Virus record (IMG/VR): IMGVR_UViG_3300010365_001574
Source of the DNA: an uncultured virus (IMG/VR IMGVR_UViG_3300010365_001574)
Lineage: Duplodnaviria > Heunggongvirae > Uroviricota > Caudoviricetes
DNA: 64,000 bases
Strand: one strand, 5' to 3'
Below, piece by piece: positions 1-64,000 of the stretch; position 1 is the stretch's first letter; the number at the start of each line of letters is the position of its first letter. The position numbers were made by a program, and so were the translations under genes. The notes beneath the pieces were generated by a model. That model was not told the DNA's origin and did not search any database. It worked only from the letters and a program-made list of their open reading frames with translations.

Positions 1-7
1 AACTTAA

Positions 8-148
8 ATTATTTCATTAACATTTAAATATATGCACACTACTGTAGAAAGTGTACATAAGAATGATGTTAGAAATGTTATCAAATTAATTTATGAAACA
101 CTTCTTAATATTAAAGAAAATCATGATTTTAAATATAATTCTAAATAA
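8..148 (+). pseudogene. C-terminal fragment of an M42-family aminopeptidase
   Basis: Reads IISLTFKYMHTTVESVHKNDVRNVIKLIYETLL, matching the M42 C-terminal pattern ISlPlrYMHTtvE.v...Dv.n.i.L. In-frame TAA at 5-7 separates it from any upstream part. Confidence 0.55.
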
Positions 149-825
149 TTAGAAAGTATTAACTCAACATCTTCTAAATAGGATATTCTTAGTAAGGGTA
201 TCCTATTTTTTTTACAATATTCATTTTTTATTCTATCATTATTTTGTGTAATTTTTAGTGCATCATCACCACCCCAAATAGAAACAGATTCAAAATGTTG
301 TCTACCATCATATTCAATCAATATGTTCATTTTTGGTAAAAAAAAGTCAAATCTCAAATAATTTATATTTTTACAATCATGATAATAATATTCTCTAATA
401 TACTCAATATTATTATTTTTTAAGTAATTTACTATATTTGTAATACCTTTACTTTCTTTTATTATACCTCTCGGTAAATGACCATATAAGTGGTCACTAA
501 TAACCTGTTCATATACTTTATCATCATAAATTAATTTAACTTTACTTTTCATACCATCACACTCAACTAGTGAATAATCAAAAATATTACCAAATAATTC
601 TATTGATTTTTTAATAAAGTTTTCATTTGTTATTTTAAATGGTGCTTTATCAGGTGATTTTCCTTGTAAATGTGCATATGCAAATTGTTCATATATAACA
701 TTATCATAAATTAATTTAATTTTACTTCTTACATTTTTAAAGTCAACTAGTGAGTAATCGTATTTATCACCATGTATTTCTTTAGATTTTTTAATAAACT
801 CTTCACTTGTTAGCCTTCTAGCCAT
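121..825 (-). CDS. Free-standing homing endonuclease, Vsr-like PD-(D/E)XK (DUF559-like) with KYDYS repeats
   Basis: N-terminal FIKKSKEIHGDKYDYSLV repeats; C-terminal LRFDFFLP..LIEYDGRQHF..KNEYC..LLRISY. Confidence 0.8.
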   Translation of the reverse strand: MARRLTSEEFIKKSKEIHGDKYDYSLVDFKNVRSKIKLIYDNVIYEQFAYAHLQGKSPDKAPFKITNENFIKKSIELFGNIFDYSLVECDGMKSKVKLIYDDKVYEQVISDHLYGHLPRGIIKESKGITNIVNYLKNNNIEYIREYYYHDCKNINYLRFDFFLPKMNILIEYDGRQHFESVSIWGGDDALKITQNNDRIKNEYCKKNRIPLLRISYLEDVELILSNYLELYLKS

Positions 826-880
826 AAACTTTTAACTCATTTTTTATTATAATGTATATATAAAAATAACGTGTTCCCCT

Positions 881-1069
881 ATGAAGGAAAGGATAAAAAA
901 AAGTCAATATGAATCAAGTAAAATTTATTCTAAAAATTATAACAAGTTAAATATAAATGTTCAGTTAGATAGAGAATTAATAAATATGTTAAAAGATAAA
1001 CTAAACGGTTCAGTTAGTTTAAAAAATTACCTAGAAGAACTAATTAAAAATAATATCAACACATCTTAA
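881..1069 (+). CDS. Small ribbon-helix-helix-like DNA-binding protein divergent from the endonuclease
   Basis: INVQLDRELINMLKDKL..SLKNYLEELI has the strand-helix-helix pattern; same layout as 18214-18381. Confidence 0.6.
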   Translation: MKERIKKSQYESSKIYSKNYNKLNINVQLDRELINMLKDKLNGSVSLKNYLEELIKNNINTS

Positions 1070-1087
1070 AAAGATGGTTTTTTTATT

Positions 1088-1096
1088 TAATATATA
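1088..1096 (+). promoter_or_regulatory. Putative phage late promoter core TAATATATA (representative copy)
   Basis: The same TAATATATA/TATATATA core precedes many starts (6210, 7016, 11053, 17736, 35501, 42329, 51710); analogous to T4 TATAAATA. Confidence 0.65.
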
Positions 1097-1171
1097 GTTT
1101 ATAAAAAAAATTTGATTGTCCGTAATTACTACAGAAGACAATCAAAAAAATTTATTATTATTATTATTATT

Positions 1172-2389
1172 ATGAAATATTTAAAAACATACCATGAGGC
1201 ATTAAAACCTTCACAATTCCGAAAATATGTTAAAGAATTTGATAGAGATAGATATTCTGAAATATTTAAAGAAATTGGAGATAAATATGATCATGATAAA
1301 AATTATTATCGTGTTTATATTCCACTTGAGAAAAAAAAGTTGACTGGATATATTTCAGATACACATAAAGAAGTTGATAATTTTTTAAAAGAAAATGATT
1401 GTCAAATAATTGATTATGTTAAAGGAAAGGCTAAATTTAATAATTCTAAAAATGAAACAACAATTGGTAAATTACTAACACGTTTAAAAAATGACAAATT
1501 AAATATTGCATTTCAAAGTGATGAAAAAAGAAAAGTATTAACTTCTACAGAAAAAGAAGATCTTTTAGTTGTTATATCAAGACATCCTTATGATATAGCA
1601 GGATCAGATACAGATAGAAATTGGACTAATTGTATGACAATTGGAACAGATAAGTCTAATAGATTAACTAAATTGATGGATGAATATGAAAAAACTGGTG
1701 ATAAAGAAATAAAGAAGAAAATTAATGATTATAAAGAAAATGGTGAAAATGTTAAATATTTGATACATGAAGTTAAAGAAGGATCATTAATTTCTTATTT
1801 AATAAAATCAGATGATAAAAATATTAGTAATCCATTAGCAGTATTAAATATTAAACCGTATGTAAAAGATGAAGAATTTATGTTATCTACTAGTAAAAAC
1901 ATGTATGGAGTTAAAAGACCAGAATTTAAAAACACAGTTGATAACATATTGAGTGAATATTTCAATAAAAGTATAAAACCTGGTGCATATTTCATAAATC
2001 AAAATGTATATAATGATGGTGATTCTGACAGAATTAATTATAATGTATTATATAAAGAGTTAAAAGAATTTTGTGAAAACTCTTTAGCAAATCTATTAGA
2101 TGAGGGTTATGAAATTGATGTAATCAGTGATAATTGGGGATTTAATCAATGTCTTCTAAAATCTACTACCAATAATTTATTTTATTGGAATGATGTAAAG
2201 AATGATTATATTCCATTTCTCCAATTACTATCAGAAAATTATGAAATAGATAATTTTTTGGATGATAAATTAAAACAAGTATCTTTTAGTGGTAATCGTT
2301 ATTCTAAAATAGAAACAATGATTAATGATGAGATTGATAATATAAGTACTTATGGTATAAATATAAAAGTAGTAGATAAAAAGAGATAA
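1172..2389 (+). CDS. Hypothetical protein with CTS-like leader (MKYLKTYHEA), an SRHPYD..WTNC domain and a C-terminal domain shared with 17749-18171
   Basis: ATG at 1172 after a (TTA)n run is preferred over the TTG at 1112; paralogous segments seen by eye. Confidence 0.75.
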   Translation: MKYLKTYHEALKPSQFRKYVKEFDRDRYSEIFKEIGDKYDHDKNYYRVYIPLEKKKLTGYISDTHKEVDNFLKENDCQIIDYVKGKAKFNNSKNETTIGKLLTRLKNDKLNIAFQSDEKRKVLTSTEKEDLLVVISRHPYDIAGSDTDRNWTNCMTIGTDKSNRLTKLMDEYEKTGDKEIKKKINDYKENGENVKYLIHEVKEGSLISYLIKSDDKNISNPLAVLNIKPYVKDEEFMLSTSKNMYGVKRPEFKNTVDNILSEYFNKSIKPGAYFINQNVYNDGDSDRINYNVLYKELKEFCENSLANLLDEGYEIDVISDNWGFNQCLLKSTTNNLFYWNDVKNDYIPFLQLLSENYEIDNFLDDKLKQVSFSGNRYSKIETMINDEIDNISTYGINIKVVDKKR

Positions 2390-2414
2390 AAAACCATCAA
2401 TTTGATGGGTTTTT
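2388..2414. terminator. Bidirectional intrinsic terminator
   Basis: aaaaaaCCATCAAtTTGATGGgttttt hairpin with A/T tails. Confidence 0.75.
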
Positions 2415-2491
2415 ATCTTAGTGTACTAAATACACCATTTTTGAATTGGTTTGGACTCTAAGTAGCACAGATATAGATGAACGTGATAAAT

Positions 2492-2521
2492 AAAAAAGAG
2501 ACTTTAAAAGTCTCTTTTTTT
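2492..2521. terminator. Bidirectional intrinsic terminator
   Basis: aaaaaaGAGACTTtaaAAGTCTCtttttt. Confidence 0.8.
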
Positions 2522-3014
2522 ATTTTCCTAGATAGTTCATTAATTCAACCATATTCTTAATTGCAAATCCAAGTGATTCTAAGTTTTTAACAGTATCTCT
2601 CAAAAACTGAATATGACTTTCTATTATTTCCATTGCTCTTTCATTCTCTGCCAAATGACCATCAATTAAAATACCTTTCTCTCCCATATTAGTTTTAATT
2701 CCAAATCCAGTTGCATAAAAAACAAATCTATCTTGTCTTAATCTTTTTATCTTTGTGGCTTCTTTACTTCTTTTATTAAGAAATAAATTTACTTCTTCAT
2801 TCAATACTTGTCTAAATGAAAGAGCAAGTGCTTGTGTATTTAAAATTTCTTTATGACTTGCAGGTAAACTAAAATCTAATGCCAATGATTTGAATAATGG
2901 ATCTACATTTTTACTCCACTCTATTCTTTTATCATTAAAAAAGTCTTCCATTTTATCATTTACTTCTTTAACTTTAGCAATTCTATCTACTTCTTCTTGA
3001 TTATATAGATTCAT
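2520..3014 (-). CDS. uvsY: UvsY-like recombination mediator
   Basis: Helical protein ending IQFLRDTVKNLESLGFAIKNMVELMNY, like the T4 UvsY C-terminus (FL...k.i..rgf.IKNaie). Confidence 0.6.
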   Translation of the reverse strand: MNLYNQEEVDRIAKVKEVNDKMEDFFNDKRIEWSKNVDPLFKSLALDFSLPASHKEILNTQALALSFRQVLNEEVNLFLNKRSKEATKIKRLRQDRFVFYATGFGIKTNMGEKGILIDGHLAENERAMEIIESHIQFLRDTVKNLESLGFAIKNMVELMNYLGK

Positions 3015-3426
3015 CTTCTTTGATTATTTTTTTAAGCTTATATTCTCTCAATAAGTCTGTCTTTGATAAACCATTATTTATCAAAGTACTTACTTTATTC
3101 TCTAATTTATTTTTTAGGTATTCTTCAAGCAGGTCTGCCCATTTTTGTGTTAGTTCAATGTCTTCAATTAAAACATCATCCATATTGACATTAAGTTCAA
3201 TACAATTATTTCTACAATCTATCAATACATTAATTGAGTTGTAGCTACTATTCTCTGTTAGTATTTGACCAGTTGAACTATTTATGATAGTGTCAGGTTC
3301 TTTGTTCTCTAAATAAAGATTTATTCCAAAGTGTCTAAATCCATATCTCATCTTTTTTGATACTTCTATTCTTTCATCTTCTATATTATCATATAGAAAT
3401 GTTAAAAACTCATCAATTTCATTCAT
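3001..3426 (-). CDS. Hypothetical protein with C-terminal REYKLKKII motif
   Basis: ORF track; motif shared with other small proteins. Confidence 0.7.
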   Translation of the reverse strand: MNEIDEFLTFLYDNIEDERIEVSKKMRYGFRHFGINLYLENKEPDTIINSSTGQILTENSSYNSINVLIDCRNNCIELNVNMDDVLIEDIELTQKWADLLEEYLKNKLENKVSTLINNGLSKTDLLREYKLKKIIKEDESI

Positions 3427-3509
3427 TCATAGGCCAATAATTTTTAATCTCTAATAAATTAAAGATTTATGATTATATATATTTTATCATGTGTTGTTTA
3501 GTCAAAAAG

Positions 3510-3536
3510 AAAAAACCTCACTTAAAGTGAGGTTTT
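3510..3536. terminator. Intrinsic terminator
   Basis: aaaaaaCCTCACTtaaAGTGAGGtttt. Confidence 0.75.
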
Positions 3537-3543
3537 AATTTAT

Positions 3544-4059
3544 TTATTGAAACTTATTTCTTATTTCATCATGACTCATACTATCCCAATCTTCATCCTC
3601 TTCTGGATTACTATGACCAGCTATAAAGTCAAATACTTCTTCAATATCATCTTTAGAACTTGTAATGTGGTCAGATGCCCAATCATGCTCATTTAACATA
3701 GCATCAATTTCAGCTTTATCCATTTGTAGTAATTCATCTACTAATCTTTTGATAGTCTCTAAATTAGAAAAGAACATATAATTACCTTCTTCTTGGTGTT
3801 CTTTAAGACTTTTTAAAGTTTTTGCTAATTCTAATCTTCTTTTCTTAGTAGCATCTTTCTTGTCTAACTGAGTTCCTGGCTTTTTATTATCTTTATCTTT
3901 GGCTTTTAATTTAGATAATTCTTTTTCTATCTCATTTTTAGTTATTTTCTCATCTTTACCTTTACCTAAAGATTTTTTTAGAGATCCTTTATTAGAAATA
4001 GCATCTTTTATCCAGTTTTTCTTCTCATTAAATGAATTAAAATCTTTTATATTCTCCAT
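3544..4059 (-). CDS. Hypothetical protein, basic N-half and acidic C-half, CTS-like leader MENIKDFNSFNE
   Basis: ORF track; TATATA late core upstream. Confidence 0.75.
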   Translation of the reverse strand: MENIKDFNSFNEKKNWIKDAISNKGSLKKSLGKGKDEKITKNEIEKELSKLKAKDKDNKKPGTQLDKKDATKKRRLELAKTLKSLKEHQEEGNYMFFSNLETIKRLVDELLQMDKAEIDAMLNEHDWASDHITSSKDDIEEVFDFIAGHSNPEEDEDWDSMSHDEIRNKFQ

Positions 4060-4138
4060 TTTTTACTATAATTTTTATTTATATATTTATTTCATAAAAT
4101 GACAAAAGGAAGAAGAGTATATATAATATATATATTAT

Positions 4139-4279
4139 ATGGAAAAGAAAAAATATACAAGTATAATGATAAGTTTTGAGTTAAAAAAACTTATGGAGCA
4201 AGAAATAATTAAAAGTGGTATTAAGATGAGTTATTCCCAACTTATAAAATATTTAATAGACAAAAATGGAAAATTATAA
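4139..4279 (+). CDS. 46-aa ribbon-helix-helix-like protein (not in ORF track)
   Basis: MEKKKYTSIMISFELKKLMEQEIIKSGIKMSYSQLIKYLIDKNGKL; overlaps the start of the GIY-YIG gene. Confidence 0.6.
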   Translation: MEKKKYTSIMISFELKKLMEQEIIKSGIKMSYSQLIKYLIDKNGKL

Positions 4280-4946
4280 AATATATGGACTTAAATTAAA
4301 AGATAGTAATGATATAAGATATATTGGATTGACTAAAAAGACATTATTGGATAGATTTAAAAGACATATTAGAATTACATCAAAAATGAATACTAAAAAT
4401 GGAAATTGGATTAATAAGTATAAGGATAATATAGAAATTATATTAATTGAAGAAAATATTAAAACAACAGAGATTGCAAGTGAAAGAGAGATTTATTGGA
4501 TAAAATACTATAAAGAAATTGGTAATGACCTAACCAATGGAACTCTTGGAGGATTTAAAGGAGAACCAACAGAAGAAACTAGAAATAAATTATCGGAATC
4601 ACAAAAAGGTAAAAAATTATCACAAGAAACAAAAGATAAAATAAGAAGTTCACTCATTGGTAGAAACCAAACTTCTGAACATATAGAAAATACAAAAATA
4701 TCAAAAATTGGTTATAAACACTCAGAGGAAGCTAGAGAAAATATAGGTAATTCTAGAAGAAATAAACCATTATTATCAAGTAGAAAAGTAGAAGTTTCTT
4801 ATTTCATAAATGGTGAAATTATAGACATATTTGAAACATATGCAGAATGTGCCAGATTTTTAAATATTAGCAAATCTTGCATATATGATGTGCTACATGG
4901 AAAGTGTAAGAAATCACATGGTTATGTGTTCAGATTTATAGATTAA
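4266..4946 (+). CDS. GIY-YIG homing endonuclease with NUMOD3-like repeats
   Basis: KIYGLK..RYIGLT..RFKRH..REIYWI..LTNGTLGG; HSEEARENI-type repeats. Confidence 0.85.
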   Translation: MENYKIYGLKLKDSNDIRYIGLTKKTLLDRFKRHIRITSKMNTKNGNWINKYKDNIEIILIEENIKTTEIASEREIYWIKYYKEIGNDLTNGTLGGFKGEPTEETRNKLSESQKGKKLSQETKDKIRSSLIGRNQTSEHIENTKISKIGYKHSEEARENIGNSRRNKPLLSSRKVEVSYFINGEIIDIFETYAECARFLNISKSCIYDVLHGKCKKSHGYVFRFID

Positions 4947-4947
4947 A

Positions 4948-5850
4948 TTATAATTTTTTATCCCATAGATAAAGATCATAAATGGCATTTCCTTTAATAT
5001 TTTTAATACTTTTTAAAACATCACCCGTAATTGAATCCATGACTTTAAATATCCCAAGATTTTTTTGTTTATCTGTCAATACTCTCACGGTATTACCCGG
5101 ACTTCCCATTGCACCCAATACTGCAATATATTTATTACCATAGATACTTTTTAAGAATGAAATTCTTAATCCTGCCATATCTTTATTATTATTTACATAA
5201 GCATTCTCAAATGGCTTCATTAAATCTACTTGAGTTTCTGTTTCTTTAACTTGAATAGAAGCAAATGTTTTATCTGGTTGACCAATTGTAACCTCTTCTC
5301 TATTTTGAATTTTATTTTGATTGATAAGAGCTTGTTGGTTTCTTCTAATTTCATTGAAATCAGCTTTAACTATAATACCACCTCTCATACCTTTATCATT
5401 CATATTATAACCTGCTGGTGGTAATCTATAGAATGAACCAGTGAAAGTCATAGAAAGTATTCTATCTGTTCTAAAAAGTCTCCAAATCTTGTTTATATGT
5501 CTTCTTTGAGACACTGACCATCCATTTAAGTGCCATCCTCTCAATAAAACTTTACCTTGTGAAGAACGTCCAAGTACCATTGGATAAATTACTCTCTCAT
5601 GACCTGCAAAGTGTTTATCTTTTTCACCTTTGTAGTTTATAAGAAACATCATACCATATCTAATGGCTTTTCTCATAACTTCATCTGAGTATTTAATAGG
5701 TTCATTAATTGGAATATTTGCAATATCCTTTACATTTTTTAGTGAAAACCTTGGAATATACTCATTATCCTCAATTAAGTTGTAGTGCTCTTTGACAACA
5801 AACTCAACAGGTTTTTTATTATAAAAGTCTCTTGTTTGTGATAAATTCAT
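4948..5850 (-). CDS. WYL-domain protein
   Basis: INYKG..ERVIYPMVLG..LLRGWHL..WRLFRTDRILSM is the WYL signature. Confidence 0.75.
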   Translation of the reverse strand: MNLSQTRDFYNKKPVEFVVKEHYNLIEDNEYIPRFSLKNVKDIANIPINEPIKYSDEVMRKAIRYGMMFLINYKGEKDKHFAGHERVIYPMVLGRSSQGKVLLRGWHLNGWSVSQRRHINKIWRLFRTDRILSMTFTGSFYRLPPAGYNMNDKGMRGGIIVKADFNEIRRNQQALINQNKIQNREEVTIGQPDKTFASIQVKETETQVDLMKPFENAYVNNNKDMAGLRISFLKSIYGNKYIAVLGAMGSPGNTVRVLTDKQKNLGIFKVMDSITGDVLKSIKNIKGNAIYDLYLWDKKL

Positions 5851-5883
5851 AAACTATATATTAAATACATAATTCCTAAAAAC

Positions 5884-5914
5884 AAAAAAGAGAAACATTT
5901 CTGTTTCTCTTTTT
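5884..5914. terminator. Intrinsic terminator
   Basis: aaaaaaGAGAAACAtttcTGTTTCTCttttt. Confidence 0.8.
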
Positions 5915-5933
5915 AGACCAAGCACATTTCTAA

Positions 5934-6125
5934 TTACTTAACAGCAGGAGCTTCTACTTTAGTAGTATCAGCAACTTTAGTTGTGTCAGTAGCAGTTGTA
6001 TCAACTTTAGTAGTATCAACAGCAGTTGAATCAACAGTTGTTGGAGTTTCTACAGTTTCAGTTTTTTTACAAGATGTTACAGTGATTGCAACAATAGCCA
6101 TTAAAGCAAATAATAATTTTTTCAT
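5934..6125 (-). CDS. Small Bacteroidota-type lipoprotein with Thr/Asp-rich repeats
   Basis: MKKLLFALMAIVAITVTS-C lipobox, then repeated VDST/VDTT; start moved to ATG 6125. Confidence 0.8.
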   Translation of the reverse strand: MKKLLFALMAIVAITVTSCKKTETVETPTTVDSTAVDTTKVDTTATDTTKVADTTKVEAPAVK

Positions 6126-6244
6126 AGTTTCTGTTTTTTTAATTTTTTTTACATGATTATATATCATGAAACTTATCTTTTGTTTATAAAAAAAGTGAAA
6201 ATATTTTTTTAATATATAGATGTAATAAAAAACATAAGTTAACA

Positions 6245-6964
6245 ATGTCAATAAGTAGTAGAGAAGATGCAAATAAATATTATCAAGTAGTAAATAAACT
6301 TGTTGATGACTATATGGACAAGTGGAAGATTAGACCTACAAACTTAAAAAGATATTTGAAAACTGGTTCTGATAAGTTTGAGAAGTTCATTGAAAGAAAT
6401 GGATTAAAGGATATTAATGGAATAAAACAAGTTATAAGTGATGTAATTGATGATAGAGTTCATATGGAATCTGATGGTGTTTTAACATTTGAGAGTTTCA
6501 AAGTATTTGAATCTGTAGATTTTAAGTTTACTTCACTTTTACAATGTCTTTATAAAGGAGTTGGTAGAACTGATATTAAAGCAGAGAAATTCTTAGCAGA
6601 CCATTTTGATGCTAATTTAAGTCAAATAGATATAGTTGATTCTGATAAACACTTATTCAAAGTAACAAACTGGGAAAATGATGATTTATTGGTAATTGTT
6701 TATAATAAAGATGAGATGGATATTATCAAAGGTAATATTGTAGAATATTTAACAGATGAGTTATTAAAAGAAGAAGTTGATTTATTAGGTCTTCCAGTAA
6801 TATTAAGTAATATAGTTGATAAGTCTAAAGCAGAAAGTTATATAGAATCTCAATTAGATGATGATAGAATTACAGACTTGATAAATAATTCACTTGAAAA
6901 TAACTTCACTAAGTTTAATTTTGAGAAAACTGATGATTTTTATCTTTGGAGTAAAAAAGAGTAA
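6245..6964 (+). CDS. Hypothetical protein (late)
   Basis: ORF track; late core at 6210; internal CTS-like VLTFESFKVFES. Confidence 0.75.
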   Translation: MSISSREDANKYYQVVNKLVDDYMDKWKIRPTNLKRYLKTGSDKFEKFIERNGLKDINGIKQVISDVIDDRVHMESDGVLTFESFKVFESVDFKFTSLLQCLYKGVGRTDIKAEKFLADHFDANLSQIDIVDSDKHLFKVTNWENDDLLVIVYNKDEMDIIKGNIVEYLTDELLKEEVDLLGLPVILSNIVDKSKAESYIESQLDDDRITDLINNSLENNFTKFNFEKTDDFYLWSKKE

Positions 6965-6967
6965 TAT

Positions 6968-6994
6968 AAAAAAGAGAGTTTAACTCTCTTTTTT
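6968..6994. terminator. Intrinsic terminator
   Basis: aaaaaaGAGAGTTtAACTCTCtttttt. Confidence 0.75.
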
Positions 6995-7043
6995 ATTTTT
7001 ATGGAAATAATATTTTAATATATACATAAAAACAAATTAATCT

Positions 7044-8075
7044 ATGGCTCTTTTATATGGATATGGAACTGGAAGTAATATTGAATCATTTCGTTATGAT
7101 GAGGTTGCTAATTTATTAAATCAAATTCCTAATAATACTTTAAATTTAGTTAAGGCCTCTGATGTTAGAGATTCTGTATTTACTCTTTGGGAAAGAATAA
7201 ACGATTTAAGTGCTATTGTTGCATCAGCATCAGCTACACCTACAACATATATGAATCCAGACCCAACAACAGTTACTGTTGGTGGAGTTGTCTCAGGAAC
7301 AACATTTCCTACACCACAGACAATTCAACAAATGTTTGATGCTATTTTATATCCTTATGCATCACCAATTCCATCACTTAGTGTAGTTGGTTCTATTTCA
7401 AGTACAATACCAATAAGTACTCAAAAAGAGTATGGACAATCATTGTCAACTATTCTTTACTGGACAGCAACAAAAAAATCAAATCCAATACTAAGTATTG
7501 TTGTTAATGGAACAACAATTTCACCAATTACAGGAAACACACAAGTTGGTTGGAGAGTTGCATCAGGAACTTATAGTTTTCCACTACTTGCAAGTACAAA
7601 TAATAGCTTTATAATGACTGTAAATGACGGAACTGGAGGAAATACAACAGGTACTTCAATAACATGGGTAAATAGAATATATTGGGGATCCATTGATTTA
7701 AGTGGTCTTACTTATCCTAATCCAGATTTAACATTAAATCCATCATATACAACATATGTAACTGCAATAGTAACAAGTAATCTTATAAAGGCATTAAATG
7801 GAGCTGGAGTTGGTTCTGGAAGTGAACTATCAGCAACTAAGAATAAAACATATAGTGCAATTAATGCAAATGGTAAATATTTAATATTTGCTTGGCCAAG
7901 TTCAGTAAGTGGTGCATTAGTACCAACCTTTACAGTTAATGGATTAGCAAATACCGCATTTACAAGAGTTAAAACTGCTTGGGCATTTACCAATACATAT
8001 AATGTGACAACAAACTTTGAAGTTTGGGTAAGTAATACTGCATATAATTCAGCAGCAAATGTAATAGTAAGTTAA
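7044..8075 (+). CDS. Virion structural protein (tail/baseplate, Ig-like beta-rich)
   Basis: Thr/Ser/Gly-rich beta composition; VGGVVSGTTF and QQMFDAILYPY motifs; adjacent to the fibre gene. Confidence 0.6.
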   Translation: MALLYGYGTGSNIESFRYDEVANLLNQIPNNTLNLVKASDVRDSVFTLWERINDLSAIVASASATPTTYMNPDPTTVTVGGVVSGTTFPTPQTIQQMFDAILYPYASPIPSLSVVGSISSTIPISTQKEYGQSLSTILYWTATKKSNPILSIVVNGTTISPITGNTQVGWRVASGTYSFPLLASTNNSFIMTVNDGTGGNTTGTSITWVNRIYWGSIDLSGLTYPNPDLTLNPSYTTYVTAIVTSNLIKALNGAGVGSGSELSATKNKTYSAINANGKYLIFAWPSSVSGALVPTFTVNGLANTAFTRVKTAWAFTNTYNVTTNFEVWVSNTAYNSAANVIVS

Positions 8076-8091
8076 AAAAATATAAATAAAA

Positions 8092-10656
8092 ATGGCAGGA
8101 ATACCAAATATAGGAACATTAGTAGGAGCAGCAATTAGACCAATTAACACTGCAGATTTAATTTCAACCGCATATGCAAATGAAATTAAAGGTGGTATTC
8201 ATGGATATGCAACTCTTGCAGAAAGAGATAGTATAATTATCCAAAGAAGACAATGGGGTATGCTAGTTGTGATTTATGATGATCCAACACCATCAAATAA
8301 TAAAACATATCAATTAAAATATAATAATGTTGATACTGATTTAATGAATTTACTTAACTGGGTTGAATATACTGGTGCCAGCTCTACTAATATTAGTGAA
8401 TGGCAAAACTCAGTAAAATCAATACTAACCACTGTACCTATATCACCAAATGATGGTGATAGATATTTAGTAGGTATTGATCAATCATCAAGTATTGTTG
8501 GTTCTCCTTGGGCAGGAAATCCAGGTGGATTTATATCAGAATATAATACAACAACTACAAATTGGACAAATACTCTACCAACAAATGGTATGACAGTAAG
8601 AGTTGATGATCAATATAATTCACTTTATAAATATGAAGGAGATTATTATACTGGTCAATGGGTAAAAGAAAAATTAACACAAGTTCATTATGTTGACTTT
8701 ATAGGTAATGGTGTATTATACACAACTAGTATATCCCCAACATTTAGTATATATGAGACAGATGTAATATTTCTATCAAAGTTTGATAATTCAAATACTG
8801 GAAGTATTACAATAAATATAAATGGAGTAGGTATTAAACCTGTTAAAAAACCATCCATTAATGGATTGGTGGATTTAACACCAAATGATATAATACCAGA
8901 GAATATTTATAGTCTATCATATGATTATGGTAATGATTGTTTTCAATTTATCAAAACATATTCTAATGATTCATTTAATATTAAATATTATATTGAACCT
9001 AATGATTATATAGTGGTTCCACCATATTGTCAATATTGGGTATATGGTGATTTAACAGTTGATGGAACTATACTTAATTATGGAAAAATAATTGTTGCAA
9101 ATGGTCAACTAATAATTGGTACTTTTGGTGTAGTTGAAAATTATGGAGATGTTGATTTAATATCTATAGGTGGAGGTAATTCAAATGTTATAAGTTCGGG
9201 GCTAGGAAAAATTAAATTAACCGATGCAACAAATCAGGTATTTAATGATTTAGCTGGTGCAATGGCTTATGTTTCCTTGTTTACTGATGCCGAACTTACC
9301 GAAACATCATTTAGCGACAACACTTTTTATTTTACAGTTCCAGCCAATACCGATTTTTTATTAGCTAACGGTTTTTGTGGAAAAATAACCAATGCCGAAT
9401 TATTAAGTTTTGAAGATACAAATGGTTTAGTTGTAAATTTTAAAGAAAGTGCTTTTGAAAGTAATGAGAAAAACAATATTTTTCACAATGTTACTTTTGA
9501 CCAATTTGCATTTAATAACGCATCAGGAATAAATATTTTCAACACTTGTAGTGCTGGAAACAATTCTTTTAATTATTGTTCAGGAAAATTTACTTTTGGG
9601 AATGGTAATAATTTTAGCCAAAATTCTTTTCAAAACGCTTCAGGTATTTTTACATTTTTAAATAACAGTAATTTTGGAGATAGATGTTTTCTCGCATCAG
9701 TTAATCCAACTATTAATATAGGTAATGCCAATTCCTTTGGAATAGAATTTTTAAAAAATTCTACGGCAACTGGTATTTTTGGTAGTACTAATTATTTTGA
9801 AGAAAAAGCATTTCAAAACTTAACATCAAAAAGTTTACAATTTGGTAATGAAAACGAATTTGCAGATAATGCTTTTACGGATTCTTCATTAATAGCAACC
9901 TTTGACAGTAACAATATTTTTCTTGACTTTGCGTTTAAAGGCACTTCAGGAAATGTGATTTTTAACAACGAAAGCGACTTTGGTAATGAATGTTTTTCTG
10001 ATTCAACTGGAAATTTTAAACTACTTGGAAAAAATACATTTGGAAATAATTGTTTTGAAAACGCCAACCCAATCATAAAAAACGAAATTGAAAATTTATA
10101 TCAATGTGGCTCAAACTTTGCGTTAAATTATTTTGGTCGTTTCGATATTCTTTCAAAATTAGGTAATGATGAAACCCAAAACTTACCAAATGATATTTTT
10201 ACAACAGCACAAATAGTAAATTTCAATTATCCAAATGCTTTGAAATACAACAACGCTGGCGGTAAAGATGGCGATTTAGTTAATGTACTTGCAAATATTA
10301 GTAATCTTAAAAGTGTTGTAAATGCAATAATTAATTATAGTACAGATGAAATTGATACTGGTGCTAAATGGATTGATGGTAAACCTATTTATAGAAAGGT
10401 TTTTTCAAAAATATTATTAACTGCCAATGATTATATAGATATTGATGTCAATATTGATAAAATAATTAAACTAGATGGAATTATTTATTCTGCATCAGAC
10501 AAGCAAATAAATATTCCTTTTTATGATGATTTAAATAATTTTTCAACAATTATTAGAACTGATTTAGATGCAATTACTATACATTTTTCTTCATATATCG
10601 TCCTTGACTATGCAGATTCTACATATTATATTATCATAGAATACACTAAAAATTAA
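8092..10656 (+). CDS. Tail fibre/adhesin with BspA-like LRR repeats and C-terminal WIDGKPIYRKV domain
   Basis: GxxAF/GxxCF repeats; YSTDEIDTGAKWIDGKPIYRK is typical of phage fibre C-termini. Confidence 0.7.
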   Translation: MAGIPNIGTLVGAAIRPINTADLISTAYANEIKGGIHGYATLAERDSIIIQRRQWGMLVVIYDDPTPSNNKTYQLKYNNVDTDLMNLLNWVEYTGASSTNISEWQNSVKSILTTVPISPNDGDRYLVGIDQSSSIVGSPWAGNPGGFISEYNTTTTNWTNTLPTNGMTVRVDDQYNSLYKYEGDYYTGQWVKEKLTQVHYVDFIGNGVLYTTSISPTFSIYETDVIFLSKFDNSNTGSITININGVGIKPVKKPSINGLVDLTPNDIIPENIYSLSYDYGNDCFQFIKTYSNDSFNIKYYIEPNDYIVVPPYCQYWVYGDLTVDGTILNYGKIIVANGQLIIGTFGVVENYGDVDLISIGGGNSNVISSGLGKIKLTDATNQVFNDLAGAMAYVSLFTDAELTETSFSDNTFYFTVPANTDFLLANGFCGKITNAELLSFEDTNGLVVNFKESAFESNEKNNIFHNVTFDQFAFNNASGINIFNTCSAGNNSFNYCSGKFTFGNGNNFSQNSFQNASGIFTFLNNSNFGDRCFLASVNPTINIGNANSFGIEFLKNSTATGIFGSTNYFEEKAFQNLTSKSLQFGNENEFADNAFTDSSLIATFDSNNIFLDFAFKGTSGNVIFNNESDFGNECFSDSTGNFKLLGKNTFGNNCFENANPIIKNEIENLYQCGSNFALNYFGRFDILSKLGNDETQNLPNDIFTTAQIVNFNYPNALKYNNAGGKDGDLVNVLANISNLKSVVNAIINYSTDEIDTGAKWIDGKPIYRKVFSKILLTANDYIDIDVNIDKIIKLDGIIYSASDKQINIPFYDDLNNFSTIIRTDLDAITIHFSSYIVLDYADSTYYIIIEYTKN

Positions 10657-10678
10657 TATTTCTTTATAAAAAAACACC

Positions 10679-10927
10679 ATGAAAAAACTACAACAACTCT
10701 ACACCTATTTCATCTTAATGCGCTGGCACTTGCATAGCATCGCTTTGCCGTTTGGTTTTTTATACGGATATCTTGCTAATGTTCAAAACTTATGTCATTT
10801 AAAAACCGCCTATTTTGAGCAAATTGTAGGCACACAATACATTTGGCAAACTATTTGGAATACAAATTTAGAATTGTCTGATTTAATTAATAAAGTTACT
10901 TTTAAAATAGAATTGTATAAAAATTAA
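10679..10927 (+). CDS. Small protein, possibly a chimeric or degraded fragment
   Basis: ORF track; hydrophobic N-half with atypical codon usage. Confidence 0.4.
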   Translation: MKKLQQLYTYFILMRWHLHSIALPFGFLYGYLANVQNLCHLKTAYFEQIVGTQYIWQTIWNTNLELSDLINKVTFKIELYKN

Positions 10928-11066
10928 ATGGTATAAATAATGAATGAGATAGTAATAAGTGGAGCAGGAACATCAATACCACAAACTATAATAAATCAAA
11001 GGGATGCATTAAAAACAGAATTTTTTAGTATAACTAATACTCTTTATTAATTTAATATATACACTA

Positions 11067-11831
11067 ATGAAAATAGATAAATACTTTGAATTTGTACAAG
11101 CTGATTTAGAACCAGTAAAATCGTTCCATTTGAAAGATGAATTGAATCCTAAAGTATGGGATAAATTTGAACTTGATGATGAAATAAGAAGAGAATTATT
11201 ACAAATAGGTGAAGACTTTTATAGTGACTTAGAATTAAAAGCAGATGTACTTGACATTATATTCTGTGGTTCTTTATGTAACTATAACTGGTCTGAAAAA
11301 TATTCTGACTTTGACTTACATGTTATTATAAGACATTCTGATATTGATGAAAATGTTGAATTAGTTGAGAAGTATTGTGATTATGCTAAAAAAATGTGGA
11401 ATGGTGAACATGAAATTCAGATAAGAGGATATGATGTTGAAATAATGTTACAAGATATTAATTCACTAAATGAAGCAATTGAGACAGGTAAAATGGGTGG
11501 TGCTTATTCTATTCTAAAAGATAAATGGGTTAAGAAACCACAAAAGATTGAATTTGTTCCAGATGAGGAAAATATTAAAGAGAAAGCTAAAACTATAATG
11601 TCTAAAATAGATGACTTAGAAGAAGCTGCAAAAGAAGATACTTATCAAGCACTTAAAGATAAAATCAAGAAAGTGTGGACTAAGATTAAAGATAGTAGAA
11701 AGAGTGGCCTTGATAGTGAAGGTGGAGAGTTTTCAACAGGAAATCTTGTATTCAAATTATTAAGACGTAACAACTATATAGGAAAAATAATGAAGCTTAA
11801 AAGAGAAGCTTATGATAAACAATTTAATTAA
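11067..11831 (+). CDS. Pol-beta superfamily nucleotidyltransferase
   Basis: GSLCNYNWSEKYSDFDLHV (GS...DxD) plus third acidic residue in YDVEI. Confidence 0.8.
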   Translation: MKIDKYFEFVQADLEPVKSFHLKDELNPKVWDKFELDDEIRRELLQIGEDFYSDLELKADVLDIIFCGSLCNYNWSEKYSDFDLHVIIRHSDIDENVELVEKYCDYAKKMWNGEHEIQIRGYDVEIMLQDINSLNEAIETGKMGGAYSILKDKWVKKPQKIEFVPDEENIKEKAKTIMSKIDDLEEAAKEDTYQALKDKIKKVWTKIKDSRKSGLDSEGGEFSTGNLVFKLLRRNNYIGKIMKLKREAYDKQFN

Positions 11832-11834
11832 ATT

Positions 11835-12734
11835 ATGAATGGTAAAAAATATACAACTGATATTTATATAAAGGAATGTAGTATAATACATAGCAATAAG
11901 TATGATTATTCATTAGTAAAATATACAAAATTAAGAGACAATATTAGAATAATTTGTAGTAAACATGGAGAATTCAGTCAAAGAGCACAAGCTCATCTAA
12001 ATGGTTCATCTTGTATTAAGTGTTATAAAGATTCCAGAAACCCCTCACAAGATGAATTTATAATCAAATCTAATTTAATACATAAAAATAAATATGATTA
12101 TTCCAAAACTATTTTTACCAAATCTAAGTCTATTATAAATATAATATGTAAGAAACATGGAGAATTTAAACAATATGCATATAAACACTTAATAGGACAA
12201 GGATGTTCTATTTGTGCAAATGAAGAACATAGAATTAGTTTAGATTACTTCATAGAGAAATCTAATAATATACATAAAAATAAATATGACTATTCAAATG
12301 TTGAATATTCTAATAATTCAATAAAGATCTCTATAATATGTAAGAAACATGGGGAATTTAAACAATCCCCAAACAACCATACTAATGGTAAGGGCTGTCC
12401 TAAATGTTCAAAAGTAGTATCAAAAATGGAAACTAATTGGTTGGATAGTATAGGAATTCCAAATGAATTTAGACAAAAAACTATTAATTTAGAAAATAAG
12501 AATATTAGAGTGGATGCAATTGACAATGTTAATAAAATTGTATATGAATTCTATGGTGATTATTGGCATGGTAATCCTGATGTATATAATCCTAAAGAAA
12601 TTAATAAAGTATCAGGACTATCATTTGGTGACTTATATAAAAAAACTATTGATAGAGAAAAAATAATATTAAAAAATGGATTTAATATTATTAATATATG
12701 GGAAAATGATTATAAAAATAATTTAAAAAAATGA
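11835..12734 (+). CDS. Homing endonuclease, CxxHG/KYDYS repeats plus Vsr-like nuclease domain
   Basis: Three IICKKHGEF repeats; VDAID..YEFYGDYWHG..IWE. Confidence 0.8.
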   Translation: MNGKKYTTDIYIKECSIIHSNKYDYSLVKYTKLRDNIRIICSKHGEFSQRAQAHLNGSSCIKCYKDSRNPSQDEFIIKSNLIHKNKYDYSKTIFTKSKSIINIICKKHGEFKQYAYKHLIGQGCSICANEEHRISLDYFIEKSNNIHKNKYDYSNVEYSNNSIKISIICKKHGEFKQSPNNHTNGKGCPKCSKVVSKMETNWLDSIGIPNEFRQKTINLENKNIRVDAIDNVNKIVYEFYGDYWHGNPDVYNPKEINKVSGLSFGDLYKKTIDREKIILKNGFNIINIWENDYKNNLKK

Positions 12735-13435
12735 ATATTAGAATATCTGAGATTGAAGAAGCCTTTAAGGAAATATTTAAAGAAGAAGATGGGGTAGTTA
12801 GTTCTTGTGAAACTGTCTATGAAAAATCAAAGGATAATGATTATCTAAAATTAGTAATTGGTATAAATGGATTATCAACAGAAGATATAAATATTATACA
12901 CACCAAGTTTATATTTAAAACAGACTTAGAAAAAAGAAATATTATTGAGAATTCATTTATATACCTTTATGATATAAATTGTGTTTATCATAGAATGGAA
13001 TTTGATAGTATTATCGATATGAAGAAAAAAATAGAGGATATTATTGAATCAAATAATTTTGGAGAGGATATTCAAATTCTTTCTGATTTTACAGAAAGTC
13101 CTGCAATGTTCTTGAACTATTATATGAAAAGAGCTAAGATTACAGAATATTCTGTTTTTGATGTAGAATATGAACCAAAATTTAAAATAGTTTCTTGTGA
13201 TAAAACCACATTTGACTTTAAAATAAATATTAACAATAGTTATGATATTGAGTTTTCAATACATAAAATAGATAAAGATTTAACAGAAGATCCTGATGAT
13301 ATAGATATGTATAAATTACAATTTAGATTTATGGATGAAATTGAGTCAGTTGAAAGTGATACTATTAAAAATATACACTTCTTAATTGGTTCAAATATGT
13401 CTAAGTTATTAGACAGAAAATTAAAAAATCAATAA
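12731..13435 (+). CDS. Hypothetical protein
   Basis: ORF track only. Confidence 0.7.
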   Translation: MNIRISEIEEAFKEIFKEEDGVVSSCETVYEKSKDNDYLKLVIGINGLSTEDINIIHTKFIFKTDLEKRNIIENSFIYLYDINCVYHRMEFDSIIDMKKKIEDIIESNNFGEDIQILSDFTESPAMFLNYYMKRAKITEYSVFDVEYEPKFKIVSCDKTTFDFKININNSYDIEFSIHKIDKDLTEDPDDIDMYKLQFRFMDEIESVESDTIKNIHFLIGSNMSKLLDRKLKNQ

Positions 13436-13436
13436 T

Positions 13437-13754
13437 ATGGACAAATTAATAAAATTTGATGACTTCAAAATATATGAGTCTAAAAAGACAAATTTAATTT
13501 TTAATGAAAAGTCATTAAGAGAGACATTAAATCTACCAGTTGAATGTAAGGTTGAAATTAAAAATGGTGAAGTTAAATCTGGTAAATACAATAAATATAT
13601 TAAATATATTATAACTAAATTACCATCACCAGTTGATAGTAATAGAGAAAAGATAATTAAGAAAATAAAAAGTATAAAAGAAGAAGATATTTATTCAAGT
13701 GCAAAACCTAACTTTGGAAGTGGTGTAAATTGGATTATAAAATTTACTTCTTAA
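13437..13754 (+). CDS. Hypothetical protein with CTS-like leader MDKLIKFDDFKIYES
   Basis: ORF track; shared leader. Confidence 0.7.
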   Translation: MDKLIKFDDFKIYESKKTNLIFNEKSLRETLNLPVECKVEIKNGEVKSGKYNKYIKYIITKLPSPVDSNREKIIKKIKSIKEEDIYSSAKPNFGSGVNWIIKFTS

Positions 13755-13770
13755 AAAAAATCATAATATC

Positions 13771-14235
13771 ATGGCTAAACTAATAAAATTTGAAGACTTC
13801 AAAAAGGAAGAAGAAAAAAAAGATTTACAAGACTTAAAAAGAGACTTCACTAAAAATAGTGCAGATACACAACAATTTCCAAGAAATACAAAGTTTCACT
13901 ATAATGATGTAACTAAAAAAATGGATGACTTATCAGTTGATGAAGTTGATGATTCTATTGAAGGTTTAGAAGAAGGATTTAGAAAATGGAATCCAGAAAC
14001 CAATAAAGTAGAAGAAACAACAGGACTTGAAACAGTAGGAGAATTAATTGAAAGATTAAAACAATATGATCCTAATACAAAAGTTGCAGTAAATGTTGCA
14101 GAAGAACCATCTGAGATATTTGAAATTGTAGAGACTAAAGTAGAAGATTGTAGAGGTAGAGGTGATGGTTTAGAATATACAACTAGTTGGGATAAAGAAG
14201 AAAAGGTTATCCTTATAAAAGGAAATCAATATTAA
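13771..14235 (+). CDS. Hypothetical protein with CTS-like leader MAKLIKFEDFKKEE
   Basis: ORF track; shared leader. Confidence 0.7.
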   Translation: MAKLIKFEDFKKEEEKKDLQDLKRDFTKNSADTQQFPRNTKFHYNDVTKKMDDLSVDEVDDSIEGLEEGFRKWNPETNKVEETTGLETVGELIERLKQYDPNTKVAVNVAEEPSEIFEIVETKVEDCRGRGDGLEYTTSWDKEEKVILIKGNQY

Positions 14236-14252
14236 AAAAATAATTAAATAAT

Positions 14253-15179
14253 ATGATATATATTTTAGAATTTTTTGATTTTTTAAAAAAAAACAAAACT
14301 AAAAAGGATTGGAGAAGTGAATTTGATGAAGTTTACAAATATTATAATAGTATTAAAGTAAAACCATCAAAAGATTATCATTTTTTTAATGTAGGTATTG
14401 AATCTAAAGATAATTTTGATGTTGCACTTGACCAAATACACATAGGTTTTAGTAACAGAAATGGTGAACTTGAGGTAACTAATTATAAAGAAATAGATTG
14501 GGATAATTTTAGAGGTAGAACTGGTGAAGAAAATGAACCTGGACACTACAAAGATATTACTCAAAGTGAGTTTAATGAATATTTAAAGAAAACTCAAGAA
14601 ATGTCAGACTTCTTAGATGAACAAAGTGAGAAAAAGTTTAATAAATCAGGAACTACCATATCTGATGATGGTATTGAACTTGGATTTGATGAGTCTGATA
14701 CTGCAATAGATGAGATGAACTTTCACTTACAAAAAGAGTTTGATAAATATATTGATAAAGAATATGAATTTGAGATAGAATATTGTTTATGGAGTGAAGA
14801 AAGCAAAAATGAAAAGATAGTAGAAAGAGTAAAATTACCAATACTTGATATTAGAATTGAATTTGCTGGTGGTAGATTTTACTCAGAAATTGAAACAGAA
14901 GGAGTTCAAGGTGAAAAATGTAAGTTGTGGTTAGAAGGTAGAAAATATGAATATGTTGATTTAGAAAAAGGTAAAATACCTGAGTATGATGAAATAATTG
15001 CAATGGATAAAGTAAAAAAAGAACTTACCAGAAAACAAGAAAGAGAAAATGTAACAAAATATCCATATATAATATCATATAAAGTAACACCAAGTAAATA
15101 TGATTCAATTGAGTTTATTAATACAATTACAGAAATATTAGAACATCTAAATGATGAAATAAAAAAAAGAGGAGCTTAA
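14253..15179 (+). CDS. Acidic hypothetical protein (leader MIYILEFFDF)
   Basis: ORF track. Confidence 0.7.
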   Translation: MIYILEFFDFLKKNKTKKDWRSEFDEVYKYYNSIKVKPSKDYHFFNVGIESKDNFDVALDQIHIGFSNRNGELEVTNYKEIDWDNFRGRTGEENEPGHYKDITQSEFNEYLKKTQEMSDFLDEQSEKKFNKSGTTISDDGIELGFDESDTAIDEMNFHLQKEFDKYIDKEYEFEIEYCLWSEESKNEKIVERVKLPILDIRIEFAGGRFYSEIETEGVQGEKCKLWLEGRKYEYVDLEKGKIPEYDEIIAMDKVKKELTRKQERENVTKYPYIISYKVTPSKYDSIEFINTITEILEHLNDEIKKRGA

Positions 15180-15191
15180 AACTTCTCTTTT

Positions 15192-15338
15192 TTATATTAA
15201 TTTGTTAAGTGTCAGTTCTCTACTAACAGTCTTAGTTATATGACCTAATACACCTTTTTCTAATTTTTCTTGTATTTCATCCTGTTCTATACTATCCTGA
15301 CAATTTTCATATCTTTCTATAAGTTTATAATTCTCATC
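15192..15338 (-). pseudogene. Start-less 48-codon remnant ending in RELTLNKLI
   Basis: Open frame DENYKLIERYENCQ..VSRELTLNKLI*, preceded directly by TGA and overlapping the dam 3' end. Confidence 0.4.
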
Positions 15339-16324
15339 TCAAATGGATCCCATTCTGGTTCTGATTGTTGTTGAACATCTGAATTAACCTTTATTTTTTC
15401 TCCAGTCTCAGGGTTGTAATTCATAATCAATAACTCAACACCTTTTTCTTTATCAACACCCTCTACTTTATTTTTAATTACTGCAGATGGTCTGTGAAAC
15501 TCTTTTGAAGTCCAAAAGTATTCATCTTTAGGTAATAATTCTTCTAATAAAGGAAAGTAGTAATATGATAAAGACCATCTACATTTAGATTGTTTTAACA
15601 ACTCTAATAAACGTCTATGTGAAGAAACACCAAAGGTGTTCTCTGTGTCACATCCATACCAAAATAGTCTTCTACCATCATCATCATTTTTAATGTCATT
15701 AAAACGAGCATAAGGTGGGTCTAAATACATATAAGTATCTTCTGCATCATGCATTGTAATAACTTCTTCAAAATCTAAGTTATTAAACTCATTAATTTTT
15801 TGTAATCTTTCAGTATATTTATTTTTCTCTAATTTATTAATCAAAATTTGTAAGTTCAACTTATTAGTTTTTTTCTTAAATCCAGTGAAACCACCACCTC
15901 TTGGATAAACAGAACTAAAACTTGATGTAATTAAAAAGGCATAAATTGCACCTACTTTTAAGTCACCAATCTCAAAGTCCATATTATCTAAAAAATCATT
16001 AGTAATGTAAGTTCTGTAAATTGCTTTATAGAAATCCCATTTTTTATCTAATTCAGTTTCTGTGGTATATAGAAGTCCACCAAAATCCATTAGTTTTTTA
16101 AGTTCAACCAAAAACTCTTCTGGTCTTGAACAACATTGCATCAAATTAGCTTGATGTCTATTTCTATCATTAAAGATAACATTCTCAAACTCTAATTTAG
16201 AATCTAAGTAAATTGCAAATGAACCAGAAAATGGTTCTACATAAGTTTTACAATCTTTTGGAATTATAGGTGTAATAAAGGATTGAAAGTTTGCCTTGCC
16301 ACCAAAGTATGAAATTACCGACAT
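15317..16324 (-). CDS. dam: DNA adenine methyltransferase (Dam/D12 class)
   Basis: SYFGGK, YVEPFSGS and YLDPPY motifs. Confidence 0.9.
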   Translation of the reverse strand: MSVISYFGGKANFQSFITPIIPKDCKTYVEPFSGSFAIYLDSKLEFENVIFNDRNRHQANLMQCCSRPEEFLVELKKLMDFGGLLYTTETELDKKWDFYKAIYRTYITNDFLDNMDFEIGDLKVGAIYAFLITSSFSSVYPRGGGFTGFKKKTNKLNLQILINKLEKNKYTERLQKINEFNNLDFEEVITMHDAEDTYMYLDPPYARFNDIKNDDDGRRLFWYGCDTENTFGVSSHRRLLELLKQSKCRWSLSYYYFPLLEELLPKDEYFWTSKEFHRPSAVIKNKVEGVDKEKGVELLIMNYNPETGEKIKVNSDVQQQSEPEWDPFEMRIINL

Positions 16325-16329
16325 TTTTA

Positions 16330-17157
16330 TTAATTTTTTTTTCTGTATTTTGTTTTACTCTTACTTATAGATATTGCCATATCAAAAGTTTCTTTTTTTC
16401 TCTTTAGATAAATAGTTGCATCTTTGTAGAAAAAATCATAGAACCTCTCTATATCACTAAATGAAGCCCAATCTATTACATTATATGTTCCCTTTGGACA
16501 TCTTATTTTATTTTTTGTTATACCACAATACTTATTCAATCTTTCAACATACTCTTCAATAAAATCTCTACTACCTGAACATATATTAACTTGCCCTCTA
16601 TCTGTAGTATCTCTTCCACCTTGTCTCTTTTTATGTATTGATATACAACCATCACCGTCAAATAAACCTCTCATAAAATGATGTTCTAAGTCTTTAGGTA
16701 TTTCAGGATATTTTACTATCATAGTTTTATTTGAGTAGATACCCAATCTATATAAATCATTTATAGTTTTTTCTGAATATAAATTTATTGTATGTATATC
16801 TCTTCCTTTACTTTTTAAAACTTTACCCTCAAAATTTATATATCTTTTAAACTCATATAAAATATCAGGCTCTTTTTGTGATATATTTAATGTTTTTTTA
16901 TTAACACTACCATCTGCAACTATGAAACCTAAAAAATAAGCCTTATCCTCTGTATCTATATCTTCAAAGTAATTTTCATCAAAGTTAAACTTTCTAGTTC
17001 TTTCATTTAATTCACCACCATTTTTGATAATTACTTTTTGGTAATGTCTATCTGAAATACCATATTCCTTTATTATGTCTTTTCTTTTTAGTCCATTTTG
17101 TCTTTTAAGACAAATTTCTTGTTCTTCTTCCTTTGTAAGTTCCTTTAATTTTCTCAT
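16330..17157 (-). CDS. LAGLIDADG homing endonuclease (two motifs)
   Basis: AYFLGFIVADGSV and FMRGLFDGDGCI. Confidence 0.9.
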   Translation of the reverse strand: MRKLKELTKEEEQEICLKRQNGLKRKDIIKEYGISDRHYQKVIIKNGGELNERTRKFNFDENYFEDIDTEDKAYFLGFIVADGSVNKKTLNISQKEPDILYEFKRYINFEGKVLKSKGRDIHTINLYSEKTINDLYRLGIYSNKTMIVKYPEIPKDLEHHFMRGLFDGDGCISIHKKRQGGRDTTDRGQVNICSGSRDFIEEYVERLNKYCGITKNKIRCPKGTYNVIDWASFSDIERFYDFFYKDATIYLKRKKETFDMAISISKSKTKYRKKN

Positions 17158-17210
17158 ATACTATATATAAAAATAATATAGTTCCCTCCAAAGTAATTAA
17201 TATATTTTCA

Positions 17211-17717
17211 TTATTTCTTAGGAAATAACACATCATAAAGGTTAGGTTTTTTTGTACCATTTAGTTCACTTCTAACTTCCATTAAAAGTTTACCTAACTT
17301 ATTCTTACCTTTACCTGCACATTTTTCACAAGTACATTGGCCCCAGAAGACATCGTGCCACCAGTTGCCTTCAATAATATCAACATCACCAGTCATTAGT
17401 AACATTTCTTTTAATGTAGGATCCTTGAACTTTTCATTAACAGCCCAAGTCATAAACTCTAATTTCTTAGAATCCCAATCAGGTCTTACTTTAATTCTTT
17501 GACCTATTTTCTTTACTCTTCCTGGACTTGGTATTTTTGCAATCATTTCTCTAAAATCCACAGGTGTATAATATACTCCATCAAATGTTTGATTACTATT
17601 ACATTTCATTGCAACATAAAATGCCTCAACAGATGGGTAAGTGATACCTTGGTGTTCTATTTTACAGGGGTAGAAGTTTGAAAGAAAACTATATCTACCA
17701 TCAAATCTATTTATCAT
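17211..17717 (-). CDS. NADAR (YbiA-like) family protein
   Basis: FLSNFYP..YPSVEAFY..RPDWD..KF..LLMTGD..EGNWWHDVFWG..GKNKLGKLLMEVR; start moved to ATG 17717 just after a TAATTTTG promoter. Confidence 0.9.
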   Translation of the reverse strand: MINRFDGRYSFLSNFYPCKIEHQGITYPSVEAFYVAMKCNSNQTFDGVYYTPVDFREMIAKIPSPGRVKKIGQRIKVRPDWDSKKLEFMTWAVNEKFKDPTLKEMLLMTGDVDIIEGNWWHDVFWGQCTCEKCAGKGKNKLGKLLMEVRSELNGTKKPNLYDVLFPKK

Positions 17718-17722
17718 AATTA

Positions 17723-17730
17723 CAAAATTA
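17723..17730 (-). promoter_or_regulatory. Bacteroidota sigma-ABfr -7 element (TAATTTTG)
   Basis: Matches TAnnTTTG, 5 nt upstream of the NADAR ATG. Confidence 0.55.
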
Positions 17731-17748
17731 ACATTTAATATATAATAT

Positions 17749-18171
17749 ATGAAATATTTAATAAAGTTTTTTGAATCATTTGGTAATTCTGAAATCAAAG
17801 AAGAATTACAAAACTTTTGTAATGAAAATTTAGCTTATTTACTTGATGAAGGATTTGAAGTAAGAGTTATATGGACACCAAATTGTAATGCTTGGAGATT
17901 AGTATTTGAAAAAGTTAAAAGAGAAGCTGCACATTTAAGAGATTCTGAAAGAATAAACTCATTTTATTGGAGAGAAGTAAAAGATGATTTTTTACCATTC
18001 TTTGAAATGTTGGATAGTAAATATGAAATTTGTGGAACTTTTAATAATCATTGGATTCCTTCATACCAAAAAGATATAAAGGATGAATTAGTTGTGGATT
18101 TTGAAACTCCTATGTATATTACAGAACATACACATTTTTTCTATGATAGAAAAAATGTGTATGTTCTGTAA
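17749..18171 (+). CDS. Hypothetical protein with CTS-like leader MKYLIKFFESF; paralog of the C-terminal domain of 1172-2389
   Basis: ELQNFCNENLAYLLDEGFEV..FYWREVKDDFLPF vs ELKEFCENSLANLLDEGYEI..FYWNDVKNDYIPF. Confidence 0.75.
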   Translation: MKYLIKFFESFGNSEIKEELQNFCNENLAYLLDEGFEVRVIWTPNCNAWRLVFEKVKREAAHLRDSERINSFYWREVKDDFLPFFEMLDSKYEICGTFNNHWIPSYQKDIKDELVVDFETPMYITEHTHFFYDRKNVYVL

Positions 18172-18213
18172 ACAACAAATAAAAAGATAAAGAAAATTCA
18201 AATATATGTTAAA

Positions 18214-18381
18214 TTAAAATAGTTTTTCAGTTATTGTTTTTTCTAAAAAATCTTTAACTTTAAGATTATTATTTTTACAATGTTCTTTTATTTTTTTATG
18301 AAGCTCTTTGGAAATCTGAACAAATGTTTTATCTGCATTATATTCCTTTCTTTTTATTGCATATTTTTCACTATTTACCAT
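18214..18381 (-). CDS. 55-aa ribbon-helix-helix-like protein (not in ORF track)
   Basis: MVNSEKYAIKRKEYNADKTFVQISKELHKKIKEHCKNNNLKVKDFLEKTITEKLF; divergent from the endonuclease. Confidence 0.65.
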   Translation of the reverse strand: MVNSEKYAIKRKEYNADKTFVQISKELHKKIKEHCKNNNLKVKDFLEKTITEKLF

Positions 18382-18433
18382 AAGGGAAAGTTATTATTTT
18401 TATATATATTATATAAAAAATAATTATAAAGTT

Positions 18434-19138
18434 ATGTCTTTAGATAGAAGAAAAACCACAGAACAATTTATAAAAGAGGCCAAAAATAAATGGGGTGATA
18501 AATATGATTATAGTATAACAATTTATACAACTAGAAAAAACAAAATAAAAGTAATATATGATGGTATAGTATATGAACAATTACCAAGTAATCATATGAT
18601 ATATGCACCAGAAAAATTATCTATTCCTATGACTACAGATTATTTTATAAAAAAGTCATTAGAATTAAATGGCAATAGATATGATTACAATAAAGTTAAC
18701 ATTATATCAAGTGGTAAAAAAGTTTTAATTACTTGTAATAAAGAAGGACATGGTGATTTTTTACAAACACCACATAGTCATATTAATGGTAAAGGTTGTC
18801 CAAAATGTAGAGAATCAAAAGGTAATAAAATAATAAGAAGTATTTTAGATAAAAGTAATATAAAATACATACAAGAGTATAAATTCAGTGATTGTAAAAA
18901 TAAACAAGAACTACCATTTGATTTCTATATTGAGTCTATAAATACTTGTATTGAATTTGATGGTGTACAACACTATAAACCAGTTTCTATATTTGGAGGT
19001 AATGAAAAGTATGAGATAACTAAATTTAATGATAATATTAAGAATTTATATTGTAATAAGAATAATATAAATTTAATAAGAATAAGTTATAAGGAAATAA
19101 ATAAAATAAAGAATATTATAGAAACTCTGATAAAATAA
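18434..19138 (+). CDS. Homing endonuclease, Vsr-like PD-(D/E)XK; paralog of 121-825
   Basis: LPFDFYI..CIEFDGVQHY..KNLYC..LIRISY. Confidence 0.8.
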   Translation: MSLDRRKTTEQFIKEAKNKWGDKYDYSITIYTTRKNKIKVIYDGIVYEQLPSNHMIYAPEKLSIPMTTDYFIKKSLELNGNRYDYNKVNIISSGKKVLITCNKEGHGDFLQTPHSHINGKGCPKCRESKGNKIIRSILDKSNIKYIQEYKFSDCKNKQELPFDFYIESINTCIEFDGVQHYKPVSIFGGNEKYEITKFNDNIKNLYCNKNNINLIRISYKEINKIKNIIETLIK

Positions 19139-19167
19139 AAAAGTCCATCAAATTGATGGACTTTTTT
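19137..19167. terminator. Bidirectional terminator between the endonuclease and tmRNA
   Basis: aaaaaaGTCCATCAAaTTGATGGACtttttt. Confidence 0.85.
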
Positions 19168-19171
19168 GTTG

Positions 19172-19534
19172 TGGAGCTGACGTTCACTGCCAAACGTGTC
19201 TTTCTTGGTTAACAACAACTATTCATTTACAGGTTTAGTAAGTTTTTCTTAACTTACAAAATATTTAGTTTTTGAATCTCAAAACTCTAATAAAAAGGTT
19301 TCACTTTTCAACTGGTGACACAGCTTTTTTGTGCATAATAGTTAAAATTAATTAAGCTACTACTAGATCAGAGATCATGTTGTTGTGTAAGCAAGCTACT
19401 ATATCTTCACTTGTTCCTACTTGGTTTACGTTTCCGTTTAAAATTGTATCAACTAATTTATTAATCGGTCATTGTAGACCACCCGATACCTGCATAATCA
19501 CTATTAGACCACAAATCAATTCTGTAACAGCCCC
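19172..19534 (-). ncRNA. ssrA: tmRNA (phage-encoded)
   Basis: 5' GGGGCTG pairs with 3' CAGCTCC-A, giving a G3.U alanine wobble; 363 nt; internal tag frame 19435-19352 GNVNQVGTSEDIVACLHNNMISDLVVA*; CCA not fully encoded. Confidence 0.9.
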
Positions 19535-19585
19535 TTGTTATTATTCTATATATATTATAATTAAAAAGCTAAAAAAGTTTACTTT

Positions 19586-20887
19586 TTATTCAACATTTTC
19601 TTCAAACCACTTAAATACCAATTCTTTTGGAATAACATCACCATAATACTCTTTATATTGTTCTCCACCCTTCTTAATAACATAGGATGTATCATCATCA
19701 TTGATACTATCAAACATTTCTAAATAGTCTTGTACACTTGCAAATTGTTGTCCTAATATACTTATTGAACCATCTTGATAAGCTAACATTTTATATTGAT
19801 TTGGGTCTATTTCTATACCAAATAAATTACCAAAGTAAAGGTCTAATTTTTTCAACTCATTAAACTCAAATCTAATTGGTTTTTCACCTTCAATTTGAAG
19901 TAAAATATCATCAACTATAGTTACTTTTATATCAACTTCTTCAAACCAAGTATTAAATACTAATGTATCTGTATTATAAGTATTAAACTCTAATTCATTA
20001 GTATGAAGTAAATCATATTTATTCAATATTTTCTTAACTGCCAAAATAACTTTTTTACCTGCATATCTATGTCTTGGTATAATATTTGATTTTGGTTGAT
20101 AATAAGTTACTTTTCTTTCAGTTGGTAGATTTTCCCAATCAACTTTACAAGCAGCTTCTAATACTCTCTTAGTATATCCTAAATCAACCCATTCATCTTT
20201 AAAGTGCTCTTTCCAACCACCCGCACTAATATTAGTACATTCAGGTATAATATCTAAGAAAGTTGCAGTATCAGTATAATAAGCATTTGGGTCTGGTTTT
20301 GATTCAACTCCTAATTCTGTTAATTCATCAGAAAGTGCATCAGCAAATTCTTGTGAACAACAATATCTTGCTTTCTGTCTTCTTACAACAGAACCTGTTT
20401 GTTTTCTATCAAATGCAACTGCTCTCTTAAATTTTTTGAAAAACTCTGGATTAGCTTCTAATGCATTTTGTGAACCCCACAAACCACCACTTAAAATTGG
20501 TTCTTCTCCTAAGAAAAAATAATAAGTACCTGGAATACCTCTCTCTATCATATTTAGTAGAATAGTCATTCCTAATTTATTATCACCACCTAATATAGTA
20601 GTACCATCAGTTTTAATAATATCTCCTTCAATTACATGATTTACTTTCTCATATTTTTCACAATATGTATCTAAGTGTGTTGTAAATAAAGTTTCTGATT
20701 TACCAACTTGAATATAATAATTACCTATTGTATCTTTTTTATATCCACTTGGTAAATATTTTTCTAATTTAGTCTCATGTCCATAAGGAATAGTATATTC
20801 TGTTAATTTTAGGAATAATTCTTTAAATTTATCTCCTGTTTCTTTTTTCTTAAATCTATTAAAAAGACCTTCATTATTTTTCATCAT
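19586..20887 (-). CDS. M20/M28-family zinc peptidase
   Basis: HLDT, GGDNKLG, GEE, FDR, YTD and EH metal-ligand pattern. Confidence 0.8.
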   Translation of the reverse strand: MMKNNEGLFNRFKKKETGDKFKELFLKLTEYTIPYGHETKLEKYLPSGYKKDTIGNYYIQVGKSETLFTTHLDTYCEKYEKVNHVIEGDIIKTDGTTILGGDNKLGMTILLNMIERGIPGTYYFFLGEEPILSGGLWGSQNALEANPEFFKKFKRAVAFDRKQTGSVVRRQKARYCCSQEFADALSDELTELGVESKPDPNAYYTDTATFLDIIPECTNISAGGWKEHFKDEWVDLGYTKRVLEAACKVDWENLPTERKVTYYQPKSNIIPRHRYAGKKVILAVKKILNKYDLLHTNELEFNTYNTDTLVFNTWFEEVDIKVTIVDDILLQIEGEKPIRFEFNELKKLDLYFGNLFGIEIDPNQYKMLAYQDGSISILGQQFASVQDYLEMFDSINDDDTSYVIKKGGEQYKEYYGDVIPKELVFKWFEENVE

Positions 20888-20897
20888 ATATAATTAT

Positions 20898-21278
20898 TTA
20901 TTCATTATCAAAATCATCACCATTTCCATCATTATAGAAAAAGTTAAATTCCAATACTGTACCACCTGTTCTTTTAGTTTGATACATATCAAATTCAGAA
21001 TCGTATTGTGGTATAATATCAGTTTTTAAATGTTGTAATATATCAAAGATATTAATCATATCTTTTAATCTTTCTAACTCATACAAGAATACAGATATAC
21101 ATATATCATAACCAGTATAATCAACTGTAAAATCTTCAATACCTTTATTTCTTAGAGTAGTTCTTAATAAATATGTTATATGTTCCATACCATCATTATT
21201 ATGACCATAATAATCATCATCATAATGGTCTTTATCATCATCAACACTCTCTACAAACTTTTTATAATTATCTATCAT
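20898..21278 (-). CDS. Acidic hypothetical protein with CTS-like leader MIDNYKKFVES
   Basis: ORF track. Confidence 0.7.
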   Translation of the reverse strand: MIDNYKKFVESVDDDKDHYDDDYYGHNNDGMEHITYLLRTTLRNKGIEDFTVDYTGYDICISVFLYELERLKDMINIFDILQHLKTDIIPQYDSEFDMYQTKRTGGTVLEFNFFYNDGNGDDFDNE

Positions 21279-21279
21279 A

Positions 21280-22626
21280 TTATCTTATTTCAATTTTAAT
21301 ATATGTATCTTCAAATTCTACATAAGTGTCATTAATATTATATCTTGATAAGATATTGTTAATATATCTTAATGTATCACCTATTGCCTTTATATCACAT
21401 CCTAATGTATCAAATTGAATAAATACTTTACCATCATGACCTATAACTTTCACATCAAGGTCAAATGCATATCTTTTAACTTGTTGTATTAGGTTTTTAT
21501 ATTTTCTAATAACTTCACTATTTATACCAACCTTTCTAACTGTAGGTAGTTTACTCCAGTTAACATTAACTGATGCTTTAGCAATCTTATCTAAGAATGT
21601 AATATTTTGTATTTCAGTAAAAGTATGTTCATTTTCATAACCAACTGATATATTAGTACATTCTGGTATATTATCAATAAAGGATGCAGAGTCTGTAAAT
21701 ATTCCAGTATCATCTAATGATAGTTTCATTCCATTACTATTATATTCTCTACACAAAGCAGAACCAAAATCATTAGAACAACAAACTCTACCATATTGAG
21801 AAGTAATAACAGAAATTGTTTTTCTTCTATCAAATGATATACATCTTTTTATATCTTTAAGATAATCTATTTCTTCAAAATCTCCAGCAACTAATCTTGA
21901 ACCAACACCACCTCTTTCTTCACCTAAGAAGAAATAATATAATCCTGGAACATTGTGTGCCATCATATAAAGCATTATAGTTACACCTGCTTTATCATCT
22001 GCACCAAGAATACTTGTACCATCAGTGAATATAAATTCTTCATTATTAACAGTATTAGACATTAATTTAGTAGGCAGTTGTTTCCAATCAGCAGTATCTA
22101 AGTGAGAAGTAAACATAGTTTTTGTATCACCAGGAATTATTTTATAATAATTTCCATGTATATCTGTATCAAGTTTAGGTAAAAATTGTAATACTTCTTT
22201 TTCATGACCCATTGGATAAGTCTTTGTAACTAATGATAAGAAAGTAGAACGTACATCTTTAGGATTAAAAACAAATGGTTTATGTTCTATTGGTGTACCA
22301 ACTACAATACCAAAGGATTCTCCTTTAAATGAATTATATGCTGTATGAAACTCTATTAAAGCATGGTCAGAAATCTTCAAATCAGGAAAATAGGTATTAC
22401 TAAATTTTGCTATACTTATTGTTGACTTTTTACCTTTAACTACAATATCAAAACAATTATTTACTTTAGATAAGTCCATATAGTAAATATCTAATATATT
22501 TTCATATTTAAGACTACCATCAATAAGACCCAATATCTTATATGATAGATTATTTTCAAATTCATCATCAATTCTTTTGATAACTTTTATAAATCTTGGT
22601 GAAAACTTTATTTTTATATCTGCCAT
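21280..22626 (-). CDS. M20/M28-family zinc peptidase (paralog)
   Basis: HLDT, GADDKAG, GEE, FDR, FTD, NISVGYENEH. Confidence 0.8.
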   Translation of the reverse strand: MADIKIKFSPRFIKVIKRIDDEFENNLSYKILGLIDGSLKYENILDIYYMDLSKVNNCFDIVVKGKKSTISIAKFSNTYFPDLKISDHALIEFHTAYNSFKGESFGIVVGTPIEHKPFVFNPKDVRSTFLSLVTKTYPMGHEKEVLQFLPKLDTDIHGNYYKIIPGDTKTMFTSHLDTADWKQLPTKLMSNTVNNEEFIFTDGTSILGADDKAGVTIMLYMMAHNVPGLYYFFLGEERGGVGSRLVAGDFEEIDYLKDIKRCISFDRRKTISVITSQYGRVCCSNDFGSALCREYNSNGMKLSLDDTGIFTDSASFIDNIPECTNISVGYENEHTFTEIQNITFLDKIAKASVNVNWSKLPTVRKVGINSEVIRKYKNLIQQVKRYAFDLDVKVIGHDGKVFIQFDTLGCDIKAIGDTLRYINNILSRYNINDTYVEFEDTYIKIEIR

Positions 22627-22635
22627 TATTTTTAT

Positions 22636-23037
22636 TTAATTTACTATTATTTCATTTGAGTTACCATAATCAACTCTTACTTGACCATCATTCATACCAG
22701 GTTGTTTTTTAACAAATTTTGCTTTACAATAAACAACAGTTGCCTTATCTTCATCTTTAGCCTTACTATTTTTCTTAGCAATCTCTGCAACTTTTTTAAT
22801 TACTTCTGGTGTAGGTAGTTTTTCTCTAACTACAATTAACATATGACTACCTGGAACACCTTTTGTATGCATCCAAATATCATCTGGATCAGACATATTA
22901 AATGTTAAATGGTCATTAGATTTTGCATCACGACCCAAATATACAATAAATCCATCAATATCCAAAGTTTTTATGTTTGGAAATTTATTTTTACTCTCAT
23001 TAAATGCACTAAAACCCAATATTCTATTTTCTTCCAT
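22636..23037 (-). CDS. NFACT-R (DUF814, RqcH/FbpA-type) RNA-binding domain protein
   Basis: GRDAKSNDHLTF..DIWMHTKGVPGSH..NSKAK..VKK..GQV; own ATG with CTS-like leader MEENRILGFSAFNES. Confidence 0.8.
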   Translation of the reverse strand: MEENRILGFSAFNESKNKFPNIKTLDIDGFIVYLGRDAKSNDHLTFNMSDPDDIWMHTKGVPGSHMLIVVREKLPTPEVIKKVAEIAKKNSKAKDEDKATVVYCKAKFVKKQPGMNDGQVRVDYGNSNEIIVN

Positions 23038-23898
23038 GATTATATTCTTTTTTATAAATGTAGTGAGTATATTATTAATATCTTCTAAGTAAGATATTCT
23101 TAGTAACTTTTTATTATTATCCATTATCCATTTATTCTTTACTTCATCATTTATTCTAACTCTTTTATATTGTTCAACACCACCAAAAAAGTCAACAGGT
23201 TGAAAATGTTGTATTCCATCAAACTCTATAAAAATGTCAGTATTTTCTAAATGGAAATCAAACTTATAATTTATATTATTTATATTTACTTTATACTGAT
23301 GTATATATTTAATATTATATTGATCCAAAATTCTGTATATTTCTCTTTCACCCTTTGATAACAAACATCTTGGACATCCTGTTTTAAGATGAATTATATA
23401 ATTAGGTTTTGTCTCCCATATATAATTACATCTTAAACACTTATGTTTAAGTATTTTATTACTACCTAAATATTCATCAGATATTAATACTATATCTTTT
23501 GGTAATAAACTTTTGTATTTATCAATAGAAAATAATTTACCTGAACATGAAGGACAACCAATTAAAGAATTTTTAACAACCTTTGGACTACTTTTAAATA
23601 CATATCCACATTTTAGACATTTATGTTTTAATTTAGTTCTAACATTAATATATGGTTCCAATAATTCAATTGATTTATCATTTATAGAATTTATATAATT
23701 ATCTTTATTTTTTTCACAATTACACTTTAATGAATTGAATGCTTTTGGTGGTTTACTTAAAACTTTACCACATTTCTTACACTTAAATGATGTTGGTGTC
23801 TTAGAGTTAATATATTCACCAACTCTTATAAAATTAGAATCCTTTATTCTTAAATCAAAATCTTCACCTGTTATTAATTTTCCTAATTTACTATACAT
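22636..23898 (-). CDS. Zn-ribbon/Vsr-like homing endonuclease reading in frame into the NFACT-R gene
   Basis: CxxC repeats, KFDFHL..IEFDGIQHF..LLRISY, then no stop before the NFACT-R ATG. Confidence 0.7.
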   Translation of the reverse strand: MYSKLGKLITGEDFDLRIKDSNFIRVGEYINSKTPTSFKCKKCGKVLSKPPKAFNSLKCNCEKNKDNYINSINDKSIELLEPYINVRTKLKHKCLKCGYVFKSSPKVVKNSLIGCPSCSGKLFSIDKYKSLLPKDIVLISDEYLGSNKILKHKCLRCNYIWETKPNYIIHLKTGCPRCLLSKGEREIYRILDQYNIKYIHQYKVNINNINYKFDFHLENTDIFIEFDGIQHFQPVDFFGGVEQYKRVRINDEVKNKWIMDNNKKLLRISYLEDINNILTTFIKKNIIMEENRILGFSAFNESKNKFPNIKTLDIDGFIVYLGRDAKSNDHLTFNMSDPDDIWMHTKGVPGSHMLIVVREKLPTPEVIKKVAEIAKKNSKAKDEDKATVVYCKAKFVKKQPGMNDGQVRVDYGNSNEIIVN

Positions 23899-23923
23899 AA
23901 CATATATATTAATTATATAAAAC

Positions 23924-23953
23924 AAAAAAAGACTCCTAAAAGGAGTCTTTTTT
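23924..23953 (-). terminator. Terminator after the major capsid gene
   Basis: aaaaaaaGACTCCTaaaAGGAGTCtttttt. Confidence 0.85.
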
Positions 23954-23968
23954 ATAATTAATTAATGA

Positions 23969-25633
23969 TTAGTTAAGTAATTGTGCAGCATCTGTAACAG
24001 TAATTGTCATAAATTGCTTTTGAGGATACCATCCCACTTCTGCAACAGCATATCTTGATCTTAGTAACATTCTTGGAGCAAATGTAGCCTCAGAGATAAC
24101 TGATATAGACTGAGCCATAAGATAAGGCACGAAAATAATTCCTGGTTGGTCAGGGTTATTTTTTCTACCTAATACGATTCTGTTATCGTTATATCTCATA
24201 TATGGATCAACATAGATAGAGATGTCTCCGATAGAACCAACTGGGTAAAGTTGACCTTGAGAGTTCATTTTAGATTTAACTGGGTTAATTGTGTAACCAG
24301 CAATATCTTGTAATGCAGCAGCTAAACCTCCATTTGTAATTAAGTATTGAGCTGGTCCAACACGTCCCTCAGTTGCAATATAGTTAGATGCGTGAGCAAT
24401 TCTAGTTATAAGTTTTCTTTGGATAGCGTGAGTAGTCTCTCCACCTGGTGCAGCAGAATTATATGCATAAGAAGTATTCAAGTCAAATAATGATGTACCA
24501 TCTTGTTTTTTAGGTGCACCTGCAGCATTTAAAGATCCCATTTCAAAGATTTTAGCAACAATTTGTTTAGAGATTGTTTGAGACAATTCATTAACAAGGA
24601 TTGATTCCATTTTTTGAACAATATCCATACCTGTGTTAGCTTTGATGTCTTCAATTTCTGTTCTTCTTAAAGCTGAAGATATTTCAATAGTACCAACTGC
24701 AATAGTTTTAGAAGAGATTTTTGGTCCAATAACACCTGAATAAGAGTTATCATCTTCTAATCTTGACATTGGGTAAGCACCAGCAGCAGCAGTAGTAGGA
24801 GTAGCAGCCCAGTTTGCAGAGAAACCAGGAATGTGATCTTCTAAAGCAGAGATTAATTCAATAGTATCAACTACAACAGCAGTAGTACCAATAAAGGCAA
24901 TTTGACTTGTCATAGATGAAGAAGAATCAAAAGTATTTTTAGTTTGTTCAAATCCAAATGTATTAACTTGACCAGCAGTATTTGCTTGTCTGTATGCTTT
25001 AAACATTGGTAAACCATCAATTCTTGAGAATCCTAAAAATTCAACAATACCTTCTTTATCATTTACAAATGCACTTTCATCATAAGTAATTGCAGTTGAG
25101 TTAAAAATATCAACAAATACTCTACCACCAACTAAACCACCTTGAGTTTGTTTAATTACACCACCAGCAGTTGCTCCAGCTAAATTTGCAGAAGCAGTTG
25201 GTCCAACATTACATTTGAAAACTTGTGGTCTTTCATTTGAATCTAAATTAACATCATCATATTGAAAATCAATATAAAGTAAGTCTAATTTTGGACCTGG
25301 AGTTGGTTTTACAGCAACTAAATCTAAACCAATTGTTTGAGCAGCAATTTTCATAGCTACTGGTAATAAGTTTTGACCAACATCACCTGAACCAGCTTGA
25401 CCAGTCCATCCTGTATTAGCTAAAGTTGTTCCTGCAGGACCACCTAATACTGGGTTAACTACAGCTCCCATACCTGCTACGTTTGTAGCATTAACGTATG
25501 CGTTTTCATTGATAGAGTGGAACTCAGCATATTCTGACATCCATTCAAGTCTATCACCTGAAACTCCCATATTTTCCAATACTGGAGACCATTTCTTCAT
25601 GGCTTTTTGATTATCTATTCTAATTTGTGACAT
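23969..25633 (-). CDS. gp23: Major capsid protein (T4 gp23-like)
   Basis: KKWSPVLE N-terminus; ILVNELSQTISKQI; IYVDPY; FVPY..TFAPRMLLRSRYAV. Confidence 0.92.
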   Translation of the reverse strand: MSQIRIDNQKAMKKWSPVLENMGVSGDRLEWMSEYAEFHSINENAYVNATNVAGMGAVVNPVLGGPAGTTLANTGWTGQAGSGDVGQNLLPVAMKIAAQTIGLDLVAVKPTPGPKLDLLYIDFQYDDVNLDSNERPQVFKCNVGPTASANLAGATAGGVIKQTQGGLVGGRVFVDIFNSTAITYDESAFVNDKEGIVEFLGFSRIDGLPMFKAYRQANTAGQVNTFGFEQTKNTFDSSSSMTSQIAFIGTTAVVVDTIELISALEDHIPGFSANWAATPTTAAAGAYPMSRLEDDNSYSGVIGPKISSKTIAVGTIEISSALRRTEIEDIKANTGMDIVQKMESILVNELSQTISKQIVAKIFEMGSLNAAGAPKKQDGTSLFDLNTSYAYNSAAPGGETTHAIQRKLITRIAHASNYIATEGRVGPAQYLITNGGLAAALQDIAGYTINPVKSKMNSQGQLYPVGSIGDISIYVDPYMRYNDNRIVLGRKNNPDQPGIIFVPYLMAQSISVISEATFAPRMLLRSRYAVAEVGWYPQKQFMTITVTDAAQLLN

Positions 25634-25712
25634 AATAATTTTCTTTTTTTTTATTTTTTTTATGTAATCTATAAATGTATATATATCCTTGTTTTTTCAC
25701 TTTTTTTGAAGT

Positions 25713-25727
25713 GTGGATTTTTTATAG
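25713..25727 (-). promoter_or_regulatory. 15-bp element upstream of the capsid promoter (copy 1)
   Basis: GTGGATTTTTTATAG (+ strand), identical at 28015-28029. Confidence 0.55.
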
Positions 25728-25728
25728 A

Positions 25729-27948
25729 TTATACTCTTCTAAATCTTTCCATAATCATAGAAACTTCATTATCAGATAGTTTATCCTCTTGGATTAAACC
25801 TTCATGAGCAACAAGTTTTTTAGTTACAGTTTCATTAGTTTTGATATTTCTAGTTCCCCAGAAATGCTCAATTTGATTTTCAGTTCTTAAAACTTCTTCT
25901 GGATATAATCTAGCTTGTGATAAGACAGATTTTTTAGCAGATTCGTTTAAAGTACCCCAGATTGGCTTAATGTTATCAGGCATCAATCTGATTACTCTTT
26001 CTTCAAGAGTTTCGTTTTTAGTTGCTAATGACTCTGAGATCAAAGTAAGAACTTCTTTCTGTGTAAAATAACTACTCTCGTTTATGTGTAGTTTAACAGT
26101 ATCTTGTTCTTCATCTGATAGAGCATAAAAACTATCAACTTGTGATTTGTTTAAGAACTTTAAAAAGTTCAAATCACTGCTTTCAGAAACTTTACGTTTT
26201 TTAGCTTCTTCAATTAATTTATTAATAGATTCAGAAAGTTCAGAGTCATCTTGACCTGCAAATTCTTCTTCTTGTTCTTCTTCTTCTTGACCTTCTGGTG
26301 CAAATTCTTCAGCTTCATGTCCTTCACCTTCTGGTGCAAATTCCTCACCTTCATGTCCTTCACCTTCATGTTCTTCACCACCAGCAAATTGAGCAGCATC
26401 ATGTGCAAACTCTTCAGCTTCGTGTGCAAACTCTTCAGCTTCTTGTGCAAAGTCACCGTGTCCTTCTTCTCCAGCAAATTCTTCTTCTTGTTCTTCCTCT
26501 TCTTGAGATTCAAAACCAGCATCTTCAATAGATGGGAATTGACCCTCTTCTTCACCAAATCCTTCATTTAATTTACCAAATGCATTAAGTTTTTCAACTA
26601 TCATTCCTTGGTAAGAAATAGATTTGTCTAAGTTCTCTGCAACATATTCAGAGTAAGCAATATTATCATCTAAATGTTCAGCAATGTATTCAGAGTAAGC
26701 AATGTTACCTTCAACATGTTCTGCTAAGTATTCTGAGTAAGCAATTGAGTTATCAACTGACTCAGCAATGTATTCAGAGTAAGCAATGTTTTTGTCTAAG
26801 TTTTCAGCAATGTATTCAGAGTAAGCAATATTCTTATCTAAGTTTTCTGCTAAGTATTCTGAATATTCAATGTTTTTGTCTAAGTTCTCAGCTAAGTATT
26901 CTGAGTAAGAAATGTTTTTGTCTAAGTTTTCAGCAATATATTCTGAGTAATTGATATTTTTATCCAAGTTTTCAGCTAAATACTCTGAATACTCAATATT
27001 TTTATCTAAATTCTCAGCTAAGTATTCTGAATAGTTAATAGCTTTTTCTAAGTTCTCAGCTAAGTAGTCATTGTGTTTAGCCAATTTTGTAGTAGTTTCT
27101 TTTAATGATTTGTTTTCATTAACTACCACTTGGATTTTGTCAGCCAAATAATCTAAATATTTAGCAACTTGTGAGTTAGTTCCATTTAACTCTTCATAAT
27201 ACTCAAGTAATTGCTCTAATTTCTTAGCTGGCATATTACCTTTAGTAATTGCATTATTTACTACTTTTTTAGTAGATGCAATCTCATTAACTAAATACTT
27301 TGAATAGTCACTTAGTTGTTGTTTTGTTACAAAGTCATTGTTGTTCATTTTGAATAATTCGTTCATTTTGGACTCGTCAGACATCTCATATATCCTAAAG
27401 TTATTTTTTTCAATTTGTCCATCAGTACAATAACCTAAAGATTCATTCAATACTTTTACACTCATTCTTGCAGATGCAAATCCTGGATCAGCAACAATGT
27501 CATATGTAAAAAGTTTTTTCAATGATACTGAACCATCAGATTCAGTAATACCTGCAGCTCTTGAAGATACAAAAACAGGACATCCATCATTAACTAATGC
27601 CTTTGCTTCTTTTCCCCAATATGTACTTAACAATTTGATTTCTCCTTCAACTGTGTTCTTTTCAGAAACATATTCAGCTTTGGTGATGATGTGAGATGCT
27701 CTTGACAATGAGGTATCAAAAACATCCGGGTGATCAAACTCACCAAAAACAGCACCTAAGCTGTTCATTCTTTCATTCAATTCTCCTAACGCAGGTAGGA
27801 ACTTTTCAGCAGTGTATATTCTCTCATTACGATTTTTAACACCAAACTCTGTAAAAGTACCATTAAGGATAAAATCCTGGTTACCTGTAGAAGCACTCTC
27901 TCTTACAAGAGAATTTGTTGAATTTTCTACTATTAAAACTGGTTTCAT
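25729..27948 (-). CDS. gp21: Prohead protease fused to scaffold/core protein (T4 gp21 + gp22-like)
   Basis: NRNERIY, GEFDHP, VSSRAAG, TYDIVADPGF catalytic motifs, then coiled-coil, tandem repeats and an acidic tract. Confidence 0.88.
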   Translation of the reverse strand: MKPVLIVENSTNSLVRESASTGNQDFILNGTFTEFGVKNRNERIYTAEKFLPALGELNERMNSLGAVFGEFDHPDVFDTSLSRASHIITKAEYVSEKNTVEGEIKLLSTYWGKEAKALVNDGCPVFVSSRAAGITESDGSVSLKKLFTYDIVADPGFASARMSVKVLNESLGYCTDGQIEKNNFRIYEMSDESKMNELFKMNNNDFVTKQQLSDYSKYLVNEIASTKKVVNNAITKGNMPAKKLEQLLEYYEELNGTNSQVAKYLDYLADKIQVVVNENKSLKETTTKLAKHNDYLAENLEKAINYSEYLAENLDKNIEYSEYLAENLDKNINYSEYIAENLDKNISYSEYLAENLDKNIEYSEYLAENLDKNIAYSEYIAENLDKNIAYSEYIAESVDNSIAYSEYLAEHVEGNIAYSEYIAEHLDDNIAYSEYVAENLDKSISYQGMIVEKLNAFGKLNEGFGEEEGQFPSIEDAGFESQEEEEQEEEFAGEEGHGDFAQEAEEFAHEAEEFAHDAAQFAGGEEHEGEGHEGEEFAPEGEGHEAEEFAPEGQEEEEQEEEFAGQDDSELSESINKLIEEAKKRKVSESSDLNFLKFLNKSQVDSFYALSDEEQDTVKLHINESSYFTQKEVLTLISESLATKNETLEERVIRLMPDNIKPIWGTLNESAKKSVLSQARLYPEEVLRTENQIEHFWGTRNIKTNETVTKKLVAHEGLIQEDKLSDNEVSMIMERFRRV
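26614..27075 (-). repeat. 11 tandem 42-nt coding repeats (YSEY[LIV]AENLDKNIx)
   Basis: 462 nt = 11 x 42; units read directly from the translation. Confidence 0.9.
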
Positions 27949-28014
27949 TTAAAATAATTATTTTTTGTAGTTCTGTGGTATATATAAACATTGTTAATTA
28001 TCTATTTTTGAGAA

Positions 28015-28029
28015 GTGGATTTTTTATAG
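28015..28029 (-). promoter_or_regulatory. 15-bp element upstream of the protease/scaffold promoter (copy 2)
   Basis: Identical to 25713-25727, with similar spacing to TATATA. Confidence 0.55.
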
Positions 28030-28123
28030 TATCTTTGTAAAGTCTTATGAAATAAGGTAGTTTTAATTTTGGTAAAAAGGGGGATTGATATTTTAATAAA
28101 TACTTAAAAATAAGTGGTTTTTT

Positions 28124-28513
28124 ATGATCCTTTCAAGAGAGATAAATATTAAAATAATTGAGTCAAATTACAACTATTATGATTATTTAGGATATGATGT
28201 ATATATAGGAGAAGAAATTGTGATACCAGTTGATCTGTTACCAAAAGGTTCTCATTATAAAATTAAATGTAAATGTGATGTTTGTGGGGTTGAGAAAGAT
28301 GTAATCTATAAGAATTACCTTAAATATGATAATGTTTGGGGAGAGTATTATTGTAGAAAGTGTTCAGAGAGTAAGAGGAAGGAAACACTTAGAAAAAACT
28401 TTGGAGTAGATTATCCTATTCAGAATAAAGGAGTTTTAGATAAGATGAAAAAAACATTAATTAAAAAATATGGAGTGGATAATATCTCCAAAAAAATAAA
28501 AAAGAATGAATAA
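28124..28513 (+). CDS. Zn-ribbon plus KYGVDN-repeat DNA-binding module of endonuclease type, no nuclease domain
   Basis: CKCDVCG, CRKC, KNFGVDYP, KKYGVDNISK. Confidence 0.6.
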   Translation: MILSREINIKIIESNYNYYDYLGYDVYIGEEIVIPVDLLPKGSHYKIKCKCDVCGVEKDVIYKNYLKYDNVWGEYYCRKCSESKRKETLRKNFGVDYPIQNKGVLDKMKKTLIKKYGVDNISKKIKKNE

Positions 28514-30029
28514 ATTAAAAGAAGATAGTATCTATGATGGTACTATAGAATTCTCAAATAGTGGAAATGCATCCATTAGAATAGAGGATAAAAGTATTTT
28601 TATATTTAAAAAAAATACATTGAATGCACTTAACTCAGATAAAGTTAAAGTTAAGATTATTATTAAGAATAATAAAGTAGAAGCGGAAGTAATAGAAGTA
28701 TTAGAAAGATTCCGTACACAATTTGTTGGTAAAGTACACTTAAACAAAGACCTAACCTTTGTAATACCAGACAGTCAAAAAATTCCAGTAGATTTTTATA
28801 TTAAAGGAAACCATGATGCAAAGAATGACCAAAAAGTTTTGGTTGAGTTTTCAAACTGGGAACCTGGTTCTAAATCACCTAAAGGTAAAATTATTGAAAT
28901 CTTAGGAGAATCTGGAGATAACAATACCGAAATGAACTCAATTATGTATGAATATGGATTACCTAACAGTTTCCCTCTAATGGTTGAAGCTGATGCAGAA
29001 TTAATACCTTTTGAAATATCAGAAGAAGAAATTGAAAAAAGAAGAGATATGAGAGCAATTACAACCTTTACCATTGACCCTGTTGATGCTAAAGATTTTG
29101 ATGATGCTCTTTCAGTAAATATTTTAGATAATGATACTGTTGAAGTTGGTATTCATATTGCCGATGTATCTCACTATGTTAAAGAAGGAACTGATTTAGA
29201 TGATGAAGCAATTAGTAGAGCAACATCTGTTTACTTAGTTGATAGATGTGTACCAATGTTACCTGAGAGATTGAGTAATGGTGTATGTTCATTAAGACCT
29301 AATGAAGATAAACTTTGTTTCTCAGTTGTAGTTACTTTAAATAAAGAAGGAGAAGTATTGAATAAATGGTTTGGTAAAACTATTATACATTCAGATAGAA
29401 GATACTCTTATGAAGAAGCTCAAGAAATAATTGAAGGTAAAGATGGAGATTTCAAAACTGAAATACTTCTATTAGATACAACTGCTAAAAAAATGAGAAA
29501 GCAAAGAATAGAAGATGGTTCTATTGAAATGGGTGGAATTGAAGTAAGATTTCAATTGGATCCAACTACAAAGAAACCAACTGGTGTTTATTTCAAAACT
29601 CAGAAAGATGCAAATAAACTTATTGAAGAATATATGTTACTTGCTAATAAATTAGTTGCTAAAGAATTAAAGACTAAAATTAAGTTTTGTGTAAATAGAT
29701 CTCATGGTTTACCAAGTATAGAAAAAATAATGGAAATAAAAAATCTATGTGATAAATTAGGATATAATTTTGATACAAATGAAGATAATATAAAATCAAG
29801 TATTAATAGTCTGTTAAAAGATGTTAAAGGAAATCCTGAGGAAAATCTAATTAATACTTTAATAGTTAGAAGTCAACAAAAAGCATATTACACAACTGAT
29901 AATGTTGGACACTATGGACTTGGATTTGAGGACTATTGCCACTTTACAAGTTGTATCAGAAGGTATGCTGATATATTAGTGCACAGACTATTGACATTAT
30001 CATTAGACAATGGTGGTTATACAAAATAA
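28506..30029 (+). CDS. rnr: Ribonuclease R, N-terminal part (CSD + RNB)
   Basis: TIDPVDAKDFDDALS catalytic motif, VGIHIADVS, PMLPERLS, HFTSCIRRYAD; ends before the S1 domain. Confidence 0.92.
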   Translation: MNKLKEDSIYDGTIEFSNSGNASIRIEDKSIFIFKKNTLNALNSDKVKVKIIIKNNKVEAEVIEVLERFRTQFVGKVHLNKDLTFVIPDSQKIPVDFYIKGNHDAKNDQKVLVEFSNWEPGSKSPKGKIIEILGESGDNNTEMNSIMYEYGLPNSFPLMVEADAELIPFEISEEEIEKRRDMRAITTFTIDPVDAKDFDDALSVNILDNDTVEVGIHIADVSHYVKEGTDLDDEAISRATSVYLVDRCVPMLPERLSNGVCSLRPNEDKLCFSVVVTLNKEGEVLNKWFGKTIIHSDRRYSYEEAQEIIEGKDGDFKTEILLLDTTAKKMRKQRIEDGSIEMGGIEVRFQLDPTTKKPTGVYFKTQKDANKLIEEYMLLANKLVAKELKTKIKFCVNRSHGLPSIEKIMEIKNLCDKLGYNFDTNEDNIKSSINSLLKDVKGNPEENLINTLIVRSQQKAYYTTDNVGHYGLGFEDYCHFTSCIRRYADILVHRLLTLSLDNGGYTK

Positions 30030-30956
30030 CTTATCTTCTATAACTTCATCATATCTTATTATTAAAAGTTGAATATTATTATTTTTACAATATTCAACTT
30101 TTATTTTATCTTTTATCCTTTGATTTATTAAAGTATTCATACCACCAAAATGTTCTATTGGTTCATAATGTTGAATACCATTATATTCTATACATAGATT
30201 ATATTTAGGTAGATAAAAATCATATCTCAGTTCTTTGATATTTTTACAATCACTAAAAACATATTCTCTCTTATATTCAATATTATTATCATCCAAATAT
30301 TTTGATATTAATTTTTCTCCAATTGATTCCTTACATATTGAACATCCTTGTTTTCTATTAGTATGATGTTCAGGACTAATTTCAAATACTCCGTGTTTTT
30401 TACATATAATTTTTACTTTCATCAAACTATTTTTATATTCTGTTACTAGTGAATAGTCATATTTATCACCATGTATATCCTTACATCTTTGTAAAAATGT
30501 ATTTAATCCCATTCTTCTGTTATCCAATCTACATTTCATACAACCTTGACCACTTAGATGTGCTGATGGTCTTTGTAAAAATACACCATGTTCTTTACAA
30601 ATTATTTTAATTTTATGTGTGGTGTTTTTATATTCAACCATAGAATAATCATATTTATCATTATGTTTTTCTGAACATTTTATTAAAAAGTCAAATACTA
30701 TATTATTAAATATCTCTTTATTATATTTTATTTTATCTTCTATTTTATTATATTTTTCTCTATTAATTCCACATTTAGTACATCCATATTTACTACTAAG
30801 ATGATTACCAGGTTTTTGTTCAAAATTACCATGTGTTGGACAAATTATAATTACCTTAATATCATTGTTAATATAATTAACTTTTGAATAGTCATACTTA
30901 TCACCATATTTTATTTTTGATTTTTCTATAAATTCTTCTGTTGTTAATTTCTTCAT
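30003..30956 (-). CDS. Homing endonuclease, CxxHG repeats plus Vsr-like domain
   Basis: IICKEHGVF repeats; LRYDFYLP..IEYNGIQHY. Confidence 0.8.
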   Translation of the reverse strand: MKKLTTEEFIEKSKIKYGDKYDYSKVNYINNDIKVIIICPTHGNFEQKPGNHLSSKYGCTKCGINREKYNKIEDKIKYNKEIFNNIVFDFLIKCSEKHNDKYDYSMVEYKNTTHKIKIICKEHGVFLQRPSAHLSGQGCMKCRLDNRRMGLNTFLQRCKDIHGDKYDYSLVTEYKNSLMKVKIICKKHGVFEISPEHHTNRKQGCSICKESIGEKLISKYLDDNNIEYKREYVFSDCKNIKELRYDFYLPKYNLCIEYNGIQHYEPIEHFGGMNTLINQRIKDKIKVEYCKNNNIQLLIIRYDEVIEDKLFCITTIV

Positions 30957-30958
30957 GA

Positions 30959-31108
30959 TTATTTTTCTAATTTTTCTCTTATAATTTCAGAAACTTTAAC
31001 CACTCTTCCTTCTTTTACACTTTTATTTATTGCAAGGTCTACAAGTTCTTGGTATAATTCTTTTTTAATTCTAATTGTAACTGATCTATCCTTATTGTCT
31101 TTTGTCAT
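30959..31108 (-). CDS. 49-aa RHH-like protein (not in ORF track)
   Basis: MTKDNKDRSVTIRIKKELYQELVDLAINKSVKEGRVVKVSEIIREKLEK. Confidence 0.7.
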   Translation of the reverse strand: MTKDNKDRSVTIRIKKELYQELVDLAINKSVKEGRVVKVSEIIREKLEK

Positions 31109-31122
31109 ATTATTTTATTTAT

Positions 31123-31174
31123 TTTTTGTCTTACATTATATATTAAAACTTTATCTCTTCCTTTCATATAATTA
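31123..31174. repeat. 52-bp direct repeat, copy 1
   Basis: tttttgtcttacattatatattaaaactttatctcttcctttcatataatta, identical at 32809-32860. Confidence 0.9.
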
Positions 31175-31239
31175 TTATGAAAAATAATTAGGTGGTAATA
31201 TTTATTTATACTACTTTTACAAAAATAAATTAAAAATAT

Positions 31240-31743
31240 ATGAGAAAATTATTATTAGGAGCTCTACTACTATTGAGCATGGTAAGTTTTGCACAAACAA
31301 AGATTATTTATTCAAAAGATGTAATGACTGATAAAGAATCGGTTAGTATTTCTGATGTATTGATGTGTAGTGAAGATGGTAAAAAAGGATTTATTGTAAT
31401 GGTTTCATTAAATTTGAAAGATGGTATAGTAAATTACAATGGGTTGATTGTAAAATCTGCTTATGTTGGTGGGTGTCATGAAAATGATACCTTAATTTTA
31501 TTATTTGATGATGATACTAAAGTAACACTTTCTATGTGGAACAAATTCAATTGTGATGGTAGTAGTTATTTTGATTTTTATAAAAAAGAATTTGAATCAT
31601 TCTCAACTAAAAAAGTTAAAGCAATTAGGTTGTCAAATGGAAGAACATATGATAGTTACACCTATGTATTAAAACCATCTGAACAAACTTATTTTATTGA
31701 TGTAGCCGCATTGATTAAGGCTAATGTATATTCAACAAAATAA
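31240..31743 (+). CDS. Secreted protein with Bacteroidota-type signal peptide
   Basis: MRKLLLGALLLLSMVSFA-Q cleavage pattern. Confidence 0.75.
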   Translation: MRKLLLGALLLLSMVSFAQTKIIYSKDVMTDKESVSISDVLMCSEDGKKGFIVMVSLNLKDGIVNYNGLIVKSAYVGGCHENDTLILLFDDDTKVTLSMWNKFNCDGSSYFDFYKKEFESFSTKKVKAIRLSNGRTYDSYTYVLKPSEQTYFIDVAALIKANVYSTK

Positions 31744-31746
31744 AAT

Positions 31747-31777
31747 AAAAAAAGAGACTTATAAAGTCTCTTTTTTT
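31747..31777. terminator. Bidirectional terminator
   Basis: aaaaaaaGAGACTTataAAGTCTCttttttt; near-identical to 2492-2521. Confidence 0.8.
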
Positions 31778-32649
31778 ATTTTATTCAATATATTTTCATC
31801 ATATTTAATTGATATTAATTTAATATTATTACTCTCACAATAATCCTTCTTTATTCTATCCTTTATTATTTGTTTTTTTAATTCTTTAATACCACCAAAA
31901 ACATCGACTTCTTCATAATGTTGTCTACCATTATACTCAATACACATATCATAATCAGGTAAATAAAAATCAAATGGCAGTCTTCTTTTATATTTACAAT
32001 CATCAAATGTCTTTTGACCAATATATTGTATATTATTAGATATAAGATAATTTCTTATTATTTTCTCTCCTTTACTTTCTCTACACACTGGACAACCCTG
32101 ACCTAATAAATGTAAATCAATCTTTTGAGTAAAAAGACCATGTTCTTTACAAATAATATCAACCTTCTCTTTATTATTGTTATATTCTTTTACTAGTTTA
32201 TAATCATATTTATTATTATGAATAACATTTGACTTTCTAATGAAATTATCCAAACCCAACTTTCTACAATCATTACATCCTCTTTTTTGATATAAGTGGT
32301 TTTTAATACTGGTTGTAAAAACACCATGTTCTTTACAAATAACATCTATTTTATCCTTTACACTTTTATAATCAGAAGAAACTATTGAGTAATCATATTT
32401 ACCATTATGTAATTGAAAACATCTTTCTAATAAAATATCAATACCAATTTTCTTATCATCAATTCTACATTTATCACACCCTTGACCATTCAAATGGTTG
32501 TTTGGATTTATAGAATACTTTCCATGTTTTTGACAAATTATATCTACATTGGTTCTCATATTCTCATAAATTGTTATTGAATAATTATATTTATCCTTAT
32601 GTTTAAGTAAACATTTATCAATAAATATCTCTGTTGTTAATTTTTTCAC
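31759..32649 (-). CDS. Homing endonuclease, paralog of 30003-30956
   Basis: GTG start, MKKLTTE; ICKEHG repeats; LPFDFYLP..IEYNGRQHY. Confidence 0.8.
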   Translation of the reverse strand: MKKLTTEIFIDKCLLKHKDKYNYSITIYENMRTNVDIICQKHGKYSINPNNHLNGQGCDKCRIDDKKIGIDILLERCFQLHNGKYDYSIVSSDYKSVKDKIDVICKEHGVFTTSIKNHLYQKRGCNDCRKLGLDNFIRKSNVIHNNKYDYKLVKEYNNNKEKVDIICKEHGLFTQKIDLHLLGQGCPVCRESKGEKIIRNYLISNNIQYIGQKTFDDCKYKRRLPFDFYLPDYDMCIEYNGRQHYEEVDVFGGIKELKKQIIKDRIKKDYCESNNIKLISIKYDENILNKIKKETL

Positions 32650-32650
32650 A

Positions 32651-32794
32651 TTATTTTACTAATTTTTCTCTTATTATATCTGATACTTTAATTATTTTAT
32701 TTTCTATAACTGACTTATCAATTGCCTCTTTAACTATTTTATCATAAACTTCCTGTTCTATTCTTATTGTAATAGATCTACCTTTTTTAATCAT
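32651..32794 (-). CDS. 47-aa RHH-like protein (not in ORF track), paralog of 30959-31108
   Basis: MIKKGRSITIRIEQEVYDKIVKEAIDKSVIENKIIKVSDIIREKLVK. Confidence 0.7.
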   Translation of the reverse strand: MIKKGRSITIRIEQEVYDKIVKEAIDKSVIENKIIKVSDIIREKLVK

Positions 32795-32808
32795 TTTTGT
32801 ATTTATTA

Positions 32809-32860
32809 TTTTTGTCTTACATTATATATTAAAACTTTATCTCTTCCTTTCATATAATTA
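32809..32860. repeat. 52-bp direct repeat, copy 2
   Basis: Identical to 31123-31174; ends 2 nt before the ATG of the rnr C-terminal part. Confidence 0.9.
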
Positions 32861-32862
32861 GT

Positions 32863-33222
32863 ATGAAAATTGATAGAAATAAAATTAATGAAATGTGTAA
32901 ACACATTTCAAGTAGAGAAGTATTAGCAAAAAAAGCAGAACGTGATTCCATACGTTATAAACAAATTGAATACTTAGAAGATAAAATTGGACAAGTATTT
33001 GATGGAATTGTATCAGGAGTAACCGATTGGGGTATGTATGTTGAACTTATTGAAAGTAAATGTGAAGGTATGGTTAGATATAACAATAACTACACAGTTG
33101 ATACAGATAATTATATTGTATTTCCTAAAATGGGAGGTTCAATAAGATTAGGTGATGAAGTTAAAGTAACAGTTAAAGCAATTGACTTAGACAGAAAACA
33201 AATAGACTTTGAGATATTCTAA
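32863..33222 (+). CDS. rnr: Ribonuclease R, C-terminal part (end of RNB + S1 domain)
   Basis: CKHISSREVLAKKAERDSIRYKQIEYL..FDGIVSGVTDWGMYVEL..CEGMV..LGDEVKV..QIDF. Confidence 0.9.
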   Translation: MKIDRNKINEMCKHISSREVLAKKAERDSIRYKQIEYLEDKIGQVFDGIVSGVTDWGMYVELIESKCEGMVRYNNNYTVDTDNYIVFPKMGGSIRLGDEVKVTVKAIDLDRKQIDFEIF

Positions 33223-33644
33223 TGGAATTAAATGTTAAACTAAATAATAATACTTTAGACCAGTATGATAAAGCACTTTCCACTTATAATGAGTGGAAAT
33301 CTTTTTATAGGGATATTAAACTATCTACCTTACTTGAAGGTAAGAGAGTTCAGTTTGATATTGATAATATACAAAAGATTGGAATGGTTCATGATTTTGT
33401 AACTCTTGAGAATCCTGGTAAATTACAAACAATGGCCTTTAGTATAAGTGGTATGACTTTCATTATAAAAGATAATAATATTGAAAAGTTAACATTAGAA
33501 GCAGAATTTTTAGAAACTGATTGTGGAAAAAAATTAAAAGAACTTTATGATGCAGGTATAGAACTTGAAGTCAGACAAGTATTCACTGATAGAAATGTTT
33601 CATTCACAATAGACTTACCAGAAACTAAAAATCCTTTCAATTGA
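33222..33644 (+). CDS. Degenerate prohead-protease-like protein with RDIKLSTLL motif
   Basis: FLETDCGKKLKELYDAGIELEV resembles LLSTYWGKEAKALVNDGCPVFV of 25729-27948; catalytic His and Ser motifs absent. Confidence 0.55.
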   Translation: MELNVKLNNNTLDQYDKALSTYNEWKSFYRDIKLSTLLEGKRVQFDIDNIQKIGMVHDFVTLENPGKLQTMAFSISGMTFIIKDNNIEKLTLEAEFLETDCGKKLKELYDAGIELEVRQVFTDRNVSFTIDLPETKNPFN

Positions 33645-33653
33645 AAGGATTTT
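33627..33653. terminator. Bidirectional terminator
   Basis: aaaaaTCCTTTCAATTGAAAGGAtttt. Confidence 0.7.
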
Positions 33654-33660
33654 ATTTTTA

Positions 33661-35415
33661 CTAGAACTCAAACTCGCCTCCACCCTCTGGAGCAGGAGGT
33701 GCTTCTGGTGCTGCTTGAGGTGCTACTTGACCACCACCTTGTGCTGGTGCTTCTGGTGTTGCTTGAGGAGCTGCTTGTCCACCACCAGGCATTTCACCAC
33801 TTTCACCGGAGCCACCAAATCCTCCACCACCTCCACCACCTTCTGATGGAGCACCAGGTTCACCAGTAGCACCTGCTGCTTGATTAGCAACATCCATTGC
33901 CCAGTATTTAGCATTCTCAGCTTTTTCTTCTGGAGTAAGTTTGAATACATTATCCATAATCCATTCAATGTGAAAGTATGGTTTCTCACCATTCATAACA
34001 CCAAGTAAAGTACCAACTATACCTGCTTTCTTTTCTAAATTGTTTATCTTTTTCCATTCTTCAAATACTTGATTTGTAAAGAATGTAATATCAACAGCAT
34101 TTGTAAAAAACTCATCATCCTTTAACTCAGGAAACTCAATTAACATTTGTAATCTTAATGGTTTAACAATTAATTCTTTAAAGTTAGATCTTAATCTACT
34201 AATAAAGTTATGGAACTTAATCTCATCTCTTGTCATTTCAGCAGCATCAGTAACTAAGTTACCACCACCATTATCACTTTCAAATCTTGACATTGGTATT
34301 TTAGATGCTCTCTTTAATGCTTTAAAGAACCAATCCAACATTGTATCATCATTTAAGTTATGACCTTGTGGAGATTCTAATGTCATATTTGGAGTACCTG
34401 CATCTCCCTCAGGAAACCAGATTTGTTTGTTATAAGGTAAGTGTTTAGAACCATTAATAGTTAAAGTTCCCAATGAGTCATCCCATTCTACTTCTTCTGA
34501 ATAATCATGTATTAATTGTCCTATTTGTTCTTCTGCTCTTTGTCTTGACATACCTTTAATTGGAATAGTAAACTTCTGATAAATAGTTGCATTAATAATA
34601 TTAAACATTATTCTTGTTTGTTGTAATATTTTTAATTGATTGTAAGGTTTAATCAAACCCTCTACATAAGATGTCTCTGAAAATTCATTTTGAGTTGAAT
34701 ATGAAACATAAACTATCTGTGAATCTAAAAATATTCTTCTTAATTGTGGATCCTCAGGAAACTGAATCCATAAGTGACCAATTGAAGGTTCATAAGCAGG
34801 AACTAAAGTTTCTGGTCTTAATCTATTGAAACTAATAATATTCTTCTTTTTATCATCAAATATAATCTCAAGTGCAACATAACCATCAACTAAAAAGTCT
34901 TTCATCATATTCCAAGCAGTAATGTTGTCAGAGAATCCAAACTTATTATAAATAGATTCAAAGTACTCTTGATACTTATCTTGTATCTCTGTTGAATATT
35001 CTATAGGTAAAGCCACTGGTGAACAGAAATCTCTCTCATCATTATAAACTATACACTCATCAGCAATTGAGCTCACAAAGTCTCTAATCTCATCTTTGAT
35101 AGAGTATTCTCTTAAAATTCTTCTCTTATCAGCATAAGCTTTGTCTAAATAAGGTATTGATTTTCTGTTTAATACAGATGCTACAGCTCGTTGCGAGAAG
35201 AAGTCATACATTGAATTTCCACGAGCAGCATATGGATCCTCATTAATACCAATACCCACTTGATTTCTAATAATCATATCATCATAGTTCATTCCATATG
35301 ATGATAAAGTTCTTAATATCCTATTAAATAGTCCTTTATTTTCTACTGCAGATTGTCCTGCAGCACCAAAGTTGGCAGTATTGCTATTAGTGTCGAAATT
35401 ATTGTAACTACTCAT
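33661..35415 (-). CDS. gp20: Portal protein (T4 gp20-like) with Gly/Pro/Ala-rich tail
   Basis: FLVDG, LIKPYNQL, ASKIPMSRF, EMTRDEIKFHNFISRLRSNF. Confidence 0.9.
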   Translation of the reverse strand: MSSYNNFDTNSNTANFGAAGQSAVENKGLFNRILRTLSSYGMNYDDMIIRNQVGIGINEDPYAARGNSMYDFFSQRAVASVLNRKSIPYLDKAYADKRRILREYSIKDEIRDFVSSIADECIVYNDERDFCSPVALPIEYSTEIQDKYQEYFESIYNKFGFSDNITAWNMMKDFLVDGYVALEIIFDDKKKNIISFNRLRPETLVPAYEPSIGHLWIQFPEDPQLRRIFLDSQIVYVSYSTQNEFSETSYVEGLIKPYNQLKILQQTRIMFNIINATIYQKFTIPIKGMSRQRAEEQIGQLIHDYSEEVEWDDSLGTLTINGSKHLPYNKQIWFPEGDAGTPNMTLESPQGHNLNDDTMLDWFFKALKRASKIPMSRFESDNGGGNLVTDAAEMTRDEIKFHNFISRLRSNFKELIVKPLRLQMLIEFPELKDDEFFTNAVDITFFTNQVFEEWKKINNLEKKAGIVGTLLGVMNGEKPYFHIEWIMDNVFKLTPEEKAENAKYWAMDVANQAAGATGEPGAPSEGGGGGGGFGGSGESGEMPGGGQAAPQATPEAPAQGGGQVAPQAAPEAPPAPEGGGEFEF

Positions 35416-35530
35416 TATCTATTTTATATTTTTAATACTTGTATATATTAATTTTAATTTTCCTAATTATGGCAAAATATAATAGAGAGTGTGTATTATT
35501 TAATATATAAATAAAAAGTAAATACTAGTT

Positions 35531-36250
35531 ATGAATGAAATATATATCTATGCATTGAAAGATCCTGAGAATAATGAGATTAAATATATTGGAAAAACAA
35601 ATAATATTAAAAGAAGATATAATAATCATTTACAAGAGGTCAATAAAGGTATAAATACCAAAAAAGTAAATTGGATAAGAAAACTAAAAGAAAATAATAC
35701 TAAACCAATTTTAGAAGTTTTAGAAATATGTTGTGATATAAATTGGCAAGATAGGGAAATGTATTGGATTGATATAATAAATCCAAAATGTAATCAAACT
35801 AAAGGTGGAGGAGGTCAAATAACAACTAATTCAGACTATATAAAGAAAATATCAACTAGTGTCTTACAATATAATCTATATGGAGATTTGATAAATGAGT
35901 TTGAGTCATTAAATGAAGCCAGTAGAAATACTGGAATAGCAACACCAAATATAAGTAGAGCATGTAATGGTATTCTAAAACATGCAGGATTTTTTATTTG
36001 GAAATTTAAAGATATAGAGATAGTTAATAATAATTCTAAATTAAGTAGAATTAAAAATAAAAAAAGAGTTATACAAATTGATAAAAGTGGAAATATTATA
36101 TCAGAGTATGCATCTATAAGAGATGCAGCAACCATTAATAACTTTAATAGAAAAGCTATCTATAATTGTTGTCTTAATAACATAACTAATAGTTATAGTA
36201 CATCAAGTGGATATATATGGAAATATATAGATGATATAATTTATATATAA
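35531..36250 (+). CDS. GIY-YIG homing endonuclease with NUMOD1 domains
   Basis: YIYALKDP..KYIGKT..RYNNH; VLQYNLYG..FESLNEASR..GFFIWKF. Confidence 0.85.
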   Translation: MNEIYIYALKDPENNEIKYIGKTNNIKRRYNNHLQEVNKGINTKKVNWIRKLKENNTKPILEVLEICCDINWQDREMYWIDIINPKCNQTKGGGGQITTNSDYIKKISTSVLQYNLYGDLINEFESLNEASRNTGIATPNISRACNGILKHAGFFIWKFKDIEIVNNNSKLSRIKNKKRVIQIDKSGNIISEYASIRDAATINNFNRKAIYNCCLNNITNSYSTSSGYIWKYIDDIIYI

Positions 36251-36946
36251 CTATCTTTTCCCATACTTGGTAAGACTTGTCTGTAATCTCTTAATATGAT
36301 CCTTCATCACATTATACTTTTCTGAAATCTCACTATTAACATCATAAAAGTCATTTAATGCAGATGTCATTAATTCTTTATGTCTTTCATCTCTTTTACC
36401 AATTTTAGCAACCCATATTTCATTTAACTTGTTAGGATCATATTTATTTATAGGATGTTGTGAATATAAAAATCTTGGTAGTAACTCTAAACTAATTCTA
36501 TGAACTCTAACCAATTGAATTGCATTGAACTCCATTAAAGCATATTCAAATCCTAATTTTCTAATCTCATTATACATACCATTATAATCAACTTTTAATA
36601 AACTATTCTTTTCAAAGTCTTCTGGTAAAATAAACTTATCAAATAACATCACTCTTATCTCCATTGGAATAAAATTGAAATTAACTGCAAATAAAATTAC
36701 TTTATCATCAAACTTCTTAAAGTCTGCAACAAATACTGGTGAATACTTCATCCAGTTTGAATCATCTAAATAATGAAAGAAATAAAAACCTCCTGGGTAA
36801 ATATCAGTAATACTAATTGCCAATACATCTGGTGCACTTTGATTATACTTCTCATAAAAAAATAATGAGTTATTCTTAAAGTTCTCAACAATTCCATTTC
36901 CATTAACAAGTAAGCTAAGTTTAACTCTTTCTATTAGTTCTGCCAT
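36251..36946 (-). CDS. gp2: DNA end protector-like protein (T4 gp2-like)
   Basis: PGGFYFFHY..YSPVF..FAVNFNFIPMEIRVMLFD; divergent from gp4. Confidence 0.6.
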   Translation of the reverse strand: MAELIERVKLSLLVNGNGIVENFKNNSLFFYEKYNQSAPDVLAISITDIYPGGFYFFHYLDDSNWMKYSPVFVADFKKFDDKVILFAVNFNFIPMEIRVMLFDKFILPEDFEKNSLLKVDYNGMYNEIRKLGFEYALMEFNAIQLVRVHRISLELLPRFLYSQHPINKYDPNKLNEIWVAKIGKRDERHKELMTSALNDFYDVNSEISEKYNVMKDHIKRLQTSLTKYGKR

Positions 36947-36989
36947 AAGGGATTTTTATTTTTATATATAAAAAAAAGTAAATCAAACA

Positions 36990-37520
36990 ATGATAAATTC
37001 TAAACCTAACAACTCAAAATTTCATGGTGGTAACTTTATACCTCAGAATAAAGATAAGGTCTTAAAATTAAACACAGAGGGTGGTGTGTACTATAGATCA
37101 TCTTGGGAGAAGAAGATTATGTTCTGGATGGATATGAAACCTGAAATATTTCAATGGGGTGCAGAATGTTTAGAAATCCCATATCAGATGACTCACTTTG
37201 ATAATGGTGATGCAAAAGTTAAAGCACATAGATATTATCCTGACTTTTTTTATAGAATGAGATTAGCAGATGGTACTCTTAAAGAAGTAGTTGTTGAAGT
37301 TAAACCACAAAAAGAATATGATATGGTTATACAATTAAATGAAGGTAAATTTGCAAATGTACCTGAAACAAGTTTGAAAAAGTTAAAAAGTTTTGAGTAT
37401 GATTTAAAAATGGCATATAAAAACAAGAGTAAGTGGGAAACAATGATTGCTTGGTGTGATAAAAAAGGTTATAGTTTTATAATAATAACTGAAAATCACT
37501 TAAAGAAATTTAGTGTTTAA
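36990..37520 (+). CDS. gp4: Head completion nuclease (T4 gp4, TnsA-like)
   Basis: YRSSWEKK..WGAE..IPY..HRYYPDF..VEVKP..NKSKW..FIIITE. Confidence 0.88.
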   Translation: MINSKPNNSKFHGGNFIPQNKDKVLKLNTEGGVYYRSSWEKKIMFWMDMKPEIFQWGAECLEIPYQMTHFDNGDAKVKAHRYYPDFFYRMRLADGTLKEVVVEVKPQKEYDMVIQLNEGKFANVPETSLKKLKSFEYDLKMAYKNKSKWETMIAWCDKKGYSFIIITENHLKKFSV

Positions 37521-37828
37521 TCTAAAATATATTCTATTTCTTTTAACTCAACTAAGTTTCTAAGTTCTGTTTGTAATAATCTAATAGACTTTGCTTCTTT
37601 TATAATATTATAGATATTATCTGTAACTGAAACTTCAATAGGTGCACCAACTGCTACTTCATATTCATCAGGAATAACATTTGATTGTCTTAACTCATAT
37701 TCTCTATTGATATAATCCAATCTAGCTTCTAAATCTATATGTATAGAACAACCATCTGGTCTTGAACCTTTTCCTTTAATAGATTCTTCCCAAAGTTGAA
37801 GAATAATAGTATCTGATAATTTTTTCAT
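37517..37828 (-). CDS. Hypothetical protein
   Basis: ORF track; WEES..GSRPDGCSIH motif. Confidence 0.7.
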   Translation of the reverse strand: MKKLSDTIILQLWEESIKGKGSRPDGCSIHIDLEARLDYINREYELRQSNVIPDEYEVAVGAPIEVSVTDNIYNIIKEAKSIRLLQTELRNLVELKEIEYILD

Positions 37829-37834
37829 TATTAT

Positions 37835-37996
37835 TTATTTACTACTTTTATCAAAATTATCTAATAAGTTTTCTATCTTTTTCTTTCTTATAACATTCTT
37901 TGGAAAAATAGACATAGTATTTGTTATAGTGGCAGCACCAAATCCAGGATTTGCCACTATATCAAATGTTCTAATATTATATAGAGTGTAGTCCAT
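37835..37996 (-). CDS. 53-aa protein: prohead-protease-like peptide plus RKKKIENLL motif (not in ORF track)
   Basis: MDYTLYNIRTFDIVANPGFGAATITNTMSIFPKNVIRKKKIENLLDNFDKSSK. Confidence 0.65.
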   Translation of the reverse strand: MDYTLYNIRTFDIVANPGFGAATITNTMSIFPKNVIRKKKIENLLDNFDKSSK

Positions 37997-38342
37997 TTCC
38001 ATCATTTGCACTATTTATTGAGATAAGTTTAATTTGATGTTCATTATCACCTTTCTTTTTATAAAGGTCATTCCATCCTTTTGCCAATCCTCTTTTGAAT
38101 ATCTCTGTAAAGTAAGCAAAGGCATTAATTGATTTGTCTTCATTGAAATTATACCAGTTTTGAAACATATCCAATAGACCACTTTGGTAGCAATCTAATT
38201 TGTCATCATTTGACCAGTATCTCATTTTTTTGATTGTTTTCTTTGCTAAAAGTTCTAGCATCTTCTCAGCATTTCTTGTTAGTCTTCCCTGTGCTTTTGA
38301 CACTATGATCTCTATGTAGAGATCTTTATTGTTTAAATAAAT
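37977..38342 (-). CDS. gp55: Late sigma factor (T4 gp55-like), probable non-AUG start
   Basis: YLNNKDLYIEIIVSK..RYW..D..FN..KSINAFAYFTEI. The conserved YxNN segment lies upstream of the GTG at 38303 and no in-frame ATG exists. Confidence 0.75.
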   Translation of the reverse strand: MYLNNKDLYIEIIVSKAQGRLTRNAEKMLELLAKKTIKKMRYWSNDDKLDCYQSGLLDMFQNWYNFNEDKSINAFAYFTEIFKRGLAKGWNDLYKKKGDNEHQIKLISINSANDGNGLHSI

Positions 38343-38416
38343 AACCTTTAAATCATTTTTTATAAGAGTTAAACCTCTTTATTTACCTTTAATGGTTTCA
38401 TGTTATATATTTGTGA

Positions 38417-39070
38417 TTAATAAAGTTTAATAAAAAAGTAGCCTTTTTTAGATTTTTTTTCTTTTTCTATTAATTTATCTATTTGGTTTGAGTTAACACC
38501 AGTAAATTTAACTGCTTCTGATTTTTTAGAAAAAATAAAAACTTTATCATTATATAAAACCTTTATTTCACAAGATTTTGTCATTGATTGTTTTTCTATT
38601 GATTCTAAACTTCTTTTAGAACCTATTTTCTTACTTGATAATTTATTTCTATGTTCTTTAGTAAAAACTATACCTTTTCTAGATTCTGATAACTTCTTTT
38701 TAGTTTCATCTGACATCTTTTTACCAAGATTATAATTAATAATTGGATGATTCTTATCCAATTTTTTACCCCTTTGACCATCACCACCATCAGTTAGATT
38801 AGTTAGTAAAAATCCAGTATCTTTAAGTTCTTTTATAAGTTCAATTTCTCTATATAGTATATCATCATGATTATTAGAATTATATATAATCTCTATTAAT
38901 GGAGATTGTTGATTATCAATCAAAGACTTTATCCAATATGACTTATGAGTTTTAACACCTTTCTTAGCATCTCTTATGTGTTCCCACAATCTTCTTTTAG
39001 GATTATTTGAATAACCTACATATCTAATATCTAAACTATTTGGATCTTTTAAAACATAAAGTGAATACAT
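38417..39070 (-). CDS. GIY-YIG homing endonuclease
   Basis: LYVLKDP..RYVGYS..RLWEH..LTNLTDGGDG; start at ATG 39070. Confidence 0.85.
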   Translation of the reverse strand: MYSLYVLKDPNSLDIRYVGYSNNPKRRLWEHIRDAKKGVKTHKSYWIKSLIDNQQSPLIEIIYNSNNHDDILYREIELIKELKDTGFLLTNLTDGGDGQRGKKLDKNHPIINYNLGKKMSDETKKKLSESRKGIVFTKEHRNKLSSKKIGSKRSLESIEKQSMTKSCEIKVLYNDKVFIFSKKSEAVKFTGVNSNQIDKLIEKEKKSKKGYFFIKLY

Positions 39071-39082
39071 AACATATATATT

Positions 39083-39118
39083 AAAAAAAATACTCAAACT
39101 TTCATTTGAGTATTTTTT
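39083..39118. terminator. Intrinsic terminator
   Basis: aaaaaaaaTACTCAAActttcaTTTGAGTAtttttt. Confidence 0.75.
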
Positions 39119-39134
39119 ATATGTTTTAGAATGA

Positions 39135-40415
39135 TTATCCTCTAACTCTTTCTTTGTATTGTAATTCTTTAACTGATTGTAATTCAGTGTTAAGATTTGT
39201 ACTTCTTTTCTCTAAGTTTTTAAGAGCAGTAGTTAAAGTTTCTGATTCACCAATCATTTGAATAGAACCTTTAATTTTATCAATGTTAAAGTTAATATCT
39301 TCTAATTTAAGAGTAATTTCTCTTTCTTTATCTTCAAGTTTTCTTTTAACAATTAACTCTTTACCTAATTTATTTTCATAGAAGTAAGTTAAGTCACAGT
39401 TTAATTCATTTCTTACTTCATTTACCAATTCTAAAGCTGATTCATATTTGAAGAATGAATTACCATATCTTTCATCACATCTGTAAACAAATGTATTGTT
39501 TTTATAATTGAATGCAAATACTTCTAAATAAGGATTGATTAAGTTGTTAACTCTTTTAACAACATCTAATTCAACAAATTTATCTAAGTTTTTAGAAGTT
39601 TCTAATAAAACTGGATAAAAGTTTTTGTTTACAATTGGAACAATTGGAGAATTGAATAAACTCTCTAATGTAGTTTCACCATTTAATTCATCATCATTAA
39701 TGAAAAGTGCTTTTTTACCAACTCCTAAACCAATAGTCATATACTCAGAAATTCTGAAATTAATTCTATTTTCAGTAACTGATGCATATTTCATAGCAGT
39801 TTCTAAAGTTCTTAAACTTTGTAAAGCCTCTAAATCTTTAACATGATTTTCCAATAAAGTTTTTTCAATTGAATTTTCAGTTAATAAAAACCAAGAATCT
39901 CTAACTAATGCAATGTGTCCTTCTTCAACTTGCTCAACAATTGTAAAAATTGATTCAGCATTACCACCACTTAAAAGATTATTTCTTTTTTCTGGAGATT
40001 TAGTTAAGTTATGAACAAATACTTTAATTTCTGGAACCCAGTCATAAACTGCTAACTCATTAAGAACTTTTGACATTCTATCTTGATCAGTCTCTAAATT
40101 AATAGTTTGTAGTAAAACATTTATAGGTTGTCTATAAAGCTCACCTTGATTTTTAGAATTAAGAACACTGTATAGGTTTTTTAATTCATATAACAATTCA
40201 TAGTTTGCCATGTCATCATTAAGGTTCTCTAATAAAGATTTAACTTCCTTATCATAAGTATAAGGTTTTAATCTTTCATTAAGTGACGTAATTATAGTTT
40301 TTTCAGAGTGTTGATTACAAGCATTCATATGGCTTTCCACAATTACAAATATCTCTTCCTGGTCTAAAGCAAGATCCTTTTTGAAGTTAAACAATTCAAG
40401 TTTAAGATTCTTCAT
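39135..40415 (-). CDS. Hypothetical late protein with C-terminal coiled coil
   Basis: ORF track; late core upstream; codon usage like the head genes. Confidence 0.75.
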   Translation of the reverse strand: MKNLKLELFNFKKDLALDQEEIFVIVESHMNACNQHSEKTIITSLNERLKPYTYDKEVKSLLENLNDDMANYELLYELKNLYSVLNSKNQGELYRQPINVLLQTINLETDQDRMSKVLNELAVYDWVPEIKVFVHNLTKSPEKRNNLLSGGNAESIFTIVEQVEEGHIALVRDSWFLLTENSIEKTLLENHVKDLEALQSLRTLETAMKYASVTENRINFRISEYMTIGLGVGKKALFINDDELNGETTLESLFNSPIVPIVNKNFYPVLLETSKNLDKFVELDVVKRVNNLINPYLEVFAFNYKNNTFVYRCDERYGNSFFKYESALELVNEVRNELNCDLTYFYENKLGKELIVKRKLEDKEREITLKLEDINFNIDKIKGSIQMIGESETLTTALKNLEKRSTNLNTELQSVKELQYKERVRG

Positions 40416-40480
40416 ATTATTAAATATTATTTTTTTTATATACTATATATTTATATTAAAAAGCCATTTTTTACCACTTT

Positions 40481-41389
40481 TTACAAATCATTATTAGTAT
40501 TCCTATTCTGTATTCCTCTTGTTCCAGGATTATCATTTCTTGCATTAGATTGTTCTCTTGCTCTTAATATATTATTAAACCACCTTGTTCTTTTTGGTTG
40601 TAAAAAGTAATCAGCTTGATTATAATAACTTGATTGAGTAGAACCTGGTTGGTTAAAGTAATCAGAGAAACCACCATCAATTGAAAATCCATTCATATCT
40701 GATTGTCCTGTTCCTTTTGAATATCCTGGCATATCAATTCTATCTTTTCTAAATGCAGGATAATAAGTTTGAACTTCAAAAGAAACTTTTAACTTAACCA
40801 TGTTATCACTAGAAAGATTTTTTTCTCTTGATATTTCTATACCATTTGTATCAGGCATCAAAATAACAGCATCTATATTCATAAAGTTGTGTTCAAAATA
40901 CATAAACTTATAAATCCATAAAGTGTCCATAACTGATTGACTACACTTAAATATATCTAACTCACTTGCTAATAATATTTCCAAATCATAAGTTACTGAA
41001 ACTGGAACAGATCTAACTCTTCCAATTAATTTTTTAATCTCAACCTCATTTTCAACAACTGTTCTTAACCAAACATTTGGATTTGCATACTCATCAGCTC
41101 TGATGTTAAATCCAGTCATTGTTACATGACCTCTTGGTATCATATCAGTATTTAATTCAACATATCTACCATTACCTTCTGAATCACCAGAAACTATATC
41201 ATCAACAAATGAATCTAATAAAAATCTCTCATCACCTGTCATTGAATAGTAGAAAGGTACATTCACATATTTATCACCTGATGAAAATCTATTAATCCAC
41301 TTTACTTGTCCTTCTAATGTATCTAATACGCAAATGGTTAGATCACGAAAGAAGACATCATCCATATTGTATCTCTCACCTATTGACAT
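40481..41389 (-). CDS. gp15: Tail sheath stabiliser/terminator (T4 gp15-like)
   Basis: VPFYY..RFL..IPR..SVPVSVTYDLEI..F.V.TY pattern. Confidence 0.55.
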   Translation of the reverse strand: MSIGERYNMDDVFFRDLTICVLDTLEGQVKWINRFSSGDKYVNVPFYYSMTGDERFLLDSFVDDIVSGDSEGNGRYVELNTDMIPRGHVTMTGFNIRADEYANPNVWLRTVVENEVEIKKLIGRVRSVPVSVTYDLEILLASELDIFKCSQSVMDTLWIYKFMYFEHNFMNIDAVILMPDTNGIEISREKNLSSDNMVKLKVSFEVQTYYPAFRKDRIDMPGYSKGTGQSDMNGFSIDGGFSDYFNQPGSTQSSYYNQADYFLQPKRTRWFNNILRAREQSNARNDNPGTRGIQNRNTNNDL

Positions 41390-42294
41390 AATCTATTATT
41401 TATTTTTTTAAAATCAGACTCCCAGATAGAGACTATTTTATAACCTAGTGATTTTAAGCATTCCTCTCTCTCAATTGTTTTTTTATACAATTCACCATAT
41501 TTAATACCATTAACTTTATTTATATCATCTCCTTTATATATATTAGGATTACCATGCCAAAAATCACCATTAAACTCATATATTATATTTTCATCTAAAT
41601 TAATACCATCTACATAAAACTTATCTATCTTGTATTGTCTATAATCTTTATGTATACCAAAACTATCTAACCAAATATTTTCCAATATACCACCATTTCT
41701 ATTACACTTTGAACAACCTCTTCCATTTAAGTGTGAATTTGGTGTCATTGTAAAATCACCATGTTCTTTACAAACTATTGTTACTTTTGTGTTTGAGTCT
41801 AAGTATTTTAGTTTTGAATAATCATATTTACTATTATGCAATATATCTGATTTTTCAATAAATTGTAGAGTAGTTAGTTTACCTTTACCAATTGAATTAC
41901 ATTTTACACATCCACCTGTTTTAGAAGATAAGTGTTTTTCTGGGGTTTGTAAAAATTCTATATTGTGTTCTTTACATGTTATGATAACTTTTTCTTTCAT
42001 TTTAACATAATCAACTTTGGAATAATCATATTTAAAATTATGTTTAATATTGAATTTATTTAATAACTCATCTATATTGTTTTTTCTTAAATTGATCCTT
42101 TTAATTATACCACAAGTTGGACAACCACTTCTATAATGTACAGAAGGTAACTGATAAAAAATTCCATGTTCCAAACAATTTATTGAAATCAAAGACTTCT
42201 CACTAACATATTCGGTATTTGAATAGTCATATCTATTACCATGTTTTGATGTTGATTTTAAAATAAATTCTTGTGTTGTTAATCTTTTAGACAT
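41380..42294 (-). CDS. Homing endonuclease, CxEHG repeats plus Vsr-like domain; paralog of 11835-12734
   Basis: YVDG..YEFNGDFWHGNP..IWESD. Confidence 0.8.
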   Translation of the reverse strand: MSKRLTTQEFILKSTSKHGNRYDYSNTEYVSEKSLISINCLEHGIFYQLPSVHYRSGCPTCGIIKRINLRKNNIDELLNKFNIKHNFKYDYSKVDYVKMKEKVIITCKEHNIEFLQTPEKHLSSKTGGCVKCNSIGKGKLTTLQFIEKSDILHNSKYDYSKLKYLDSNTKVTIVCKEHGDFTMTPNSHLNGRGCSKCNRNGGILENIWLDSFGIHKDYRQYKIDKFYVDGINLDENIIYEFNGDFWHGNPNIYKGDDINKVNGIKYGELYKKTIEREECLKSLGYKIVSIWESDFKKINNRLCQ

Positions 42295-42342
42295 AAAGTA
42301 TATATTAAAAATTAACTCTCTAAAAAAATAATATATACAAAT

Positions 42343-42957
42343 ATGAAATACTTAAAAATATTTGAAGATTTTAATAATGAATTTCCTGATGTATTCAATG
42401 GAACTTTAAGAAGAGGTGTTAAAATTGATAAAGATGAATATATTGATAATCCTAAGTCACGTAAAATTAGCAGTGGAAACTCTGATGAAGAACATTATGT
42501 AGAATTTCTTAAAAATTATTCTAAATTAGGAATACCTGATCCAACCAAGTCAATACATATGTATTTTAGGTTAATATCAAGTAATGATTGGTATGGAAAT
42601 CAATATAATATTATTCCTGAAAAAGATGCAGTATTTGGATTTTGCAAACACATAGACTGTGGTAATGGAACTTTAGGAAATACCTATTTTGGAGTTGATA
42701 AAATTACAAAAGAATATAAAATTAAAGTCACTATTAAAGATATTGATAGTTATGATGATTATGATAATTATTTTACTGACTATTATGAAGATAAAAATAA
42801 ATATCTTGAAGAGATTACTGAGTATCAAAAAAAATTAATAGACTTAGATTTAGTTGGTATTTTAACATATGATGAACTCATCAAAATGTCTAAAGAAGAA
42901 GGTGAAACACTACAGGTTTGGACTGAATCACCTTGTTTACATAAAAAGGTAATTTAA
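42343..42957 (+). CDS. CTS-leader protein, possible ADP-ribosyltransferase-like fold
   Basis: MKYLKIFEDF; LRRG..SIHMY..YGNQYNIIP..QVW; weak similarity to 43978-44898. Confidence 0.45.
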   Translation: MKYLKIFEDFNNEFPDVFNGTLRRGVKIDKDEYIDNPKSRKISSGNSDEEHYVEFLKNYSKLGIPDPTKSIHMYFRLISSNDWYGNQYNIIPEKDAVFGFCKHIDCGNGTLGNTYFGVDKITKEYKIKVTIKDIDSYDDYDNYFTDYYEDKNKYLEEITEYQKKLIDLDLVGILTYDELIKMSKEEGETLQVWTESPCLHKKVI

Positions 42958-43009
42958 AAATCAATAAACTTTAATTAAAAATTACTGTATATCATGTAAA
43001 GAAAATTAT

Positions 43010-43981
43010 ATGTCAGTAAATAAATTATTATTGTGGGAAAAATATCGTCCAAAGAATATGGAAGATGTTATCTTACTACCAAGAATAAGAGAACAATTCA
43101 AAGATGGTGTCACTCAACACTATATCTTTCATGGTCACTATGGAACTGGTAAAACCAGTTTAGCAAGAATACTTATAGGTAAATACTCAAAAGAAACCGC
43201 ATTCTTAGAACTTAATTGTTCTTTTGATACTTCTATTGATGTTCTTAGAACTCAGATTGATGACTTTTGTAAATTCTCATCAATAATGGATGTGAACTCA
43301 GATGTAAAGTATGTATTCTTAGATGAGTTTGAAAGAGTTTCTGCAAACTTCCAAGATGCATTTAAAGCATTTATTGAGAAGTATAATAAGAATGTTAGAT
43401 TTATCATAACAACCAATCACATAAATAAAATATCTGATGGATTAAAGTCAAGAATTAAATTGATTGACTTTGATGTTCAAGGATTAGAAGAAGAGAAATT
43501 CTTAAAACAAGAAATCTATAAAAAGATTACTAACACAGTTCTACCTAATGAAGGTGGTGAAATACCTAAAGAAGATTTAATTTCAATTATAAATAAGAAG
43601 TTTCCAGATTTCAGGTCTGTAATGGTTGAAGTTCAAGGTTATTTAGAAACGGGTACATTAAGTAGTGGTGCAAGTAATATATCAAACAAAGTCAAATTAG
43701 ACTTATACAAAAGCTTATATGATGATTTAGACTATGAACAAATCTATCACTTCTTAATGTCTAACTTTGGTGCAGAGAAGATACACTCAATGTTAACTCT
43801 TTTGGGTAAACCATTTGTTGAGTGGGCCTTTAATGAGAAAAGAGAAGACATATCTAAATTATTTGAGACAAGTTATGTAGTAACTGAGTTTACACCTAAA
43901 TTAGATAGTGCAATTGATCCTATAATATTAGGAATGACCGTAGTAGGAAAATTTAGAGATATATTAAAAAACCCAGTTTAA
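43010..43981 (+). CDS. gp44: Clamp loader AAA+ subunit (T4 gp44/RFC-like)
   Basis: WEKYRP, GHYGTGKTS, FLDEFE, LKSR, FPDFR. Confidence 0.92.
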   Translation: MSVNKLLLWEKYRPKNMEDVILLPRIREQFKDGVTQHYIFHGHYGTGKTSLARILIGKYSKETAFLELNCSFDTSIDVLRTQIDDFCKFSSIMDVNSDVKYVFLDEFERVSANFQDAFKAFIEKYNKNVRFIITTNHINKISDGLKSRIKLIDFDVQGLEEEKFLKQEIYKKITNTVLPNEGGEIPKEDLISIINKKFPDFRSVMVEVQGYLETGTLSSGASNISNKVKLDLYKSLYDDLDYEQIYHFLMSNFGAEKIHSMLTLLGKPFVEWAFNEKREDISKLFETSYVVTEFTPKLDSAIDPIILGMTVVGKFRDILKNPV

Positions 43982-44898
43982 TCTGGGTTATTTTTTTTAT
44001 ATTCATCTAAGTTTTTATCATTTAAGTATTCTAAATATTTATGATAGAATGCTGGGTCAACTAAATAATATTTATCACAAACAAATGTTATTTCTTGGTC
44101 AACTATCTTATCCATTTGATTATTAACATATCCATATACTATATTCTCTAATCTTTCTTGTAATTCTTTATGTGCTTCTTCCATATAATCCTCAAGACTA
44201 CAAGCAGGTTCCCAATCTAAAAGTTTTTGAACATATTCAAATGACTTATTTGACAATTCTACATTATCTTCTTTAACTCTCTTAACTGCAGTTATAATAT
44301 CATTATCATACTCAAGTCCATCATAACACCAATCACCATTATTACCAGGACCATATTGCCATTCCCAATCACTTTCATTATAATAGTACCAAGGTTCTCC
44401 TTCAATATCACCATATAAATCTTTTACATCTGGATTCCAAAAGTATTCATAATCACCAATTGGGAAAAATAAATAAGGTCTACCATAATCACTTGCAACT
44501 GTTGGTAGTTTAGAAGCAAAAACACCACTACTTCTTAATTTAAGTCCAAATTTTTCTTCAAAACAATTATCTAAAATTGTTGACACTTCCTTTCTAGTAT
44601 CAAGTGGTGTTCTATCAATTCTAGCACCTTTAACACCAATACCTTTTGTATAAGTATCATCAACATTTTTTGCACCTCTAAAAATAGGACCTACTTTACT
44701 TTCTTTTACTTCATCTAGAAATTGTTTACACTCATCCTCTAATATAGATATAATTTCCTGAAATTCTTCATCATCATATTCTTCCTCTTTATATCTTTTC
44801 TCTGTCCAAGTAATAAAACTACCTAAACTTGAAAATCTTGGTGAAGAGGAACTACCAAACCCGGATGAGAAAAACTCATATGTTTTCATATATTTCAT
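43978..44898 (-). CDS. CTS-leader protein, possible ADP-ribosyltransferase-like fold
   Basis: MKYMKTYEFF; IFRG..RTPLDT..RSSGVFAS..YGRPYLFFP..QEITF (R-S-E-like order). Confidence 0.5.
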   Translation of the reverse strand: MKYMKTYEFFSSGFGSSSSPRFSSLGSFITWTEKRYKEEEYDDEEFQEIISILEDECKQFLDEVKESKVGPIFRGAKNVDDTYTKGIGVKGARIDRTPLDTRKEVSTILDNCFEEKFGLKLRSSGVFASKLPTVASDYGRPYLFFPIGDYEYFWNPDVKDLYGDIEGEPWYYYNESDWEWQYGPGNNGDWCYDGLEYDNDIITAVKRVKEDNVELSNKSFEYVQKLLDWEPACSLEDYMEEAHKELQERLENIVYGYVNNQMDKIVDQEITFVCDKYYLVDPAFYHKYLEYLNDKNLDEYKKNNPD

Positions 44899-44930
44899 AA
44901 ATGTATATATAAAATTTTTATATATAATTA

Positions 44931-45065
44931 ATGAAAATATGTAATAGATGTAATATTGAAAAGGAATTAATATCTTTTTGTAAAAACTTATCTAAAAAAG
45001 ATGGTTTAGAAATATATTGTACAAATAGGTATATAAAAAAAGATAGTATTAATTATGTCCAATAA
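44931..45065 (+). pseudogene. Remnant of an HNH endonuclease (Zn-finger N-terminus only)
   Basis: MKICNRCNIEKELISFCKNLSKKDGLEIYC, near-identical to the start of 59031-59741 (shared tgtaatattgaaaaggaatta). Confidence 0.65.
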
Positions 45066-45435
45066 CTTTAACTTTATAGACTTTTATATACATTACCCAG
45101 GACATCCTGACTATATACCATTAGAAATAATAGAAGATGATGTAGTAAAAGTTATCATACAAAAGTATGAAATGATACTATTCACAAATAAAGGGGAAGT
45201 ATTAGGTGAACCTAACTTTGGTGGTGATCTTACATTACTATTACATGAAACAAAACTATCATCAGAATCAGTTCAAGGTGAACTAATGGCACAAATTGCA
45301 GATTATATACCAGAGATTGATAGTATGAATTATGAGTTAGTTGTAAATTTTTATGATGATCCAGAAAACTATCAAGAGTATATGGAAATTAATTTTACAA
45401 TTAATGGATATGAAGTTTATGCAACTATAACATAA
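45055..45435 (+). CDS. gp25: Baseplate wedge protein (gp25-like)
   Basis: ILFTNKGEVLGEPNFGGDL..IADYIPEI. Confidence 0.8.
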   Translation: MSNNFNFIDFYIHYPGHPDYIPLEIIEDDVVKVIIQKYEMILFTNKGEVLGEPNFGGDLTLLLHETKLSSESVQGELMAQIADYIPEIDSMNYELVVNFYDDPENYQEYMEINFTINGYEVYATIT

Positions 45436-45769
45436 CCCAGTTATACTCTGGGTTTTTTTGTATAACAGAATCCCAAAAACCATCACTAACATCTTGGTCA
45501 ATAAATATACTAAACTCTTTATCAATATTACTAAGTATAATACCAATTACTTTTTTAGAAAAACCTTTCTCATCTGTTGAATTAACAATAGATTTAATAG
45601 TAATAGAGTTATCTGTAAATTTTAACATAAGTGCCTTAATTGGTTCTTTAGAATCAATTCTAACCAATGGATTACCCAACTTATTAAGTTTAGTGGATAA
45701 GTATAAACTATTTTTTGATAGTTTTTTATATGTAAATATTTCTGATATTTCTTTTATAAGATTCTGCAT
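45425..45769 (-). CDS. Small protein, possible GNAT fold
   Basis: IKSIVN..KGFSKKVI..SDGFW; start moved to ATG 45769 just after TATCTTTG. Confidence 0.45.
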   Translation of the reverse strand: MQNLIKEISEIFTYKKLSKNSLYLSTKLNKLGNPLVRIDSKEPIKALMLKFTDNSITIKSIVNSTDEKGFSKKVIGIILSNIDKEFSIFIDQDVSDGFWDSVIQKNPEYNWVML

Positions 45770-45773
45770 CTTA

Positions 45774-45781
45774 CAAAGATA
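45774..45781 (-). promoter_or_regulatory. Bacteroidota -7 element TATCTTTG
   Basis: TAnnTTTG, 4 nt before the ATG. Confidence 0.6.
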
Positions 45782-45786
45782 AGGAA

Positions 45787-46407
45787 TTATTTTATAGGAC
45801 AATAAGTTGCAGAGTAAATATAATTATTATCTCTTCTAATTTTAACACCAAAAGTTTTTGCAGCAGTTTCCACATCTAAATAACATTCTTGGTCAGAACC
45901 ACCAACCATTACAACTTCTTTACCTTTTAAGTCAGTAAACAACTCTTGTAGTTTTTTAGGTAGATGATACCACTTATGATTGTTACCAATATAGATAAGG
46001 TAGGTATCTTCTGTAGTTTTGAAGAAATCACCTCTTTTTAATTGATGATTATCTTCTTTTTGTTTAATATCATTAAATACCTTTTCATCTAAAATCTTTT
46101 TATAGAAATCTGCATCAACATCATAATTATATCTTTTCTCAATCATATCTCTTTGATTAGGAAAACTATATAAATCATTATGAACTGGAATATCTGGATT
46201 CTCATCATATAGATAATCTTTATCTACATTCTTACCATCAATATGATTATCCCATATTTGATAAACATCTTTAAAACTCTGGCAATATTTATTAAGAGCC
46301 GTTATATAATTATCAGTGAAAAACTTTTTAAAAGACTTCTGAACATCAACTATAATTAAGATTCCATTACCTTTATTAAAATCTTCATATATTTTCAAAT
46401 GTCTCAT
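45787..46407 (-). CDS. Isochorismatase/nicotinamidase-family cysteine hydrolase with CTS-like leader
   Basis: LIIVDVQ, WDNH, IEKRY, VVMVGGSDQECY. Confidence 0.7.
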   Translation of the reverse strand: MRHLKIYEDFNKGNGILIIVDVQKSFKKFFTDNYITALNKYCQSFKDVYQIWDNHIDGKNVDKDYLYDENPDIPVHNDLYSFPNQRDMIEKRYNYDVDADFYKKILDEKVFNDIKQKEDNHQLKRGDFFKTTEDTYLIYIGNNHKWYHLPKKLQELFTDLKGKEVVMVGGSDQECYLDVETAAKTFGVKIRRDNNYIYSATYCPIK

Positions 46408-47814
46408 TTATAAAGAATATTTATTTTTTAAGAATTGTATAAATCTATCAGTACCTTCAAGTGCAGAGTCAATCTCTCTTGAATAAAGGTGTCTATCAGT
46501 TAATTGATATTTTGCATCATCCCAACTCCATCTAGATGCAACTCTTTCAAAGAAACTTCTAACTGAATATAGATACCTTTTTTGTGAAAGAAGTTCAGTA
46601 ATTGTTGTTAAATCTGCCAGTAATGACTCATAATCATATAAAGTCTCAATCTTATAATTAGATACATACTTAAAAATAAGATTATTTATCTCCATAATAT
46701 TATTAAACACTTTAACAGGTCTATAATCTTTTGTACTTTCTGCATGTGAATTAAGATATGATTTGGTTAACTCTAAACTTTTACTAATTCTAATTTTATA
46801 TTCCTTCATACTATTAATATATGATTGAATATTATAATTTATATTATTTACTTTATTTGTTAATGCATTTCTATTCGCTTCACTATTATCTTTTTGTAAA
46901 GAAATCATAATATCATAAACTTCTTCACCAACTGTATTTATCTTACGCATAGAATCAACATCACTAGAAGGATATATTGCAAATAATGCAAAATTATTAC
47001 ATAATAATCTTGAAACAAGTTTATGTAGGTTCTTAATATCATCTAAGTTACCTTTAATTTTACTTCTTTCTATAAGACCATCAAAATATCTTCTAATGTT
47101 TTGGTCTTTAATATCTTCATTACTTTGTAGAGCAACTGCATCTTCCTTACTTTTCTCTCTTTCTTTTCTTGTTATTTCAGTACTTTTTACTTTTTCAGAT
47201 TTCTTTTTCAACTTATCTAAATCAAGTACCAATGCAAAATTAGCTTCTCTTAATGACTTCTCCATATTAGACTCAACCCAATACCATCCAGAAGCACTAA
47301 TTGAACCATAACTTATACCAACTGTTCTATCATATCTGTATGGACTTACACTATCATAAGTAACACCATTTGTTGCAGTTTTTGTAATATACTTTTTATC
47401 AGCACTAAACCAAAATTTAAGATATTTCCATTTTTCTTTAAATGGTTCAATTCCTGTACCATTACAATTTGGACATTCCATAACTCTAATACGACCAGCT
47501 CCCCAAGTTCTTTTTAATTTACCATCCTCACATTTTTCACCAGGTATTCCCACACTAGAACCAAATTCACTTTCAGATGTTGCACTACATTTTTTTTGTA
47601 CTGGGTCTTTATGACGTGTAAGTGCTTTTTTATAAGGTAGATATTCAAATAAATCATCACTTATTTCAGATAATGGAAAATTCATTGAATTACATAGTGA
47701 TTTTATATCTTGTAGAAATCTACTTCTATATTCTTTATTAATAAACTTTAATGTCTTAGATAATTTACTAGACTCAAATGCTTCAAAAAGTTGTATATAT
47801 TTTAAGTCTTTCAT
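46408..47814 (-). CDS. Hypothetical protein with CTS-like leader and CxxCxGxG zinc finger
   Basis: MKDLKYIQLFEAFES; CPNCNGTG. Confidence 0.7.
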   Translation of the reverse strand: MKDLKYIQLFEAFESSKLSKTLKFINKEYRSRFLQDIKSLCNSMNFPLSEISDDLFEYLPYKKALTRHKDPVQKKCSATSESEFGSSVGIPGEKCEDGKLKRTWGAGRIRVMECPNCNGTGIEPFKEKWKYLKFWFSADKKYITKTATNGVTYDSVSPYRYDRTVGISYGSISASGWYWVESNMEKSLREANFALVLDLDKLKKKSEKVKSTEITRKEREKSKEDAVALQSNEDIKDQNIRRYFDGLIERSKIKGNLDDIKNLHKLVSRLLCNNFALFAIYPSSDVDSMRKINTVGEEVYDIMISLQKDNSEANRNALTNKVNNINYNIQSYINSMKEYKIRISKSLELTKSYLNSHAESTKDYRPVKVFNNIMEINNLIFKYVSNYKIETLYDYESLLADLTTITELLSQKRYLYSVRSFFERVASRWSWDDAKYQLTDRHLYSREIDSALEGTDRFIQFLKNKYSL

Positions 47815-49508
47815 TATATTGATGGTCCTGTTATTTCTATTTTAATACCTTTTGATTTTAATGAATCAAAAAATGGTTTTGTTTCTTTTGTTAGTAAGTC
47901 ACCTGAAACTCCAAGTTTTTTAAGACCAACAACACCTCTAATTGCATTTTGTAATTGTCTGATACTATCTAATGTATAAATAAGATGTAACTCTTCTAAA
48001 TTTTTAAATTTAGAAAAATTAGGAACTGTTTTATTATCACAACTTATAAGTCTTATCTTTTTAATATCTGGAGTATTTTTTGCAATATCAGTAAATATCT
48101 TATTATCAAATTTACATTTTTCAAATGCAATTGCAGAGTAAGATATTTTAGAAAATGGTTCCAATGAATCTAATTTCAAATACTTAAACTTAACCCATTC
48201 AAGTTCTAATTTAATATCTAAAAGATTTTCAGGTAATTCAGTAGTTTCAATAACCAACTCTTTAAGATTATTATTTGGTGAAATAATAAAACTACTCCAA
48301 TCATGTAAAGCAGAAAGTTCAAGACTTCTAACATTAGAACCTATTCTTTTTTTGTTTAGAATTAAATTCTCAATTCTATCATGGTATGGTCTTTCTATCT
48401 TATCATCACCTGAATCAATATCTGGTGCATAGATATATTTATAACCACTTGTAGTAGTTGCTTCTTTATTTGATGTATATCTCTCAACAATTTCTGGGAA
48501 AATATCTTGCATTCTATCAGGGTAAGCTCTATCAAAATATATTTTAATATCTTTGTTTTCATCAAGAGTTTCAATCTTTCTTAATTGCATTCTTGATAAT
48601 GGCATTACATCTGCTATTTTTTGATTCTCTTTATTATAAATTGGTGTATCAAAAAGTAAAAATGCAGGAATACTATTTGGATCAAATACATTTGCCAATA
48701 ACTGACTTCTACAAACTCCTGTATATAAATGTTGACAAGATGAATAAAATTTAGATATAGACATATTTAATATATCCATTGGATTATGTTTAATTGAAAG
48801 ATAAATATCTTTCTCAAATACCTCAACATCATATTTCCAATCATAATCTGAATTTGAGTCATCCTTTGCAGCACTTACATATTTTTGTAAATCACTATTA
48901 TTAAATAAATTATCAGTTAATATATCAGATTCTTTATACTTATCACCTAAATTACTTTCTAAATACTTACTAATCATTGAATTATAATCATCCATAGCAG
49001 AATTAATATTAACTAAGTTATTTGACAAAACTAATTCACCTGGAGTTTTTTCAACTCTAATCATATTTCCATCAGAATCTTTTATTGGTCTACCATTCTC
49101 ATCTTTAGAAATCATATTATTTGCCAATGTATCATTTACAGATATTTTTCTAAATACTGGATTGAAAATAAATACTAATTGGTCTAAAGTAGGTTTATTT
49201 ATATCAATTTCTTTTACATTTTCTGATGCTACCTCAGAAATAAAATTAACAAATGCTTGTGGTAAATTATCAAATAATTGAATTATCTCATCCATATCAC
49301 AATCCATAAAAGCAGAAAATACTGCCATCTTATCTTCATAGTTTAATTTCCATCTACCTTGTTCTATACTACTTGTAGGTTCTATCTCTTCATAATCTAA
49401 ATACTTCTCTCCCCATTTGGCAGCAACTGCCTTAGCCTGTGTAGGTAAAATAACATCTCTTAATCTTGCTTCATTAAGGAATTTGTTTCTATTTCTAATC
49501 CATTTCAT
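47814..49508 (-). CDS. Hypothetical protein with SIKHNPMD..YSSC domain and C-terminal LRR-like repeats
   Basis: Start MKWIRNRNKFLNEA at 49508; LKELVI/LEELHL repeats. Confidence 0.7.
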   Translation of the reverse strand: MKWIRNRNKFLNEARLRDVILPTQAKAVAAKWGEKYLDYEEIEPTSSIEQGRWKLNYEDKMAVFSAFMDCDMDEIIQLFDNLPQAFVNFISEVASENVKEIDINKPTLDQLVFIFNPVFRKISVNDTLANNMISKDENGRPIKDSDGNMIRVEKTPGELVLSNNLVNINSAMDDYNSMISKYLESNLGDKYKESDILTDNLFNNSDLQKYVSAAKDDSNSDYDWKYDVEVFEKDIYLSIKHNPMDILNMSISKFYSSCQHLYTGVCRSQLLANVFDPNSIPAFLLFDTPIYNKENQKIADVMPLSRMQLRKIETLDENKDIKIYFDRAYPDRMQDIFPEIVERYTSNKEATTTSGYKYIYAPDIDSGDDKIERPYHDRIENLILNKKRIGSNVRSLELSALHDWSSFIISPNNNLKELVIETTELPENLLDIKLELEWVKFKYLKLDSLEPFSKISYSAIAFEKCKFDNKIFTDIAKNTPDIKKIRLISCDNKTVPNFSKFKNLEELHLIYTLDSIRQLQNAIRGVVGLKKLGVSGDLLTKETKPFFDSLKSKGIKIEITGPSI

Positions 49509-49570
49509 ATATTTTAATATAAATTTATTTGTAGTGTATATATTAAAAATTTTTTCACTAAATTTGTACA

Positions 49571-49837
49571 ATGCTTAACCTTTTTAATAAAATACAAATT
49601 AAAAATATTCTTAACCAAAAAATAAAGGATAGAGAAATCATTAACTTCAAGTTAAGTGATGAAAAACTCTGTTTGTATATGTCAAGCAAAAAGAAAAATA
49701 AGAAGTATGATATTGACCTAAGTAAAGTATCTGGTAAAGAATTAATAACCATTCTTTATAAAACTATACCTAAAGATATTGATAATCATTTTAAAGTTGA
49801 AATGAGAAATGTCAAACTGAGAAAATTATTAAACTAA
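49571..49837 (+). CDS. Small protein ending in RNVKLRKLLN
   Basis: ORF track; TAAATTTG at 49559-49566 upstream. Confidence 0.65.
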   Translation: MLNLFNKIQIKNILNQKIKDREIINFKLSDEKLCLYMSSKKKNKKYDIDLSKVSGKELITILYKTIPKDIDNHFKVEMRNVKLRKLLN

Positions 49838-49872
49838 TCTATAACAAAACTATAAAATAATAAACTAAAAAT

Positions 49873-50334
49873 ATGATATTACAAATTGCTTTACTTGTCT
49901 CATTAGGTTGTTTATTCTTCCTAATAATATTATTACATATATTCTACTCAAAGAATGAATCTTTAAAGAAAGAACTTAGTGAAATAAAAGTCAAGAACAC
50001 TGAAATGGAAAAGTTCAATGATGATCTTATGTTAATTGAACCTGGAGATAAAGTTATTTATCCTGATTATGGACTTTGTTATAATCCAAAGACTGACAAA
50101 GAAGAAAGTTTCAAAGTTACTTATGAACTTGAAGTTTTAGATACATCTACTGATAAAGTAAAAGTTAGAGCTATTGATTTTACATCAACTGATGCAATTG
50201 GTAGAAATCCAAAGAATAAAGCAGGTATTATTGAGTTTATGAAAGACAAATGGGTAAATAAGAAAGAAATACAACTTGTTGTAGATGATTCTATTAAAAG
50301 AGATATTAAATTAAGAAAATTAGGAATTAATTAA
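49873..50334 (+). CDS. Membrane-anchored protein ending in RDIKLRKLGIN
   Basis: N-terminal hydrophobic helix; C-terminal motif. Confidence 0.7.
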   Translation: MILQIALLVSLGCLFFLIILLHIFYSKNESLKKELSEIKVKNTEMEKFNDDLMLIEPGDKVIYPDYGLCYNPKTDKEESFKVTYELEVLDTSTDKVKVRAIDFTSTDAIGRNPKNKAGIIEFMKDKWVNKKEIQLVVDDSIKRDIKLRKLGIN

Positions 50335-50669
50335 TGAAAGAGTTAGCAGAAATTGAAAGAACTTATATTAAAGATATTGTAGAGTTCTTTTGTAGAAAAT
50401 CATTGGAATTTTTCATAGGTAGAAAATCAGATTCATTTTCTAATGAGGTTACATCTTGGATAGAAAGTAAGATTAGAAAAAGATTACATGAAACAGGTTT
50501 AATAACTGACTATCGTATTGTTGTTAACTTTTACGATATTGCACAAACTAGAGACATGAAAATTGGCCAATTATTAGGAACATCTTCTGTTAAACCTAAA
50601 AATACTATTGAAGTTAGTGTAAAATATGGTAATAGAGATTTTGAAACTTTTGAATTTGAAATTACTTAA
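50334..50669 (+). CDS. Tail-sheath C-terminal-domain-like mini protein with internal RDMKIGQLL motif
   Basis: SLEFFIG..GLITDYRIVV..NTIEVSVKY..FETFEFEI resembles the gp18 C-terminal domain pattern. Confidence 0.5.
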   Translation: MKELAEIERTYIKDIVEFFCRKSLEFFIGRKSDSFSNEVTSWIESKIRKRLHETGLITDYRIVVNFYDIAQTRDMKIGQLLGTSSVKPKNTIEVSVKYGNRDFETFEFEIT

Positions 50670-51165
50670 TTCTTAAACTATAAAACTTGCTCTTATCAAA
50701 ATAAAACTCAATTTCAGTTGATGATATTTCTCTGATTAAAAAATCAGTTCTTTCTCCTATAATAATATCATTAACTGAATTATCTATAATTACTTCACAA
50801 TCTATATCAGTCAAAAAACTATTAAATATCTCAGTTGATGTAATTATAAAATTACTTGATGAAATATCTTTTAGTTCTTTCAAAATAACCTTCTTATTAT
50901 CTCTAAAAAACATTGTAAGTACATTTTTAGACATTTCTACTTCTCTGATATTAGATAGTGTCATGTTGGTAAATAACATTGTTCTAATAGAAGAAATATC
51001 AGTTATGTCTAACTGATATTTTTCTAAATTATATATCTCTTCTCTTATAGAAGATTGTACTTTACCATTCTTTTTAAATACTTCTCTTATACTAAAAGAA
51101 ACTGGATTACTATCAACTTTAATAAAGTTGAAAAACTTTTCTATTTCATTAGAAAGAAGTGTCAT
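50662..51165 (-). CDS. Hypothetical protein
   Basis: ORF track; weak capsid A-domain-like strands. Confidence 0.6.
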   Translation of the reverse strand: MTLLSNEIEKFFNFIKVDSNPVSFSIREVFKKNGKVQSSIREEIYNLEKYQLDITDISSIRTMLFTNMTLSNIREVEMSKNVLTMFFRDNKKVILKELKDISSSNFIITSTEIFNSFLTDIDCEVIIDNSVNDIIIGERTDFLIREISSTEIEFYFDKSKFYSLRIK

Positions 51166-51640
51166 AGTAATCTAAGATAATATTATTTTTATCAATTATA
51201 AATTGTAATTCATCTCTTCTTACTAATTGATACTCAAAGTGTCTACCTGTTTTGAAAAGAGTTCTGATAAATGGAATTTCATCACTATAGTTTACAGTCT
51301 TTTCATCAATCATTAAACAAAGTACTTTTTTATCATCTTCTGTATTATAATGTGTTACTATATCACCATTATCTTTATCTAAACCTTGTTTACCATAACA
51401 AATAAACTTTGTTTTCATTTTTTCACCACTTGGTGTATAATGAATAGTAATATCATCACCAATTTCAATATTTGGTTGTTCATCTTTTATATAAAGTCTT
51501 ATCCAAAAGAAAGTTTTTTGTTCTTCTACAATAGTATTGACTGCTTCATCACTTACTTTATCTGGTAAGTCAGTAGTATCAATAGTTTTTATTTGTTCAA
51601 CTATAGTATCTAAATAGTTCATTGTGCTTAAATTACTCAT
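51149..51640 (-). CDS. Hypothetical protein
   Basis: ORF track. Confidence 0.7.
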   Translation of the reverse strand: MSNLSTMNYLDTIVEQIKTIDTTDLPDKVSDEAVNTIVEEQKTFFWIRLYIKDEQPNIEIGDDITIHYTPSGEKMKTKFICYGKQGLDKDNGDIVTHYNTEDDKKVLCLMIDEKTVNYSDEIPFIRTLFKTGRHFEYQLVRRDELQFIIDKNNIILDYYDTSF

Positions 51641-51722
51641 TTTATTTTATTATTTATTTTTATATAAATTAATTATATTAAAGTTTTATTAAAGGGGAGA
51701 CCAAGAGTTTAATATATAAAGT

Positions 51723-52523
51723 ATGAAAACAGGAATATATAAAATAGAATGTAATGGTAAATATTACATTGGATCATCTAAGAATATTAATAAAAGATGG
51801 TTGAGACATATAAATGACTTAAAGAATAATAAACATGTAAATATTCATTTACAACGTGTCTTTAATAAATATGGAATTGAAAAATTTAATTTCTCAATTA
51901 TTGAGGAATGTAATGTAGAAACTCTTCTTATAAGAGAACAATACTACTTAGACTTAAATAAAAATGGATTTAATATAGGAAAAAATGCATCAGGTGGTGA
52001 TAATTTAACAAATAATCCTAATAAGGAAGATATTATATTAAAAATTAAAAATACAGTCAATTCCAAAATTGTTAATATGTCTGATGAAGAAAGAAAAGAA
52101 AAATGGAGTAGAGGATATGGTTCTGATAATCCAAATTATGGTAATACATGGTCAGAAGAAATGAAACTACATAATTCATCTATAAATAAAGGGAAAATAC
52201 CTTTTAATAAAGGAAAATCCAATATAGAATTATATGGAGACAAAAAAGCAAAAGAAATAAGTGAAATAATATCAAATAATGCAAAAGAAAGAATAGGTGA
52301 TAAAAATCCTTTTTTTGGTAGAAATCATACAGAAGAAAGTAAGAATAAAATAAGAGAAAAAAGATTAGGTAAAAAACCCACAAATAGAATAAAATTATCA
52401 GTAAATGATAAAGTATATCATTCGTATCAAGATGCATCAAATGAATTAGGATTACCAGTAGTAACCATTAGATGGAGATGTCTATCCAATAATCCTAAAT
52501 TCAGTAATTATTTTTTAATTTGA
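51723..52523 (+). CDS. GIY-YIG homing endonuclease (I-TevI-like) with NUMOD3
   Basis: GIYKI..YIGSS..RWLRH..HLQ..REQYY; NPFFGRNHTEESK. Confidence 0.9.
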   Translation: MKTGIYKIECNGKYYIGSSKNINKRWLRHINDLKNNKHVNIHLQRVFNKYGIEKFNFSIIEECNVETLLIREQYYLDLNKNGFNIGKNASGGDNLTNNPNKEDIILKIKNTVNSKIVNMSDEERKEKWSRGYGSDNPNYGNTWSEEMKLHNSSINKGKIPFNKGKSNIELYGDKKAKEISEIISNNAKERIGDKNPFFGRNHTEESKNKIREKRLGKKPTNRIKLSVNDKVYHSYQDASNELGLPVVTIRWRCLSNNPKFSNYFLI

Positions 52524-53618
52524 TAGCTCACCTTTAAGAGTTGGTGATGATTTATAACCAACTATCTTAAAGTCTTCATATTTTATATCATCAATTGATT
52601 TATTAGATAATTCCAATGTTGGTAAATTATATGTTTCTTGTTCTAATTGCTGCTTAACAACATCAACATGATTAAGATATATATGACAATCACCACCTGA
52701 AAATATTAAATCATTTGGAACCATATTAACTTCTCTTGCCAATAGATGTAATAGTAATGCATAAGATGTAATATTGAATGGTAATCCCAAAAATGAATCA
52801 ACTGACCTTTGAAACCATTTCAAATCCAATTTTCTCTTTGGAACATTCAATTCATCTAATTTCTTTTCATCAAAGTCATTACCATAACTAATGTGTTTGC
52901 CTAATGAACTACACCAGTGTTCTAATCTTTGTTCAAATGTCATTTCTGTAGTATAACATTGAAACCCAAAGTGACAAGGAGGTAAAGTCATATTTTCAAT
53001 TTCTGAAACATTCCAAGCATTAACCATAAGTCTTCTTGAGTCAGGATCATTTCTAAGGTCATTAATAAGATTAGCAATTTGGTCTATACCATATTTCTCT
53101 TCTTCTACATTATTAGAACCCCATTCCATATCACGTGAAATTGCCATACCAGCAGAAACACCTTCCCAATTTCTCCATTGAGCACCATAAACAGGACCTA
53201 AGTCACCCCATCTTTCATGAAACTCAGGGTCATTTCTCATATTATCAACAAATTGTTCTTTAGTCATAATCTCAATTGGTTGAAAATCACATTGCCAATT
53301 TTCTTTTCTTATTTTTTCTTCTGTAGAGAAAACATATCTCTCATAAGCTTTGTAAGCATCACCATTCCAGATGTTACAACCATTATCAACTAAGTATTTG
53401 ATATTGGTATCACCTTTCAAGAACCACATAAGTTCAATGATAACTGCTTTAGTGAACATTTTTTTGGAAGTAAGTAAAGGGAATCCTTCACTCATATTAA
53501 ATCTCATAGAGTAGTCAAATACAGATATTGTATCCACATCAGTTCTACTTTTTTTAATTTTTCCATTTTTTAGTATATGTCTTAAAAAATCAAGATATTG
53601 TTTATCTACATTATTCAT
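52515..53618 (-). CDS. thyA: Thymidylate synthase
   Basis: FPLLTSKK, ELMWFLKG, LGPVYGAQWR, SRR, LPPCH, QRSVDSFLGLPFN, GDCHIY; start at ATG 53618. Confidence 0.95.
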   Translation of the reverse strand: MNNVDKQYLDFLRHILKNGKIKKSRTDVDTISVFDYSMRFNMSEGFPLLTSKKMFTKAVIIELMWFLKGDTNIKYLVDNGCNIWNGDAYKAYERYVFSTEEKIRKENWQCDFQPIEIMTKEQFVDNMRNDPEFHERWGDLGPVYGAQWRNWEGVSAGMAISRDMEWGSNNVEEEKYGIDQIANLINDLRNDPDSRRLMVNAWNVSEIENMTLPPCHFGFQCYTTEMTFEQRLEHWCSSLGKHISYGNDFDEKKLDELNVPKRKLDLKWFQRSVDSFLGLPFNITSYALLLHLLAREVNMVPNDLIFSGGDCHIYLNHVDVVKQQLEQETYNLPTLELSNKSIDDIKYEDFKIVGYKSSPTLKGELSN

Positions 53619-53631
53619 TTTTTTATTTTTT

Positions 53632-54360
53632 TTATTTTTTATATTCCCACTTATAACCACCAGCAGTTTTATTTGGATCATTTAATGCATTCCATATAGC
53701 AATATTTAATATATTCTTTACCTCTGTTTGTGATTCCCACTCCTTAATAAAATCACCTGATTTAGTTAATTGATTTATTTTCTTAAATCCAATACCTTTT
53801 TTTGAATCACTCATTTTCTTCCTTGTTTCTTCTGAATATTTTATACCTATTCTGGAATCACTCATTTTCTTCCTTGTTTCTTCTGAAAAAAATCTATTAT
53901 ATGAAGATTCTGATATTTTTTTAATACTTTCTTCTGTATGACACCAACCTTCCTCTTTTTTTATTCTATTTATTTCTCTTAATTTTTCTTTCTTCTTTTC
54001 AAGTCTGTTATCTGCTTCTTCCTTACCATATTTATCTACCCAATATCCATATACACCACCTTCTCTTGCAAATATTGAATGTCCAGATTCTCTATCACCT
54101 TCTGCACCACCACTTGATATATTATATCCTATTTTTCTATTAGTACTATCAAATTCAGATATCCAATAAATCTCTTTATTATTCATATCTTCTATAGTTA
54201 GACATTCTTCTAATATTTCTTTCTTAAAATTTTCCTTACCATATTTTTTAATAGATTTCTTTATTAACTTACCACTACCAAAATAATAAGGATTATTATT
54301 TTTATCTTGTCCAATATAAATTTTGGAATTTATCAAATTAGTAATTTTATAGACTATCAT
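53632..54360 (-). CDS. GIY-YIG homing endonuclease (Seg-like)
   Basis: IVYKITN..YIGQ..YFGSG..GYNISSGG; SEETRKKMS repeats. Confidence 0.88.
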   Translation of the reverse strand: MIVYKITNLINSKIYIGQDKNNNPYYFGSGKLIKKSIKKYGKENFKKEILEECLTIEDMNNKEIYWISEFDSTNRKIGYNISSGGAEGDRESGHSIFAREGGVYGYWVDKYGKEEADNRLEKKKEKLREINRIKKEEGWCHTEESIKKISESSYNRFFSEETRKKMSDSRIGIKYSEETRKKMSDSKKGIGFKKINQLTKSGDFIKEWESQTEVKNILNIAIWNALNDPNKTAGGYKWEYKK

Positions 54361-54491
54361 AACATAATTATTTTATAGTATATATAAAATAATATGTTCT
54401 ATCTTTTTTATTTACTCCACTTTATAACAAAATTAGTTTCTTGTTATATGAATAATGGTAGATTTGTTTAATCATGTAACATGATTAATTA

Positions 54492-55070
54492 TTATTTATT
54501 AAACTCAACTATTTTTAATTCACTCAATGGTTTTCTTGGTTCATTAGAAATCAATTCATGTCTTTTACAACACTCTAAAATATATTTAGAATGTTCTATA
54601 TAATCTTTTTTAATTTTCAAAATTGAATTATTATTCTCTTCAACACCCTCTGGGTATCTTTCTTCTGCTCTTCCTAATGTTAAGTGCATACCAAAAAATG
54701 GATCTCTACTTAAACCCATTATTTCTCTAATACTTTCTGCTTCAGGACAATGAACTCTCAACCACCAGTGTTCACCACTTGAACATGGTTCAGTTTCAAC
54801 ATAGAAATCAATTTCTTTACCATCAAATAAATCAGTAAACTGGTTGAATGTTTTAGCATCCATTCTATCATTGATAAAGGTAATGTGAGTACCTCTCAAG
54901 TTTCTAACTAACTCAAGATTAAATCTTTTTTTCAAAAACCAAGCATAGTATTTATCTAAATCACAGTTAGTTCGGATCATAGCAACTTTCTTCCAAGATG
55001 CTTGACTTGCATGCTTCTTGGTTTTGTCCTCTGGACTGAAATCTAATATACCTCTTACTTTAAATACCAT
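54492..55070 (-). CDS. 2H phosphoesterase
   Basis: Two HxT motifs: THITFI and MHLTLG. Confidence 0.7.
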   Translation of the reverse strand: MVFKVRGILDFSPEDKTKKHASQASWKKVAMIRTNCDLDKYYAWFLKKRFNLELVRNLRGTHITFINDRMDAKTFNQFTDLFDGKEIDFYVETEPCSSGEHWWLRVHCPEAESIREIMGLSRDPFFGMHLTLGRAEERYPEGVEENNNSILKIKKDYIEHSKYILECCKRHELISNEPRKPLSELKIVEFNK

Positions 55071-55074
55071 ACTG

Positions 55075-55082
55075 CAAAGATA
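55075..55082 (-). promoter_or_regulatory. Bacteroidota -7 element TATCTTTG(CA)
   Basis: TAnnTTTG, 4 nt before the 2H gene ATG. Confidence 0.65.
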
Positions 55083-55113
55083 ATAAAATTATATATAAAA
55101 TAAAAATTAAATT

Positions 55114-55266
55114 ATGGATAAATCACAAAAAGAAAATGTTTCATTATTAAGAGAAAAGTTCCTTCTAAACTATTGTAAAAAGATGAATTGGAATCATAAT
55201 GAACTTTCAATTAATCAAATGTTGACCATAACCTCTCAAAAAGAGTATATTACTCCTAAACAATAA
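55114..55266 (+). CDS. 50-aa hypothetical protein (not in ORF track)
   Basis: MDKSQKENVSLLREKFLLNYCKKMNWNHNELSINQMLTITSQKEYITPKQ after a TATATA core. Confidence 0.55.
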   Translation: MDKSQKENVSLLREKFLLNYCKKMNWNHNELSINQMLTITSQKEYITPKQ

Positions 55267-55304
55267 GTTTTTTATTAATATAAATAAAAAATAATTAATT
55301 ATGA

Positions 55305-56039
55305 ATGAATACACATACTTTTACCTTTGTAATAGGGTATAGACACACATTAGAAAAATTCAATAATCTAAAGAGAACTCTTGATTGGATTAATGGATTT
55401 GCAGGAGTTGATGTAATAATTGTTGAACAAGATACACACTCAAAAATCTCACACTTACCTTTAAAAGCAAGACAAATTTTCCTAAAATCAAGTAAACCTT
55501 ATAATAAAGCTTGGGGATTTAATGTTGCCACAAAATTATCAAAATCAAATGTAATAGTATTTTCTGATTTAGGAATAATTATGGATCCTAATCAATTTAT
55601 CGAAGGACTTAAAGCAATAGAACAATATGATATGGTTAGTCCTTATAAAAAACAAATTGAACTTCAACAAAATGAATCAGGTTTACAACTACCAGATATT
55701 TTAAATATTGATAGATTTGGTAGAGAAAAATCAATATGTGAAAGCTTATGTATTTTCAGAAAAGATGCTATACAAAAAATAGGCGGCTGGTATGAAGAAC
55801 TTATAGGAAATGGTGAAGATGAATTTTTATCAAATAAAGTAAAACAATTTCTAAATTGGACTGAGTTTGAGCAAAAAGGTTATCAATTGTTTTATAATAG
55901 AGAAGCTCCTAATATGGCTCTACAACAAAGAAACTTACAATTACTTCAAACATTAAATAATCTATCTAAAGATGATTTAGTTAAATCAATAAATCTTAGT
56001 ATACCAAAAAATTCAATGGTTAATAAATATGACAACTAA
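55305..56039 (+). CDS. GT-A (GT2/GT7-like) glycosyltransferase, degenerate motifs
   Basis: IIVEQD, YNKAWGFN, FSDLG (DxD broken), IGGWYEE..GED. Confidence 0.75.
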   Translation: MNTHTFTFVIGYRHTLEKFNNLKRTLDWINGFAGVDVIIVEQDTHSKISHLPLKARQIFLKSSKPYNKAWGFNVATKLSKSNVIVFSDLGIIMDPNQFIEGLKAIEQYDMVSPYKKQIELQQNESGLQLPDILNIDRFGREKSICESLCIFRKDAIQKIGGWYEELIGNGEDEFLSNKVKQFLNWTEFEQKGYQLFYNREAPNMALQQRNLQLLQTLNNLSKDDLVKSINLSIPKNSMVNKYDN

Positions 56040-56790
56040 TTTTACTTATATAATACCTTTTAAATATACTGATGATCGATTACTTACTTTAATTAAAGTA
56101 TTAAAGAATATTAAAGAATCTAATATAAATTGTGAAGTAATAGTTATTGAACAAGGTTTAGAACCTATTCTACCAACAAAAAATGTAATCACTGATGAGA
56201 ATTACATTTTTATGAGTAATCCACTACCATTTAATAAATCTTGGAGTCTAAATGTTGCCTGGAAATCTGCAACTACTGATACTATAGTATTTGGTGATGC
56301 TGATAATCTAATTGATACTAAACATATATTATCTTCTATTGAAGAACTAAAAGATTATGATTTTGTTTCACCACATATCAGACTAGTTGACTTAGAACCT
56401 AATGAAAATAATTTAGATAATGATGAAATATTCAATATCAATAGACCTGGTAGAGGTGAGTTAGACCATCAAAAATTACCAATGTGTGGTGCAATGACTA
56501 TTTTTACAAAAGAAGCTTTAGAAAGAATAGGTGGTTGGCCAGAAGAGTTCTTTGGTTGGGGTGCAGAAGATGATGCAATGAGTATCAAAGTAAAACACTT
56601 CTTAAAATGGAAAGAAAATGATAATAATTGTTATCATTTATATCATAACAGAGTTCAACCCGAACAACAATGGTATTATAGAAATCTACAGATATACAAT
56701 AACTATCTAAATATAACTAAAGATAAATTACAAGAATATATTGATTCTGTTAAACCATTTATTGGAGATAAAAATAGAAAATTAACATAA
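56029..56790 (+). CDS. GT-A (GT2/GT7-like) glycosyltransferase
   Basis: FNKSWSLN, FGDAD, IGGWPEEFFGWGAEDD, HLYH. Confidence 0.88.
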   Translation: MTTNFTYIIPFKYTDDRLLTLIKVLKNIKESNINCEVIVIEQGLEPILPTKNVITDENYIFMSNPLPFNKSWSLNVAWKSATTDTIVFGDADNLIDTKHILSSIEELKDYDFVSPHIRLVDLEPNENNLDNDEIFNINRPGRGELDHQKLPMCGAMTIFTKEALERIGGWPEEFFGWGAEDDAMSIKVKHFLKWKENDNNCYHLYHNRVQPEQQWYYRNLQIYNNYLNITKDKLQEYIDSVKPFIGDKNRKLT

Positions 56791-57467
56791 TGATAACTAT
56801 ACTTTGGTGTACTATTAGACCAACACAATTTATGAATTTTCACCAGAAATGGTTAGAAAAAGCAGATAATAAAGAAAATATAAGAACTATTGTAGCAGTA
56901 AACTGGGAAGAGCATAAAGAGTTTCTTAAAGACTATCCAGTTGAAGTAGTTGTTGTAAATACTGATAAAATAGGAGTTTGTTATCCATCATATATTCTAA
57001 GTTCTACTTTAGAATGTGAAAATGACTCAGATGTTGTAGTTTTTGCATCAGATGACTTTTTACCACCTGATAGTTGGGACACTTATCTTATAAATAAGTT
57101 TAAAGAACAAGATGGATGTTTATTTGTACCAGATGGTTACCAATTAGAAAACTCTTCTAATATGATAGATCCTTGTATAACAATACCTCTTATGAGTTAT
57201 GGTTGTTTGAAAAAAATAAATAAAGTAATATATCATCCAGCATATAATCATATGTTCTCTGATTGTGAACTATTCTTAAATTGTAAAGAATTAGGATTAA
57301 TAATAAATGGATATCATGATGGAGTTCAATTCTTACATGTTCATCACTCAGCTGGATTAAGACAACCTGACCAAGCAGACCAACAATATCATTTAAAATG
57401 GCAAGTTGACCAAGAAACTTGGAATAAAAGGAAATTACTTCCTTTAGAAGAAAGATTAAAAGTATAA
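56790..57467 (+). CDS. GT2-like glycosyltransferase
   Basis: FASDDFLPP..WD..YHPAYNHMFSDCEL..HVHH. Confidence 0.7.
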   Translation: MITILWCTIRPTQFMNFHQKWLEKADNKENIRTIVAVNWEEHKEFLKDYPVEVVVVNTDKIGVCYPSYILSSTLECENDSDVVVFASDDFLPPDSWDTYLINKFKEQDGCLFVPDGYQLENSSNMIDPCITIPLMSYGCLKKINKVIYHPAYNHMFSDCELFLNCKELGLIINGYHDGVQFLHVHHSAGLRQPDQADQQYHLKWQVDQETWNKRKLLPLEERLKV

Positions 57468-58222
57468 TGAAAACAAATATAGAAAAAATCTGTAACTATA
57501 CAGAAGATACTAAAAATCCTTATCAACCTACTATAGCTCTATCTTATATTGATATGGTAACAGAAGATGAAGATGCTCATCAAAGAGAAATAAAAAGACA
57601 AAATAGAGAATTGGCTATTGATATTATTTTAGATGAGAAAGATGAAAGTGAATGGGAAAATAGAAATAATAATATTGTATTTGGTTTTGATTCAGGTTAT
57701 ACATCTACAATAAGTCCTAAAATATTTACAGTAAATACAATAGCAAAAAACTTTACTTCTTTTAAAGATTTAGAATATGATGTTTTTACTAAATTAGAAA
57801 GTTTAACTAAGAATAAACCTGTTAGTAACAATTCAATGGTAAATACCTTAGATATTAATATATCAAATATAAGTTCATCCTATGATTTTGAAGCATTACA
57901 AAGAAGAGTTGTGTCAAAAATTATGGCTTGTACAAATATTGTTGCAATGGAAAATAGAAAAGGACCAGCAAATACAATAATTGTAGGTATAAATGTTGCT
58001 AAGTATATAGAAACAAGAGATATGAACATATCAAATATGTTTGTTGGTTTAGATATAGTAATAACACCTTATATTGATAAAGATAAGATAATAGTTATGA
58101 GAGTGGAAAACTCTATAGGAACTGGCCTCAATGTTATAGTAAAACCAAATGACAATAAGTATTATATGGTAGAAACACCACAATCTTGGGAAAAGACCAT
58201 GAAATGGTTCTGGATAAAATAA
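57467..58222 (+). CDS. Truncated major-capsid-protein paralog
   Basis: ALQRRVVSKIMACTNIVAMENRKGPANTIIV vs capsid AIQRKLITRIAHASNYIATEGRVGPAQYLIT, plus other collinear blocks. Confidence 0.75.
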   Translation: MKTNIEKICNYTEDTKNPYQPTIALSYIDMVTEDEDAHQREIKRQNRELAIDIILDEKDESEWENRNNNIVFGFDSGYTSTISPKIFTVNTIAKNFTSFKDLEYDVFTKLESLTKNKPVSNNSMVNTLDINISNISSSYDFEALQRRVVSKIMACTNIVAMENRKGPANTIIVGINVAKYIETRDMNISNMFVGLDIVITPYIDKDKIIVMRVENSIGTGLNVIVKPNDNKYYMVETPQSWEKTMKWFWIK

Positions 58223-58223
58223 A

Positions 58224-58249
58224 TAAAACCACTCATTGAGTGGTTTTTT
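58224..58249. terminator. Bidirectional terminator
   Basis: aaaaCCACTCAtTGAGTGGtttttt. Confidence 0.75.
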
Positions 58250-58784
58250 AGTTTCTTGATTGAACTCTTATTTTATCATACTTTAACATTAACTTATACA
58301 TACTATCCCATTCTTCATTAGGATTCTCAACTAACTTTTCATTCCATTGGTTGTTATTGAAATATTCAACAATCATACCAACTCTAAAATCCTCTTTTTG
58401 TTTTGGTACCCAATATCTTTTTTCTTCAAAGAATGAAAATGACATTCCTTTGTAAATATATGAACTATCACAATTTTCATTATATTTACTCACTCCTAAT
58501 ATTTTCTCAGTTCCTGTATTAAATATCTTTCTTGGTTTATTCTCACCTTTATATTTTATAATTGCAGATTGAACATTAAACTTATCAAGTAGAAATATAA
58601 TATCAGTTCTCAATGAATCACTATCAATAGTACCATATGCCAAAATTGAATCATTGAATACACCTGATTCATAATTTTTCATTTCTAATATTTGATAATC
58701 TCTTGAGTATAATACAGATAAAATATCATCCAATTTATCAGATGATATTAATAAATATGATATTTGAGGATTTTCTAAATTCAT
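58248..58784 (-). CDS. Hypothetical protein
   Basis: ORF track. Confidence 0.7.
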   Translation of the reverse strand: MNLENPQISYLLISSDKLDDILSVLYSRDYQILEMKNYESGVFNDSILAYGTIDSDSLRTDIIFLLDKFNVQSAIIKYKGENKPRKIFNTGTEKILGVSKYNENCDSSYIYKGMSFSFFEEKRYWVPKQKEDFRVGMIVEYFNNNQWNEKLVENPNEEWDSMYKLMLKYDKIRVQSRN

Positions 58785-58800
58785 AGACTATATATTAAAT

Positions 58801-58953
58801 TTATTTAGTAGTAACTCTAAATATCTCTAATAGTTTACCCATACCAATTTGTTTTATTTCTGCAAAATATTCAATTGCTAATTCCTTTGATGGAAAATTT
58901 CCTTTTTTAATAACTTCATCAGAAGTCTTTGTTTTTAGATAAAATGTTTTCAT
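58801..58953 (-). CDS. 50-aa hypothetical protein (not in ORF track)
   Basis: MKTFYLKTKTSDEVIKKGNFPSKELAIEYFAEIKQIGMGKLLEIFRVTTK after AATATATA. Confidence 0.55.
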   Translation of the reverse strand: MKTFYLKTKTSDEVIKKGNFPSKELAIEYFAEIKQIGMGKLLEIFRVTTK

Positions 58954-59030
58954 ACTCTATATATATTTTTTATCAATCTTCTTTTTAGAGAGGTTGGTTA
59001 TTTTTATATATAAATAAAAGTAAAAGTTAT

Positions 59031-59741
59031 ATGAAAAATTGTTCAAAATGTAATATTGAAAAGGAATTAGAATTTTTTCCAAAGGATAAAACTAAAAAAT
59101 GTGGTTATAGTAGTTGTTGTAAAGATTGTAAGAAAAAGTACAGAGAAGATAATAAAGAAATGTTAAAAGAGACTTATAAAAATTACAGAGATAATAATAA
59201 AGAGAATATTAAAAATTATGTAATAAATAATTCAGAAAAGATTAAAGAGTATCAAAAAGAATATAGAAAAAATAACAAAGAGACCAATTCAATTAATCAA
59301 AAAGAATGGTACTATAATAATATTGACAAAGCAAGAAAAGTAAGAAGAGAATATCAAAAAAATAATAAAGAGAAAAGAAACAAAAAAATAAAGAAAAGAA
59401 GACTTGAAGATAATAAATTTAGATTAGTTTCTATAATAAGAACATTGATTTCCAATTCATTTATAAGAAATGGATTTAGTAAAAATTCTAAAACATTTCA
59501 AATATTGGGATGTTCATTTGAGGAATTCAAATTACACTTAGAAAGTAAATTTGAACCTTGGATGAATTGGGAAAATCAAGGATTGTATAATGGTGATTTT
59601 AATTATGGATGGGACATTGATCACATGATACCATCATCAACTGCAAAATGTAAAGATGATGTTATTATTTTAAATCACTTTACTAATTTACAACCATTAT
59701 GTTCAAAAATAAATAGAGATATTAAGAGGGATAATTATTGA
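59031..59741 (+). CDS. HNH homing endonuclease with N-terminal Zn finger
   Basis: CSKC..CKDC; ILGCS..WDIDHMIP..HFTNLQPLCSKIN. Confidence 0.85.
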   Translation: MKNCSKCNIEKELEFFPKDKTKKCGYSSCCKDCKKKYREDNKEMLKETYKNYRDNNKENIKNYVINNSEKIKEYQKEYRKNNKETNSINQKEWYYNNIDKARKVRREYQKNNKEKRNKKIKKRRLEDNKFRLVSIIRTLISNSFIRNGFSKNSKTFQILGCSFEEFKLHLESKFEPWMNWENQGLYNGDFNYGWDIDHMIPSSTAKCKDDVIILNHFTNLQPLCSKINRDIKRDNY

Positions 59742-60960
59742 ATAACTCCTTTAACTTTTTGTTAAATATACTTTTGACAATTTCTCTATATTTCACAGGA
59801 AATACAATTGAATCATGTATTGTTATTATTTTTATATCTGGATAAATATTAATTATAGTTTTTATTATATTATTGAATATCAAATTTGATTCCATTTTTT
59901 GCAAATCATATGCTAATATTTTATAATTTGAAAACTCTTTTTTATACAATTTTATAAAATTATGTATAGTTGGAAAATTGCTTTCAAATAAAATGTCACA
60001 TTTATTATTACTTCTATTCCTACCAAATAGAACTTTATATGTCATCTTTTTAATTGTATTTTTATCAAATTTTGATTTACTCATCATATATTCATAATAT
60101 CCACCACTTTCAACCAAATATGAAAACAACTCAAACTCATTTTGGTCAACCCATTTTGTCCCACTATCTCTTATTATCTTTGACAGAAATAATGGTTGAC
60201 TATTAGAAATATCCAATTCACAAGTTTCCTCACCATCAATCATTAGACAATTCTTTCTAATAAATGACTTCAATATTGTGTAATTTGTATGCATTCTTCC
60301 ATAAGCATCAAAGTGATAAAAGATATGTTTATTATTTATACATTCAACAGAATAAACATTTCTATTATAAATATCATAATCTTGATACTTCAATGAGTCT
60401 AAGAAAAATATTGCTCTATCAAACTCAATATTAACACTAAATAAGTCAGAAACTAACTTTTCTTTAACATCAATATCAATTAATGATTCTTTCTCACCAA
60501 TAGAACTTCCAACCATTTCTACAAACTTACCTTTATACTTTCTCAAAAGTACTTTGTCATAGTTCTTATATCTTTTAATTTTAGATTTAAAAATATCATC
60601 ATCTAATGAATATATTCTTGATGTAACACCTGTTTGATATTGTGTCATAAGTGCAATTATATTATTATCAATAAGATAATTTATATAATAGTTGTATAAG
60701 TAACCATACTTATCTTTTAACACAGTGGCATTAATTGCAAATCTGTTTTCTTTCTTAAAATAATACTTTAAAATTAGACTATGTATTATATCAATTAGAT
60801 AATCTGTCTTTAGTTTTGTCTCTTTATAATTTATAGTTTTTATATTCTCAATATGATATAAACATTCTGGTAAAAATTGAAGTGTAAAAGTTTTATCTTC
60901 TACTCTCTTAGATACTATTTGGCTTGATATTTTATTAGTGATTTTGTTCTCAATATACAT
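59722..60960 (-). CDS. Compact PolA/T7-RNAP-superfamily polymerase-like protein
   Basis: DAYGRMH, ELDISNSQP (motif A), KKMTYKVLFG (motif B), LQKMES, TIHDSI (motif C). Confidence 0.7.
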   Translation of the reverse strand: MYIENKITNKISSQIVSKRVEDKTFTLQFLPECLYHIENIKTINYKETKLKTDYLIDIIHSLILKYYFKKENRFAINATVLKDKYGYLYNYYINYLIDNNIIALMTQYQTGVTSRIYSLDDDIFKSKIKRYKNYDKVLLRKYKGKFVEMVGSSIGEKESLIDIDVKEKLVSDLFSVNIEFDRAIFFLDSLKYQDYDIYNRNVYSVECINNKHIFYHFDAYGRMHTNYTILKSFIRKNCLMIDGEETCELDISNSQPLFLSKIIRDSGTKWVDQNEFELFSYLVESGGYYEYMMSKSKFDKNTIKKMTYKVLFGRNRSNNKCDILFESNFPTIHNFIKLYKKEFSNYKILAYDLQKMESNLIFNNIIKTIINIYPDIKIITIHDSIVFPVKYREIVKSIFNKKLKELFNNYPS

Positions 60961-60976
60961 AGTTTTTATATGAAAA

Positions 60977-61186
60977 TTAAGCCATATGTTTCAAGATTTT
61001 TTCTATTTTTTTCTTTCTCATTTCTCTTCTCAATTCATCACTTAATTCTTTAACTAATTTATCTTCCACATCACTATTAATATACACATTTAAGTCTGTT
61101 GATAATTCAGTTGTCCACTCACTTCTAAGTGGTCTTGATTCTGACTTAACAATAACTTCTTTCATACTTATATTTATCTCATTCAT
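60977..61186 (-). CDS. 69-aa protein resembling an internal gp23 segment plus RKKKIEKIL motif
   Basis: IVKSESRPLRSEWTTELSTDLNVYINSDVEDKLVKELSDEL resembles the T4-type A.sR.Lka.ys.ElaQDL...hg.Da..eL...la.Ei segment. Confidence 0.65.
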   Translation of the reverse strand: MNEINISMKEVIVKSESRPLRSEWTTELSTDLNVYINSDVEDKLVKELSDELRREMRKKKIEKILKHMA

Positions 61187-61240
61187 AAATTTTATTTATC
61201 TCATTCATAAAATTTATATCAAAAATTAAATATATAGTTT

Positions 61241-61573
61241 ATGAGAGAATATTTATTTGTATATGGTCAGTTTAGAGATACTGCTAAAAAGTTATTACAG
61301 GATCCTATTTATTGTGGAAAAGCAACAATTAATGGTAAAATATACAAAGTCAATGATTTTTATCCAGGGTTTGTTGATGGTAAAGGTAAAGTATTAGGTG
61401 ATGTTTATTTAATCAATCCTGAATTGTTTCCAGTACTTGATGAGTTTGAAGGTGATGAGTATATAAGAACCAAAGTAAACACATCAAGTGATATTGAATG
61501 TTGGGTATATAAGTATATACATGATGTTAAAAAATTTGAAGAAGTTAAAGGTGGTGACTGGTGGCTTAGATAA
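61241..61573 (+). CDS. Gamma-glutamylcyclotransferase (AIG2-like)
   Basis: LFVYG, YPG, VLGDVY, LDEFEG, GDW. Confidence 0.85.
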   Translation: MREYLFVYGQFRDTAKKLLQDPIYCGKATINGKIYKVNDFYPGFVDGKGKVLGDVYLINPELFPVLDEFEGDEYIRTKVNTSSDIECWVYKYIHDVKKFEEVKGGDWWLR

Positions 61574-61602
61574 AAAAAACCTACTTATAAAGTAGGTTTT
61601 TT
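61572..61602. terminator. Bidirectional terminator
   Basis: aaaaaaaaCCTACTTataAAGTAGGttttt. Confidence 0.75.
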
Positions 61603-62919
61603 AGTTTGGTTTAATGGTTCAATTGGTAGTTTACCACCTTTTTCACCTTTTTTCTTTTTATTTTCAACTCCTTTTTCAAATTCTGAATAAACATCAGGAT
61701 AAACTTGTCCTTCTGAGTCAGTATCATACTTAATATCAAAGAAATCCTCAAAATCAAGTAATCCTGCTCTTGTCAATTCTATCTCCTGCATTTTACCCAT
61801 ATAATCATTAACATGATTATCAATTGCATCAACAAATACATTAAATAGTTTAACTGTATTCTCTGTAAATACTCCAATTGGTTTTTTCTTTCTTCTGTTA
61901 AATGAACCTAATATAACTTTGAAGATATATTCAAGTTTATCACTCTCATCTATGTATTCTTTTGTTAATTTATTGTTAATTAATTCTGTATTTATTTTGA
62001 ACTTATCTTTATCAAAGAACTCAGGAACTATAAAATCAAAGTCAAGTAAATCAGATTTAACTTCTGAAATATAAATATTAAATAATTTACATATCAAGTA
62101 AATATAAATCTCATCTTTCTTATCACCTTTAAGTTTTACTTGTTCTAAATCAACTGACTGACAGAAATTAAGGAAGTTAAGTAATATCAAAGTGTATATC
62201 TCAACAAACTCAGTATCATTATTCTCACTTAATCTTCTATATAATGGATTTAATAATTCAAATGAAGTATCATTTGATTTACTTCTAATTATTAACTTTT
62301 CAATATTTTTTTGAAATTCATCCTCCATTAAAAATGAGTTTTGTAACATAGGATTCAATATCTTATAGAAGAAGAATGTAAATGACTTTTCTCCAAAGAT
62401 ATATTCTAAATCATCTTCACCAGTATTGATAAAGTATTTAATAGCTTCAACCATTTTATCAGTAAGTTTTCCCTTGAATACAACTGGAATAACATCAACA
62501 TCAAACAATCTAGCAAATTCTTCTAATTCCTCTAATACAAATTCATACTTACCAGATTTATTAATAGATGTTAGAACTAATTTATTTTTAGGAACTCTAT
62601 TATATTCAATATTTGCTGGTTGTTCATCAGGAAAATATTCAAAACAAAAAGACCACTTTCTATTAAGTAAACTTTTTACTCTACCATCCAAATCATTAAA
62701 ATAATTTATTGCAGGATTATAATAGTTCTGCATTGCTAAGTCAATCATATTAATAGGTTCTGCAGATAATGACTTTGGTTTTATTATAAACTCTTTACCA
62801 TTCCAACTAACCCATATTTTTGAACCCTGTATATCCTCAAGAACAATAATCTCATTGTTAAATAATTCATTTAGTAATTCAGTGTCTTGATTATTGTTTA
62901 ATTTTACTAAATTTGACAT
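61585..62919 (-). CDS. RNA-ligase (Rnl2-like) fold protein lacking the catalytic lysines
   Basis: VLEDIQGS (vs EKxDGS), FCFEY, IPVVFKG, IEKLIIR. Confidence 0.5.
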   Translation of the reverse strand: MSNLVKLNNNQDTELLNELFNNEIIVLEDIQGSKIWVSWNGKEFIIKPKSLSAEPINMIDLAMQNYYNPAINYFNDLDGRVKSLLNRKWSFCFEYFPDEQPANIEYNRVPKNKLVLTSINKSGKYEFVLEELEEFARLFDVDVIPVVFKGKLTDKMVEAIKYFINTGEDDLEYIFGEKSFTFFFYKILNPMLQNSFLMEDEFQKNIEKLIIRSKSNDTSFELLNPLYRRLSENNDTEFVEIYTLILLNFLNFCQSVDLEQVKLKGDKKDEIYIYLICKLFNIYISEVKSDLLDFDFIVPEFFDKDKFKINTELINNKLTKEYIDESDKLEYIFKVILGSFNRRKKKPIGVFTENTVKLFNVFVDAIDNHVNDYMGKMQEIELTRAGLLDFEDFFDIKYDTDSEGQVYPDVYSEFEKGVENKKKKGEKGGKLPIEPLNQTKKPTL

Positions 62920-63656
62920 TCTATATTATCTTTTTTTATATCCCTATTTATTTTACTACAAAGAGGTTGTAAATTAGTATAGTGATTCAATTTAAGAACT
63001 TCATCCTCTGTTTTTGCAATTGATATAGGAATTATATGGTCAATATCCCAACCATAGTTTAATTCACCATTATATAATCCATAATTTTCAAAAGTCATCC
63101 AATCTTCAAACTTAGACTCTAAATATGATTTGAACTCTTCAAAGGAACATCCCAATATTTCTATGGTATTTGATTTTTTTCTAAATTTTCTTTCCACTAT
63201 TGATCTTCTAATAGAAGATTTAATATTTTCAGTTATTGCAAATAAAGGATCATTTATCCTCTTATTTTTGGACCAATTTCTTCTATATTCATTTACTAAA
63301 TCTTTATTCTCTAAGTTCCAAATTTTAGCAGTCTCTATCTTACGTTCTTTATTTTCATAATACCATATTTTTGTTCTGTTTGATACACTTTCACTATTTT
63401 CAGAATACCAGCTTTTATAATTACTTCTTATAATTTCTTTATTTGTTTCATAGTAAACCTTTCTCTTATCTTTATTACTATCATTATACTTTTTTTGTAT
63501 AATTTTTATTTTATCTTTATTATTTTCACTATACTCATATAGATATTTTTTCTTACATTCCTTACATTGGTTTATATGACCATCTTTACAACGACTACTT
63601 TTACCAAAAAAGGACAAATCTTTTATAATTTTACAAACTATACATTTTTTACTCAT
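62907..63656 (-). CDS. HNH homing endonuclease, paralog of 59031-59741
   Basis: CIVC..CKEC; ILGCS..WDIDHIIP..HYTNLQPLCSKINRDIK. Confidence 0.85.
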   Translation of the reverse strand: MSKKCIVCKIIKDLSFFGKSSRCKDGHINQCKECKKKYLYEYSENNKDKIKIIQKKYNDSNKDKRKVYYETNKEIIRSNYKSWYSENSESVSNRTKIWYYENKERKIETAKIWNLENKDLVNEYRRNWSKNKRINDPLFAITENIKSSIRRSIVERKFRKKSNTIEILGCSFEEFKSYLESKFEDWMTFENYGLYNGELNYGWDIDHIIPISIAKTEDEVLKLNHYTNLQPLCSKINRDIKKDNIECQI

Positions 63657-63692
63657 AATTTGATTTCTTTTTTATATCAAACATATATATTG

Positions 63693-63980
63693 TTATTCCT
63701 CTTGTTTATCATTAAAAAATGATACTATTGTATCTAAATTCTCCTTACTAAAACCATCTAATGTACCACCACCTGCTTTTAGATAGTCTTGATACATTTG
63801 ATTATACTCATCCATTGTATAAATTCTACCACCAATTTCACTATAAATTACATCAGTATCAAATGAATTTATTGTTTTATTTTGTAATCCAGTCTCACCA
63901 TATGCAGGTCCAATTGGACCTATAAGTTCAGTACCACTAAGTTCTTCTTTTATAAAATCAACATACTTTTTAATCTCCAT
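63693..63980 (-). CDS. Hypothetical protein with CTS-like leader MEIKKYVDFIKEE
   Basis: ORF track. Confidence 0.7.
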   Translation of the reverse strand: MEIKKYVDFIKEELSGTELIGPIGPAYGETGLQNKTINSFDTDVIYSEIGGRIYTMDEYNQMYQDYLKAGGGTLDGFSKENLDTIVSFFNDKQEE

Positions 63981-64000
63981 TTTTAACTTCTAATTTTTCA

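Follow-up and report, generated by a model that had tools for sequence, protein, structure and literature searches.

A phage RNase R gene apparently split into two pieces by free-standing homing-endonuclease cassettes

RNase R is carried as two genes in a large phage, apparently because selfish endonuclease cassettes occupy the middle of its rnr gene. The window, the 64,000-nucleotide stretch of DNA analysed here (uncultured virus IMGVR_UViG_3300010365_001574), derives from a large phage whose capsid and portal genes are T4-type and whose host is probably a member of the Bacteroidota. By sequence, the split rnr belongs to the genes-in-pieces class, created by insertion of a free-standing endonuclease gene, of the Aeh1 nrdA/mobE type. 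With a probability of about 0.8, free-standing homing-endonuclease cassettes split rnr, with co-conversion of the flanks, reassembly of the enzyme from two chains and, in the window, a rare double occupancy of the site.

The two rnr pieces lie on the plus strand, each with its own start and stop. The N-half (28506–30029, 507 aa) holds OB_RNB, CSD2 and the RNB catalytic domain and then stops, and the S1-half (32863–33222, 119 aa) holds the last RNB helices (residues ~8–37) and the S1 domain. Pfam matches the N-half to RNB over profile positions 1–324 of 326 (E 5e-103) and to CSD2 (E 1.7e-27), and the S1-half to S1 (E 1.7e-9). Along the RNase R model TIGR02063, which has 711 positions, the N-half occupies 64–580 (531 bits) and the S1-half 591–709 (106 bits), jointly 64–709; neither ORF alone reaches the cut-off of 597.85, which is set for one protein. 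The RNase R domain set of OB/CSD, RNB with motif I aspartates and C-terminal S1 is present over the two ORFs, and the aspartates D191, D194, D197, D199 and D200 are invariant among 26 sequences. Domains and coverage alike bear out the sequence-only reading, which had described rnr as two intact ORFs.

The break costs rnr no codon. The insertion site is a variable linker six codons past the ...HRLL helix, and the N-half merely acquires a short tail and a stop 11 residues past that helix, soon after it as first described; tails of split N-halves run 5–11 residues past native sequence. The S1-half opens directly with native rnr sequence, its ATG at 32863 lying, as had been read, 2 nt past a 52-bp repeat, and its start Met is found in-frame in one related intact allele. 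These features bear on the proposal that the intervening DNA is removed as a group I or II intron or by a split intein, as in fractured genes, a proposal to which the Vsr-like endonuclease family lends some substance: two reports also place members of it inside group I introns or between the halves of split inteins (PMC2677866; PMC3239194). However, a cmscan of 27500–34000 at E ≤ 1 returned two chance-level matches to unrelated families and no Rfam intron family, neither half contains a Hint/intein Pfam domain, the N-half tail is 11 residues long with the S1-half starting straight in rnr sequence, and the insert carries genes on both strands with a bidirectional terminator. Removal by splicing is extremely unlikely, in agreement with the initial view that the insert is not an intron.

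Uninterrupted rnr alleles, the comparison proposed at the outset, are found in 76 of 79 other viral loci, with 3 split, and rnr is intact and syntenic in the GenBank huge phages LR745206 and LR756502. In eight contigs, the window and seven others, a cassette of one kind interrupts rnr at an identical linker codon. When the RHH-like protein encoded by the cassette served as query, seven loci were recovered, all seven inside rnr adjoining an S1-half; four are new contigs, with rnr 55–56% identical to the window's. The same cassette occupies one and the same codon even where rnr is no more than 55–64% identical between phages; this, set beside an RHH-like protein 91% identical between the window and contig L034, upholds the description of the insert as a mobile endonuclease element.

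Each cassette comprises a small RHH-like gene, an endonuclease gene and a control region of ~55 nt, its genes running antisense to rnr. In the first, endonuclease 1 (30003–30956, minus strand, 317 aa) joins a nuclease domain of Vsr-like type to three CxxH...CxxC zinc-ribbon modules; at its 3' end the gene shares 27 nt with the end of the N-half ORF, stop included, and RHH-like gene 1 (30959–31108, minus strand, 49 aa) lies 2 nt upstream of endonuclease 1. In the second, endonuclease 2 (31759–32649, minus strand, 296 aa) shares 46% identity with endonuclease 1 and 89% with the endonuclease of contig L012, and RHH-like gene 2 (32651–32794, minus strand, 47 aa) is 98% identical to that of L012 and 91% to that of L034. 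Both endonucleases match phrog_559 (E 2e-74 and 2e-71, respectively), and a sequence search against PDB chains gave no match. In the AlphaFold2 model of endonuclease 1 (pLDDT 88.5), residues 211–317 superimpose on I-Bth0305I (3r3p_A; Z 11.0, rmsd 2.6 Å, 90 of 97 residues aligned, 24% identity) and also resemble Vsr (1cw0_A; Z 10.3); Foldseek recovers the Vsr-like fold at E 6e-3. In 29 sequences D246, E257 and H263 do not vary, and D283 hardly does; the composite EDxHD catalytic motif of I-Bth0305I includes D196, H213 and D222, according to the part of the structural report that treats it (PMC3239194). The N-terminal region contains three invariant CxxH...CxxC sets, assigned by Pfam to the treble-clef zinc ribbons DUF723/DUF4379, with no Pfam NUMOD match. 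Modelling places these endonucleases with Vsr-like enzymes of the I-Bth0305I kind, in a zinc-ribbon branch, with putative cleavage activity. The product of RHH-like gene 1 matches Pfam RHH_3 at E 0.008 and 16.6 bits, below the cut-off of 21.6; its model shows an extended N-terminus followed by two helices, and its top Foldseek rows are the RHH antitoxins VapB, ParD and PrpA together with MatP, all weak (E at least 4). The two copies in the window are 59% identical.

The control regions (31123–31183 and 32809–32869, unstranded) match exactly over 52 bp (31123–31174 and 32809–32860; 2 matches versus 0 in 100 shuffles) and at 98% over 61 bp. Copy 1 ends in a vestigial ATGAAAA start, copy 2 in the start that the S1-half uses. 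The repeat is therefore exact, as reported from the sequence, but it is more than the local duplication it seemed, since the region is conserved among such cassettes and kept in 8 of the 9 copies aligned across all contigs. Its RNA fold is not significant (z −0.03 to −1.21), and promoter-like sites are not enriched (32 found versus 34.9 in shuffles).

A hybrid junction (31176–31239, plus strand) separates the two cassettes, in which the start of an S1-half ORF, four codons and a stop, is joined to a homologue of the L012-type left junction and cargo leader; window positions 31181–31277 are 78% identical to L012 positions 7499–7616. The cargo ORF that follows (31240–31743, plus strand, 167 aa) has a signal-peptide-like N-terminus and no match in Pfam, PHROG or NCBIfam. 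Its relatives form 19 clusters, none with a name, and in the Atlas the closest clusters consist of hypothetical proteins from viruses and Bacteroidota. L012 carries another secreted-protein ORF in this position, behind the same signal-peptide start, so the slot carries exchangeable cargo, which agrees with the suggestion of a module able to hold a cargo gene; homing may transfer the cargo along with the cassette. Between the cargo ORF and endonuclease 2 lies a bidirectional terminator-like hairpin (31739–31785) with 22-nt perfect arms; six terminator-like sites were found, versus 0.5 expected in shuffles. The whole order first drawn, endonuclease–RHH–52 bp, secreted ORF, endonuclease–RHH–52 bp, with antisense endonucleases and a terminator inside, is recovered. 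This tandem arrangement occurs only in the window and an identical 42.5-kb public record, and single-cassette forms exist in close relatives, as would be expected if two single-cassette strains living side by side had been merged into a chimera during assembly. Nonetheless, the join of control region 1 to the cargo leader lies outside the long repeat, is unique and has sides sharing ~5 bases, a join that repeat-induced misassembly would not produce. Furthermore, 98% of the 31-mers sampled from 29600–33300 occur in two sequencing runs, though these may derive from the source sample. A chimera is very unlikely.

The rnr sequence flanking the insertion is itself foreign in part. The replaced tract extends on the left over 29670–30029 (plus strand, rnr codons 389–507, of foreign origin) and on the right over 32863–32955 (plus strand, the first 31 codons of the S1-half). 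Nucleotide identity to the closest intact alleles, L016 and L018, is 89–100% before codon 389 and 38–72% after it, and recovers past S1-half codon 31 (32955), mismatches to the same alleles being dense before this point and sparse after it. The codon-389 break is found in the window, L012 and L013 against L016, and likewise in L034 against L042. The recovery is found in the window and L013 against L016 and in L034 against L042; the L012 contig stops before the S1-half, so only the codon-389 break is observable there. As judged from sequence, this drop and recovery around the insertion mark a co-conversion tract. The tract accounts for the shift that the sequence-only reading had placed near 29650, and the ATA-rich codon style it had described beyond that point is present too (6 of 10 Ile codons after the shift versus 11 of 35 before), though in small numbers; its suggestion that the replaced segment resists cleavage may hold as well. 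The backbone outside the tract is 88–100% identical to intact relatives in each lineage, which argues that some transfers are recent. Of the 24 protein clusters that resemble the tract of the window most closely (at least 60% identity), 23 are truncated N-halves of 501–542 aa without S1, all of which keep the RNB motifs, and one is intact. A few intact alleles (P0135, L069 and P0145/6) are scattered among split ones in the tree of tract-type sequences, and this mixture fits a single origin, multiple origins or precise loss equally.

Within the tract, a TGT codon (29952–29954, plus strand) places Cys at the Pro of HFTSPIRRY, otherwise invariant in this RNB motif. Pro is present in 78 of 78 intact loci and 97 of 97 longer clusters. 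Cys replaces it in 2 of 7 split loci (the window and L093) and in 8 of the 23 truncated clusters, so the substitution noted at the start is real but not general among split alleles. It is seen in split alleles only and takes 2–3 base changes, and the tract tree implies no fewer than 4 switches. Replacement of the tract alone would predict divergence of split alleles at this motif.

The pieces of rnr bear the mark of purifying constraint. Among close split alleles, compared in pairs within the window, L012 and L013 and within L092, L093 and L095 (dS 0.13–1.13), dN/dS is 0.04–0.15 in the upstream part of the N-half, the tract and the S1-half, and 0.04–0.09 in the S1-half. The concern that the halves are decaying is answered by these values and by seven N-halves and seven S1-halves free of frameshifts and stops. 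The endonuclease genes fare differently: in L013 the endonuclease is broken into 151-aa and 69-aa pieces and the RHH-like gene is truncated, and in L095 the endonuclease ORF is without its N-terminal part, while both rnr halves remain open in each. A dead gene, with halves that are recent, not yet decayed pseudogenes, would suit the recent transfers and the Cys at an otherwise invariant Pro in the window allele. Low dN/dS in both halves at dS up to ~1.1, RNB motifs retained in every truncated cluster and open halves beside two decayed endonuclease genes leave this explanation only a slight probability.

Since both halves are under selection, the enzyme probably works as two chains. The predicted complex of the N-half with the S1-half scores 0.88 (best control 0.39), a mark attained by 116 of the 157 solved complexes and by 2 of the 215 mismatched pairs, although this pass may reflect likeness to single-chain structures because the halves belong to a fold solved as one chain. 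The prediction runs have at least 92% of contacts in common, with partner pLDDT at least 87, and S1-half residues 1–37 form most of the predicted interface. The halves might instead act apart, the N-half as a truncated exoribonuclease and the S1-half as an independent RNA-binding protein; each has its own start and stop, and selection on each half does not itself show binding. This is improbable, as the S1-half opens with the last RNB helices, whose segment supplies most of the predicted contacts, and no residue is lost at the break; the complex score speaks against it too, with the same reservation about single-chain likeness.

The favoured model, a split by homing cassettes, can be pictured as a series of steps. 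In a mixed infection, the endonuclease would cut a cassette-free rnr near the insertion site, and repair would copy the cassette together with its flanks, ~360 bp on the left and ~93 bp on the right, the crossovers resolving at the nearest conserved motifs (...LLANK and ...RDSI.YKQ). Because the last RNB-fold helices reside in the S1-half, the two polypeptides would then reassemble noncovalently, and the RHH-like protein may repress its own operon from the control region. Double occupancy would arise when a second unit of the type found alone in L012 (cargo ORF, endonuclease 2, RHH-like gene 2 and control region) was joined behind the first cassette, at a short GAAAA match between the S1-half start and the end of an L012-type N-half.

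The nrdA-a/mobE/nrdA-b locus of Aeromonas phage Aeh1 was reportedly described as genes-in-pieces by Friedrich et al. in 2007. It is treated as such in the relevant passages of a later report (Crona et al. 2011, PMC3045599). As here, a free-standing endonuclease gene in an enzyme gene of a T4-type phage leaves two separately translated pieces with short new tails and neither intron nor intein. In contrast, the interrupted gene encodes ribonucleotide reductase rather than RNase R, and mobE is an HNH endonuclease, whereas the rnr endonucleases are Vsr-like and antisense to their host gene, come with an RHH-like partner and, abutting the start codon of the second piece, a conserved control region, and share the gap with cargo and a second cassette. 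Fractured genes, in the sections of their description that concern gene order (Dassa et al. 2009, PMC2677866), similarly have phage enzyme gene halves flanking a Vsr-like endonuclease gene, and control elements that arrive with it; their endonucleases lie on the host-gene strand, often overlapping the downstream piece, while those in rnr are antisense, and the rnr break has no split-intein halves. The EDxHD family of I-Bth0305I and phage Hef, in the portions of its description that cover architecture (Taylor et al. 2011, PMC3239194), shares the C-terminal Vsr-like fold, the multidomain plan with an N-terminal DNA-binding region and free-standing phage members (Hef), but in the rnr endonucleases three to five zinc-ribbon modules (DUF723/DUF4379) replace the NUMOD/HTH motifs. 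Finally, passages on the Bacteroidota 'moraphages' (PMC12619734) present a small antitoxin-like gene, CcdA/HicB-like, paired with a putative homing endonuclease as one module in large phages, and their authors propose a regulatory role for the small gene over the endonuclease; the nuclease is PacI-like there and Vsr-like here, and those passages mention neither a split host gene nor a fixed target site.

A bolder extension, tentative and on balance unlikely, takes the RNB-motif DNA (...LGF..Y.HFTSPIRR) as the recognition site in an arms race among cassettes. Rival cassettes would compete for one rnr site, the Pro→Cys change would have been selected as immunity to cleavage, the RHH-like protein would serve as an antitoxin-like brake on the nuclease, and the rnr gap would by now be a landing pad open to cargo in general.

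RNase R joins the few enzymes that are shown or argued to withstand splitting by a selfish endonuclease gene, and the locus defines the point at which a two-chain RNase R would be broken. A natural series, made up of intact alleles, seven further split contigs, endonucleases in decay and a double occupancy, lets the life cycle of the element be read from sequence alone. The 45 nt of rnr that are most highly conserved make a candidate target for a little-studied group, the zinc-ribbon Vsr-like homing endonucleases, and the small RHH-like partner is a possible regulator of such an enzyme. The recurrent Pro→Cys change in a catalytic motif, confined to split alleles, is directly testable, and, if the arms-race extension is true, a selfish element would be forcing adaptive change in the catalytic motif of the enzyme it interrupts.

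The RNase R gene (rnr) of the window is carried by two open reading frames (ORFs). The first, termed the N-half (28506-30029, 507 aa), encodes OB_RNB, CSD2 and a complete Pfam RNB domain (E 5e-103), while the second, the S1-half (32863-33222, 119 aa), encodes a Pfam S1 domain. The two ORFs match positions 64-580 and 591-709, respectively, of the 711-position RNase R model TIGR02063, and therefore constitute together one RNase R, with about 10 model positions falling at the break. Between the halves lie endonuclease 1 (30003-30956, minus strand), the 49-residue small ORF 1 (30959-31108, minus), the first copy of a 52-bp sequence, a 167-residue cargo ORF with a signal-peptide-like start (31240-31743, plus), a hairpin with perfect 22-nt arms (31739-31785), endonuclease 2 (31759-32649, minus), the 47-residue small ORF 2 (32651-32794, minus) and the second 52-bp copy, 2 nt beyond which stands the ATG of the S1-half. 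The endonucleases are 46% identical to each other and the small ORFs 59%. All of the elements of the split gene described in the sequence-only reading (ORFs, domains, repeat and hairpin) were found at the place it had flagged. The window is phage DNA, encoding a T4-type portal (33661-35415; Pfam Portal_T4, E 1e-57), a Gp23-type capsid protein (23969-25633) and a prohead-protease-like ORF (25729-27948, minus); a scan of the window for tRNA and tmRNA genes found none.

The surroundings of rnr have features of their own. In the prohead-protease-like ORF a 13-residue unit (YSEYLAENLDKNI-like) is repeated in a long series, and there is also an acidic stretch rich in Glu and Gly, a layout that the huge phage LR745206 shares. 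A 129-residue DUF7487 ORF (28124-28513, plus), which overlaps the rnr start by 8 nt, is conserved ahead of rnr in almost every relative. Its matches are to the N-terminal portions of PHROGs that carry a homing-endonuclease annotation, and it could be a DNA-binding remnant that was retained. In LR745206 (locus L001, 4811-5500, minus), an ORF with an HNH-like end sits between the prohead-protease-like gene and the DUF7487 ORF, and is absent from the window and most relatives.

Comparison with uninterrupted alleles, proposed earlier as a check on the split, bears it out. A scan of viral contigs with the N-half returned 80 loci, one being the window's own record. In 76 of the 79 others, RNB and S1 are in one frame as a single open ORF, their BLAST matches 7-43 nt apart; 74 of these intact genes encode 624-639 aa and two are cut by a contig end. 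The nearest two GenBank huge phages, LR745206 and LR756502 (634 and 642 kb), also have a single intact rnr, in a syntenic setting in LR745206. The remaining three loci (L012, L013 and L034) are split. A second scan, with the small ORF, returned seven loci, all in rnr and adjoining an S1-half, four of which (L092-L095) are new contigs with an rnr only 55-56% identical to the window's. The eight split contigs, the window's own included, share the order N-half, endonuclease (minus), small ORF (minus), conserved spacer and S1-half, and they share the break point, six codons past the ...HRLL helix in a linker that is variable among intact alleles. No rnr residues are lost at the break: the N-half runs a few codons into the insert and then stops, and the S1-half begins M-K-(I/S)-..., at a position matched by an in-frame Met in P0135 (629 aa), the one intact allele with the same type of sequence around the break as the split alleles.

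That sequence type is bounded by sharp changes in identity. In 60-nt windows against the closest intact alleles, L016 and L018, the window's rnr is 89-100% identical through codon 388 and 38-72% identical from codon 389 (29670) to the break, which confirms the shift placed near 29650 by the sequence-only reading. The S1-half shows low identity over its first 31 codons (to 32955), then 77-100% to its end. The break in identity at codon 389 recurs in L012 and L013, and also in L034 when compared with its own closest intact relative, L042: identity is about 90% before that codon and 43-78% inside the tract, where GC at third positions is 0.36 versus 0.20 upstream. The tract boundaries fall just past ...LIEE.MLLANK and ...RDSI.YKQ, which rank among the best-conserved stretches of rnr and would leave divergent phages alike enough for recombination to be resolved there. 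Such a pattern is expected if double-strand-break repair copied an endonuclease gene plus its flanks. When the tract by itself was searched against the protein collection, 24 clusters matched at 60% identity or more, of which 23 are truncated N-halves (501-542 aa, without S1) and one is intact, which shows that the window's tract type is associated with the split. L013 has one more small mosaic patch, far from the insertion at rnr codons ~193-233, with 73-80% nucleotide identity to the window versus 93-100% around it.

The coding sequences of both halves are open and conserved. Within two groups of closely related split alleles (dS 0.12-1.13), dN/dS lies between 0.06 and 0.15 in N-half codons 1-388, between 0.04 and 0.12 in the tract and between 0.04 and 0.09 in the S1-half. 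No stop or frameshift is present in the seven N-halves and seven S1-halves examined; the endonuclease is in two pieces and the small ORF truncated in L013, and the endonuclease of L095 has no start. In an alignment of 26 sequences, N-halves and intact alleles together, the aspartates of motif I never vary. Complex prediction of the two chains scored 0.88 (best control 0.39); of 157 solved complexes 116 attain this mark, as do 2 of 215 mismatched pairs. Since the halves are parts of a fold solved as one chain, the pass may reflect likeness to single-chain structures. The prediction runs share at least 92% of contacts, with partner pLDDT of at least 87, and place S1-half residues 1-37 on N-half residues 142-152, 236-246, 459-464 and 486-498. 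The prediction supports a putative binding of the N-half and S1-half.

The double insertion of the window seems to consist of two joined parts. The unit of insertion, a cassette of antisense endonuclease, small ORF and control region (the spacer that includes the 52-bp sequence), is present twice, and the second copy (31750-32885) is 91.7% identical to that of L012 over 1136 nt. In the corresponding cargo slot of L012, between N-half and endonuclease (7579-8136, plus), lies a different ORF of 185 aa, which has the same signal-peptide start as the window's cargo and for which no family was found. Directly past control region 1 of the window stands ATGAAAA, the start of an S1-half, followed by sequence homologous to an L012-type N-half end and cargo leader. 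Because an S1-half start runs into this sequence, the window looks like a first cassette with an L012-type unit behind it, joined at a match of about 5 bases. A misassembly at the 52-bp repeat would be the other explanation, and the join consists of unique sequence outside the long repeat, which argues against assembly error. An exact-match scan of metagenome contigs for the tandem junction found only a public 42.5-kb contig, whose sequence is identical to the window's. G001, the nearest record, is this same contig, as are L011 and L098, and therefore lends no independent support. Two sequencing runs contain 98% of the words sampled from 29600-33300 and may be the source sample, while 18 further runs contain 22-38% and four contain 7%, values uninformative on habitat or arrangement.

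All 78 intact loci and all 97 longer clusters have the Pro of HFTSPIRRY. Cys takes its place in 8 of the 23 truncated clusters and in the window and L093, whose close relatives L012/L013 and L092/L095 keep Pro. The Pro/Cys label needs six changes, at least four of them forced by well-supported branches, on a tree of 29 distinct tract sequences from which that codon was left out; 90 of 500 shuffles scored as low, and the label is thus not more clustered than when shuffled. The Ser-Pro codon pair differs at all six bases between the window and L012, and at three between L093 and L095. Among 56 distinct intact alleles, no window of rnr is more conserved than the 45 nt that encode LGF..Y.HFTSPIRR, which tie for first place. 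All seven split alleles carry 12-18 differences from the 45-nt consensus, versus an intact median of 4, and only 3-5 in an upstream control window; this fits a motif DNA that is the putative endonuclease target and to which split alleles would be immune, but the divergence is not an independent test of the idea because it lies inside the replaced tract. Four truncated N-halves (P0139, P0140, P0142 and P0144) have a 5-6-residue insertion directly ahead of HFTSPIRRY, another change in the candidate target region.

Both endonucleases have matches among PHROGs with an endonuclease annotation (phrog_559, E 2e-74 and 2e-71 for endonucleases 1 and 2), and at least 7997 related proteins are in the collection, several sources naming them 'very-short-patch-repair endonuclease'. 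Searches of PDB sequences with endonuclease 1 and its profile gave no match, and NCBIfam has no family for the endonucleases, RHH-like genes or cargo. In the AlphaFold2 model of endonuclease 1 (pLDDT 88.5), three repeats that each contain an invariant CxxH...CxxC set are followed by a C-terminal domain whose best structural match is the catalytic domain of I-Bth0305I (3r3p_A; Z 11.0, rmsd 2.6 Å, 90 aligned residues, 24% identity), followed by Vsr (Z 10.3). The EDxHD family, of which I-Bth0305I is the prototype, takes in free-standing phage Hef enzymes and, as outlined in PMC3239194, has a NUMOD/HTH region where the rnr-site proteins have N-terminal zinc ribbons. Because of this difference, the rnr endonucleases are filed as a zinc-ribbon branch of Vsr-like homing endonucleases, putative EDxHD members. 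Those at the rnr site are diverse (41-93% identical, 296-432 aa, varying repeat number). Endonuclease 1 has no close relative among viral contigs, the best other locus being 50% identical; the protein collection holds clusters 82-86% identical to it.

The same family recurs elsewhere in the window as four more whole ORFs (121-825, minus; 11835-12734, plus; 18434-19138, plus; 41380-42294, minus), 36-44% identical to the rnr-site endonucleases, and as a fifth copy of 429 aa (22636-23925, minus), in which zinc ribbons and a Vsr-like domain are in-frame with a C-terminal NFACT-R RNA-binding domain (Pfam E 1e-12). Since an internal Met stands just ahead of the NFACT-R part, the fusion may have arisen when an endonuclease gene preceding an NFACT-R gene lost its stop codon. 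The small RHH-like ORF is beside none of the five. Other ORFs of the window include two homing endonucleases of different types, a LAGLIDADG-like one (16330-17157, minus) adjoining a D12 adenine methyltransferase (15317-16324) and a GIY-YIG and NUMOD1 one (35531-36250, plus) adjoining the portal gene, as well as a 388-residue thymidylate synthase (52515-53681, minus), whose 264-position Pfam match is spread across residues 27-386, which suggests an insertion of about 100 residues.

The small ORF product is probably ribbon-helix-helix (RHH)-like, a wording set by an RHH_3 match below cut-off (E 0.008) and by best Foldseek rows that are RHH proteins (VapB, ParD, PrpA and MatP), all at E of 4 or more; its model has an extended N-terminus followed by two helices. 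It is the best-conserved cassette protein: copy 2 is 91% identical to that of L034, while the rnr N-halves are 64% identical. Eight of nine cassette copies share a conserved spacer between small ORF and S1-half start, and in seven a 29-nt core is identical; the exact 52-bp repeat thus mainly represents two copies of a constrained control region rather than a fresh duplication. This region may carry signals for expression in both directions, towards the small ORF-endonuclease operon and towards the S1-half, and could include an operator for the RHH-like protein. A scan for sigma-70-type promoters showed no enrichment (32 found versus 34.9 in shuffles); it lists one TTAAAA-18-TATAAT site per repeat copy, which does not in itself point to a function. 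Folding of the control region as RNA, on both strands and in both copies, gave nothing significant (z -0.03 to -1.21). A dispersed promoter cassette was ruled out, as the window holds only two copies of the repeat. Regulation by the small protein has a proposed parallel in PMC12619734, on large Bacteroidota phages in which antitoxin-like genes are paired with a different class of putative homing endonucleases; no paper linking ribbon-helix-helix with a free-standing homing endonuclease was found.

None of the papers listed in the literature searches describes, by title or abstract, a phage RNase R in two pieces. Of known cases, the gene in pieces nrdA-a/mobE/nrdA-b of phage Aeh1, as presented in PMC3045599, comes closest. 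The 'fractured genes' of Dassa et al., as characterized in PMC2677866, differ in having split inteins, which are absent here. A split phage rnr is well supported as genetics, and the two-chain RNase R proposed from the sequence would be its predicted biochemistry.

Follow-up and report, generated by a model that had tools for sequence, protein, structure and literature searches.

A stand-alone small protein homologous to a segment of T4-type major capsid proteins in uncultured huge phages

Capsid proteins set the size of phage heads and are frequent triggers of bacterial anti-phage immunity. What use may a phage make of an isolated piece of such a protein? The question is raised by a 69-aa ORF (mini-gp23; 60977..61186, minus strand), which runs from ATG to TAA as a stand-alone gene in the DNA of an uncultured virus. 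The window analyzed is a stretch of 64,000 nucleotides, and its G+C content varies from 22 to 34% over 2-kb segments, being 23–29% in most. Homing-endonuclease genes are numerous in it, and it also hosts a clamp-loader-like AAA+ gene, a thymidylate synthase gene and a gene of the RNase II family. An earlier, sequence-only reading quoted the 69-aa peptide exactly, viewed it as a segment of a T4-type gp23 more canonical than the corresponding part of the capsid protein encoded by the same phage, and proposed that it derives from, or is aimed at, a different capsid lineage.

Homology of mini-gp23 to T4-type major capsid proteins

Mini-gp23 scores 29.1 bits (E 8.9e-7) against the Pfam Gp23 profile (PF07068), above the curated gathering cut-off of 24.4 bits, and the proposed origin from a gp23 segment is in this respect confirmed. 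The similarity is that of a homologue, not of a shell subunit. Residues 1–65 align to positions 131–195 of the 376 of the profile, and the complete HK97 fold is absent. PHROG phrog_138, annotated as 'major head protein', was matched with E 1.1e-7. A profile made from 36 family members, run against PDB sequences, retrieved chains of T4 gp23 (E 1.3e-7 to 2e-7), and T4 gp24 at E 0.17 only. It aligns gap-free to residues 252–304 of T4 gp23, the same stretch that the sequence-only reading had given for T4. Among T4 head-region proteins, the family HMM gives 35.1 bits on gp23 and 15.6 bits on gp24, and finds nothing in gp68, gp22, gp21 and gp20. A likeness to T4 gp67 was considered and rejected (-1.5 bits); passages of two reviews make no mention of a gp67–gp23 likeness.

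Three parts can be told apart in the peptide, by residue mapping and by the domain names used in passages of Fang et al. 2022 (PMC9546572) and of a 2023 review on the T4 head (PMC9958956). Residues ~8–24 correspond to the I-domain-linker/P-domain strand, residues 25–33 to the short acidic helix of the P domain, and residues 38–67 to the spine helix, with a basic tail in the case of the mini (RREMRKKKIEKILKH). In the family-profile alignment, residue n of mini-gp23 pairs with residue n+246 of T4 gp23. R18, R21, W24, E27, D31 and D39, all near-invariant in the family, correspond to R264, K267, Y270, E273, D277 and D285 of T4 gp23, respectively. [quoted passage not shown] Mini-gp23 thus reproduces the module of gp23 in which capsomer contacts and head-length mutations are found, together with the spine helix.

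Close homologues of mini-gp23 retrieved by a word-indexed search number 31 and are 52–94% identical; 21 of them are exactly 69 aa long, and one resides on a 640-kb contig. An exhaustive HMMER search of 1.84 billion cluster representatives yielded 33 proteins at E<=1e-3. Most of these (25) measure 61–73 aa and align from the first residue, 6 measure 87–128 aa, and long capsid proteins account for only 2 of the 33. Stand-alone members of the family measure 53–73 aa, and are found in uncultured phages of ~0.45–0.64 Mb. A closer inspection of two uncultured huge-phage records revealed shortened minis, of 61 aa in LR745206 and of 53 aa in LR756502, next to a homologue of the gene that lies upstream of mini-gp23 in the window. 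In both the middle of the protein is deleted, and strand, acidic helix and tail are kept. The LR74 and LR75 records are, we assume, part of a published survey of huge phages. In 50,697 deposited phage records, the peptide matched only sequences inside full-length capsid genes (7 records, 35–38% identity); a megablast of positions 59000–63000 against phage records gave no match, and the P0049 scan of viral contigs returned 0 loci. DNA of the locus was found in wastewater, activated-sludge and freshwater runs from 12 studies, among which the source study may be included. The nearest record (G001) is approximately the same phage, and does not count as independent evidence. We conclude that mini-gp23 encodes a real stand-alone small protein, which originated by partial copying of a T4-type major capsid gene.

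Canonical and resident capsid segments

The phage encodes a full-length major capsid protein of its own (23969..25633, minus strand, 554 aa; Pfam Gp23, E 2.5e-29), hereafter called resident. The counterpart of mini-gp23 in this protein is made by residues 305–364, which are the resident stretch quoted in the sequence-only reading; the resident protein scores 17.7 bits with the mini-family HMM. The resident-type capsid proteins of mini-bearing phages score 15.3–17.8 bits in 6 out of 6 cases, and three further resident-type proteins 15.8–17.5 bits. Capsid proteins of unrelated T4-like phages score 47.9–53.7 bits in 5 out of 5 cases (P0047, P0053, Microcystis phage Mel-JY01, Flavobacterium phage immuto, LR756508). 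The peptide is indeed closer to the canonical type than to the resident one, if these foreign proteins and T4 gp23 (35.1 bits) are set against the 15.3–17.8 bits of the latter. The resident segment is almost invariant in the clade, and whole resident capsid proteins are 75–81% identical across it.

A recent broken duplicate of the resident capsid gene was considered as a source of mini-gp23 and rejected, on the ground that BLASTP of the two proteins found nothing significant at the homologous place, and that HMM scores are 15–18 bits on resident-type and 47–54 bits on canonical proteins. A second, canonical gp23 or gp24 gene, of which the peptide could have been a broken copy, was looked for in G002, a 97%-complete relative, and the search with PF07068 revealed there one full-length Gp23-family gene, and no further canonical one.

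A maximum likelihood tree of the segments was drawn from 68 columns, and its few columns and long branches call for a careful reading. Resident segments form one clade, set on a branch of 2.0 changes per column. The mini of locus L102 is the sister of the resident clade (99/86), and the five canonical capsid segments fall within the minis (97/84). Of the origin proposed by the sequence-only reading, the derivation from gp23 and the canonical character stand, the descent from a different capsid lineage does not stand as a conclusion. A history in which mini-gp23 would have kept the ancestral canonical state, and the resident segment would have diverged on a long branch, fits equally well. The L102 mini groups with the resident type.

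The tail RKKxIxKI(F/L) was regarded at first sight as an added docking motif, by analogy with sliding-clamp-binding or targeting peptides. The idea was dropped, since in the alignment the tail falls on the latter half of the spine helix of the resident capsid protein (SKQIVAKIFE). Similar tails, defined by a loose pattern, are found in 4 of the 165 ORFs of the window, and may occur by chance in K/I/N-rich proteins. A complex of mini-gp23 (36-row alignment) and residues 87–554 of the resident capsid protein (8-row alignment) was predicted with a score of 0.00, which, in a run without controls, is evidence neither way.

The mini-gp23 locus

The head genes of the window span 23969..35415, and include a protease-like gene (25729..27948) and the portal gene (33661..35415). 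Mini-gp23, at ~61 kb, is located outside this module, about 25 kb off the portal, protease and capsid genes. Its upstream neighbor is a 444-aa gene encoding a protein with an RNA-ligase fold (61585..62919, minus strand). A 412-aa gene (59722..60960, minus strand) lies directly downstream, after a 16-nt spacer. The co-oriented gene string continues with a 50-aa ORF (58801..58953, minus strand) and a 178-aa ORF (58248..58784, minus strand), whose order is conserved in relatives in which the locus extends that far. A 251-aa gene (57467..58222, plus strand) converges on the string. The order 444-aa gene, mini, 412-aa gene, 50-aa ORF, 178-aa ORF is found also in distant relatives, the minis of which are 38–45% identical; the 50-aa ORF was undetected in two distant loci, and a gene of 251–264 aa usually converges on the string. 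In the sub-clade of the window a GGACT/AIG2-like gamma-glutamyl cyclotransferase gene (61241..61573, plus strand; Pfam PF06094, E 7.5e-20) separates the 444-aa gene from the mini, as an insertion on the opposite strand. This gene is present in L004–L006 and L037–L039, and absent at this place in distant loci. Two HNH genes (59031..59741 and 62907..63656) are missing from relatives.

The region preceding mini-gp23 contains a 22-nt tandem duplication of the gene start (ATGAATGAGATAAATA...; 61187..61208, minus strand), which generates a 9-codon out-of-frame upstream ORF overlapping the mini-gp23 ATG. The duplication is strain-specific. The repeat unit is present in one copy only in relatives L004 and L006, and a contig from run X19 misses 22 nt at 61191. 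An AT-rich motif of the GATATAAA type (61209..61222, minus strand) is found directly 5' of the (first) start of the mini. A similar (C/G/A)ATATAA motif precedes the start of the 412-aa gene by 7–12 nt, both in the window and in 6 distant loci, and motifs of this kind are candidate, possible promoters or initiation signals. AT-rich motifs of two types recur 5' of genes.

Loci were anchored on the 444-aa gene (80 in total, near-duplicates included), and 77 of them have at least 230 nt of sequence downstream of it. Mini-gp23 is present in 46 of the 77 loci and absent in 31. The mini ATG overlaps the upstream stop as TAATG in 24 of the 46 mini-bearing loci; in the others, overlaps of 4 nt (3 loci) or 14 nt (1 locus), spacers of 21–31 nt (11 loci), or larger distances (7 loci) were observed. 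Distinct distant loci that were read, 7 in number, all show the TAATG overlap. Where the mini is absent, the 412-aa gene begins at 60 nt or less from the stop of the 444-aa gene, or overlaps it, in 16 of the 31 loci. Mini and 412-aa gene reside together, several kb away from the 444-aa gene, in the 95%-complete genome G007. In G008, which is 98% complete, the mini profile matches the capsid gene only, and in G002 a second mini-like paralogue follows an unrelated 483-aa gene. Mini-gp23 is an accessory gene, mobile within this phage group, and its most stable neighbor is the 412-aa gene.

Relatives of the 444-aa protein number 1857, none of them named, and are encoded in some cases by contigs of up to 641 kb. 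Its AF2 model is mediocre (pLDDT 62, pTM 0.45). The best 40 matches listed in a Foldseek search of PDB with this model are all RNA or DNA ligases, T4 Rnl1 and Rnl2 being in the lead (best match T4 Rnl1, 5tt6, E 3e-7), and Atlas clusters named RNA_ligase agree with a ligase fold. E28, D29, Q31, G32, S33 and K34 are invariant in the motif VLEDIQGSK of the protein, from which the motif-I lysine of T4 ligases is presumably absent. Atlas features link the 412-aa protein to a cluster with the automatic name 'DNA polymerase family A palm domain-containing' (score 0.97). The invariant residues of the protein (GR.HT, D.xNSQP, K...Y.V.FG, HDS) resemble what we take to be the motifs of family-A polymerases, and a palm-like domain of this family is possible, as a lead only; the family profile of the 412-aa protein retrieved nothing from PDB sequences. 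A match to family-B polymerases was noticed in a 508-aa ORF of G002, and was taken as a sign of a split polymerase. The 444-, 412-, 178-, 50- and 251-aa proteins match no family in Pfam, PHROGs and NCBIfam. In four RNA or RNA-labeled runs, contigs from RNA libraries partly cover the 178-aa, HNH, 412-aa, GGACT, 444-aa and 251-aa genes over the interval 57400–63000. None covers mini-gp23, a gap that proves nothing, as these are contigs only, and carry-over of DNA is possible.

Mini-gp23 may serve the flanking enzymes as partner, regulator or leader ORF, its capsid origin being a matter of history only. In a variant of this explanation, translation of the mini merely couples the expression of the downstream gene. 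The TAATG overlap in 24 of 46 loci and the short spacers in 14 more speak for such a link, as does the fact that the 412-aa gene directly follows the mini in most loci, and moved together with it in G007. Loci that lack the mini have the two enzyme genes side by side, and the slot is thus conserved. The constraint on the mini is relaxed in close pairs (dN/dS 0.5–0.8), and the low divergence of its synonymous sites (0.15 in close pairs, 0.35–0.38 in the neighbor genes) could denote constraint at the RNA level. A pure spacer ORF, however, would not keep R, R/K, W, E, D and D down to 35–40% identity. Moreover, the enzymes work without the mini in many relatives, and the mini-like paralogue of G002 is found next to a gene of another kind. 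On balance, we regard a service to the enzymes as unlikely.

The 251-aa gene encodes a compact, yet complete, HK97-fold paralogue of the capsid protein. It is related by BLASTP to residues 402–442 of the resident capsid protein (E 2e-6), and its AF2 model (pLDDT 75, pTM 0.70) has 129 Foldseek matches in PDB at E<=1e-3, the top ones being HK97-fold capsids, T4 gp23* and HK97 among them. The model has its own long strand (residues 82–95) and following helix (residues 99–113). The notion that the mini is a piece split from this protein was rejected, on the basis of an hhalign probability of 8% and of the strand and helix that the paralogue has retained; the 251-aa paralogue is not the parent of mini-gp23. 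Relatives carry two compact HK97 paralogues, and three capsid-derived genes, mini included, are found within ~7 kb.

This clustering would suit an accessory morphogenetic factor of the giant head of the phage itself. Docked on the resident capsid protein, or on the 251-aa paralogues, at the borders of capsomers, such a factor would tune inter-capsomer angles or stability in the manner of a cement protein or size modulator, helpful though non-essential. The mini copies the very piece of gp23 in which head-length mutations map and capsomers touch, its tail aligns with the resident spine helix, and the L102 mini is resident-like. Sequences from different sub-clades are ~40% identical for both mini and 251-aa paralogue, 58% for the 412-aa and 72% for the 444-aa protein, which makes mini and paralogue diverge at similar rates. 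Yet the mini is missing from the 98%-complete relative and, at its usual place, from 31 of 77 loci, is not part of the block of head genes, and does not track the highly conserved resident segment in sequence. A function in the own head has, in our opinion, a rather low probability, equal to that given to a service to the enzymes.

The 45 intact loci and the window correspond to 33 distinct DNA sequences, and are not all independent. Of 46 loci only L111 is frameshifted; the other 45 have an open frame, which persists between sub-clades in which synonymous sites are saturated. Pairwise dN/dS values range from 0.49 to 0.80 among three close sequences, and are mostly 0.2–0.5, with one pair at 1.05, among distant ones. 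The corresponding values are ~0.1 for the 444-aa gene and ~0.2 for the 412-aa gene. Regional values, summed over 45 non-independent close pairs, are 0.57 (residues 1–35), 0.47 (residues 36–53) and 0.43 (residues 54–69). All these estimates are noisy, given a frame of 69 codons. Synonymous divergence in close pairs is lower in the mini than in its neighbors, as reported above. Mini-gp23 is a fast-evolving gene, probably under weak purifying selection, and the data suggest neither neutrality nor demonstrable positive selection.

These figures bear on a further explanation, namely that the mini is a decaying relic of an old partial duplication, devoid of function. High dN/dS values in close pairs (0.49–0.80), repeated losses, the internal deletions of the LR745206 and LR756502 minis and the frameshift in L111 are in line with decay, and T4 itself has annotated small ORFs, alt.-1 and alt.-2, that are old partial duplicates. 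A frame of 69 codons at 26% GC should however close fast, as ~0.09 stops per random codon are expected from base composition, and yet 45 of 46 copies are open, start and stop positions are conserved, and synonymous sites are saturated. The conserved columns are specific and match functional residues of gp23, and dN/dS is 0.2–0.5 in distant pairs. We hold a relic for improbable, more so than the two functions considered above.

A possible role in conflict, and known systems

Among the explanations considered, the one ranked first is that mini-gp23 is a mimic of a capsid segment used in conflict, either for interference with other phages or as an immune decoy; we assign to it a probability of about 0.38. 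A role in the own head and a service to the enzymes follow on equal terms, a relic comes last, and the remainder is left to other explanations. The P-domain module, with the strand that comes after the insertion domain, a short acidic helix and the spine helix, is all that mini-gp23 retains. By mimicking this module, the protein would present the canonical surface of gp23 to a partner whose usual counterpart is a capsid protein. The partner would most likely be found outside the shell of the phage itself, because the sequence of the mini follows the canonical T4-type consensus rather than the capsid protein encoded in the same phage, and because the gene can be dispensed with and is patchily distributed. 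Candidates of a first type are the P domains of the capsid proteins of competing T4-like phages, the assembly of which would be disturbed. As a weapon, the mini might insert at the borders of rival capsomers, and derail head assembly or head length. A second candidate is a host immune sensor that recognizes the capsid protein, and that would be kept occupied by the mini. The own capsid protein, diverged in exactly this segment, would escape the effect.

The patchy presence of the gene (46 of 77 loci), its loss from a relative that is 98% complete, its relocation and its fast evolution are consistent with a role in conflict and do not prove it; the location outside the head module argues in its favor. 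Several observations point the other way. The dN/dS values are below 1, and with no excess of replacement changes there is no sign of an arms race. The mini is linked to the RNA-ligase-fold and 412-aa genes and not to known defense or exclusion genes, and its stable adjacency to the 412-aa gene could make the product of the latter the partner. A role within the phage itself, or gene conversion, would suit the resident-like L102 mini. The tail of the spine helix can be aligned to the resident capsid protein too, and the canonical residues could merely serve folding. Literature listings and abstracts, moreover, revealed no stand-alone capsid-fragment proteins, nor any precedent for capsid fragments acting as decoy or poison. 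It is doubtful, and less probable than a role in conflict as such, that huge phages encode a dedicated, fast-evolving capsid-segment mimic of 53–73 aa, used as weapon or shield, which the own capsid protein, diverged here, escapes.

The mini family is widespread, if one considers that the upstream neighbor alone has 1857 relatives. Mini-gp23 may be exploited as a ready-made probe of the way in which contacts between capsomers determine the geometry of very large heads, and of a possible use of structural-protein fragments by phages, as decoys or as poisons against rivals. Were it just an operon-linked peptide, it would still be a clear case of a structural-protein fragment recruited as a new small gene.

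The closest known relatives are the capsid proteins of the Gp23 family (PF07068; T4 gp23, PDB 6uzc, 7vs5, 5vf3), to which homology extends at gp23 residues 252–304. At conserved positions of the P-domain strand and short acidic helix, they and the mini have R, K, Y/W, E and D in common. In contrast to them, the mini lacks A domain, insertion domain, N-arm and C-terminal P-domain strands, has a basic tail on the spine-helix part, and is encoded apart from the head module. The Gol peptide of T4 gp23 (residues ~93–122), which triggers the Lit protease, has no separate gene. Gol is, like the mini, a short internal stretch of gp23, with an activity of its own in the conflict between phage and host. 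It corresponds to another segment, and triggers a defense, whereas blocking of a partner is proposed for the mini. T4 alt.-1 and alt.-2, described in record notes as old partial duplicates of a larger virion-protein gene, are small ORFs as well. They adjoin their parent and are not known as a wide conserved family, whereas a long distance and a dissimilar sequence set the mini apart from the capsid gene.

T4 gp24 also arose by duplication of a capsid gene, and the acidic helix of its P domain is conserved, as stated in passages of PMC9546572. Unlike the mini, gp24 is a complete HK97-fold shell subunit, and the mini profile scores 15.6 bits on it and 35.1 bits on gp23. The capsid-size redirectors CpmB and Rcm of SaPIs are products of satellites, and have been shown by experiment to bind the capsid protein (PMC12409344). 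They resemble scaffold, whereas the mini resembles the capsid protein. Like the mini as viewed here, CpmB and Rcm are small proteins resembling a piece of a morphogenetic protein; they compete at the capsid protein, alter assembly and interfere with a phage (PMC12409344).

Capsid-derived genes and mini-like tails

Compact paralogues of the capsid protein (about 246-269 aa), featuring a complete HK97 fold, occur in one or two copies in these huge phages, and are placed on the flanks of the gene string hosting the mini, the 69-aa stand-alone gp23-segment ORF (60977-61186, minus strand). Paralogues of this type reside at 57467-58222 (plus strand) in the window, at 2555-3295 in the related-phage locus L007, and at 75676-76029 in G002, a 97%-complete relative of 476 kb. 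The model of the window protein has a pLDDT of 75 and matches capsid proteins of HK97, T4 and T1. Vertex protein, decoration or other functions are candidate roles, any of which these paralogues may have.

In G002 a further paralogue resembling the mini, 75 aa long (L030 1991-2218; G002:297490-297717), consists of the spine-helix part only and a RRINSINKIF tail as in the mini; an unrelated 483-aa gene precedes it, and the two reading frames overlap at the start of the paralogue. Further stand-alone gp23-fragment proteins, measuring 120-125 aa, are the homology-search proteins P0049 and P0061 and the product of L136 3878-4255, in another related phage locus. These combine the mini segment with the conserved N-terminal gp23 motif VRR..IA.DLV.VQP, in permuted order, and bear similar F-K-[FY]-[FL]-R-G-like motifs at both termini. 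In L136 the fragment gene is followed by a 503-aa gene, by eye a glycosyltransferase-like candidate. Capsid-fragment genes may have more than one origin.

Tails similar to that of the mini end a few other small ORFs, at 37835-38011 (minus strand) in the window, L007 3279-3497 and L008 10222-10737, the tails being …IRKKKIENLLDNF, …KREFKLNKILK and …IRNKKIDDIFNK. A loose tail pattern matched 4 of the 165 window ORFs. Such tails could represent a common motif, or chance in K/I/N-rich proteins.

Start region, putative terminator and upstream motifs

The start region of the mini is tandemly duplicated (22 nt; 61187-61208, minus strand) in this strain and in the nearly identical phage G001 only. The duplication generates a 9-codon upstream ORF, which overlaps the true ATG of the mini; it is missing in relatives, as in a contig of the sequencing run X19 spanning the region. 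A perfect A-run/stem-loop/T-run (AAAAAACCTACTT..AAGTAGGTTTTTT; 61574-61604) separates the convergent GGACT and 444-aa genes and reaches into the 3' end of the 444-aa coding sequence; it has the appearance of a bidirectional terminator.

Two AT-rich motifs recur 5' of many window genes: TTAATATATA(C/G), often just 4-7 nt from the ATG, and (G/T)ATATAAAAA, found about 20-25 nt from it. These motifs may stand for different promoter classes. Shine-Dalgarno-like sequences are not evident upstream of window genes, and some starts may be leaderless.

Endonuclease, RNase and polymerase genes

Two HNH/endonuclease VII-like genes, at 59031-59741 (plus strand) and 62907-63656 (minus strand), are paralogues, and relatives lack them at these sites. 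Many additional homing-endonuclease genes (GIY-YIG, LAGLIDADG, HNH) mark the window; one, at 22636-23925, immediately follows the capsid gene and carries a fused NFACT-R RNA-binding domain. The head-gene region also encodes an RNase II/R-family exoribonuclease (28506-30029, plus strand), which has an RNB domain (E 5e-103) as well as cold-shock domains, and, in a gene of its own, an S1-domain protein (32863-33222, plus strand). In G002, a 508-aa ORF (L032 406-1932) matches family-B DNA polymerase and stops past the N-terminal portion of the polymerase domain; the polymerase of this phage may be split.

The 412-aa and 444-aa proteins

No family match was found for the 412-aa protein (59722-60960, minus strand). 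Its invariant residues (GR.HT, D.xNSQP, K...Y.V.FG, HDS) resemble family-A polymerase motifs, and Atlas features likewise point towards a family-A polymerase. The protein could be a minimal polymerase-like enzyme, joined to an N-terminal domain of unassigned type.

The 444-aa RNA-ligase-fold protein (61585-62919, minus strand) is strongly conserved (dN/dS about 0.1; 1857 relatives). Its motif-I region reads VLEDIQGSK, and lysine is apparently missing at what we take, from T4 Rnl1 and Rnl2, to be the catalytic position. The protein may be a non-catalytic member of the ligase fold. T4 rnlB, too, adjoins a capsid paralogue, gene 24.
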